Assembly (NCBI GenBank): GCA_026770705.1
Contig: JANJGN010000724.1
Location: 248,001 to 305,158 of the forward strand
Length of the DNA stretch: 57,158 nt
Source of the DNA: Isurus oxyrinchus
Lineage: Eukaryota
Direction: 5' to 3'
This document shows positions 1 to 57,158 of the stretch, one piece after another. Under the pieces are notes generated by a model, which was given only the letters and a program-made list of their open reading frames with translations, made no database searches and was not told the origin of the DNA. Numbering within the stretch: position 1 is the first letter of the stretch; each line of letters opens with the position of its first letter. A program made the position numbers and the translations under genes.

Positions 1-239
1 CGGAGGGACTGATAGTTCTCGGTGCCAGACAGTCAATGTCCCAGTGACCTTACTGCTGGTCCCAGGCCAGTGGGACAGGGAACATCGACACTGCAATATC
101 CAGAAATGGGTGTGATACCACACAGCTACCCACCCGCGGCTGTCCCCTTCAAGTGTTTCAGGTATAAGAGCAGGAAGCTCCTCTAGTTACAAACCAAAGC
201 ATCAAAGCAGAGCCAGAAGATCAGAAGAGACAGGCAGAG

Positions 240-332
240 ATGGGAAGCTCCCAGATGAAATGGCGACTTGTCTTGTTCACTCTGACTTTGCTGCTCTCCC
301 TGCAGCTGAGTCACTTCTTCTCCTTGTCGAGG
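240..332 (+). CDS. Candidate first coding exon, signal peptide MGSSQMKWRLVLFTLTLLLSLQLSHFFSLSR (secreted/membrane protein, possibly hepcidin-like)
   Basis: ATG at 240, basic n-region and Leu-rich core, followed directly by donor AGG|GTAAGC (333), phase 0; TATAAG at 163-168 upstream. Confidence 0.55.
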
Positions 333-534
333 GTAAGCTAAGAGATGTCCCTCTGGGTGAGGTGTTTCTTGCACATGACTCTACGTCTACCACCCAGATA
401 GACTGGTCTCTTCCGCAGTTTGATATTATTATGTTCGTGCCTTTAATATTGTCGCCCTCTATGAATTTAACATCATTTCCTTCTGTCGTTTCCCCTGAAA
501 TTCTCATTCTTGTTTTCAATCCCTCCTCAGCCAC

Positions 535-1385
535 TCCCTATCTCTGTAACCTCCACCAGGCCTTACAACCCTCCCTATCTCTGTAACCTCCTCCAGCCCC
601 TACACCCCTCCCTATCTCTGTAACCTCCTCCAGCCGCTACAACCCTCCCTATATCTGTAACCTCCTCCAGCCCCTACAACAATCCCTATCTCTGTAACTT
701 CCTCCAGCCCCTACAATTGTCCCTATCTCCGTAACCTCCTCCAGCCCCTACAACCCTCCCTATCTCTGTAACCTCCTCCAGGCCCTATAAACCTCCCTAT
801 CTCTGTAACCTCCTCCAGCCCCTACAACCCTACCTATCTCTGTAACCTCCCCCAGGCCCCACAACCCTCATGATCACTGTAACCTCCTCTAGACCCTACA
901 ACCCTCCCTATCTCTGTAACCTGCTCCAGACCCTACAACCCTCCCTATCTCTGTAACCTCCTCCAGGCCCTACAACCCTCCCTATCTCTGTAACCTCCTC
1001 CAGGCCCCACGACCCTCAGAATCACTGTAACCTCCTCCAGCCCCTACAATGCTCATGAACTCTATAACGTCCTCTCCACACTATAACTCTCCCTATCTCT
1101 GTAACCTACTATGGCCCCTACAACAGTATCTATTTTGGTAACCTCCTCCAGCCTCTACAACCCTCCCTACCTCTGTAACCTCCTCCAGCCCCCACAACCC
1201 CCCCCATCTCTTTAACCTCCTACAGCCCCTACTCACCTCCCTATCTCTGTAACCTCCTACAGCCCCTACAACCTTCCCTATCTCTGTCACCTCCTACAGC
1301 CTCTAGAACCCTCCCTATCTCTGTTACCTCCTACAGCCTCTACAACCCTCCCTATCTCTGTAACCTCCTCCAGCCGGAACAACCC
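535..1385. repeat. 37-bp minisatellite (CCCTACAACCCTCCCTATCTCTGTAACCTCCTCCAGC)n
   Basis: About 20+ degenerate tandem units visible; same unit recurs at ~13160-13460 (reverse) and ~28590-28900. Confidence 0.9.
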
Positions 1386-1449
1386 TACCTAAATCTCTGG
1401 TCTGAGTCTCACTCCAGGGAATTCAGTCCCATAACGTCGGTCAACACTC

Positions 1450-1965
1450 CGTGCTGAGGGAGTGCTGGACTGTCAGAGGGTCAGTAGTGTGGAAGTGTTG
1501 CACTATTGGAGGGACAGTACTGAGTGAGTGCTATACTGTCGGAGGTCAGTACTGAGGAAGTGCTGCATTGTTACAGGGTCAGTACTGTGGAAGTGTTGCA
1601 CTGTCGGAGGGTCAGTACTGAGGTAGCGCTGCACTGACGGAGGGACAATACTGTGGGAGTGCAGCACTATCGAAGGGTTAGTACTGAGGGAGTGCTGCAG
1701 TGTCAAAGGGTTAGTACTGAGGGAGCACAACAATGTTGAATGAGACATTAAACCGAGTCCCCCGTCTGCCCTCTCGGGCGGGTGTGAAAGATCCCACAGC
1801 CACTATTTGGAGGAAGAGCAGGGGGTGTTCTCCCCGGTGTCCTGGGACCAATATTTATCCCTCACCCAACATCACCAAAAACAGATGATCTAGGCCATGA
1901 TCACATTGCTATTTGTGGGATCTTGCTGTGCACAAATCAGCTGCCACATTTCCTACAGTGTGAGT
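1450..1965 (+). mobile_element. DeuSINE (SacSINE/AmnSINE-like) with internally amplified 33-mer
   Basis: Degenerate CAGTACTGAGGGAGTGCTGCACTGTCGGAGGGT units run into ATGAGACATTAAACCGAG..CCGTCTGCCCTCTC..GAAGAGCAGGGG..CCCCGGTGTCCTGG, the Deu-domain core as recalled. Confidence 0.7.
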
Positions 1966-2141
1966 GCACTTCAAAAACATCCTTCAGTGGCTGTGAAATG
2001 CATTGGGATGTGGTGAAAGGCGTTAGAGAAATGCAAGTCTGTCCTCCTCCCCCTCTCTCTCCTGTACCTCTCTCTCTCTCTCTCTCCCTCTCCCTCAATC
2101 CTCCTCTCACTTTCTCCCTGATAAATTCTTTCTTTTTGCAG

Positions 2142-2198
2142 GTTGACACTGCTTTAGGTTCTTCGACGATTGAGAAATCTGTGGATTCCCCGGACACG
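2142..2198 (+). CDS. Candidate second exon VDTALGSSTIEKSVDSPDT (57 nt, phase 0-0)
   Basis: Strong acceptor TTCTTTCTTTTTGCAG, donor ACG|GTAGGT, open and in phase with exon 240-332. Confidence 0.45.
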
Positions 2199-2469
2199 GT
2201 AGGTGGAAATTCATTCCTTATTTTAAGGTTTCTCCCTGCTCGTTTCTTCCACAGAAAGTTTTCTGATTTCAAGCTGATTTCAGTGGCAGTCTGTCTCGGT
2301 TATACTCAGGAGGCATGTTTGAAATCGAGCCCCCCCCACCCCCCCGCCCAACTTTTTTGCAAAGCTGGGAAGAGGCAATTCCAAGGAAGTGAACATATCC
2401 CCACAGGAATTTTAAATGTAACCCACGCCGGGAATAGTGAGAGGGAGACTGATCCAGCCTGGGAGTGGG

Positions 2470-2900
2470 TTAAAGAGAGGCTGGGAGTCGAGAGTCAGAG
2501 AGAGGGATGGAATGGGGGAGGGAGGGATTGGAAGAGAGAGACAGAGAGTGGGACGGGGAGGGGTGAAAGGGAAAGAACATAGGTGGGAGAGAGTGACAGA
2601 GGGAGAAATTAAAGAAGAGATGCAGAGTGAGGGAAAGTGAAAAGGGAAGAGAGATTGTCCAAGAGAGAGAAATTAACAGGAAAGGGAGAGTTACAGAGTG
2701 AGCGAAAGGTACAAAAATAGTGTGAGAGAGAGGGAGAGATACAGAGTGGGAGAAGGAGACAGGGGAGAGAGAGGGAGAGAGACAGGAAAAGGGAGAGAGG
2801 AGAGAAAGATTGGGAGAGAGGGCAATTGAGAGGAAGAGTAGGAGAGAGAGACAGGGAGAGGAGGAGTGGATGAGAGGAAGAGAGAGAGAGATATGGAGCA
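2470..2900. repeat. GA-rich low-complexity tract
   Basis: Purine-rich (GA)n-like sequence. Confidence 0.85.
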
Positions 2901-3737
2901 GGAGAACACCTCCTCCGGTCCCGATGTTCCTCCAAAATCTCTGACATTACTGCATCTCCCGGGTCCCCCTGATTCCCATCGCTCCACCATTGGCGGCCGT
3001 GCCTTCAGCTGCCTGGGGCCCTGAGCTCCGGAATACCCTCCCTTAACCTCTCTGCCTCTCTCTCTCTCTCCTTTAAGACGCTCCTTAAAAACTGACATCT
3101 TTGACCAAGCTTTTGGTCACCTAACCCTAATATCTCCATATGTGACTCAGTGTTAGACTTCTCTCTGATTTACGCTCCGGTAATGTGGGCTGGGACATTT
3201 TGCAATGTCAGAGGCGCTGTGTGAATGCAAGTTGTGAGTGTTATGTGGAAGGGAGATCCCAGGCGGCAGTCAGTGCCAGAGACTGGAGTCATTGTGTACA
3301 GACCATATCTAATCTCTCCGAATGCACAATCGATTTGACTGTCAGCCAAAGCACTTTTGATATTTGATCCTTCTACCTGTTTATAACCAGGCCTACATCA
3401 TACACCGAGAGGCTGGTTAATCAACAGACACCTTAGAGGATCGAGTGAAAGACAAAGAGGACTTGCATTTCTCTAGCGCCTTCCAACACATCAGGACGTC
3501 CCAAAGTGTTTCACAGACAATCAAGTGCTTTTTTCTTTCATGTGAGGTCACTGATGTAATGTGGGAAAAGAATCAGCCATTGGCGCACAGTAAGATCCCA
3601 CAGACAGCAGCATGATAATGAGCAGCGCGCTCCCAGTACTTGCACTGCAAGTGTCAGTTCAGGATGTCTGCTCAATTCTCTGCGACTCTCATCTCCGAGT
3701 TAAAAGGACCACCAGGCGTAATTGAGGAATTACCGAG

Positions 3738-4435
3738 CTGTCGGAGGGTCAGTACTGAGGGAGTGCTGCACAGTCGGAGGGTCAGTACTGAGGGAGTGCT
3801 GCATTGTCAGAGGGTTAGTACTGAGGGAGTGCTGCACTGTCAGAGGGTCAGTACTGAGGGAGTGCTGCATTGTCAGAGGGTCAGTCTTGAGGGAGTGCTG
3901 CACAGTCGAAGGGTCAGTACCGGCGGGGGGATGCACAGTCGGAGGGTCAGTGCTGAGGGAGTGCAGCCTTGTCAGAGGGTCAGTTTTGAGGGAGTGTTGC
4001 ACAGTCGGAGGGTCAGTACTGAGGGAGTGTTGCATTGTCAGAGGGTCAGTCTTGAGGGAGTGCTGCACTGTTGGAGGGTCAGTACTGAGGGTGTGCTACA
4101 CTGTCAGAGGGTCAGTACTGAGGGAGTGCTGCACAGTCGGAGGGTCAGTACTGAGAGGGTGCTGCATTGTCAGAGTCAGTACTGAGGGAGTGCTGCACAG
4201 TCGGAGGGTCAGTACTGAGGGGGTGCTGCACTGTTGAAGGCGCTGTCTTTCAGATAAGACATTAAACTGGGGCAACCAATCTGCCCTCTCAGGTGGATGT
4301 AGAGGATTCCATGGCCACAATTTAGATGAAGTGCGTCAGGAGTTGGGGGGTATGTGTGGAGGGGGTGGTGGGGGCTGGATGGGGTGGAGTTATGTCCGCT
4401 TTCCTGGGGCAAACATTTATCCCTCAACTGACATT
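3738..4435 (+). repeat. 33-bp satellite array ending in DeuSINE core
   Basis: ~15 units of CAGTACTGAGGGAGTGCTGCACTGTCGGAGGGT, then GTCTTTCAGATAAGACATTAAAC.. Confidence 0.85.
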
Positions 4436-5857
4436 GGTAAAAAACTGAAAATGGTCACCATTACTGAGACTAGCTTCGCATTCCAGACGTCACATCCAGT
4501 CGTGGACAATTAAACTGGAGGAGGAGGCTCCACAAATATCCCCATCCTCAATGATGGAGGAGTCCAGCACGCCAGTGCAAAAGACAAGACTGAAGCATGC
4601 GCAACAAAATGTATCAATCAATTAAATTTATTGATTAATCAAATCGAAATTCCTCCAGCTGCCGTGGTGGGATTTGAACCCGTGCCTTCAAAGCATTCAC
4701 CTGGGCCTCTGGATCACTGGCCTAGTGCCATTCCCATTGTGCGACTGTCTGCTATCATCATGGCTCTTTCACATCGATGTGGAAGTCCTGATAACAGAAG
4801 CATTGGACGAGGTACAGAAAGGTGACAAATCAGGAGCTCCATGGCTCAATATGAACGGATAATAAAGATAAATGAACATAAACCTTCCAGTCGCTAATTA
4901 GGGAGTCACTGTGGAGCCCATGAGTCCCTCACAGCGCTATTGCAACCTTCTGGATCCCCAGTAGGGGACTCGGGGTGCAGCTGTGTCTTCCTCATCATTT
5001 GGAAAAGCCGGAATTGTTCGGGTGCCCCTTCAAACAGGCCGAAGATGCAGTGGGTGATGTCTCCCACAGGCCCTGGGAGACCTCCCCTGCCAATTTGTTT
5101 TGTAGCTTATTCTTCAACTGCGACATTGGATCAGCTTGAAAAAGGGTGGGGCTGAGGCAATACCACCAGGTAAGCGTCTATCCCCTCACACGTCACCCCC
5201 CCCCACCCCCGTAACCATCACAGTCCCTCCCATCGTGCTGGAGGAGCATAATGTGCACATTCCCCTCCTTCCAATCAGTCTCCTCCCTTCCTCTCTAATC
5301 CTTGATCTTATTGTGTTCGGGGTTGACATCCCAGTCCTCCTCCCTAGACTGTCTGATGTTGACATCCCAATGCCCCATGTAGACCTGACCTCTCTCCAAC
5401 TAGAGGCCCATTGTACTGTGACTTACAGAGACCACCGGCCCCCCTCGATTCCCACCCCCACCCCTACTCTCTATATTACCTGCTCCCCACTGACAGGCTG
5501 CAGATGCCTCCCCTGACTGGGATTGTGCCACCTGCGGCCTAGTATCAAGCCACCCACCCCCAGGACCGACGTGTGTGAGGGACTGACCACGTCACTCACA
5601 CCATGCTGGGCACCACCAACCCAGGACTGCCAGACTCTCCCCACCACACTGGACTGGGACTAGAATAGGCGTGCCAAGCACAGCTCTCTAAATCGTGGCG
5701 CAGACCCACAGCACTCGCAATGTTTTGTGGCCCGAATCCTTGCTGAGGAACTGCCCAGCACTAAAAGCAAAAAAACTGCAGATGCTGGAAATCCAAAACA
5801 GAAACAGAAACAGAAATACCTGGAAAAACTCAGCAGGTCTGGCAGCATCGGCGGAGA

Positions 5858-6310
5858 AGAACTGAGGGAGTGCTGCACTGTCGGAGGTTCAGTACTGAGG
5901 GAGTGCTGCACTGTCGGAGGGTCTGAGCTGAGGGAGTGCTGCACTGTCGGAGGCTCTGAACTGAGGGAGTGCTGCACTGTCGGAGGGTTTGAACTGAGGG
6001 AGAGCTGCACTGTCGGAGGGTTTGAACTGAGGGAGTGCTGCACTGTCGGATGGTTTGAACTGAGAGAGTGCTGCACTGTCGGAGGTTCTGAACTGAGAGA
6101 GTGCTGCACTGTCTGAGGGTTTGAACTGAGGGAGTGCTGCACAGTCGGAGGTTCTGAACTGAGGGAGTGCTGCACTGTCGGAGGGTTTGAACTGAGGGAG
6201 TGCTGCATTGTCGGAGGGTCTGATCTGAAGGAGTGCTGCACTGTAGGAGGGTCTGAACTGAGGGAGTGCTGCGCTGTTGGAGGGTCAGTACTGAGGGAGT
6301 GCTGCGCTGT
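5858..6310 (+). repeat. 33-bp satellite array (GAACTGAG variant) at the 3' boundary of the activating Siglec gene
   Basis: ~13 tandem units. Confidence 0.9.
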
Positions 6311-7011
6311 CTAAAGAACATTGTACAAATTGCACAAAATTGCATCTGATGCCTGTGTCTCATGCTAACATGAAGTTCATGCACACAACAGGAATATTTC
6401 TCGCTGTTTCTCAGCAGCAAGACAGCTTTGGTATCACACCACCCACTGGCAAGAGTGTGCAGTTACAATGTGACATGTTTACATTGGAAATTTCTATTAT
6501 AAAGATGGACAGAGGAATTCATCTGATTGGAAAACGTGACAACATGAAGTAATGTCTTTGAGCCAAGAATTTTGCAGCAAAATAAGAATTTTAATCTTTA
6601 AATATCTACAGAACAGGCTGAGCATTTTAATCACTTGAGTTAATCAATGTAATTTTATTCATAAGCCAAATGCTTCTTACAATCTATCGCAGCATGAAAA
6701 AGGTGCAGCATTCAGAAAGCACATTCCAATCAGAGAACAGAGTTTAGCAACGTCACATTTCTGTTCATTCCTATTCGACCATGTTGGCTGCACACAGCCA
6801 GACAATGCCGTGGTTATGATGTGTCCACACAGCAGCACTGGGGAGCACCAGGTATAAGGAAAAGTTTCAGCTTGCTGAGGAGAAGAAGGAGAATCTCTCG
6901 TTCCAGGTTTCTCTCCGTACATTAAGAAGCAGGCATGCCGATGTTTCATTGCACTCTGTCTGCTGATGGGAGTCCGCTTGGAAATTGCTGTTTGTGCTGA
7001 TGGAAAGAATA

Positions 7012-7620
7012 AGCTTTTCATAAATCGAGGGATTGAGAACAAACACAGGGAGGTTATGCTGAACATTTATAAAGCTCTGGTTAGGTCACAACTAGAGTAT
7101 TGTGTCCAGTTCTGGTCTCCTCACTTTGGGAAGGAAGTGAGGGTCCTTGAGAGGGTGGGGAGGAGATTGAGCAGAATGGGTCCAGGGATGAGGGATTTTA
7201 GCTACAAGGTTGGGTTGGAGAAGCTGGGGTTGTTCTCCTTGGAGCAAAGGAGATTGAGGGGGGATCTGATCGAGGTGTACAAGATGATGATGGGTTTAGA
7301 TAAGGTAGACAAAGAGAAGCTGTTGCCATTAGCTGATGGTACAAGGACTGGGGGACACAGATTGAAGGTTTTGGGCAGAGGGGGGATGTGAGGAGGAACT
7401 TTTTTACACAGCGAGTGGTAATGAGCTGGAACTCGCTGCCTACGAGGATGGTGGAAGTGGAGACGATGAACGATATCAAACAGAAATTGGTTGGACACTT
7501 GAGGGGAAATAAACTTGCAGAGATACGGGGATAGAGAGGGGGAAATGGGACTGAGTGGATTGCTCTACACAGAGACAGCATGGACTCAATGGGCTGAACG
7601 GACTCCTACTGTGCTGGAAT
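7012..7620 (+). mobile_element. CR1 LINE 3' fragment
   Basis: Translates to YKALVRSQLEYCVQFWSPH..LGLFSLEQRRLRGDLIEVYK, the CR1 ORF2 C-terminus, plus 3' UTR. Confidence 0.9.
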
Positions 7621-7737
7621 GCCTCTCTGATACGAAGGTGATTCTAACCAGGACACTGACCAGTTTCTTTACAACTTAACCCAACATCACACGTTATTTG
7701 TCCACACTGACTGACCAGATTGTTGCTGTACAAAGCT

Positions 7738-7877
7738 TCAAACAGTCTGTCGACTTCCTTTCACTGTTTGTCTCTCCCAGACACAGACTCCAGCGATAGT
7801 GATAACCACAGCCACAAGGAATATCACAGCTCGTATTCCCAGGATCAGGATCACGTGCAGAATCTCTCCTCCACTGT
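7738..7877 (-). CDS. Terminal TM + short tail exon (D)SGGEILHVILILGIRAVIFLVAVVITIAGVCVWERQTVKGSRQTV*
   Basis: Acceptor TTCTTTCTGTGTGTTCTCTAG; phase-1 frame gives a long hydrophobic stretch with an internal Arg and a 13-aa Tyr-free tail. Confidence 0.8.
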
Positions 7878-10800
7878 CTAGAGAACACACAGAAAGAAAT
7901 CATCACTGACTCTCCGCTTTCAATCTCTCACTCTGGCTGAACAATCAAGCTTCATATCACTGCAACATTTGCTGTAATATTGACCCATCCACTGGGATTC
8001 AATGTGGAATGAATGTTTTCATTGTAAACACTCTAAGAGTGGACAATCGGAACTTTCCCCTTAGCGTGGAACATTGGTGAGAATGGATCATTGTGCTGTT
8101 GGACTCCCTGTCCAATGTTTCTCTCCATCGCTGTGTACAGGATTGTGCTGTAGAAAATTCTGGAAACGTTTAGTGCCGGGTGAAAATCCATCTCGGACGT
8201 GTGTGCGAATCAGGCAGGATCGAGATGGACTCCCCCACGGACTTACACCCCCCGCTTAATAAACAGTTCCAATCTTTACCCAGAGAGAGGGGAGAATGTG
8301 GAACTCGCTCCCACCGGGAGTGGGTGATGTGAACAGTATCGATGTACTTAAGGGGCAGGAGGGTCGGTAACCAGAGGGACACAGATTGACAAACCGGAGG
8401 GGGAGATGAAGAGAATTTGTTTTGACAGAGCGAGTTGTTGTGATCTGGAAGGTTCTGCCTGAAAGGGCGGTGGAAGCAGATTCAATAGGAACTTTCAAAA
8501 GGGAAATTGGATAAACACTAGAAGGAGGAAGATGGGGGCAAAGTGGAGTGGTGGTTAGTGGATCTGATGGGATAGCACATTGAAAGACCTGGCACAGGCT
8601 CAATGGGCTGAATGGCCTCCTCCTGTGCTGTATCATTCTCCGCTTCCATGATCTCTCCCCCAGTCAGTAACCACTCCAGATCCCTCTTGAAGGCAACAGA
8701 GAAACAGCAACCACCACACCCACTGACAGCACATTCCCAAGGATCACTACTCTCTGGGAAAAGATGAACTCCCCAACATCCAGCCTATTCCTGCTTCCCA
8801 GAGAGTGTAAACCCTTCAGGGAGGCACTGAGGAAGTTTTCAATAAAATGACATCAAATCTACCGTTTGAGAAATAATTTAATTCCGATGAACTCACAGCT
8901 TGTGTAGCAAACTGGGAAGTGGATTTGCTTGAAAAGCTGAGAGATGCAAGGGTTAAGTGCTACCTTGCCACCACTGGTGGTACAGTGTAACTACAGCGTG
9001 ACGTTTACATAGGCAATCCCTATTATAAACAAGGACATTGGACATCAGGTGAAATACGGGCACTGGAAAAGTGAGAACATGATGTAAGCTTTTCACCAAC
9101 AGGAATTCCCTTCCTAAACCTCTCCACCTCTCTCTTACTCTCAGATACTCAAACAAAATTTCACACAAAATCACATAAGGACGAGTTGGGACAGGTGACT
9201 GGTCAAAGGGTTAGGTTTCAGGAAGCTTCTTAAAGGAGGATAGAGAGTTGGAGAGACAGAGAGTATCTGTGAGTGTCTCTATGCATCTGAGTGTCTGTAA
9301 TAGACTTTGCAATTTCCATATTCTTCCATAAACATGAAAGGGAACAGAAATCTCAGAATCCAGGTCAACTCTCCAGTGCAGCACTGAGGGAGGTCAGGTA
9401 ACCCACTGGGGAGTATTGTGCTAGTGTGTTTGTTGGTGTCTTTGTGTGTGCTCATATACAAGGGATTGTGTATCTGCAGGTGTCTATTTAGGTCTGTATA
9501 TTTGTGTGTGTTTGTGTCATGTTTCAATCTGAGACAGATGATGAAATCTGTGTGCACTCACATTCCACAGTGATGGTTATGAATCCCTCCACTGCTCCAT
9601 GTTCATTCTCTGCCAAACACTGATAGTCTCCAGTGTCCCTGGATTTAACGTGAGGAATCACCAACCACAGCTCATTGTTGGAACTTGTTCTGTTCATTGT
9701 GATATTCAGATATCAGGGCAGGACTCAACAAGACAGATCGCATGTTTACCAACAGAGAGTGAACAACAATTTATATTTAAAGGGAAGAGAGTGCTGATTG
9801 ATTGGCAAGTGGTCTCGGAGGTGTTGCCATGGAAAATAATGTGTGTGAGATTTAAAGTTTAAACAGCTTGTCTCTTCATTCAGCAACAATCAAATAAAGA
9901 TCAATTAACTTCTATGGACTGTGAAGCACTTTGAGAGGCATGAGAATGTGGACACTGAGAACGGGCTGCACTGTCAGAGGGTCAGCGCTGAGGGAGTGCT
10001 GATGTAGAAGGATTTCTCAACTTACCTTGTACAGTTAGTACGAGAGTCCGCTCCAATGAAACAGATGGATATCTCACTCGGCAGCTGAGAGTGTGTCCAT
10101 GGTGTTTGAGTGATGGGATCAGGGTCAGAACAGAAGTATAGGTCAGAGTGACACCATGCTGAGTTACAGTGTTTGAGACTGATCCACGTACGTCAGTGGG
10201 AGTGTCCCAGGTTAAGACAGGTGCTGCTGTTCCATTGCACGTTGTGTTGAAGGTGCAGATTACATCCACACGCTTTCCTGCAATAATTTCAGCAGGGAAT
10301 ATCGTGGGTTTATCTGTGAAATCTAACAGACAGAGAATGGATCCTTTTAGAGAAATATAACGTGAAGCATCAGTTCAAATAGAAATGACAGTCCCACAAG
10401 AAAAAGCACTTTTACAAGGATGATATCAGAACTGAGAGATTACAATGATCAGGAGAGAATTTCCTGCTTTGACACTTTGGTGTTTCTGTCTCTCAGTTTA
10501 ACACACGTTCACTCCGAGACACTTGAACTGATAATAGTGGGTGAGGGTGGAGGAGCAGACCAGAGTTTGGAGTGCACTACCCCATCATTCACTCAGTGAT
10601 CTGGGCCATTTAGTACTTTGCAATTTGTGGGAGCTAGCTGTGCGCAAATTGGCTGCTGTGTTTCTCACATTACAACAGTAACTACAATTCAGGAATCAGC
10701 TCATTGGCTGTGAAGTGACTTGGTACATATTGAGGTGGTGAAAGGCTCCATAGAAATGTGAATCTTTCTTTTGTCGATATGTCAGACTTCGAGACAGGAT

Positions 10801-13800
10801 TAGAGAGATCGATGGGAGTGGATAACTTGATAACATTGATGGACACAGTCAATACATTTATCATTGATATTAAAGTGAGTATTAGAGGTTGCTTTAGGAC
10901 TGAACTGGAAGCTATCACCATGTTATTGAGAATCAGACAGTGTGTTATAATAAGCTGTGTTTTGTGTTAATATGTAAACGTCACAGTTTGTGTTATTTCC
11001 CATTGAGTGTTGGATGTGAACTGTTGAGTAATTATAACACAGCACTTACCAGAAACGTGAAGCCGGGTTACAGGGTAATAGTTATGGCTCGGACCATTGT
11101 CAAATTCTATTCTGAAAAAATAAGGTCCCGCATCTTCTCATCTGATGTTGTCTATGATCAAGGAACAGTCGCCATCTTTCAGGTCTCCAGACAGCCGGGT
11201 CCGATGGCAGAACCGTGGTAACTCGTGACTGTGATCCTTGGAGTGAAAGTCAATGGGAGCCCAGGGAATCTGTTTCTCATTATTAAACCAGACTCCACCT
11301 CGCGGTTGGTTTTCCAGACACGATGGATAACTGAAATGACATGGAATCTGTACACACGAACCTTCCTGTGCTGTCACCTCTCGTGGAGTGTCACCTTTCC
11401 ACTCTTGTGACAGTCCAACTGGGGAGAGAAATATCAATATTTAACTCTGGATGGTTTGTGGATCCACTGAACCCGATATTTACAGATGAGGCTGAATTGG
11501 GGGGATGGTCAATACTGAGGAGAATGGCAACAAATTATTTTGGCAGGAAGAATAGAAAAACAGGATATTATTTAAATGGAGACAGGCTGCAGAATGCAGT
11601 ACAGAGGGATCTGGGTGTCCTTGTACATGAATCACAGAAAGTCAGCATTCAGGAACACCACAGAATGAGGAAGGCAAGTGGATTGTTGGCCTTTATTGCA
11701 AATGGATGGAGTATAAAAGGAGGGAAGTCTTGCAACAGCTGCACAGGGCGTTAGTGAGATTGTAACAGGATCATTGTGTACAGGCAGTTCAGAGAAACTT
11801 CACTGGGCTGATTCCTGGGATTAAAGGGTTTGTCCTGTGAGGAAATGTTGAGCAGGTTGGGCCTGTATCCATTGGAGTTTAGAAGAATGAGGGGTGACCT
11901 TATTGAAACATATCCGATTCCGAGGGGGCTTGACAGGGTGGATGCTGGGAGGATGTTTCCCCCTCGTGGGGGAATCTAGAACCAGGGAGCACAGTTTCGG
12001 AATGAGTGCTCTCCCATTTAAGACTGAGATGAGGAGGAATTTCCTCTCTCAGAGGGATGCTAGCCTGTGGAATTCTCTTCCCCAGAGAGCAGTGGAGGCT
12101 GGGCCATTGAATGGACTCAAGGCTGAGTGAGGCAGGTTTTTGATCGACAAAGGAGTCAAGGGTTTGGGGGACAGGCAGGAAAATGGAGTTAAGGCCACAA
12201 CCAGATCAGTGAGAGCAGGCTCGAGGGGCCGAATGGCCTGCTCCTGTCCCTATTTCTTATGTTCCTACATTCTTACCTTCTTAAAATATTAAAGCAGTAG
12301 AATAAACATGCAAGTGAATGACCCGCTCGACCCACCTTCCATCTGGGGGTCCCATGGGGAGGACCCTTCCTGAGCCAGATCCACCAGCCAACATGGTCTG
12401 GATCCGAGAACAGGAGACACGGGGGGGAGTGACTAACAGGCTCCTTGTGACAGGCCCCGTCTGTCCAATGGCTGGCTTTCAGCTGCCAAGGCCAGAGTGG
12501 TCCTTGCTAAAACCAGCTCAGGACAGGTCAGGACCCCTGTGCAGACCCCCTCCAGCGCTGCAGCCTCTGTACAAACCCCTTATGCGCTTGTGGAGAGACA
12601 CAAACAAGGCTGTACATTACCGAGGAGAATCCCCTCTACGGACTAAGGGGCTGACTCATCACCTTAAACTCAGCAAATGAGGAGGCTCTCGCTCGGTATC
12701 GGGGCTTGGCATTCGCTCAATAAAAATAATCAAATTACATTTTGGTCAGAAATCTAAGGAGGTTGTACATTCCCTCAAAAATAAGACTCGATCTGGGGTC
12801 GAGGGTCAAAGGGCAACAACTTATATTTACACAACAACTTTAACATGACAAATCACCCCAAGGTGCTACACAGGAGCGTCATAAAACAAAGTATGTCACC
12901 CAGACACATGTGGAGATATTAGCGACAGCTGACCAGAAGAGGTCGGTGTTATGGAGAAACTTCAAAGAGGGATGAAATGGATAGGGAGAGAGAGAGAGAG
13001 ATAGAAATAGAGAGAGAGAGAGTGAGAGAGAGGGATGGAGAGGGGTTGAGGGAGGGTATTACAGAGCTCGGGCCCCAGGCAGCTGAAGGCACGGCCGCCG
13101 ATATTGCAGTGATGGGATCAGGGGATGGTCAAGAGGCTGGAATTGGATGAGCACAGAGACCTCAGAGGGTTGGAGGGGCTGGAGGAGGTTACAGAGAGAA
13201 GGAAGGTTGTAGTGACTGGGGCAGGTTACAGAGGTAGGGAAAGTTGTCGGGACTGGAGCAGGCTACAGAGATACGGAAGCTTTTAGGGGCAGGAGGAAGT
13301 TACAGAAATAGGGAGGGTTGTAGTGGCTGGAGGAGGTTGCAGAGATTGGTAGGTTTGTTGGGCAGGATGAATTTACAGATATAGGGAAGCGGTAGAGGCT
13401 TGAAGAGGTTACAGAGAATGGGATGGTTGTAGGTACTGGAGGAGGACGAGGAGATTACAGGGATAGAGAGGAAACAAAGATGTAAATTTGGACATTGAGA
13501 CTTTGCTTGACCAGGAGCCAGTCTCGGTCATCGAGCAAAGCGGGTGATAAGGGAATGGGACTTGGTGTGAGTAAGGACGTGGTCAGCAGTTTTGGATGGC
13601 CTCAAGTTTATGGAGTGTAGACCGTGTGTTGGAACAGTCGAGACTGGAGGTAATGAAGGCGTGGATGAGGGTTTCAGCAGCAGATGAGCTGAGACAGGGT
13701 GAAGTCTTGCGATGTTACGGAGGTGGAAATAGACGGTATTAGTGAGGGCACAGATATGAGGCCGGAAGCTCATCTCAGGATCAAATGGGACAACAAAGCT

Positions 13801-16800
13801 GTGAACAGATTGGCTTCAATCTCAGAGAGCTGCCAGGGAGAGGAATGGAGTTGGTAGCGAGGGAACAGAGTTTGGAGCGGGGAATGAAGGCAATGGCTTC
13901 AGTCTTTCCAATATTTAATTGGAGGGAATTTCTGCCCATCCAGTACTGGATGTCGGATAAGCAGCCTGATAATTTAGCAGCAGTGGAGGAGTCGAGAGAG
14001 GTGGTGGTGAGGTAGAGCTGGGCATCCTCAGTGGACAGGTGAAAACTAACACTGTTCAGATGATGCTGCAAAGCCATTGCAAGTGATTCTCTGGCTACGA
14101 TGAGATGGATAAGAATGGAGCCAGGGGAGAGCAGTCCCACCCAGCTGGACGACAGTGGAGAGGTGTTTGAGGAGGATGGTGTGGTCGAGCGTGTCAAAGG
14201 CTGCAGACAGATCGAGAAGGACGAGGAGGGAAAGTTGACCTTTGTCACAGTCACACAGGATGCCATTTGTGACCTTGATAAGAGCTGTTTCAGCACAGTG
14301 GCTGGGGTGGGAACCTGATTGGAGGGATTCAAACATGGAGTTCCGGGAAAGATGGGAACGGATTCGGGAGATGGAAACACGTTCAAGGACTTTGGAGGTG
14401 AAAGAGAGGCTGGAGATGGGACGGGGGTTTACACGGACAGTGTGAAGGGTGGAAGGTGTAGTGGGGAGGAGACACGTCACTCAGGGGGGAGGTGTCATCA
14501 CCCCTCAGCTCGGTTTACCTTACAGCTATGATGTGGATTCAATCACACACAATAAGCTCATGGATCTGGGAGCAGAAATAGACAAATCATTAAAAATAGT
14601 GACGCTGGTTAACACGGCCAAAAAACAAGCAAATCAAACACTATTATTTCCCATTGAGTGTTGGATGTGAATTGTTGAGTAATTATAACACAGCACTTAC
14701 CAGAAACGTGAAGCTGGGTTACAGGGTAATAGTTATAGCTCGGACCATTGTCAAAATCTATTCTGAAAATATAAGTTCCTGCATCTTCCCGTCTGATGTT
14801 GCTTATAATCAGGGAACAGTCGCCATCTTTCAGGTCTCCAGACAGCCGGGTCCGATGGTCGAACCGTGGTAACTCGCGACTGTGATCCTTGGAGTGAAAG
14901 GCTATAGACCATTTAAACCATTTGTTCTGTCTGTCCCTCCTCATATACCAGATTCCGACATGTGTTTTCTTTACCAAATGTGATGGGTAACTGTGATGAC
15001 ATGGAATCTGTACACACGAACCTTCCTGCGCTGTCATCTCTCGTGGAGTGTCACCTTTCCACTCTTGTGACAGTACAACTGGGGAGAGAAATATCAATAT
15101 TTAACTCTGGATGGTTTGTAGATCCACTAGACTCGATATCCACCCCCTCCATCACTGTGGCACAGTGGCTGCAGTGTGGACCATCTGCAGGACACACAAG
15201 GAAGTCCACAAGGTATCACAATGGATGGAAGAGAATCCTGGACACAGGAGTGGACAAGTTCATTCTACATTGGCTCATGGTCCTCAGGACCCTGTTTGTG
15301 CACAAGCCTTGCTATCCAACAGAACTGAAGTTGGGGAAAATCCATTTAGAATTCCACTGTCCTGGGAATTGTCCTAACTTGCTGAGTTTGTTTTAAATCT
15401 AACATCTATTTTTGGTCTGTTGCCTTAAAAGGAGTGTAACTGGGAGTCAGGTTAATTAGGAATTTTAGGAGTTATTATAGCTGTCATTGTAGTCTTATGT
15501 ATGTGCTTGAAATCTTTTATTTTGATGACAAATATTTTAATTTATTTTTTTAAATCTCTAAAGGTCTTGGTGTAATTATTGCTTCTGAATTCAGTGCACA
15601 CATCTCATAATAAATACAAATTGCAAATTCATTATGATCGTGTGACCACCTTTCTCTCATGGACTTGGTCTGCCTGGCACACATCACCTGCCAAGTGATA
15701 ACACTGTTGTAATATGCCTTTCAGGGACAGCAGCATGACATCACTCGAGGGGAAGTGTGTCATGTGATTTTTCAGAACTGGGCTTGGCTTAAGGAAGTTC
15801 TCTGTGTATTTGTGTGTGTTAGGCATAACGTATATCTGTAAGTTGAAGTTTAGTTTGTATTTCTGTATTTGGGTGTTTTGAAAAGGGGGAACTTGAGTTT
15901 TGGTTTCACTTTGGAAGAAGCCGCCTGTCTAATGAGTTTTTATGACTCTTGAAGGGAAGTCAAAACAAACACAAGGTAGAAGAAACTGTGCTGTTGCCTA
16001 GTAACAGTGGTCCAGACGGAAAGACCCACAGAGACCGAGAAAAACAGAAAAATACTTTCAGTTCTGTTGAAAGGAGTTGCCAGGAGAAGCAGCAAAGGAG
16101 CGGGACAGATAGTCAGTCCCAAAGTAAAGATGAAGCCAAAACCATCGAGTGGAACAGGAGAAAGGGCCCAAGAAGACGTTCTTATCAAATCTGGAAAAAG
16201 CCCTGTTAAGTGAAGTTAAGAGTGAGGAACAGAAGAAGGCTCGAAACATAAAGGGAGAAAGCAGCAGGACACAGACCTAAAGCAAAATAGGCTTGTGAGA
16301 AGCCAGAAGATCCTTGGAGACACCACAGGTTGGTGACTCATTACTACGGCCATGTGAAGCCATGGTGTTCCATTGACACGGCTGAGCATTGGAGAGACAG
16401 GGCGTGGAAGGAAGGCTGAATGCACGTGGCGATCCAGGGGACAGGAACATGGGAAGGAGAGTTTGAAATAGTGAAAGTGGACCCTTGTGGAAGGTGTCTG
16501 AGTGAAAGTGTCATGTTGGAGAAGATTCCAAAGCGAGTTCTTGGAGAGTGGAGATTGGAAACTCTCATATGGATATCTCAGTTCAGTGAGACTGGTTGGC
16601 TCACAGTGTAACAAGCGTCTGGGGTCTGATGAGGAGGGAGACATAGCATTTGTTCCAAGTGGGTTCTGTCAGTTTCTTTCAGAATGTGGTGTCCCTGACC
16701 CCAGGTCGTCTATTGGTTTACATCGACTGTGCACTTAGTGTGAACATGAGAGTATAAGATAGCTATTGTAACTTGTGTTCTACTTATGAATCTGCAAAGG

Positions 16801-19800
16801 TATAGGTCTGGGTGAAGGAGTAATGTAATATAGTTTGTCTTTCCTAGTTTAATAAATGTTTTATTCTTTAGTTAGAAGTTCATCAGATGACTCCTGTGAC
16901 TCTGTTCAGTAGCCGCACTCCACATTCAAAAATAAAAAATAAAAGTTAGGACCTATCAAGCTGAGTTCCACCCTGGTATCTGACTTGCCCAGTAGTAACA
17001 TCAGCTGGGATGATAACACCATCCAGTCCAAGTTTCTCTTTGGCCTGTGAGCAGAACACAGCTCACACAGTTTGGCTGCAGGTGTCTCCCAGCTTTCTAT
17101 CCTTGTTCTCATCTCCCTATTCTAAATAACTGAACCCACAATGAATTTACCCAATTCCGTATCAGTGGCTGGTGCCTTTATATCATTATAAAAACACAAC
17201 ATGGTGATCAGCGGTGGCCAAACATTCTGGCAGCAAGATTCAGTACAGGTATGACGTGGTGAACAGCCTTAGATCGAGCTACATGACATGAGACGACCCT
17301 CGACGCTTTGGTCAGACCACAACAGAGACACAGCATCAGAGAGGGTTGAAATCGCAGTGTACTGACTGCTCAGGAAACCTTTGAAGACACAGTGACGGGA
17401 AAGAGCTCAAGTAAAGAGCTGGGGAGCAGACGGATCCCTCGTGGTGAGATTACAGCACACGGCCTGTAGGTCAGTGAGTGGGACAGTGTGTATCGCCAGG
17501 ACCAGCAGCGGGTTAGCTCAGTCAGGGAAGGCGAGTGACCAGGGTGTTGTCTGGATCGATAGTGAGCGAGGGAGAGTCAAACACACAAAAACCATTATAA
17601 AAATCAGCCCAGAGAAGTTAGTGATTATAACGGGCGGCTTCGAGACTGTTGAACAGCAAATTGAATAAAAAACAAAGACTCCATTACTCCGTGGTGTGTT
17701 CCTGCCACAACCCGTCTTCGTGGGCGGAGCTTCGGAAAAGCACACAAAAGGGGCTAAAGCGACACTCATCCCAGGTCCTGTAGGAGAAGGAAGGTCAAAG
17801 GAATATTGTCAGAATGTCCACGAAATTCCCCAGTTTGAACCGGGATGTAGCTGACCGACTATCTGAATTCAGAATGTTTAAAAAGCGTACAGAACTCTGG
17901 TTTCCTGATTCAGGTGTGACTGAACCAGACGAACAAGCCATAAAAATTCACCTCGCGATTGGGAATGAAGGTCTACCCAGGCTGAACACATCAGGATTAA
18001 CAGCAGAAGAGCGAAAGGATCCCCAATAGATATGGACGACATTGGAAGACAGGTTCAGAATCACGTTAAACTCCACATTCATCAGCTAGAGTTTATGTCA
18101 TTTCATCAGCCTACACAATCCATAGACCACTTCATCAGCCGATGTAGAGAAAAGGGTACGCACTGTGATTTCAAACACAGAGTCTGCAGACACAGTTGTT
18201 GAGTTGGTGATCGCATCCACTCCCATGGAAGCCTTCCAGAAAGATCTGCTAGATAAGACCAAAACCTATAGCATTGAAGAGCTACTCAAGGATGGACATA
18301 AATACGAAGTGATCATCGCAGGTCAACGAAGCTTACAGGTCCTCAGTACAACATCAATTGTTGACACACTCACTAGAACATCCAAACCTAGTGAGACGTG
18401 TGGAAGGTGTGGCCTTCTGCAGGCACCAAGGAAATGCCCAGCTTTCCACCAATCCTGCAAGGCTTGTGGCAGAAAGGGCCATTGACAGCGGCAGGGCACT
18501 AGAGCAAAGGCTGATGCAGCTACAAAGAGCCATGCGCTGATCCAAACAGACCCTACACAACGGGGAACCTTCAATCAATAAGAATGACCATCCGCTATCC
18601 CATCAGGAACATATACATGTGGTGACTGACAAACCAGGAAATGGCGATGATGTACACGGTGAGACGAGGAGCGGTGATCGATATTCCACCTCTCACACAT
18701 ATCCTGACGTGGCTTGCCAATAAATTGTGGATTGTTGTCCTTAATGATCTCTCTGGGCACATCAAATAAACTGAAAATGTCCCATAGTGGTGGGATTTTC
18801 TGGCCCCACCCACTGCCAGGATTGTCCGGTCCGGCCGAAAGCCAATGGATTTATATTTGTCCCAATCTCCCAAGGCAGGTCCCACCATGACCGGGCCGGA
18901 AAACCCCGGCCTAGAGTTTGTGCAACATTTGTGCTCAATGTTTTGTGCAATTGTTGAACAATTTCACACCTTTTACACCATCAATCTCACGGAGAACAGA
19001 TGCTGTCACATCACCCGCACTATTGGCCAAGATTCCAATTATCTGCCCTGAGAAAGTTGCTACCTCTCCTTTATTGGCCAAGATTGACACAAGGGCAAGT
19101 GCCAACATTCCCCTCCCCCAGACCACCCCAGTAAATTTTCAAAGACATGTATCCAAGGACATGGAAGTCCATGGGGAAACCTACTGCTGTGTACAACAAT
19201 TCACCAACTCCATGTGCGGAATACATAGTCCTGGGGTGCAAGTACAATCAATCCTCCTGGGTGTCACAGATGTTCTACATCGTGGAGACTAAAGGCTGAA
19301 CAATTGCAAGTCTACCGGCATGCGGTGACCTCACACTAGTGACAATCCACGGAATCTGTCAGAACTGACATGGGTCAACCTCAGAAACTACCCCATCAAC
19401 TCAGTTCATGGACATAACATTGAAATATGCAGAAAGTTTCAACAGTATTTGCAGTTTCAAGGGAGCTGCAACATTACACCTGCAGGAGAATGCAAGTCTG
19501 TCAATTGATCCAGTACATTTAGCACAACAGAAATGCCAGCAGCTACAAGAGGGGACAGTGAAAAAATCTACAGGAACTGTGGAAATATCATTGAAAGGGT
19601 GGCCTGATTCAACTTGACGTCATCGGGATAAGCGAGGCATCTCCCAGGGAGTCATTTTTAATGGCAGGCATCGCATCATACCAGAACCTTTGTGATGATA
19701 TATTCTTCAACAACTTCATCCTTCACACATGGGCACAGATCAGACAAGGAGACTCACAAGAGATACAGTCCCTGGCCGGGTATAAACAATGACCTTGAAG

Positions 19801-22129
19801 TCGTTGTAGGGAAGTTCGAGGCTTGTCAAGAGGATGAGCCAAGTCAAGACAAAGAACCACTGATTCCACAGGAAATTCCTGCCCATTCTTAGTCCAAAAT
19901 CACATCTGAATCCTTTCATGTCCATGTCACTGACTTCATCATCATCGTCGACAGCTTTACCAGATACCCCGTTATTCAAAAATAGCACAACACACCGAGC
20001 ACAACTGCTGCTTACACTCTAAGCACTATTTTCAGTTTATTTGGTGAGCCTAGGGACATGATTACAGATAATCTGGAATATCAATCACACTACTTCTTCT
20101 CCTCATTACCCCAGATCTAACAGCCTAGCTGAATGAATGATTCACACAGTGAAATCCCTAATTCTCAAATGTAGACAGGCCAAGCAAGATCCACACATTG
20201 CAATGTTACATCTGAGATCGACACCTACAACTGCAACTTTGTTAAATTCATTCATGGGATGTGGGAGTCACTGGTCAGGCCAGGATTTATTACCCATCCC
20301 TAATGTAAGAGTTAACCACATTGACGTGGAATCTGGAGTCACATGTCGGCCAGACAATTTTGTTCCCTTAAGGGCACTGGTGAACAAGGTGGGATTTCCA
20401 ACAATGGTTTTGTGGTCATCACTAGACTTTGAATTTCATCTTTTTATTAAATTCAAATTCCATCATCTATTATGACAGGATTTGAACCCATATGCTCAGG
20501 ACATTACCCTGGGTCTCTGAATTACTCGTCCAGCAACAATACCACTACACCATCACCTCACCTTATTCCATCACTGACAGAGAGCATGTTTGGTGGGCCA
20601 GTAGTGACCAATTTCGCTATTCTTACCCATTCTACTCTCTCAGAAACCAGAGCGCAACTTTTAAAACTACAAGAGAAGATAAGGAATGTTCATGATAAAA
20701 ATGGAGGTGCAGAGTTGCCAAGTTTACAGTTGGGACAAGTTCACATCCAGGATCCCACAGAAGGTTCATGACCACCAGCCGAGGTGACAAGGATTTGTGC
20801 AGAACCAAGGGCCTATGGAGTCAAACACACAAGGGCACAGCGGTGAGGCGGAACCGAGGATAAATCAGATCCATTCCCGCTCCTATTCCATCGAGGAGAA
20901 GATCCCACATGAAATCAGGATCAGCATCCAAGGGTAACAATCCCACAGATCACTGTGAGCAGTTAAAGACACCTCCGGACAAGGTAACCAGCACAAGATC
21001 TGGGTGTACCAGAAGGTCAAATCCACACTTTAGAGACTCAAATATTCAACAGTTCCGTACACTTATGTAATTGTCAATAAATATGAACATGATATGAGAA
21101 ACCGCTTGCTCCCTATCCTTCTCAAAGATCCATTCCTGCAGCAGGAGCCTGAAGAGTTATTGAAAAGGGACTTAATTTATCGAATTGTAGAATGATCCGG
21201 AACAGAAGGAAGCCATTTGGCCCATCGAACCTGTGCTGGGCCTTTGAAAGATCTGTCCAATTATTCCCACTCTCACCTCTGCTCTCTCCCCCACAGCCCT
21301 GCAAAATGTCCCCTTCAAGTATTTATCCAGTTCCCCTTCTGAAAGTTCCTGTTGAATCTGCTTCCACCGCCCTTTCAGGCAGTGAGTCAATGGTCTCTCT
21401 CTGAGCTGCAAAGTGATAAGTTTCAATGAAATATAAACTCTGCAGCAGATCAGAAACAATCATGATAACTCAGAATATTTGACAGTTTTACATACAGACA
21501 GCTTTGCCTCCCTTCTCTCTATCAGTTATCTTGCTATCTTATCGAATTTTCTAGCATGGTGAGAAGGGACAGGAAGTGTGACGCTGAACTGCCTGTCTAA
21601 TCTAAGAGCTTCTGTGTTGTCTTCATGGGGAATTCTGATGAAAATCAGCAAGAGAGAAAAATTTTAGGGCATTGATATCGGAGTGCTTGCGTCAGGATAG
21701 ACTTCATCCCCCAGTTTTTATCCCTGCTTCTCTATTCAGCCGATCGCTCCCCTGTCACTCGCTGACCTACACTGACTCCCAGTCCAGCAATGACTCAATT
21801 TTCAAAATCTCTTCATTGATTCCTTATCCCTCCATCCTCCCTCTCTACTCCCTATCACTGTCACCTCCTCCAGCCCTGAAACCCTTTGAGGTCTCTGCTG
21901 TCCTCCAATTCTGCTGTCAGACAGGGAGTCAGTGTATATCAGTGAGCACAGGGGTGATGGGTGAATGGGACTTGGTGTGAGTTTGTACACTGGCTCACTG
22001 CTGAATCGGTTCCCTATCAGAGCTCAATAAGAATGATCTTTTACAAAGACTATTAGCCATAAGTCTGTCCAAGCTGACGATGATATTACCTTGGAGAAGT
22101 GACAGGAGGAAGTAAGATTTCCCGATCAT
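7738..22129 (-). CDS. Spliced gene: activating-type two-Ig-domain Siglec (CD33/MAG-related), exons 22129-22090, 15078-14701, 10322-10026, 7877-7738; 284 aa
   Basis: All junctions GT-AG and phase 1; lengths 40+378+297+140=855 nt give an open frame to TGA; requires skipping the pseudo-V at 11050-11418. Confidence 0.8.
10026..10322 (-). CDS. Siglec domain-2 C2-set Ig exon (FTDKPTIFPAEIIAGKRVDVICTFNTTCNGTAAPVLTW..SVLTLIPSLKHHGHTLSCRV..)
   Basis: 297 nt, phase 1-1, AG/GTAAG; B-strand Cys, extra inter-domain Cys, Trp and HGxxLxC motif typical of Siglec domain 2. Confidence 0.92.
11050..11418 (-). pseudogene. Duplicate Siglec V-set exon with premature TGA
   Basis: Intact splice sites, 369 nt; in-frame TGA at 11140-11138 (NIR*EDAGPYFFR). 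Confidence 0.88.
11476..12275 (+). mobile_element. CR1 LINE 3' fragment
   Basis: QRDLGVLVHES, RRNFLSQR..SLWNSLPQRAVEA and CR1 3' tail. Confidence 0.85.
12815..14460 (-). mobile_element. L2-type LINE fragment (degenerate RT and 3' region with 37-mer array)
   Basis: RPISSLSFTSKVLER, ETALIKVTN, LLVLLDLSAAFDTLDH, LQLNIGKTE, FHLRNIARL. Confidence 0.85.
14701..15078 (-). CDS. Intact Siglec V-set (sialic-acid-binding) exon
   Basis: 378 nt, phase 1-1; TAQEGSCVQIPC (two Cys), GDLKDGDCSL (E-strand Cys), EDAGTYIFR with the essential F-strand Arg, as in CD33 DNGSYFFR. Confidence 0.93.
15295..15703 (+). mobile_element. LTR fragment (same family as 29904-30948 and 54349-55300)
   Basis: Shared GAATTCAGTGCACACATCTCATAATAAATACAAATTGCAAA..CTGGCACACATCA..ATAACA end. 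Confidence 0.6.
15708..17018 (+). mobile_element. Probable solo LTR
   Basis: TGTAAT..ATAACA termini, AATAAA near 3' end, no coding signal. Confidence 0.45.
17814..20870 (+). mobile_element. Degenerate, internally deleted Gypsy/Ty3 LTR retrotransposon
   Basis: gag with zinc knuckles (CGRCG..CPAFHQSCKACGRKGH), protease-like KIDTRASAN, integrase WPGINNDLE..VDSFTRYP..SPHYPRSNSLAE..LRSTP; many stops; RT not seen. Confidence 0.85.
22090..22129 (-). CDS. Siglec leader exon MIGKSYFLLSLLQ
   Basis: ATG, hydrophobic core, CAAG|GTAATA phase-1 donor; completes the signal peptide with V-exon start VVLSQEW; conserved in two other copies. Confidence 0.85.
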
Positions 22130-22579
22130 TGTCCACTCCCAGATATTCCTTTAGCTTCTCACTCTTAAACTGTGAAAGAGAAAGGAGTTAATGAGACCTC
22201 ACCTCTTGTCCGACAGCTCTCGAGAGATCAGAACTGCTTTTAGACAATGTCTTCACAGACTAATTTGGTTCTCTGTGGGATGATAGGTGCTCTGCAGAGA
22301 GTTAAAAAGCTTTAAAAAAATAAATCAATGAAGGACTTGCATTTCTATATCGCCTTTCACTTCCTCAGGATGTCCCAATGCTCATGTCTCTGCACTTCCC
22401 TCATCCCTTGAGCTAGAAAGATGTTCTGTACAACAGACTTGAGTCTCACACCCAGATCTCAATAATCAGTAGAAATCTTGCAAAGGCATCAATCATTGGA
22501 ATCTGTCTTTATAAAGTCACATCATCAACAAAGGACGGTGTTGGTTGTGGAAGTGAATTCCAATCGTTCCGTTACTTAC

Positions 22580-22720
22580 CCAGGACCTGTCCGACTGCTT
22601 GCCTGGGGAGGAACTGCCCACACGCTCTGCTTGGGCTGAATGACCTCTTCCTGTGCTGCTGCCTCTGTGTATTTAATGAGAAAGGGTTGATGTGTCACTT
22701 TGAGACAAAATGAGGAAGTT
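22580..22720 (-). promoter_or_regulatory. Putative promoter and non-coding exon 1 of the activating Siglec
   Basis: Donor CTGG|GTAAGT at 22579; PU.1/Ets-like AAAATGAGGAAGT at ~22707-22719; both conserved in three paralogous copies. Confidence 0.55.
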
Positions 22721-22949
22721 GGATCAAAGTGACAGAACAGGTCGTGTTTTGAGTTTTTTGAAGCTGTTAACCCTTTGCGTTCTGGACTTGTGATGATATT
22801 TCTGCTCAAAAGTGGAAAGTCATTGACCAGGAATTTCTCCTGTGTGTCACTGGATTTCGAATCCTCTCTCTCTCTCTGAGTGAGAAGGTCATCAGTTCGA
22901 AATTCATTTGGCAAAATTCAGGCTGGCAAACCAGACCGGCACTCGGTGT

Positions 22950-23260
22950 CAGGACTGAGAGTCCTGCACAGTCGGAGAGTCAGTACTGAGGGAGTGTTGC
23001 ACTGTTGGACGGTCAGCACTGACTTAGTGCTGCACTGTCGGAGGTTCTGTACTGCGAGTGTTGCACTCTGGGTGTGCCAGTACTGAAGGAGTGCTGCACT
23101 GTCAGATGGTCAATGCTGAGGGAGCGCTACACTTTTCAAGCATCAGCACTTAGGGGCTGCTGCACTATCAGGGGGTCATGACTAAGGGACCACTGCACAG
23201 TCGGAGGGTCCGTACCCAGGGAATGCTGCACTGTCGCAGGCTCAGTACCGAGGGAGTGCA
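22950..23260 (+). repeat. Degenerate 33-bp satellite array at the 5' boundary of the activating Siglec gene
   Basis: ~9 diverged units. Confidence 0.8.
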
Positions 23261-23269
23261 AACTAAAGT

Positions 23270-24240
23270 AGTGACAAGCGTTGAATAAACTGGCGATGAG
23301 GTGAAAAACAAGGAAGAAAAAGCAAGGAATGAGAGCAAGGGAACTGAAATCGGGCTGTGCCTCACGCAGTGATTATAAATATAATTTCCATAAGGAAACC
23401 CCCCAGAAAGACTGAATTTGTAAATTACTGATCTGTGTAAATCATTTGATACTTTGAGAAAATTGTAAAAGTAAGTGTAAAATGTATTTCTGAGTAAAGG
23501 GGGAGGGTGGTGGTAATCTGATGTGTGATATACCTTTAAGAAGAAGGTTACAATGGAAGATAACATGAGCTCAGTGTTGTGGTGTGTTCTCAGAATCAAC
23601 CTCAGGCCTGGCTAAAAACAGAACTCTACCCATTACAGGGAAACCATCTTTTTTGTTCACAGAGTTAGTCACGTACACATTGGGTTATTTAAATTCAAAT
23701 CTTGTCAGTACATAATCACATAATAAGCAGATGTTCCCAGTCCCAGGTACATATCTGCTCCTTACCCAAGCAAGAGCTGTTTATCTCGTTCTAGCCTGGT
23801 GCTGTTTGCCTTTACCTTATCTGTTTACCCTCAGAATCTCTTTATGTCTCTTCTCGAGTTAATCCCTCGTGATCTTCAAGGCCTTTCTGGAGAGTTCTGC
23901 TGATGTCAGCCCCATGGTGCACAAGATTCACCTGGAGAATTCTGCTGACCTTTGGTTTTCACTAATAGAAGTCCCTGTTTAACTCTTATATCAGTGTCCA
24001 ACAGCCGAGTGGCGCAGGTACCTCAGTAGTCGGTCACCTTTGGTTAGAGCCTGTAATGCGGAGACAGGGCTTGAGTTGAAAGCACACAAGTGTAGCTGCT
24101 GAGTTCCTTTGTAAATAAGCAGAATGTGTTTCATCTAAGAACTGTCTGCTGATCTACTCTGTCTATTGTACCTACTCAGCCTCTCCAAAACAAGCCTGGA
24201 TCCATAAGTCCCAACAAACTCGTGACCAGCATCCAACAGT
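23270..24240 (+). mobile_element. LTR-retrotransposon remnants
   Basis: PBS-like TGGCGATGAGG (~23290), polypurine tract AAAGGGGGAGGG (~23496) followed by TG. Confidence 0.45.
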
Positions 24241-24347
24241 ATCAATAATTAATGTATGTATTGTGGGTGGAATTTTCGATTTGGATCAATAATACTAAAC
24301 ACTGATCACTCTGATTGTCACTCTGATCATTTCTGTTTCTATTACAG

Positions 24348-24464
24348 AAGAAAGATGAGAAGGATCTGGAAATGAAATCTAACCGCGGAGTCAATCCTGA
24401 TACAGATGATGATCTTTACGCAAACTGTGATTTTGCCAAGGATTCTGTTTATGGGAATTTATAA
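24348..24464 (+). CDS. Orphan terminal cytoplasmic exon KKDEKDLEMKSNRGVNPDTDDDLYANCDFAKDSVYGNL*
   Basis: Acceptor TTTCTGTTTCTATTACAG, phase 0, two Tyr motifs incl. ITIM-consensus SVYGNL at the C-terminus; no upstream TM exon found. Confidence 0.65.
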   Translation, partial: KKDEKDLEMKSNRGVNPDTDDDLYANCDFAKDSVYGNL

Positions 24465-25509
24465 ACTGAGTAAGAATGAGACACACACAGTGTGGGGAGA
24501 ATACAGAATGGGAGAATCATTCAAAACTCCAATTTACCTTCCTAATATCCACAGGAACTCACTCCCAGGAAATAGATTTAAACCTCTTGTTACAATCTGA
24601 TGGAATTTCTTTGGAATGATCTATCCAGGATGATTGTCTGTGGGTTTCAATTCAAACATCCTCCTTCAGATTTGTCCCTCACTGTTGGAAACATCCTTCT
24701 CTCCAATCTGATTGTAAATGTCTTTAGATATCGTTCGATGATGTACCAGGACAGAACGGACAAATTCAATCCCGTGTCCTTGATTATGAGTTAATTTTCA
24801 TTCTGTTATTCACCTTCCTGTCTGTCAGTGTTTACAGAATATTCACCAGCCAGTGTAGATTTCAGGGAATGCAGGAACGGTGGATAATTGGAGCAGAAGA
24901 GATTGGTAAAATTTACTCAGCATTTTGTAGTCAAATGTATTTTCAGATATATATTTGGATTTTACACTTCATCGTTAAAGAGCAAAACCATCAGCAATCC
25001 CGGAAACAGGGAAACAATTTGATTGGAGATTTGAGAAATTCTCTGCAGCTCAGAGGATAACAGATGTGATACAGTGCCACCACTGGTGGCAGGACATCAT
25101 TTCAGCGTGACATGTTTACATTGATGTTGCCAATGAACATAGGAAATTATGATGTGAAAAATTGGTTGCAGGTTTAACTTCTTCAATATGTCATGGATGG
25201 ATGAGACAGCTTTGACAACAGAATGAGATATAGCTGCAATAAACCATCATTTTAGTCTTTCACTCTTGGAGAGTACAATAAGCATCCATCCTGAAGGCTG
25301 AGTGGATGGGTGGACTGTGCGATGTGTTACAGATCACAGAGACCAACATCCTTGATCCTGGTTCTGCTCTGTGTTTGATGAGATACTTGGATAAAAGATT
25401 GGGAAAATAAATAATCCTCCGGCATTAACCTGTAACTGGTCTCTCCTTCTGTCAATGTCCTGAGGACAGAATTGGGTTCGAGGTCCAAAATCAGACATTC
25501 TTTGACTGC

Positions 25510-27010
25510 CCATTGAATAGGAACAGGAGGAGGCCATTCAGCCTCCTCGAACCTGCTACACAGGAACAAGAGGGCACCTGATACAAAAACAGAAAATGCT
25601 GGAGAAACTGAGTAGGTCTGGCAGCATCTGTGCAGAGATAAACAGAATTAGCATTTTGTGTCCTTATGACCCTTCTTCAGAGTCTATAAGCAAAAACTCT
25701 GTTTCTCTCTCCACAGCTGCTACCAGACCTGCTGAGTTAATGCAGCATTTTCTGTTTTTATTTCAGATTTACAGCATCTGCAGTATTTATTTTTAATGAC
25801 AGGAGGACATTCAGCCTCTTGATCCTGTTACACAGGAACATCAGGAGGCCATTCAGCCCCCTCGAGCCTGTTACACAGGAACAGGAGGAGGCACATTCAA
25901 CCCCTCGAGCCTGTTACACAGGAACAGGAGGAGGCCCATTCAGCCCCCTCGAGCCTGTTACACAGGAACAGGAAGAGGCCCATTCAGCCTCTTGATCCTG
26001 TTACACAGGAACAGGAGGAGGCCCATTCAGCCCCCTCGAGCTTGTTACACAGGAACAGGAGGAGGCCCATTCATTCCCTCAAGCCTGTTACACAGGAACA
26101 GGAGGAGGACCATTCAGCCACTCAAGCCTGTTACATGAGGACAGGAGAAAGCCCATCAGCCTCTTGAGCCTATTATACAGGAACAGGAAAAGGACATTTA
26201 GTCCCTCAACACCCTTCCACAGGAACAGGAGAGAGTCTCAGCTCCTCGAGCCTGTTACCCAGGAACAGGAAGAGGACATTCAGTCTCTCAACCCACTTAC
26301 ACAGGAATAGGAAACCCATTCAGTCCCTCGTGCCTGTTACACAGAAAAAGGAGGAGGCCCATTCTGTTCCCTCGAGCCTGTTACACAGGAACAGGAGGAG
26401 GCCCATTCTGTCCCCTTGAGCCTGTTACACAGGTACAGGAGACCCATTCAGCCTCCACAAGCTTGTTACACAGGAACATTAGGGGCTCCATTTAGCCCCA
26501 TCAAGCCTGTTACACAGGAACAGGAGGAGGCCCATTCAGCCACTCAAGCCTGTTAGATAGGAACAGGTGGAGGCCCATTCAGCCCCATGATGCTGTTACA
26601 CAGAAACAGGAGGAGGCCCATTCTGTCCCCTTGAACCTGTTACACAGGAACAGGAGGCGGCCCATTCAGACCATCTAACCTGTAACACAGGAAAACAAGG
26701 AGATCCATTCAGCCTCTTGAGCCTGTTACACAGGAACAGGAGGAGGCCTATTCGGACACTCGAGCCTGTTACACAAGGACAGGGGGAGGGCATTCAGCAC
26801 CTGGAGCCTGTTACACAGGAATAGGAGGAGGCACATTCAGCCTTGCCAAAGACTGTTACACAGGAACAGGGGGAGGCTTAATCAGCCACACAATCATGTC
26901 ACACTGGAACAGGAGGAGGCCCATTTAGACCCCTCGAGCCTGTTACACAGGAACAGGAGGAGGCCCATTCAAACCCTCGAGCTTGTTGCATATGAACAGT
27001 CGATGGCCCT
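25510..27010. repeat. ~43-bp minisatellite (CCTGTTACACAGGAACAGGAGGAGGCCCATTCAGCCCCTCGAG)n derived from a CR1 3' tail
   Basis: About 30 units; reverse complement matches the CR1 tail CTCGAGGGGCCGAATGGCCT.CTCCTGT seen at ~12220. Confidence 0.88.
25583..25795. mobile_element. Palindromic Penelope-like/V-SINE terminal fragment
   Basis: Inverted arms AAAACAGAAAATGCTG..GGTCTGGCAGCATCTGTG / CACAGCTGCTACCAGACC..CAGCATTTTCTGTTTT; one arm also at 5762-5857. Confidence 0.6.
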
Positions 27011-27089
27011 TCAACCACATTATTGGCACGCAAAGGGTTAACAGTTTTCTAACAGTGCGAGGCAAAGAGTTGCTTTCTCACTTGGTACC

Positions 27090-27233
27090 AAGCACTTCCT
27101 CATTTTGACTCACAGTGACACATGCACCCTTTTTAATTAAACACAAATAGGGAGCAGCACAGGAAGAGGTCATTCAGCCCAAGCAGAGCGTATGGGCAGT
27201 TCCTCCCCAGGCGAGCAGTCGGACAGGTCCTGG
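27090..27233 (+). promoter_or_regulatory. Promoter/non-coding exon 1, paralog 2
   Basis: ACTTCCTCATTTT Ets/PU.1-like site, donor GTAAGT at 27234; inverted homolog of 22580-22720. Confidence 0.5.
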
Positions 27234-27567
27234 GTAAGTAACGGAACGATTGGAATTCACTTCCACCACCAACACCGTCCTTTGTTGATGTTGTGACTTT
27301 ATAAAGACAGATTCCAATGATTGATGCCTTTGAAAGATTTCTACTGATTATTGAGATCTGGGTGTGAGGCTCAAGTCTGTTGTACAGAACATCTTTCTAG
27401 CTCAAGGGATGAGGGAAGTGCAGAGACATGAGATTTGGGGGCGTCCTGAGGTGGTGAAAGGTGCTATAGAAATGCAAGTCTTTCATTGTTTTTCTTTTTC
27501 AAGCCTTGTAACTCTCTGCAGAGCACCTATCATCCCACAGAGAATCAAATTAGTCTGTGAAGACATT

Positions 27568-28205
27568 GGGCTGAATTTCCAGCCTGTCGAGCGGGTGGGC
27601 CTGACCCAATCTCCAGCGGGCGGGGAGCCAATCCCCACCGGAGAAGCGGGCCCCGCCACCATTTTAAGTGGGCGTGCCAATTAAGGCCCACCCAGCGTGA
27701 TGTCCAGCGGGAAGCGCTATGCCCTTCCTGTGTGGGCCGGGGGTGGGGGGTGGGTGGTGGGGACATTCCCCAAATGCGAGAGTGCGCTCTGTCACACATG
27801 CGCATGATAAAGCCCACATCACCCTGAGGCTAAGTGCTGCCTCAGGGAGATCGCTGAAAGGTTTTCAAACAATCAAAATAGAAAAATAAAAAAATCCTCA
27901 ACATGTCCCCCTCACGTGACAGTGTCACTCAAGATGGGACATGTTAATAAACTGCACCAAAACTTTAATAAACTCTTTTAAAACCGACATGAATCCTCGT
28001 CCCGCCGGTGGATGAGGTTTCATGTTTTCTCTAGTTGTCGCTGGAGCTCCTGCCCTGCCCACCAGCCTTAAGGTTGGACCGGCAGGTCGGTTCATTGTTT
28101 AAATGTTCCTGTCAATGGCTTCAATTGGCCATTGACAGGTCGGCGGGCCCTCAGCTGAATTCACTGCACCCCTGCCCCCTGCTCACCGACAGCGAAACTC
28201 TGCCC
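27568..28205. mobile_element. MITE (PIF/Harbinger-like) in intron 1 of paralog 2
   Basis: Terminal inverted repeats GGGCTGAATTTC / GAAACTCTGCCC, 3-bp TSD ATT, empty site GAAGACATTGTCTAAAAG present in both paralogs. Confidence 0.8.
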
Positions 28206-28324
28206 ATTGTCTAAAAGCAGTTCTGATCTCTGGAGAGCTGTCGGACAAGAGGTGAGGTCTCATTAACTCCTTTCTCTTTCACAGCTTGAGAGTGAGAAGC
28301 TGATGAAATATCTGGGAATGGACA

Positions 28325-28356
28325 ATGATCTTACTTCCTCCTGTCAGTTCTCCAAG
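28325..28356 (+). pseudogene. Disabled leader exon, paralog 2
   Basis: 8-nt deletion relative to the other leaders and donor GT changed to CT. Confidence 0.8.
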
Positions 28357-28589
28357 CTAATATCATCGTCAGCTCGGACAGATTTATGGTTAATAGTCTT
28401 TGTAAAAGATCATTCTTATTGAGCTGTGATTGGGAACCGATTCAGCAGTGAGCCAGTGTACAAACTCACACCAAGTCCCATTCACCCATCACCCCTGTGA
28501 TCACTGATATTCACTGACTCCCTGTCTGACAGCAACAGAAAATTAAAATCCAGGTCATCCTGTAGAAATCCCTCCAAAATTTTGCAACT

Positions 28590-28900
28590 CTCCCTATCCA
28601 TGTTACCTCCTCCAGCCCATACCAACCTCCCTATCTCTGTAACATCTTCCAGCACATATATTACTCCCTACCTCTGTAACCTTGCCCTGCTCCTACAATC
28701 CTCCCTATCTCAGTAACCTCCTCCAGCCCCTACCACTCTCCCTAACTCTTTAACCAACTCCAGCCCCTATATCCTTCGCTATCTCTGTTAATTTCTCCAG
28801 CCCCTACAAACCTCCCTTTCTCTGTAACCTCGTCCACCATTACAACCCTCCCTATTTCTGTAATCTCCTCCAGTACCTACAACCCTCCAAGATCTCTGCA
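28590..28900. repeat. 37-bp minisatellite
   Basis: Same unit as 535-1385. Confidence 0.8.
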
Positions 28901-29452
28901 CTCCTCCAATTCCAGCATCTTGACCATCCCCCGATTCCCATCATTCCATTATTGGCGGCCGTGCCTTCAGCTGCCTGGGCCCCGAGCTCTGGAATTCAAA
29001 ATCAAAATTCAGGGATGAATTAACTCCAATAGTCCATTCCCTGAGAGGCCATGATTACATCACAGCAGCATTCAGAATAGACAGAGGGTCCAGCCCTCAC
29101 ACTTCTTGCACAGTTTCACCATGACGAAATGAATTAACTGAAAGGTAAACCGTCAGTGTAGAGAGATGAGATATTTACACAGTTTCCCTGTGTATCTTGT
29201 AGACACTGTGTTGGGTGGAAGACTGGCTTCACTAAACAGGGTCCTGAGGACTATGAGCCAATGTAGAATGAACTTGTCCACTCCTGTGTCCAGGATTCTC
29301 TTCTATCCATTGTGATACATTGGGGAGATCCCTGTGTGTCCTGTAGATGGTCCACACTGCAGCCACTGTGCCCCAGTGATGGAGGGGGTGGATATCGAGT
29401 CTAGTGGATCTACAAACCATCCAGAGTTAAATATTGATATTTCTCTCCCCAG

Positions 29453-29818
29453 TTGGACTGTCACAAGAGTGGAAAGGTGACACTCCATGAGAGGTGACAG
29501 CGCAGGAATATTCGTGTGTACAGATTCCATGTCATTACAGTTATCCATCGTGTCTGGAAAACCAACCACAAATTGGAATCTGGTTTAATGACAAAGTCCT
29601 GATAAGATTCTTTATAGCCTTTCACTCCAAGGATCACAGTCACGAGTTACCACTGTTCCGGCATCGGACCCGGCTGTCTGGAGACCTGAAAGATGGTGAC
29701 TGTTCACTGATTATAAACAACATCAGATGGGAAGATGCAGGACCTTATTTTTTCAGAATAAAATTTGACAATGGTCCAAGCCATAACTATTACCCTGTAA
29801 CCCAGCTTCAAGTTTCTG
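29453..29818 (+). pseudogene. Siglec V-set exon with premature TGA
   Basis: 366 nt, intact AG/GT; CGA>TGA at 29488-29490; retains EDAGPYFFR. Confidence 0.9.
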
Positions 29819-29903
29819 GTATGTGCGGTGTTATAATTACTCAACATTCACATTCAACACTCAATGGGAATGAACACAAACTCTGACGTTTACATAATAA
29901 CAC

Positions 29904-30948
29904 TGTTATGACATGGCAGGTGATGTGTGCCAGGTGGAGAGAATCCACAAAGGGAACTTGGCCAAGCTACCACAAAGGTTTTGCCATTTACATTTGTTGA
30001 GAGAAGGCTTATGATGTGAATGCATAAGAATTGAGTCCACTAACACCTTTAGATATTTTAAAATTATATTAAGAAATGTATTAACAAAAGAAGAAACATT
30101 CAAACACATACAGAAGATTACAGTTACTTGATATTAGAACAAATTCCAAAATTTCTCATTAACCTAATTTCCAACTACACACCCCCTTGAAGGCAACAAT
30201 CCCAATAAATCTTAAATGGAAATGGGAATCCGGCAAGGTTACTGCAGCACCCACTTGACAGTGTAATTCCAAAGTCTTTTAACACACCTATAAGCACTGG
30301 AGCAGCAAAAGTGAACAGAAACGTTTTACCTAAAAGGATCCATTCCCTGTCTGTTAGATTTCACAGATCAACCCACGATATTCCCTGCTGAAATTATTGC
30401 AGGCAAGCGTGTGGATGTAAGCTGCACCTTCAACACAACGTGCAATGGAACAGCAGCACCTGTCTTCACCTACTGTACCTTTCAAGAAATTCATGTCCCC
30501 CTCCCACATAACATTCCATCCTTCTTTATGTTGGTTTCTCTCTCTCCAATGTATAAAATCCCATTGTTGCACCTGTCTTGGGAAATACACTTTTCCCATA
30601 GTATAAAAATCTTTCATGTTGTCAATATGGCCCATTCCTTTTGGGAAGAATACACATAATAACCTTGCCCTGGTTATCTTGTTAATTATAAACACCCAAC
30701 TACCCTTTGACAATCAAACATTCTCTTTACTGATCTAAAATTTCATTTACAGCTTTTCTGTGGAACCCTCATCCTAGCTTGTCCATCCCCATTTCAGAAG
30801 TCTGCTTTGCACCAAACTCTATTGATAGTTTTAACCTCACAGTTGATCTGACTCGAATTCAATTAAATCAGACCCGCAGACGGAACCATCTACATTCATT
30901 CCCATAAGCCGACAATATTATTCTGAAAAATATCATAGTTTCATCACA
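29904..30948 (-). mobile_element. Solo LTR inserted in the V-C2 intron
   Basis: TGTTATGA..TCATCACA termini; absent from the paralogous intron at ~10960; near-TSD ACAC/ACAT. Confidence 0.7.
30330..30471 (+). pseudogene. Partial duplicate of the C2 exon 5' end with acceptor, inside the LTR
   Basis: Near-identical to 31164-31305 (FTDQPTIFPAEIIAGKRVDVSCTFNTTCNGTAAPV). Confidence 0.85.
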
Positions 30949-31191
30949 ACATAAAACACAGTTTAGTATAACGCAGAGTCTGATTCTCAATAACCGGGTG
31001 ATAGCTTCCATTCAGTCCAAAAGCAACCTCTAATACTCACTTTAATATCAATGATTAAATGTATTGACTGTGTCCATCAATGTTATCAGGTCATCCACTC
31101 CCATCTATCTCTAATCTTAGGGCTGTGATTTCTATTTGAACTGATGCTTCATGTTATATTTCTCTAAAAGGATCCATTCTCTGTCTGTTAG

Positions 31192-31488
31192 ATTTCACAG
31201 ATAAACCCACGATATTCCCTGCTGAAATTATTGCAGGAAAGCGTGTGGATGTAAGCTGCACCTTCAACACAACGTGCAATGGAACAGCAGCACCTGTCTT
31301 AACCTGGGACACTCCCACTGACGTCCCTGGATCAGTCTCAAACACTGTAACTCAGCATGGTGTCACTCTGACCTATACTTCTGTTCTGACCCTGATCCCA
31401 TCACTCAAACACCACGGACACACTCTCAGCTGCAGAGTGAGATATCCATCTGTTTCATCGGAGCAGACCTTCATACTAACTGTGCAAG
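31192..31488 (+). CDS. Siglec domain-2 C2-set exon (open, but upstream leader and V are disabled)
   Basis: 297 nt, phase 1-1, close paralog of 10026-10322. Confidence 0.8.
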
Positions 31489-31699
31489 GTAAGAACGGAC
31501 ACCCTTCATTATACATTCGCTGGAACAGTCTAGATGACGCACAGCCGGATCCCATAGAAAGGTATTCTGATGACAATCAGATAATCTGTCTTTGAGGGAA
31601 AATGGTGACCAGAATACAATTAATAACCGTTTCTGAACATTAACACAGCGGCTTTTATGTCCAGCCAAGGGGCTGATAGAGCAGAGCAGGAATCTCAAT

Positions 31700-32200
31700 G
31701 TACTCACCCCCTGACAGTGCAGCACTCCCTCAGTACTGACCCTCTGACAGTGCAGCACTCACTCAATACTGAACCTCTGACAGTACAACACTCCCTCAGT
31801 ACTGACCCTCCGACAGTGCAGCGCACTTTCAGTACTGAACCTCCAACAGTACAACACTCCCTCAGTACTGACCCTCCGACAGTGCGGCACTCCCTGAGGA
31901 CTGTCCCACCGACAGTGCAGCACTCCATCAGTACTGACCCTCCAACAGCGCAACAATTCCTCAGTACTGTCCCTCTGACAGTGCAACACTCCCTCAAAAC
32001 TGTCTCTCCGACAGATTAGCACTCCCTCGATACTGTCCCTCTGACAGTGCAGCACTCCCTCAGTACTGTCCCTCTGACAGTGTAGCACTCCCTCAGTACT
32101 GACCCTCCGACAGTGCTGCACTCCCTCAGTACTGTTCCTCTGACAGTGTAGCACTCCCTCAGTACTGACCCACTGACAGTGCAGCACTCCCTCAGTACTG
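31700..32200 (-). repeat. 33-bp satellite array
   Basis: ~15 units, C-rich on + strand. Confidence 0.9.
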
Positions 32201-32439
32201 ACACTGGGGAATTTCAGTCTACTCTGTGGGGCAGGCATCTGCTGAATGGGGTCTTGAACCCCACAAAATTCTAAAACATACTGACTCCCTGAGTTCGGGT
32301 GTGAAACCCACTGACCCACAGGAGAAACTCCTGGTCAATGACTGTGCACCTGTGAGCAGAAATATCAACACAGGGTCAGGACACAAAGGATTAACAGTTC
32401 ACCAACATCTCAAAACATGAGCTGCTCTGTCACTTTGAA

Positions 32440-32582
32440 CCAACTTCCTCATTTTGTCTCAAAGTGACACATCCACCCTTTCTCATTAAACACACAGAGG
32501 GAGCAGCACAGGAAGAGGTCATTCAGCCCAAGCAGAGCGTGTGGGCAGTTCCTCCCCAGGCGAGCAGTCGGACAGGTCCTGG
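32440..32582 (+). promoter_or_regulatory. Promoter/non-coding exon 1, paralog 3
   Basis: ACTTCCTCATTTT site and donor GTAAGT at 32583. Confidence 0.5.
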
Positions 32583-33035
32583 GTAAGTAACGGAACGATT
32601 GGAATTCACTTCCACCACCAACACCGTCCTTTGTTGATGTTGTGACTTTATGAAGACAGATTCCAATGATTGATGCCTTTGAAAGATTTCCACTGATTAT
32701 TGAGATCTGGGTGTGAGACTCAAGTCTGTTGTACAGAACATCTTTCTAGCTCAAGGGATGAGGGAACTGTAGATACTTTGGGGTGTCCTGATGTGGTGAA
32801 AAGTGCTATAGAAATGCAAGTCCTTTGTTGTTTTTCATTCTTAAAGCCTTGTAACTCTCTGCAGAACACCTATCATCCCACAGGGATGATTATTCTGTGA
32901 ATTATTCTGTGAAGACATTGTCTAAAAGCAGTTCTGATCTCTCGAGAGCTGTTGGACAAGAGGTGAGGTCTCATTAACTCCTTTCCCTTTCAGAGTTTCA
33001 GAGTGAGAAGCTGATGAAATATCTGGGAGTGGATA

Positions 33036-33075
33036 ATGATTGGAAAATCTTACTTCCTCCTGTCACTTCTCCAAG
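33036..33075 (+). CDS. Intact leader exon MIGKSYFLLSLLQ, paralog 3
   Basis: ATG..CAAG|GTAATA, phase 1. Confidence 0.75.
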
Positions 33076-33936
33076 GTAATATCATCGTCAGCTCGGACAG
33101 ATTTATGGTTAATAGCCTTTGTAAAAGATCATTCTTATTGAGCTGTTATTGGGAACCGATTCAGCAGTGAGCCAGTGTACAAGCTCACACCAAGTCCCAT
33201 TCACCCATCACCCCTAAACTATCTGTCTCCTGGTCCTACAACATCTCAAACTTAAAAGTCACATCTCTTTGTTCAAATGCATCCATTGCCTCACACTGCC
33301 TCCTTATCTCTGTAAGCTCCTGCAACTCTCCCAACCAAAGTCCCAGATCTCTGTGTTACTCCAATTCCGGCCTCTTGACCATCCCCCGATTCCCATCACT
33401 CCAATACTGGCGGCCGGGCCTTCAGCTGCCTGGGGCCTGAGCTCTGGAATTCACTCCCTAAACCTCGGGGATGGGGGAGCTCAGAGGGTTTCATTTTACT
33501 GAGAATCACCACGACCACATCACAGCTGCAGTCAGAATAGACAGAGAGTCCAGCCCTCGCACTTCCTGCACAGTTTCACCATAGCAACCACAATAAGGAA
33601 GTAAAATAACTGAAAGTTAAACCGAAGACAAACCAGTCGGTGTAGAGAGATGAGATATTTACACAGTTTCCCTGTGTATCTTGTAGACACTGTGTTGGGT
33701 GGAAGACTGGCTTCACTAAACAGGGTCCTGAGGACCATGAGCCAATGTAGAATGAACTTGTCCACTCCTGTGACCAGGATTCTCTTCCATCCATTGTGAA
33801 ACCTTGGGGAGATCCTTGTGTGTCCTGTAGATGGTCCACACTGCAGCCACTGTGCCCCAGTGATGGAGGGGGTGGATATCGAGTCTATTGGATCTACAAA
33901 CCATCCAGAGTTAAATATTGATATTTCTCTCCCTAG

Positions 33937-33947
33937 TTGGAATGTCA
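33937..33947 (+). pseudogene. 11-nt stub of a deleted V exon
   Basis: V-exon acceptor context and TTGGAATGTCA retained; sequence then jumps to the homolog of ~9390 (post-C2 intron). Confidence 0.75.
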
Positions 33948-35455
33948 GTACTCCCTCAGTACTGCACTGGAGAGTTGGCCTGAATTCTGGGATTTGTGTT
34001 CCCATTCATATTTATGGAAGAATATGGAAATTACTATTACAGACACTCAGATGCATAGAGGCACTCACAGATACTCTCTGCGTCTCCAACTCTCTCTCTC
34101 CTTTTAAGAAGCTTCCTGAAACCTAACCCTTTGACGAATCACCAACCCAACTCTTCCTTATCTGATTCTGTGTGATTTTCTTTGTGTATCTGAGAGTAAG
34201 AGAGAATTGGAGAGGTTTAGGAAGAGAATTCCTGCTGGTGAAAAGCTTAAATAATGTTCTCACTATTTCCGTGCACATAATTCCCATTATGTCCAATGCC
34301 CCTGTTTATAATGATGACTGCCTATGTAAACGTCACGCTGCAGTTACAGCCTCCCATCAGTGGTGGCATTGTAGCCCTTAATCCTTGTGTTTCCCAGCTT
34401 TCAAGCAACTCTACTTCCCAGTTTGCTCCACAAGCTGTGAGTTCATCGGAATTCAATTATTTCTCAAACGGTGGATTTGATGTCATTTTATTGAAAACTT
34501 CCTCAGCGCCTCCCTGAAGGGTTTACACTCTCTGGGAAGCAGGAATAGGCTGGATGTTGGGGAGTTCATCTTTTCCCAGAGAGTAGTGATCCTCGGGAAT
34601 GTGCTGTCAGTGGGTGTGGTGGTTGCTGTTTCTCTGTCAACTTCAAGAGGGATCTGGAGTGGTTACTGACTGGGGGAGAGATCATGGAAGCGGAGAATGG
34701 TACAGCACAGGAGGAGGCCATTCAGCCCATGGTGCCTGTGCCAGGTTTTTCAATGTTCTATCCCATCAGATCCACTAACCACCACTCCACTTTGCCCCCA
34801 TCTTCCTCCTTCAAGTGTTTATACAATTCCACTTTTGAAAGTTCCTATTGAATCTGCTTCCACCGCCCTTTCAGGCAGCACCTTCCAGATCACAACAACT
34901 CGCTCTGTCAAAACAAATTCTCCTCATCTCCCCCTCCGGTTCGTCAATCTGTGTCCCTCTGGTTACCGACCCTCCTGCCCCTTAAATACATCGATCCTGT
35001 TCACCTCAACCAATCCCTATGGGAGTGAGTTCCACATTCTCCCCTCTCTCTGGGTAAAGATTGGAACTGTTTATTAAGCGGGGGGTGTAAGTCCGTGGGG
35101 GAGTCCATCTCGATCCTGCCTGATACGCACACATGTCCGAGATGGATTTCCACCCGGCACTAAACGTTTCCAGAATTTTCTACGGCACAATCCTGTACAC
35201 AGCAATAGAGAGAAACATTGGACAGGGAGTCCAACAGCACAATGATCCATTCTCACCAATGTTCCACGCTAAGGGGAAAGTTCCGATTGTCCACTCTTAG
35301 AGTGTTTACAATGAAAACATCTATTCCACATTGAATCCCAGTGGATGGGTCAATATTACAGCAAATGTTGCAGTGATATGAAGCTTGATTGTTCAGCCAG
35401 AGTGAGAGATTGAAAGCGGAGAGTCAGTGATGATTTCTTTCTGTGTGTTCTCTAG

Positions 35456-35595
35456 ACAGTGGAGGAGAGATTCTGCACGTGATCCTGATCCTGGGAATAC
35501 GAGCTGTGATATTCCTTGTGGCTGTGGTTATCACTATCGCTGGAGTCTGTGTCTGGGAGAGACAAACAGTGAAAGGAAGTCGACAGACTGTTTGA
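35456..35595 (+). CDS. Second copy of the Arg-containing TM/short-tail terminal exon
   Basis: Appears nucleotide-identical to the reverse complement of 7738-7877; Arg codon at 35500-35502. Confidence 0.72.
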
Positions 35596-35709
35596 AGCTT
35601 TGTACAGCAACAATCTGGTCAGTCAGTGCAGACAAATAACGTGTGATGTTGTGTTAAGTTGTACTGAAACTGGTCAGTGTCCTGGTTAGAATCACCTTCG
35701 TATCAGAGA

Positions 35710-36312
35710 GGCATTCCAGCACAGTGGGAGACCATTCAGCCCATTGAGTCCATGCTGTCTCTCTGTCGAGCAATCCAGTCAGTCCCATTCCCCCTCTCTA
35801 TCCCCGTATCTCTGCAAGTTTATTTCCAAGTATCCATCCAATTTCCTTTTGAAATCGTTCGTCTCCACTTCCACCATCCTCGTAGGCAGCGAGTTCCAGC
35901 TCATTACCACTCGCTGTGTAAAAAAGTTCCTCCTCACATCCCCCTCTGCCCAAAACCTTCAATCTGTGTCCCCCAGTCCTTGTCCCATCAGCTAATGGCA
36001 ACAGCTTCTCTTTGTCTACCGTATCTAAACCCATCATCATCTTGTACACCTCGATCAGATCCCCCCTCAATCTCCTTTGCTCCAAGGAGAACAACCCCAG
36101 CTTCTCCAACCCAACCTTGTAGCTAAAATCCCTCATCCCTGGACCCATTCTGCTCAAACTCCTCCCCATCCTCTCAAGGACCCTCACTTCCTTCCCAAAG
36201 TGAGGAGACCAGAACTGGGCACAATACTCTAGTTGTGACCTAACCAGAGCTTTATAAATGTTCAGCATAACCTCCCTGTGTTTGTACTCAATCCCTCAAT
36301 TTATGAAAAGCT
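35710..36312 (-). mobile_element. CR1 LINE 3' fragment (duplicate of 7012-7620)
   Basis: Same translation and flanks, inverted. Confidence 0.9.
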
Positions 36313-37004
36313 TATTCTTTCCATCAGCACAAACAGCAATTTCCAAGCGGACTCCCATCAGCAGACAGAGTGCAATGAAACATCGGCATGCCTGCTTCTT
36401 AATGTACGGAGAGAAACCTGGAACGAGAGATTCTCCTTCTTCTCCTCAGCAAGCTGAAACTTTTCCTTATACCTGGTGCTCCCCAGTCCTGCTGTGTGGA
36501 CACATCATAACCACGGCATTGTCTGGCTGTGTGCAGCCAACATGGTCGAATAGGAATGAACAGAAATGTGACGTTGCTAAACTCTGTTCTCTGATTGGAA
36601 TGTGCTTTCTGAATGCTGCACCTTTTTCATGCTGCGATAGATTGTAAGAAGCATTTGTGTTATGAATAAAATTACATTGATTAACACAAGTGATTAAAAT
36701 GCTCAGCTTGTTCTGTAGATATTTACACATAAAATTTCTCATTTTACTGCAAAATCTTGGCTCAAAGACATTACTTCATGTTGTGACGATTTTCCAATCA
36801 TGTGAATTATTGTGCCCATCTTTATAATGGAAACTTCCCATGTAAACATGTCACATTGTAGTTAGGCACTCCTGCCATTGGGTGGTGTGATATCAAAGCT
36901 GCCTTGCTGCTCAGAAACAGCGAGAAATATTCCTGTTCTAAATTTGAAGTTAGTGAGACAAAGGCATTCGATGCAATTTTGTGAAACTTGTACAATGTTC
37001 TTTA

Positions 37005-49227: not shown

Positions 49228-50760
49228 GTACAGGAGCTGTTTACACTCACTCCAAAGCTTCAATCTCAGTGTGTAGACAACACGTGTCCCAGATTCCCAG
49301 CCCAGTTACCCACTGATTTGTACCTGTGGAGTCAGCAATGGTTCAGTATCATGCAGTCTCTCTGTTATGACACAGCAACTGGTAAAGGCTGTTGTTTAAA
49401 ATCCCAGAGGGAAACTTTAAACAACTGTCATAACCTATATTTCCCAGTGGAATGTTTGAGATGCATCTCTAAATTCAGGAGTAAGACCACCAGTTCTTGA
49501 GATGGTTTTATATCAAACTACTTGAGACATTTATTAATTTACACAAGTTAAACATATGCACATGGCTACAAACTAGTATTATCATAAATTTTTAACAAAT
49601 TCTCAAACTAATCTCCTCTAAGACAACCCATTGTCTTTAAGTAGACACCCAGGCAAAGCATTTTCACCTCACAAATTCCAAATGAGGTTCCTTTCACTTT
49701 GGTTCCTTTGCAGACAAGTGTAGGCTTACAGCTGCTTTGCTGTTACAAGCGTCTGCTCTGCACACACAAAACTGCTCAAGTTATACCCAGCTCTTGAGTG
49801 TAAAGAAGACGGAGATTGATACGCTCTTGATTGGTCAGGGGATCAAAGGTTAGGAGAGAAGGTTGGAGAATTGGGTTTGTGAAACCTATCAGCCATGTAT
49901 GAATGGTGGAGCAGACTCGATGGACCGAATGGTCTAATTTCTCCTCCTATGTCTTATGGTCTTATGGCTTCTGTTTGAAGGTAAATTCGCAATGTATCAT
50001 CAGGACCTTTGAACTCCATCTCTTCCAATAATAAATCCCCTTTCATCGTATCAATTTTATTAGTAATATAAACGTTGATTGGTTTAAGATTTCACTCTCA
50101 GACTTTGAATGTTTTATTTAAAAATGCAAATTACCACTTTACCTCTTTGTTTACATCTCAAAACTACTATACATCAAAGCACACAGACTGGCTGGCTTTA
50201 ATCCAATTTAAATACACACAGACACACACACAGACTAAACCTCTGTTTAAAAAGACAGTTTGCAATTACATTACATACATTAATAGATTCATAACACTCT
50301 GTCTCTGTCCCTTCATCTCTATCTCTCTCTCTAATCCTCTCTCTGATTACAAGGATCATGTTATTGAGCCTCACACCAGGCACCTGTGTGCAGAATCCAA
50401 GCCGTCACTCACCAGAGCCATTACCGATTGAGTGCGAGACTGACAGCGGGTCAGTACTGAGGGAGTGCTGCACAGTTGGAGGGTCAGTACTGAGGGAGTA
50501 CTGCACTGTTGGAGGGTCAGTACTGAGGGAGTGCTGCACTGACAGAGGGTCAGTACTGAGGGAGTGCTGCACTGTTGGAGGGTCAGTACTGAGGGAGTGC
50601 TGCACTGACAGAGGGTCAGTACTGAGGGAGTGCTGTACTGCCATTGGTGGTTTCTTTTATCCGATAGGAGAGAGAGAATTAAATGAGTCTGCACAATAAT
50701 TTAACCCTATCAGTAACAGTAATTGATGTGAGGATGTCTTCTGTTTCCATTTCTCTGTAG

Positions 50761-51009
50761 GGTAAACAGAACGTGCTGATTACTGAGCCCCAGAACACAA
50801 CCAGAGACACAACTAGTGAGGGGGAGACCCCAGCTCCCCGGGGTCTCTCTAAAGGTCCAGTGGGAGGCGATGTTGGACATGGGAACCCCGACAAACCTGA
50901 AGAGTTTCTCTACGCCAATCCCCAAGTCTTGAGGATGTCCAGTGGTGATGGGTCTGTCCACAGGGAAGAGGAGACGGAATACGCACAGATCAGGTTCGAG
51001 CATAACTGA
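50761..51009 (+). CDS. Terminal tail exon copy 3 (ITSM only)
   Basis: Intact acceptor and ORF, TEYAQI. Confidence 0.7.
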   Translation, partial: GKQNVLITEPQNTTRDTTSEGETPAPRGLSKGPVGGDVGHGNPDKPEEFLYANPQVLRMSSGDGSVHREEETEYAQIRFEHN

Positions 51010-51206
51010 ATGAGAAATGGGGAGAGTGAGTGAGGAGGTATCAGGGTGGGGGTAGTGATTGAGATTCCTGGGAACAGGAAACAACCCACTGGGGGAGAGG
51101 GGGAGAGAGGGAGGAAGGGATGGAATTGGGCTGCGGTTGGTGTGGTTTGGAATGAAATGCTTCTCCAGAGAGGACTGGATGCTGAGCCATTGGGGATAGA
51201 GATTCA

Positions 51207-51241
<35 letters not shown>

Positions 51242-52195
51242 GCTCTCTCCCTCTCTCTCTCTCTCTCTCCCTCCCTCTCTCTGTCTTTCTTTCTGTGTCT
51301 GTCTCTCATTCTCTATCTCCAGCTCCTCCTTTAAGATGCCCGTTAATAACTGACTTTGTTGACTCAGCTGTTGGTCTCCTGTCCCTAATATCTCCTCATG
51401 TGCCTCAGAGTCAGGTGAAGATGTCACTAACAAGCCCCGGATGAGCCTTTGCACATTTTGCTACATTGAAGGTGCTATATAAATGCAAGTAGTTGTAGTA
51501 ACTCTGATCTGCTTCGATTAACAATGGAACCACAAAGGCTCCTTCAACAGGGCGTGTGTGCAGCAGGGTCACAATAAATACATTGAGCTGTGAGATTTTT
51601 AATTCTTTCATCGAATGTGGCTGTCACTGGTGATGTCAGCGTTAATGCCCATCCCTAATTGCCCTTGAGAAGGTGGTGGTGAGCTGCCTTCTTGACCCGC
51701 TGCAGTCCATGTGGTGTAGGTACACCCACAGTGCTGTTAGAGAGGGAGTTCCAGGATTTTGACCCAGCGACAGTGAAGGAACGGTGATATATTTCCAAGT
51801 CAGGATGGTGAGTGACTTGGAGGGGAACTTCCAGGTGGTGGTGTTCCCATGTGTCTGCTGCCCTTGTCCTTCTAGATGATAGAGGTCGTGGGTTTGGAAG
51901 GTGCTGTTGAAGGATCCTTGCTGAGTTGCTGCAGTGCATCTTGTAGATGGTACACACACTGCTGCCACTGTGTGTTCGTGGTGGAGGGAGTGAATGTTTA
52001 ATGTGGTGGATGGGGTGTAGATCAATCGAGCTGCTTTGTCCTGGATGGTGTCAAGCTTCTTGATTCTGTGCTTTGTGCAGAACTGATTTAAAGAGACAGT
52101 CCAGTTGTTGGTGTAAGGTTACAGTGGGCTCTGTGTCTGTGCTGCACTGACTCTCTGCTATATGATAACAACAGTGTGATATTGTGTTATTGCAG

Positions 52196-52277
52196 GAGAA
52201 AGACAGCGATGGAGGAGAGAGTTTCAGGGACCAGTGACATTGCATTGACCCCCAGTTCACTCTCTGTGAAGCACCAG
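52196..52277 (+). CDS. Juxtamembrane exon copy 4
   Basis: Intact splice sites and frame (one P>S change). Confidence 0.65.
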
Positions 52278-53809
52278 GTACAGGAGCTGTTTACACTCAC
52301 TCCAAAGCTTCAATCTCAGTGTGTAGACAACACGTGTCTAGATTCCCAGCCCAGTTACCCACTGATTTGTACCTGTGGAGTCAGCAATGGTTCAGTATCA
52401 TGCAGTCTCTCTGTTATGACACAGAAACTGGTAAAGGCTGTTGTTTAAAATCCCAGAGGGAAACTTTAAACAACTGTCATAACCTATATTTCCCAGTGGA
52501 ATGTTTGAGATGCAGCTCTAAATTCAGGAATAAGACCACCAGTTCTTGAGATGGTTTTATATCAAACTACTTGAGATATTTATTAATTTACACAAGTTAA
52601 ACATATGCACATGGCTACAAACTAGTATTATCATAAATTTTTAACAAATTCTCAAACTAATCTCCTCTAAGACAACCCATTGTCTTTAAGCAGACACCCC
52701 GGCAAAGCATTTTCACCTCACAAATTCCAAATGAAGTTCCTTTCACTTTGGTTTTTTTGCAGACAGGTGTAGGCTTACAGCTGCTTTGATGTTACAAGCG
52801 TCTGCTCTGCACACACAAAACTGCTCAAGTTATACCCAGCTCTTGAGTGTAAAGAAGACGGAGATTGATACGCTCTTGATTGGTCAGGGGATCAAAGGTT
52901 AGGAGAGAAGGTTGGAGAATTGGGTTTGTGAAACATATCAGCCATGTATGAATGGTGGAGCAGACTCGATGGACCGAATGGTCTAATTTCTCCTCCTATG
53001 TCTTATGGTCTTATGGCTTCTGTTTGAAGGTAAATTCGCAATGTATCATCAGGACCTTTGAACTCCATCTCTTCCAATAATAAATCCCCGTTCATCGTAT
53101 CAATTTTATTAGTAATATAAACGTTGATTGGTTTAAGATTTCACTTTCAGGCATTTAATGTTTTATTTACAAATGCAAATTACCACTTTACCTCTTTGTT
53201 TACATCTCAAAACTACTATACATCAAAGCACACAGACTGGCTGGCTTTAATCCAATTAAAATACACACAGGCACACACACAGACTAAACCTCTGTTTAAA
53301 AAGACAGTTTGCAATTACATTACATACATTAATAGATTCATAACACTCTGTCTCTGTTCTTTCATCTCTATCTCTCTCTCTAATCCTCTCTCTGATTACA
53401 AGGTTCATGTTATTGAGCCTCACACCAGGCACCTGTGTGCAGCATCCAAGCCGTCACTCACCAGAGCCATTACCGATTGAGTGCGAGACTGACAGAGGGT
53501 CAGTACTGAGGGAGTGCTGCACTGTTGGAGGGTCAGTACTGAGGGAGTGCTGCACTGACAGAGGGTCAGTACTGAGGGAGTGCTGCACTGTCGTTGGGTC
53601 AGTACTGAGGGAGCGCTGTATTGTCAGAGGGTCAGGACTGAGGGAGTGCTGCACTGTTGGAGGGTCAGTCCTGAGGGAGTGCTGCACTGCCATTGGTGGT
53701 TTCTTTTATCCGATAGGAGAGAGAGAATTAAATGAGTCTGCACAATAATTTAACCCTATCAGTAACAGTAATTGATGTGAGGATGTCTTCTGTTTCCATT
53801 TCTCTGTAG

Positions 53810-54058
53810 GATGAACAGAACGTGCTGATTACTGAGCCCCAGAACACAAAGAGAGACGCAACTAGCGAGGGGGAGACCCCAGCTCCCCGGGGTCTCTCTG
53901 AAGATGCAGTGGGAGGCGATGTTGGACATGGGAACCCCGACAAACCAGACGAGCTTTTCTACGCCAACATCAACTTTTCAAAGCTGCCCAGCGGTGACAG
54001 GACTGTGCACAGGAGCGAGGACACGGAATACACACAGATCAGGTTCCAGAAAAACTGA
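53810..54058 (+). CDS. Terminal tail exon copy 4 (..DELFYANINF..EDTEYTQIRFQKN*), ITIM + ITSM
   Basis: LFYANI fits (I/V/L/S)xYxx(L/V/I); TEYTQI fits TxYxx(V/I); same layout as CD33-related Siglec tails. Confidence 0.85.
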   Translation, partial: DEQNVLITEPQNTKRDATSEGETPAPRGLSEDAVGGDVGHGNPDKPDELFYANINFSKLPSGDRTVHRSEDTEYTQIRFQKN

Positions 54059-54249
54059 GTGTGAAACAGGGAGCGGGGCTGTGGGGTGTGTGCAGCCAAC
54101 ATGGCCAAATAGTAATGAACACAAATATGATGTTGCTCAACTTTTTTTATTGATTCTGAGTGAGCTTTCTGAATGCTGCACCTTTTTCCATGCTGTAAAA
54201 GATTGTGAGAAGCTTATGTATTATGTATAATTTTACTTCTGTTAATACA

Positions 54250-56345
54250 AGGTGAGGTGAGAGTGACTGCCTTTGACATCAAGGCTGCATTTGACCGAGT
54301 GTGGCATCTAGGATCCCGAGCAAAACTGGAGTCAATGGGAATCAGGGGTGGTACGAAATTATAATAATTTGCATAATATTTTCCTGGTTTGTTGTAAACT
54401 AGGTTTATGGGTGTGAGTGTAGATGGGTCTGTCTGTGTGGTTTAATTACATCTGGAGTCAGGTAGACTGCAAGTTTGAGATTATCAGAAGAAGCTAGGTG
54501 TAGAAATGTACTTGAAATGCTAATGAGTGAACATAGAGGCTTTCTTTGCATGTGAGGTGAGAAAGGGAATTTGCATTTTTAGATAAGTGACGTGATTGTT
54601 TGGATTTCAAAGGGCTGTTGGTCTGTTTACAACGAGGCCGATATGCAAGGCAAAGGAGTGTGTTTATTTTTCCCACAGGTTATTGACAACATTGGCAACA
54701 TGAAAGTTTTTATATTATGGGAAAAGTATAATTCCCAAGACATTTGGAACAATGAAATTTACATATCAAAGAGAGAGAAACATCAACAAAGGAGAATGAA
54801 AGGCTATTTTGGGGACCATGTAAAATCTAACAAGAGTGTGTGAATCAGCCTTGAAGAAGCCTCCAGGCATTTGTCCATAGGTCTGTTATGTTCAGTGACT
54901 GTCGTTCGAGAAAGCCATTTGGAAATCCACTCTCAAGTGTGTTTTGTGTTAACTTGCTGGTTTTGTTTTTAAATCTGAAATCTATTTTGGTTTATTGCCT
55001 AAAAGGAGTTTTACTGCTCACTTCCAGACTTCCCAATGCCTGACCACCATCTTCAAGGTTAATTAGGAAGTTTAGGATTTGTTATAGTAGTAACCGTATC
55101 CTTATGTGTGCGCTTTAAATCTTAAATAAATATTAAAATTTAATTTTTAAGCTCTCTAAATGTCTTGGTTGACACATTACTCCTGAATTCAGTGCACACA
55201 TCTCATAATAAATACAAATTGCAAAACCGTTGTGATAGTGTGACCAAGTTTCCCTTGTGGATTTGGTCCCCTGGCACACATCATCTACCACATCATAACA
55301 GAGGGAAAACTCTCCACTGGTTGGAGCCATACCCAGCACAAAGGAAGATAGTTGTGGTTGTTGGAGGTCAATCATCTCAGTTCCAGGACATCACTGCAGG
55401 AGTTACTCAGGGTAGTGTCCAAGGCCCAACCACCTTCAGCTGCTTCATCAATGACCTTCCTTCCATCATAAGGACAGAAGTGTGGATGTTCACTGATGAT
55501 TGCACAATGTTCAGCACCATTCACGACTCCTCAGATACTGAAGCAGTCCTTGTCCAAATGCAGCAAGACCTGGACAATATCCAGGCTTGGGCTGACAAGT
55601 GTCAGGCAATGACCATCTGCATAAGAGAGAATCTAACTATCGCTCCTTGATGTTCAATGACATTACCACTGCTGAATACCCCACTATCAACATCCTGGTG
55701 GTTACCATTGACCAGAAATTGTACTGGACCAGCCATAAAAATACTGTGGTTTCAAGAGCAGGTCAGAGGCTGGGAATCATGCAGTGAGTAACTCACTCCA
55801 GACTCCCCAAATCCTGTCCACCGTCTTCAAGGCACAGGTCAGGAGTGTGATGGAAGACTCTCCACTTGCCTGGATGAGTGCAGCTCCAACAAGATTCAAT
55901 AAACTCAACACCACTCAGGACAAAGCAGCCCCACTAGTTCAGCTCCCCATCCACAAACATTCACTCTCTGCACAACCGACACACAGTAGCAGCAGTGTGT
56001 ACCATCTACAAGGTGCACTGCAGGAACTCACCAAAACTCCTTAGGCAGCACCTTCAAACACACGACCACTACCATCTCAAAGTACAGGTCAGCAGATACA
56101 TGGTAACACCCACCACCTGGAAGTTACCCTCCAAGTCACTCACTATCCTGACTTGGAAATATATCGGCCGTTCCTTCACAGTCACTGCGTCCTAATTCTG
56201 GAACTCCCTCCCTAACAGCATTGTGGGTGTACCTACACCACATGGACTGCAACAGTTCAAGAAGGCAGCTCATTACCATATTCTCAAGGGCAATTAGGGA
56301 TGGGCAATAATTCTGGCCTCGCCAGTTCCGTCCACATCCATAAAT
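54250..56345 (+). mobile_element. CR1/L2-clade LINE RT and 3' fragment
   Basis: DIKAAFDRVWH, QGSVQGPTTFSCFINDLP, MFTDDC; its 3' part matches the minus-strand fragments at the start of each tandem unit. Confidence 0.85.
54349..55300 (+). mobile_element. Solo LTR nested in the LINE
   Basis: TG..CATAACA termini interrupt the LINE at ATCAGGGG|GAGGGAAAACTC. Confidence 0.7.
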
Positions 56346-57158
56346 GAATATAAAAAACAAGCAATTAAAATGCTCAGACATTTCTCTATATTGTTTTTCA
56401 AATGAAATACCATACTCTGGTGAATAACTAAATTCTCCAAGGCACCATTTCCTGTTATCACATGCCCTTTTCATTATTTACAATCATGTACCTTCGTTTG
56501 TAATGTAACATTCCCATGTAAAACATGTCACACTGTAGTTACAACCTCCTGCCAGTGGCGGTGCTCTAGTGTCATAGTTTTACCTCTCAGAAGATGGAGG
56601 AAATATATCCACTGTGTTACAATATTAGAAAAACTCAGGGGTGACCAGGGGATTCTTTAGGTCATGTTTACGATGTTGTTAAGATACAAGGGGCCAGTTG
56701 GATTTTCCTACTGCGTTTACAATGTTGTTAAGACAGGATTCGGGTGAAAGATGACCTTCAACCCATCATCCCTCTCATGCCGCGAGGGAACAATAGGCTT
56801 AAGACAGGGCCTGGCAGTTCGTGGGAACAGTCCCTGTGCCCGATTGGATAGGCTCAAAGTGAACCCAATGTTGGGTCTTGAGCCTCAAGATCCTGGAACA
56901 GCCACAGAGTGGACACCTTGGATGGATGTCAAAAACCCCATGGACACTTTTTGGGTGAAGTGTAGGGGGTGGGTATGGAGTCGGGTGGGGCAGTTATCCC
57001 CAGTGTCCTGGGACCAATATTTATCCCTAAACCAACATCATTAAAAAAAAAACAGATGTTCTGGGTCTGTATCTCACTGCTGTTTGTGGGATCCTGCTGT
57101 GCAGAAATTGTCTGCCATGTTTCCTACTGTTCCACAGCATCCACTGTTCAAAAACATT

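What the first reader, a model, noticed from the sequence alone, without database searches (positions are those of the whole stretch)
7738..22129. Apparently intact activating-type Siglec (V-C2-TM with Arg, no tail tyrosine) in a probable shark
Seen: four phase-compatible exons give 284 aa with Siglec Cys pattern, essential Arg, TM ILHVILILGIRAVIFLVAVVITIAGVCVW and a 13-aa tail. Known: a basic TM residue with a short tail marks receptors that pair with DAP12/FcR-gamma (Siglec-14, -15, -16). Together with ITIM/ITSM tails in the same cluster, this implies a paired activating/inhibitory Siglec system in an early-branching jawed vertebrate. The ORF track translates this TM exon in the wrong frame.
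Basis: partly seen in the sequence, partly recalled or inferred. Interest (0 to 1): 0.8.

Follow-up and report, generated by a model that had tools for sequence, protein, structure and literature searches.

The report
Shark activating-type Siglec with broken V
This is a shark sialic-acid-receptor (Siglec) gene of the "activating" kind, with a charged membrane anchor and no signalling tail; such genes are already auto-annotated in other sharks, and this copy has a stop codon in one of its two binding-domain exons, so it is probably not intact.

Summary
The four exons exist as described on the minus strand: leader 22129-22090, V 15078-14701, C2 10322-10026, and TM plus stop 7877-7738. All are phase 1 with GT-AG introns and together give 284 codons. 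The V exon is Siglec-like: its best solved relatives are all Siglecs, and the ligand-binding Arg and the Cys pattern are present. The membrane exon has an embedded Arg and a 12-residue tail without Tyr.

One spliced contig from a public run that looks like RNA of the same species joins 10026 to 7877 exactly.

The gene is not a four-exon gene, though. The "pseudo-V" (11418-11050) has the same splice sites as the intact V and is in frame. It is 94% identical to the second V domain of white-shark RefSeq models of 404-406 aa (leader-V1-V2-C2-TM), and the window is collinear with those models. It carries one TGA. The normal transcript should therefore stop in V2, and the 284-aa protein needs V2 to be skipped.

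The V-C2-TM(Arg) design is already annotated in white shark and two catsharks, with the TM core ILGIRAVIF unchanged. Adaptor pairing is untested. The inhibitory neighbour is also broken at its 5' end.

Verdict: a new member of a known kind, of moderate interest.

The parts
22090..22129 (-). Leader exon (ATG at 22129, MIGKSYFLLSLLQ, phase-1 GT donor)
   Evidence: The same leader occurs in white shark, whale shark and catshark models. In one search a loose end at 11420 in run X1 is the reverse complement of this exon, showing the leader spliced to a V2-type exon.
14701..15078 (-). V1 exon: intact Siglec-type V-set with the binding Arg (YIFRI), three Cys and a 4-residue insertion in the C-C' region
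   Evidence: It is 84% identical to V1 of the white-shark model P0017.
11050..11418 (-).
   Evidence: It is 93-94% identical to V2 of P0017, P0023 and P0019.
10026..10322 (-). C2-set exon (Siglec domain 2, three Cys)
   Evidence: Joint 10322/11050 is seen in runs X1 and X7, and joint 10026/7877 in X1.
9563..9714 (-). 3' half of a second C2/I-set exon (C2b remnant). It has a strong GTGAGT donor and no usable in-frame acceptor.
   Evidence: I-set 1.7e-06. The intact copy is at 41599-41877 on the plus strand. X2 record 20 joins 9563 to 7877.
7738..7877 (-). Terminal exon: stalk SGGE, a 29-residue TM with Arg at position 11, a 12-residue tail, and TGA at 7740-7738
   Evidence: The core ILGIRAVIF is unchanged in the 16 shark models I read that carry this exon. 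Contigs run on past the stop to about 7410-7467.
6654..6659 (-). First AATAAA after the stop, a candidate poly(A) signal about 1.1 kb downstream
   Evidence: Position only; not shown to be used.
14049..14480 (-). Reverse-transcriptase fragment (LINE-like) in the V1-V2 intron
   Evidence: RVT_1, 1.6e-09.
35456..35595 (+). Second copy of the TM(Arg) exon, inside an inverted duplication (33951-37455 matches 9392-5861)
   Evidence: It is 100% identical over about 295 nt, within a repeat that is 92% identical overall.
33036..33075 (+). Intact second copy of the leader. The V-to-C2b stretch is deleted after it (junction 33947/33951), leaving a 'headless' leader plus TM copy.

Best explanation
The stretch is one member of a shark multigene family of CD33-related-like Siglec receptors with an activating-type membrane anchor.

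Its real layout has five coding exons: leader, V1 (15078-14701), V2 (11418-11050), C2, and a terminal exon that holds the membrane span and the stop. All introns are phase 1.

Shown here: V1 is a Siglec V-set with the ligand-binding Arg. The membrane span carries an Arg buried among hydrophobic residues. The tail has 12 residues and no Tyr. The C2-to-TM splice is used in the family. White-shark and catshark models share the design.

Also shown: V2 has a single in-frame TGA but perfect splice sites. A normally spliced transcript (407 codons without the TGA) would therefore end in V2 and give no membrane protein. The copy is most likely a recently disabled gene or a null allele.

Inferred, not shown: in intact family members the V domain binds sialylated glycans through the Arg. 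The TM Arg pairs with the TM Asp of an ITAM adaptor of the DAP12 / FcR-gamma / CD3-zeta family, giving Syk-type activating signals that oppose the ITIM/ITSM siblings.
For: - Exons, phases and ORF.
- Siglec identity of V1: the 17 best solved sequences are all Siglecs (E from 1.3e-13 to 4.5e-08) with the Arg aligned. Pfam gives V-set and Ig_CD22. Cys21, Cys26, Cys87 and Arg105 are invariant in 12 elasmobranch sequences.
- V2: same acceptor and donor as V1, 369 nt, one TGA.
- Collinearity with white-shark P0017 (XP_041037143.1, 404 aa): V1 84%, V2 94%, C2 93%, TM 96%. P0023 (406 aa) and P0019 (422 aa) have the same layout.
- TM exon: conserved, with Arg and an early stop, in P0008, P0013, P0014 and P0020-P0024 (white shark), P0005, P0006 and P0027 (S. 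canicula) and P0015 (S. torazame).
- Spliced contigs: joint 7877/10026 with GT..AG ends in X1; joint 10322/11050 in X1 and X7; leader joined to a V2-type exon in X1.
- General rule linking a basic TM residue and a short tail to ITAM adaptors: PMC6288428 and PMC3031540.
Against: - Locus-specific transcripts were not resolved. The joint 7877/10026 rests on one contig with only 28 letters on its shorter side. The TM exon is identical in the plus-strand copy and near-identical in paralogs.
- All contigs over V2 carry letters that differ from the window at 11209 and 11334, so they come from other V exons. Neither inclusion nor skipping of V2 at this locus was seen.
- The TGA could be an allele or an assembly error; no run of the source individual was available.
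- RefSeq models are predictions.
- Adaptor pairing is by analogy only. A 2014 survey placed the origin of the FcR gamma chain at bony fish (PMC4016189).
Confidence: 0.6

Rival explanations
1. V2 is a dead exon that the spliceosome ignores. The main product is the 284-aa leader-V1-C2-TM(Arg) receptor, an intact activating-type Siglec.
For: The four exons are phase-compatible and open. The C2-to-TM joint exists in RNA-like contigs. No contig with V2's own letters was seen. Single-V models of 280-281 aa exist in white shark (P0020, P0021, P0024).
Against: V2 has the same acceptor and donor as V1. All two-V white-shark models include V2. The single-V models use a V2-type domain, never a V1-type one. 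No run holds more than 0.24 of the words of the V1 stretch, and 14% of its 31-mers are shared with other V copies in this window alone.
Confidence: 0.2
2. The TGA in V2 is an allele of the sequenced individual or an assembly error. The species has an intact two-V activating-type receptor of 407 aa at this locus.
For: There is only one defect in 369 nt, and V2 is 94% identical to functional-looking white-shark V2 domains. The neighbouring paralogous exons have CGG or TGG at this codon.
Against: The window reads TGA plainly. V2 also has other private changes, for example a Cys in PRFCHRT where relatives have H or R. The surrounding cluster is full of decayed copies.
Confidence: 0.12
3. The whole locus is untranscribed debris, a mosaic of duplicated Siglec fragments. 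The spliced contigs all come from paralogs elsewhere in the genome.
For: There is an inverted duplication with deletions, a half C2b exon, LINE and retroelement insertions, and a 7-kb first intron against an estimated 0.6 kb or so in the other copy. V1-specific words were not found in any run.
Against: X1 record 3 matches 7869-8176 with 0 differences in 308 letters, whereas the two copies differ at about 6 positions across roughly this stretch. Something from this very copy is therefore in that run. It could be pre-mRNA or contaminating DNA. The leader, V1, C2 and TM exons are all open with intact splice sites.
Confidence: 0.08

Closest known systems
White-shark RefSeq models XP_041037143.1 (P0017, 404 aa, 'Siglec-13 isoform X1') and XP_041037141.1 (P0023, 406 aa, 'Siglec-12 isoform X1')
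   Same: Same exon order: leader, V1, V2, C2, TM(Arg) with a short tail. Same leader peptide. Identity to P0017 is V1 84%, V2 94%, C2 93% and TM exon 96%.
   Different: Those models are open throughout, whereas the window has TGA in V2. They are automatic predictions with no published study that I could find.
Single-V shark models: white shark P0020, P0021, P0024 and P0008; S. canicula XP_038669862.1, XP_038669859.1 and XP_038668956.1; S. torazame XP_072325011.1
   Same: The TM core ILGIRAVIF is identical.
   Different: Their V is of the V2 type.
Human Siglec-14 and Siglec-16 (activating partners of Siglec-5 and Siglec-11)
   Same: A Siglec ectodomain on a TM with a basic residue and a short tail. 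An ITIM-bearing sibling with a similar ectodomain lies nearby. Pairing with DAP12 through the TM charge is described in PMC6288428.
   Different: No orthology is shown. The shark pair here is only 89% (V) and 96% (C2) identical in DNA, against near-identity in Siglec-5/14 (the human figure is from my own knowledge). Adaptor use is untested.
Siglec-15
   Same: V plus C2 ectodomain, a basic TM residue, DAP12 coupling, and conservation across vertebrates (the last point is from my own knowledge).
   Different: It is a weak sequence match (E=7e-04, against 1e-13 for Siglec-5), so this gene is not a Siglec-15 ortholog.
Human Siglec-12
   Same: Two tandem V-set domains, which is the reason NCBI named the white-shark two-V models 'Siglec-12'.
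   Different: Siglec-12 has ITIM-type signalling (my own knowledge). The shark genes end in a charged TM with a short tail.
Skate MDIR family
   Same: A multigene family of activating and inhibitory IgSF receptors in a cartilaginous fish (PMC3031540). Paired receptor families in this lineage are therefore not new.
   Different: MDIR V domains are CD300/TREM/pIgR-like, not Siglec-like.

Membership tests
Siglec (I-type lectin) | N-terminal V-set domain that resembles solved Siglec V domains more than other IgSF domains | tested here: met
   the 17 best PDB sequences are all Siglecs (Siglec-5 1.3e-13, sialoadhesin 3e-12, MAG 1e-11, Siglec-8, CD33, Siglec-7, Siglec-10). The next best is JAML at 4.7e-07. 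V-set 1.4e-14 and Ig_CD22 1.8e-10, both above cut-off.
Siglec (I-type lectin) | Conserved Arg on strand F that binds the sialic-acid carboxylate | tested here: met
   YIFRI aligns with YFFRVE of Siglec-5 and YNFRFE of sialoadhesin. Arg105 is invariant in 12 elasmobranch sequences. The V2 exon keeps it too (YFFRIE).
Siglec (I-type lectin) | Cys pattern: B-E intrasheet pair plus an extra V Cys matched by an extra Cys in domain 2, with no canonical F-strand Cys | tested here: met
   Cys21, Cys26 and Cys87 are invariant. The F-strand position holds Phe. C2 has C-x5-C aligned to MAG. This is the sequence pattern only; the bonds themselves were not tested.
Siglec (I-type lectin) | Binds sialylated glycans | not testable with these tools
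   Needs a glycan array or cell binding, with an Arg mutant as control.
Activating-type (adaptor-coupled) immunoreceptor, as Siglec-14/-15/-16 | Basic residue inside the membrane span | tested here: met
   Arg is at position 11 of a 29-residue hydrophobic span (mean hydropathy of 19-residue windows up to 2.95). It is conserved in every shark model I read that carries this exon.
Activating-type (adaptor-coupled) immunoreceptor, as Siglec-14/-15/-16 | Short cytoplasmic tail without ITIM, ITSM or other Tyr motif, with the stop in the TM exon | tested here: met
   The tail is 12 residues with no Tyr, and TGA is at 7740-7738. No tail-like exon lies on the minus strand below 7738 in the window. Contigs run through the stop into the 3' UTR.
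Activating-type (adaptor-coupled) immunoreceptor, as Siglec-14/-15/-16 | Physical association with DAP12, FcR-gamma or another ITAM adaptor | not testable with these tools
   No adaptor gene lies in the window, and no tool could search shark genomes for one. PMC4016189 (2014) dated the FcR gamma chain to bony fish.
Activating-type (adaptor-coupled) immunoreceptor, as Siglec-14/-15/-16 | Open reading frame intact under ordinary splicing (functional gene) | tested here: not met
   V2 (11418-11050) has consensus splice sites and an in-frame TGA. The two-V models of white shark include this exon.
Paired receptor system (Siglec-5/14 type) | Nearby inhibitory sibling with a closely similar ectodomain and ITIM/ITSM tail | tested here: inconclusive
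   The plus strand has V, C2, C2b, an uncharged-type TM, and tails with LFYANI and TEYxQI. V is 89% and C2 96% identical in DNA. However, its leader has an 8-bp deletion and its donor is GT>CT, and its V has a TGA.
Orthology to a mammalian activating Siglec (14, 15 or 16) | Specific sequence affinity or a tree placing it with one of them | tested here: inconclusive
   Only E-values against solved structures were available: roughly equidistant from CD33-related Siglecs, sialoadhesin and MAG, and far from Siglec-15 and CD22. No tree was built, because no mammalian full-length set was available from the tools.
Two-V Siglec layout (as white-shark 'Siglec-12/13' models) | Two tandem V-set exons of the same phase before C2, collinear with the models | tested here: met
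   V1 is 378 nt and V2 369 nt, both phase 1-1. tblastn order is V1, V2, C2, TM.

The most novel reading that the evidence does not exclude
Sharks keep an old, conserved 'activating arm' of CD33-related-like Siglecs. One dedicated terminal exon, with a charged TM (core ILGIRAVIF), has been held almost unchanged between lamniform and carcharhiniform sharks. It is combined with one or two V exons that differ mainly in a mosaic C-C' patch. If so, paired activating and inhibitory Siglec signalling through an ITAM adaptor predates the split of cartilaginous and bony vertebrates, or arose independently in sharks. Tandem V1 and V2 exons might also serve as alternative binding heads on one signalling stalk.
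Probability: 0.3. Interest if true: 0.65.

Novelty: new member of a known kind. Interest (0 to 1): 0.4.

Why it matters
Reviews treat activating Siglecs (14, 15, 16) and paired Siglecs mainly as a mammalian theme. Here a Siglec-type ectodomain sits on a charged-TM, tail-less anchor, and the same design is conserved in white shark and catshark models. That makes it testable whether paired sialic-acid sensing is ancestral to jawed vertebrates, and which ITAM adaptor sharks use. I found no paper in the held library that describes shark Siglecs beyond a passing mention. The family is visible only in automatic RefSeq annotation. This particular locus is a poor representative because its second V exon is disabled and its neighbours are decayed. 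The value therefore lies in the family, not in this copy.

Tried and rejected
- Downstream ITIM exons. I scanned both strands for ITIM/ITSM-like motifs to see whether the stop in the TM exon is bypassed. Nothing tail-like lies on the minus strand below 7738.
- A special selective signature on the TM exon. The two copies are 100% identical there, but so are neighbouring non-coding windows. This looks like a recent duplication or conversion, not selection.
- dN/dS between V and C2 copies gave 0.4-1.25 on few sites, which is uninformative. The C-C' patch has high dS as well as high dN, so it is mosaic rather than simply selected.
- Public runs. The V1 stretch is held at 0.24 of its words at most, which paralog-shared words can explain. 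The single read-laying run could not include V1 together with the TM exon because of the 6,000-letter limit. The V1/C2 and V1/V2 joints were therefore not examined.
- Papers on shark DAP12 or FcR-gamma: three searches gave nothing useful.
The large representative search and structure prediction were not used, because the word search and family scans had settled the family.
Full report
**Observation.** On the minus strand I found the four exons exactly as described.
- The leader is 22129-22090 (40 nt, MIGKSYFLLSLLQ, donor GT).
- The V exon is 15078-14701 (378 nt).
- The C2 exon is 10322-10026 (297 nt).
- The last exon is 7877-7738 (140 nt including TGA).

All acceptors are AG behind pyrimidine tracts, all donors are GTAAG-like, and all introns are phase 1. 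The total of 855 nt gives 284 codons plus a stop. After the 29-residue span the tail has 12 residues, not 13, and no Tyr.

- The V exon's best solved relatives are all Siglecs: Siglec-5 at 1.3e-13, then sialoadhesin, MAG, Siglec-8, CD33, Siglec-7 and Siglec-10. Non-Siglec IgSF proteins start at 4.7e-07. Siglec-15 (7e-04) and CD22 (1.7e-03) are far.
- The Arg of YIFRI aligns with the Arg of YFFRVE in Siglec-5 and of YNFRFE in sialoadhesin.
- Pfam gives V-set (1.4e-14) and Ig_CD22 (1.8e-10) for V, and C2-set_2 (1.7e-09) for C2.
- C2 aligns to domain 2 of MAG and CD33, including the C-x5-C.
- In an alignment with 11 elasmobranch proteins, Cys21, Cys26, Cys87 and Arg105 are invariant.
- The last exon encodes a strongly hydrophobic span with Arg at position 11 of 29.

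**The surroundings change the gene model.**
- Aligned with the good V, it has the same acceptor (TCTCTCCCCAG) and the same donor (G|GTAAGTGC). It is 369 nt, so it is in frame, and it has one TGA at 11140-11138.
- Between C2 and the TM exon lies the 3' half of another Ig exon (9714-9563) with a GTGAGT donor. Its intact counterpart is at 41599-41877 on the plus strand.
- A self-comparison shows a diverged inverted duplication: 5861-9392 matches 37455-33951 at 92%, rising to 97-100% in the middle. It carries a second, identical TM(Arg) exon at 35456-35595.
- An intact second leader lies at 33036-33075. Behind it everything from V to C2b is deleted (junction 33947/33951), leaving a headless leader-plus-TM copy.
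- The other plus-strand unit is the inhibitory-type gene. It has V at 29453-29818, C2 at 31192-31488, C2b, an uncharged-type TM, and four tail cassettes with LFYANI and TEYxQI. Its leader has lost 8 bp and its donor is GT>CT. Its V has a TGA.

**Relatives elsewhere.** The word search with the V exon found only short white-shark and whale-shark models. I then searched with one of those hits as the query, searched again with the TM region of white-shark P0008, and looked up the clusters. Together these showed that RefSeq already holds many shark models ending in this exon.
- White shark, single-V: P0008, P0020, P0021 and P0024 (270-281 aa, V-C2-TM; all but the 5'-truncated P0008 start with this leader).
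- White shark, two-V: P0017 (XP_041037143.1, 404 aa), P0023 (XP_041037141.1, 406 aa) and P0019 (422 aa), laid out as leader-V1-V2-C2-TM.
- Scyliorhinus canicula: XP_038669862.1, XP_038669859.1 and XP_038668956.1.
- S. torazame: XP_072325011.1.

In all of them the core ILGIRAVIF is unchanged and the protein stops 6-13 residues after the span.

The window is collinear with P0017. V1 is 84% identical, the 'pseudo-V' is 94% identical to its V2, C2 is 93% and the TM exon 96%. The single-V models use a V2-type domain, and none of the models I read joins a V1-type domain to C2. The natural layout here is therefore leader-V1-V2-C2-TM. That is 1224 nt, or 407 codons plus the stop, interrupted by the TGA in V2.

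**RNA evidence.** No public run holds more than 0.24 of the sampled words of the V1 stretch. Fourteen percent of its 31-mers are shared with the other V copies of this window alone. V1-specific sequence is therefore not seen in any run.

I laid contigs of four runs on 6900-11600.
- X1 gave a contig with 0 differences over 7869-8176, so this species, and this copy, is in that run.
- X1 has a joint 7877/10026 whose skipped part ends in CT..AC on the plus strand, which is GT..AG on the gene strand. This is the predicted C2-to-TM splice. It rests on one contig with 28 letters on the shorter side.
- X1 and X7 show joint 10322/11050, a V-exon end joined to C2.
- X1 has loose ends at 11420 that are the reverse complement of the leader exon, so the leader is spliced to a V2-type exon.
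- X2 has a 674-nt contig that joins 9563 (the half-C2b donor) to 7877 and runs 270 nt past the stop.

The family is therefore expressed and spliced as predicted. But all contigs over V2 differ from the window at 11209 and 11334, so they come from other V exons. Whether this locus includes or skips V2 was not resolved. Contigs cannot show absence.

**Mechanism.**
- Shown: a Siglec V-set with the binding Arg, a charged membrane span, a short tail, conservation of that exon across two shark orders, and ITIM/ITSM siblings.
- Inferred from the established rule for stimulatory IgSF receptors (PMC6288428; PMC3031540): the TM Arg pairs with the TM Asp of an ITAM adaptor, so ligand binding activates rather than inhibits.

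The adaptor could not be examined. A 2014 survey dated the FcR gamma chain to bony fish (PMC4016189), and my searches found nothing on shark DAP12.

**Comparison and novelty.** The gene works like Siglec-14 or Siglec-16 in design but is not shown to be their ortholog. It is not close to Siglec-15. Its two-V layout recalls Siglec-12 only in domain count. Activating and inhibitory IgSF multigene families are already known in cartilaginous fish (skate MDIRs; PMC3031540). In the held library shark Siglecs are mentioned only in passing (PMC8455134). I file it as a new member of a known kind. The family deserves a proper description, but this copy is most likely a recently disabled gene or a null allele.

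**Limits.**
- No tree with mammalian Siglecs was built.
- No structure was predicted.
- Earlier notes of this scan on the tail cassettes, the V patch and the satellite-bracketed module gave context, and I checked each only in part.

Noticed in passing
window 28280-28390 (+) and 29453-29818 (+): The 5' end of the inhibitory-type gene on the plus strand is dead. Its leader copy has an 8-bp deletion just after the ATG, and its donor is changed from GT to CT. Its V exon has a TGA at 29488-29490 (TP*EVT).
   Followed up: partly
window 32303-37455 (+): This block is a deletion derivative of the minus-strand gene. An intact leader (33036-33075) and the stretch just upstream of V (33693-33947) are fused at 33947/33951 to the region upstream of the TM(Arg) exon (35456-35595). 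The result is a headless leader-plus-TM copy sitting between C2 and C2b of the plus-strand gene, flanked by 33-bp satellite.
   Followed up: partly
window 14890-15000 (-), codons 27-63 of the V exons: The C-C' patch differs strongly between V1, V2 and the plus-strand V in silent as well as replacement sites (dS 0.73 against 0.07 in the rest of the exon). This points to a mosaic or converted origin rather than simple positive selection. V1-type domains carry a 4-residue insertion (WYMRR...) that is also present in white-shark V1 domains.
   Followed up: partly
window 9563-9816 (-): A contig of run X2 covers 9816-9563 without a break and then splices from the half-C2b donor to the TM exon. A transcript that retains the C2-C2b intron would read GKLRNPSTSALPQR and then stop after C2, giving a possible soluble V-C2 form.
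   Followed up: no
window 9965-10001: A short element just after the C2 donor has very high contig depth in all four runs, with 'goes back 33' joints and many loose ends. It is a common dispersed or hairpin repeat.
   Followed up: no
window 42425-42520 (+): The membrane exon of the inhibitory-type gene reads TVGLFTAGIMLSVLLAEIFIFICVRK, so it has a Glu inside the span. The S. torazame counterpart (P0012) has no such charge.
   Followed up: no
window 15079-22089 (-), first intron: The first intron is 7 kb here against my estimate of roughly 0.6 kb in the plus-strand copy. It is filled with retroelement-like ORFs on the plus strand, including a CCHC-knuckle-like stretch at 18165-18485 that has no Pfam hit. 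A LINE reverse-transcriptase fragment lies in the V1-V2 intron (14049-14480).
   Followed up: partly
window 3738-4240, 5858-6311, 31700-32200, 37005-38890: Blocks of a 33-bp satellite, which translates as repeats of PLTVQHSLSTD, bracket the duplicated segments and may have mediated the rearrangements.
   Followed up: no

Follow-up and report, generated by a model that had tools for sequence, protein, structure and literature searches.

The variable patch that distinguishes the V exons studied here is probably a germline loop type within a large shark family of Siglec-like receptors, in which old loop lineages under modest positive selection sit on a framework homogenised by gene conversion and are shuffled as modules. 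We analysed a 57,158-nucleotide stretch of the Isurus oxyrinchus genome (hereafter the window) together with further members of the same family. The family is large, its loops fall into discrete classes that sharks and rays share, a recombination signal runs through it, the window holds a gene with two V domains in tandem (V1-V2), and loop class is tied to the position of a domain in its gene. Mechanistically, conversion would copy framework freely and would stall at, or be selected against in, divergent loops; ligand choice would be tuned by the C-C' and F-G loops. The BC-loop Cys of a non-first V would bond the spare Cys of the preceding V, a role taken by the C2 domain elsewhere among Siglecs, and the basic loop class would be a specialist for the outermost domain.

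Genes of the window and their Siglec identity

V1 and V2 are successive domains of one minus-strand gene (gene A), and V3 opens a separate, broken gene (gene B; Table 1). The V exons are phase-symmetric, and canonical splice sites flank the exons of gene A, whose anchor we infer to be of the activating type. Leader-V-V-C2 proteins with the same layout are annotated in other sharks, and the V-to-C2 joint is present in RNA-read contigs of other, related organisms (four runs, 85% threshold); the longest of these contigs is 37 letters and 9 gaps away from V1 and thus represents a different family member. Two of the three V exons in the window (V2 and V3) contain stops. Inclusion of V2 in splicing would give gene A a non-functional or truncated product, and skipping it would leave a predicted in-frame V1-C2-anchor receptor of 284 aa. 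At one white-shark locus, database isoforms (P0012, P0102, P0104) omit V1 or take part of it, which suggests V-exon skipping. A candidate fourth V at 54.8 kb was rejected as a chance match of 5 residues.

Table 1 Features of genes A and B in the window
Feature	Position	Strand	Remarks
Leader exon, gene A	22090..22129	-	
V1 exon, gene A	14701..15078	-	Intact, phase 1-1; Cys at 15016, 15001, 14818; F-strand Arg 14764; BC-loop Cys absent (His at 14980)
V1 variable patch	14906..14983	-	BC loop, C strand, C-C' loop; basic/aromatic; 26 codons
V1 conversion tract	14737..14802	-	Framework (D-F-G); likely germline
V2 exon, gene A	11050..11418	-	Second V, PWAP-type loop; premature TGA 11140-11138; BC-loop Cys 11320-11318
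V2 patch	11255-11323	-	
First C2-set exon, gene A	10026..10322	-	Extra Cys six residues past the B-strand Cys
Second C2-type exon remnant, gene A	9563..9712	-	Truncated; common ahead of Arg-type anchors
Transmembrane exon, gene A	7738..7877	-	Intramembrane Arg, short tail
Leader region, gene B	28286..28364	+	Degenerate, frameshifted
V3 exon, gene B	29453..29818	+	First V of the broken gene; TGA 29488-29490
V3 patch	29548-29613	+	
C2-set exon, gene B	31191..31487	+	Partial copy 30357-30479

Other parts of the window carry related exons. A third gene (33036-33947, +) has an intact leader and a V exon broken off by repeat sequence a few bases in; its downstream Arg anchor (35455-35592, +) is intact. 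An inverted duplication (92%) pairs 5861-9392 with 33951-37455. Behind a single anchor, a pair of cytoplasmic-tail exons occurs four times at ~3-kb spacing (43200-54055, +), one tyrosine-motif type ending three copies and another type the last. Double tails are likewise found on contig C52 and in the white-shark model P0025, and tail choice or stacking may be a source of signalling variation. Almost all leaders are preceded, ~500 bp upstream, by an exon homologous to the first cytoplasmic exon after the third anchor type (window 22580-22685, -; 32477-32582, +; 27129-27234, +), which may explain fused database models and help read-through between genes.

The Siglec V-set identity proposed by the sequence-only reading was backed by both sequence and fold comparisons. 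The best PDB sequence matches of V1 were Siglec-5 (E=1e-13), sialoadhesin and MAG, and a fold search with the model of P0011, a white-shark homologue with two V domains, matched CD33 and MAG. The closest named proteins, with identities reaching 80%, are from basking shark and white shark; the genes are auto-annotated in several sharks, and the database names of these relatives are automatic and mixed. Gene A has the Siglec layout, with an N-terminal V-set followed by C2-set and a type I anchor. In the alignment with Siglec-5 and sialoadhesin, Arg 14764 of V1 falls on their Arg motif, placing the essential F-strand Arg. The Siglec odd-Cys pattern is present in the sequence, V1 having three Cys and C2 one more than usual. 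The anchors predicted in C52:1-600,000 comprise 14 of the Arg type, 9 of the ITIM-tail type and 6 of a third type, as in paired receptors. In Siglec-6, an inter-domain disulphide (Cys46-Cys172) joins the V domain to the next (PMC10122656).

Exact-pattern counts across the genome returned at least 568 occurrences of a V 29-mer and, for a leader 33-mer, at least 331. Arg anchors numbered at least 212, and V exons of the basic class at least 109; reversed control patterns had no match. These counts are lower bounds and may cover both haplotypes, as a stretch on contig C385 is 98.8-99.0% identical to the window. The analysed set of 148 full V exons (122 intact, 94 unique) is part of the family and is enriched in V1 and V2 relatives, since two of the searches used V1 and V2 as queries. 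Across 1.0 Mb of contiguous sequence, 57/59 V exons lay within leader-headed genes; 47/59 had open frames and 12/59 were broken. Up to seven V exons follow a basic-class first V in tandem at 2.3-kb spacing (G000:C52:1871373-1886662, 603070-614487). The idea that such arrays are orphan V exons, each spliced singly to a shared constant part, was rejected because each array has one leader; databases, moreover, model them as multi-V proteins. A single V fragment and a single leader match were also located on large contigs apart from the cluster contigs (G000:C25:36073492 and C34:15142480).

Loop classes, conversion and selection

All three patch peptides were found where the sequence-only reading had placed them, at 14.9, 11.3 and 29.6 kb. 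Its assignment of the patch to the BC-C-C' loops agreed with the AlphaFold2 model of P0011 (mean pLDDT 73.9), in which the patch corresponds to the BC loop, C strand and C-C' loop. The role it gave the C-C' loop in setting glycan specificity is in line with the loop acting as a specificity determinant between Siglec-7 and Siglec-9 (PMC3186437); loop-tuned Siglec specificity is also described in PMC12140324. Sharp divergence on a near-identical framework held for V1 against V2 (BC+C 14/36 nt vs framework 23/297; Fisher p=2.7e-6) and against V3 (11/36 vs 23/297; p=2.5e-4), the gap-free BC+C segment having been picked post hoc, after inspection of the data. It did not hold between V2 and V3, which are nearly alike in BC+C (5/36 vs 21/297 in framework) and really differ only in C-C'. 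The patches do vary in length, C-C' spanning 14, 11 and 10 codons in V1, V2 and V3, and the framework is indeed shared; the shared flanking intron is short for V2 (~50-60 nt per side). The intact copy is basic and aromatic as described, with 7 K/R, 1 D/E and 5 aromatic residues in the V1 patch (2, 2 and 3 in V2). 'Hypervariable', by comparison, proved too strong a word, as a single C-C' peptide is common to 13/30 intact V exons in C52:1-600,000 and the V1 patch recurs unchanged on C385.

The loops instead form classes: basic/aromatic (three subtypes), PWAP-type, xSS-type (a loosely defined class) and a small K type. The F-G loop, a second modular segment, and the N-terminus also fall into types, and these combine with the C-C' types in mixed fashion. 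C-C' lengths vary by whole codons, which follows in part from the definition of intact. In-frame 9-nt tandem duplications at G000:C52:892817 and C52:500223 extend C-C' to 17 and 20 codons and are a slippage route to varied loop length.

Between the basic and PWAP classes, divergence in BC+C (pS 0.47, pN 0.32) was far above that in the pooled framework (pS 0.07, pN 0.04). V1 and V2 differed at 4.5 of 8.3 silent sites in BC+C vs 6 of 64.5 in the framework (p=0.011), where BC+C offers only ~8 silent sites and C-C' is unalignable between classes. As silent sites in the patch have diverged as much as replacement sites, the loops are probably of old origin, and conversion in the germline has probably homogenised the frameworks. 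This silent depth rests on the pairwise figures, since dS summed over the tree came to 1.34 for BC+C, no more than the 1.59 of the first framework. The PWAP-type C-C' loop was present in sevengill shark, sawshark, catsharks, bamboo shark and sawfish. Framework identity was 0.92 between PWAP and xSS copies of I. oxyrinchus itself and 0.80 between its PWAP copies and non-lamniform PWAP copies. Trees were built from 112 domains (class 'other' and odd-length rows left out; own copies limited to 6 per class). On the framework tree, loop class changed 22 times and order 8 times, where 5 is the minimum and shuffling gave 51; the patch tree had 4 changes of loop class and 18 of order, the grouping by class on the latter being partly circular because classes were defined from the patch. 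The basic class had lamniform matches only and could be young.

The analysed copies carry a recombination signal. Four-gamete incompatibility was lower between neighbouring sites (0.22) than after shuffling (0.33; p=1e-4, 94 sequences, 127 sites). V1 and its sister copy on C385 differed at 2/1200 flank bases and 6/401 exon bases, and five of these eight differences were packed into 66 of 1601 nt (permutation p=6e-4), three of the five being shared with a third copy (C71:196066). Visible tracts are nevertheless occasional, as exon divergence over 88 near-identical sister pairs (0.0057) barely exceeded flank divergence (0.0042). Segmental conversion, one of two causes named by the sequence-only reading, therefore stands for the family, but the V1 tract lies in the framework and not in the patch. 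The pseudo-V donors that it invoked were not supported: V1 and V2 belong to the same gene, the gene that V3 opens is a different and broken one, and in the 1.0 Mb most V exons are open and sit in leader-headed genes. That reading had named dN/dS at or below 1 in the patch, with no shared tracts, as evidence against itself; pairwise dN/dS was below 1 in the patch, yet shared tracts exist.

The other cause it named was strong diversifying selection. GY94 fits gave an omega of 2.05 for BC+C (p=0.023), 0.58 and 1.04 for the frameworks and 0.91 for the F-G loop; M2a was preferred over M1a in BC+C (p=0.017), and 2/200 neutral simulations matched the omega of 2.05. The BC+C result comes from a set of 12 segment tests and does not survive Bonferroni correction, neither recombination nor CpG mutation enters the codon model, and V copies are not independent observations. 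Recent within-class changes (70N:22S vs 168N:76S, p=0.23) were not in excess in the patch. Some positive selection is thus indicated, but strong selection is not supported as the main cause, given that pN is not above pS when the main classes are compared and that there is no recent patch excess. Positive selection on the patch was probably modest and episodic.

The same data bear on the most serious alternative, plain birth-and-death duplication in which the loops are under strong positive selection, frameworks are alike through recency and constraint and conversion is minor. The BC+C omega and the M2a comparison speak for it, as do the first-position classes, among which pN (0.23-0.41) was above pS (0.10-0.20), and the restriction of the basic class to lamniform matches. 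We nonetheless consider it unlikely, because silent sites track the patch, the BC+C omega carries the weaknesses given above, recent changes show no patch excess, PWAP and xSS loops span distant orders with frameworks that group by order, and framework omega (0.6-1.0) is above what tight constraint would give.

Domain position, cysteines and other origins of the patch

The reading we prefer, old germline loop modules on a converted framework, also draws on a rule of position. In the 1.0 Mb, Cys occupied the second patch codon in 17/17 V exons behind another V and in 3/40 behind a leader (2/59 V exons were in neither group). In the 400 kb of fresh sequence, obtained once the rule had been stated, there were just 2 internal V exons, both with Cys, and 2/17 leader-proximal V exons had it too. 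When copies were sorted by upstream intron type, none of the 110 classified intact copies broke the rule and 5/25 broken copies did (13 copies unclassified; two cases taken from the printed translation). V3 is among the latter, having a BC-loop Cys (29551) though its upstream intron is of the leader type. In other species, BC-loop Cys occurred in 37/48 internal vs 3/62 first V domains (16 set aside). Four ray exceptions carry Cys in C-C' instead, perhaps as an alternative inter-domain bond. The ray proteins P0010 and P0013 have four V domains, the second and fourth of which lack the BC-loop Cys and have a C-C' Cys. The extra Cys lies six residues after the B-strand Cys in shark C2 and seven in V2, and by analogy the BC-loop Cys of V2 likely takes the spare Cys of V1 in a putative inter-domain disulphide.

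Loop class follows position as well, basic-class exons being leader-proximal in 16/16 cases. The essential Arg was lost from 12/29 basic-class vs 2/65 other unique intact V exons (14/94 in total) and is retained by V1 of the window. At the sequence level, this loss hints at an altered ligand in some outer domains.

Neutral drift is improbable; under it, change and indels would be tolerated in the loops, and most of the cluster would be sequence that expands and decays. Class B1 has pN/pS near 1 in both patch (1.49) and framework (1.51), the window has its two stopped V exons, and constraint is reported to be relaxed in converted primate Siglec-11/16 exons (PMC5701461), all of which speak for drift. 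It sits poorly with the 47/59 open V exons, a C-C' motif kept from sharks to sawfish, a Cys rule that among classified copies only pseudogenes break, and whole-codon C-C' lengths (partly a matter of definition).

Templated conversion in blood cells, with pseudo-V or paralogous donors rewriting the patch as in chicken Ig, is less probable still. Chicken Ig diversifies from an array of leaderless pseudo-V donors into a single recipient with AID hotspots, and what the shark cluster shares with that system is a large number of similar V exons exchanging tracts. Germline tracts exist here, possible templates number in the hundreds and 12/59 V exons are broken. However, no array of leaderless pseudo-V donors next to one recipient was found in the 1.0 Mb (59 V exons), and the sequence gives no sign of a single recipient. 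The AID-hotspot motif WRCY/RGYW was as dense in the patch as in the framework (0.0473 and 0.0474 per nt, respectively). The V1 patch is itself germline, identical on two contigs, and all the variety seen is already genomic. The patch is therefore probably not a product of antibody-like diversification in body cells. Equally improbable is a second, non-RAG diversifying system of sharks, in which BC, C-C' and F-G cassettes would be swapped by conversion in blood cells and germline alike, V exons serving as mutual templates, to give clonally varied activating and inhibitory lectins whose basic outer domain binds non-sialic polyanions.

Relation to known Siglecs

Loop-tuned specificity, paired receptors under conversion and a two-V Siglec are already known, and Siglec evolution has so far been known from ~15 mammalian genes. 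A published description of this cluster was not found in a search that left most subscription journals and supplements outside its reach; in the available text of the whale-shark genome paper, Siglecs come up a single time (PMC8455134). The shark has hundreds of copies that set a small number of probably old loop modules on a framework probably homogenised by conversion. Their cysteines depend on domain position, and one class, the lamniform basic one, is often without the sialic-acid arginine. As the frameworks are nearly identical, these natural loop swaps allow direct tests of what BC, C-C' and F-G each contribute to glycan choice, and of whether it was sialic acid of the host or microbes that early paired receptors tracked.

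The CD33-related Siglecs (Siglec-5, -7, -8, CD33), sialoadhesin and MAG have the same F-strand Arg, Cys pattern and V-then-C2 order as the shark genes, a likeness that rests on sequence matches and fold. They differ in number, with ~15 human Siglecs (PMC8615218) against hundreds of shark V exons, and the shark genes, unlike them, have several tandem V domains and discrete, position-tied loop classes.

The Siglec-5/14 and Siglec-11/16 pairs, like the shark genes, place near-identical V domains on activating forms with a charged anchor (Arg in the shark) and on ITIM-type tails, and their V domains are kept alike by gene conversion (PMC6288428, PMC5701461). Paired receptors under conversion are also treated in PMC13358205, the available text of which does not mention sharks. 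In these pairs conversion equalises the binding domain within the pair, whereas in the shark frameworks are alike family-wide and loops remain in old classes.

Siglec-12 has the leader-V-V-C2 layout of the shark genes, and its outer V has lost the essential Arg (PMC6288428), for which the 12/29 basic-class V exons are the shark parallel. V1 of the window, unlike the outer V of Siglec-12, keeps this Arg, and on the shark side the internal V domains have the extra BC-loop Cys.
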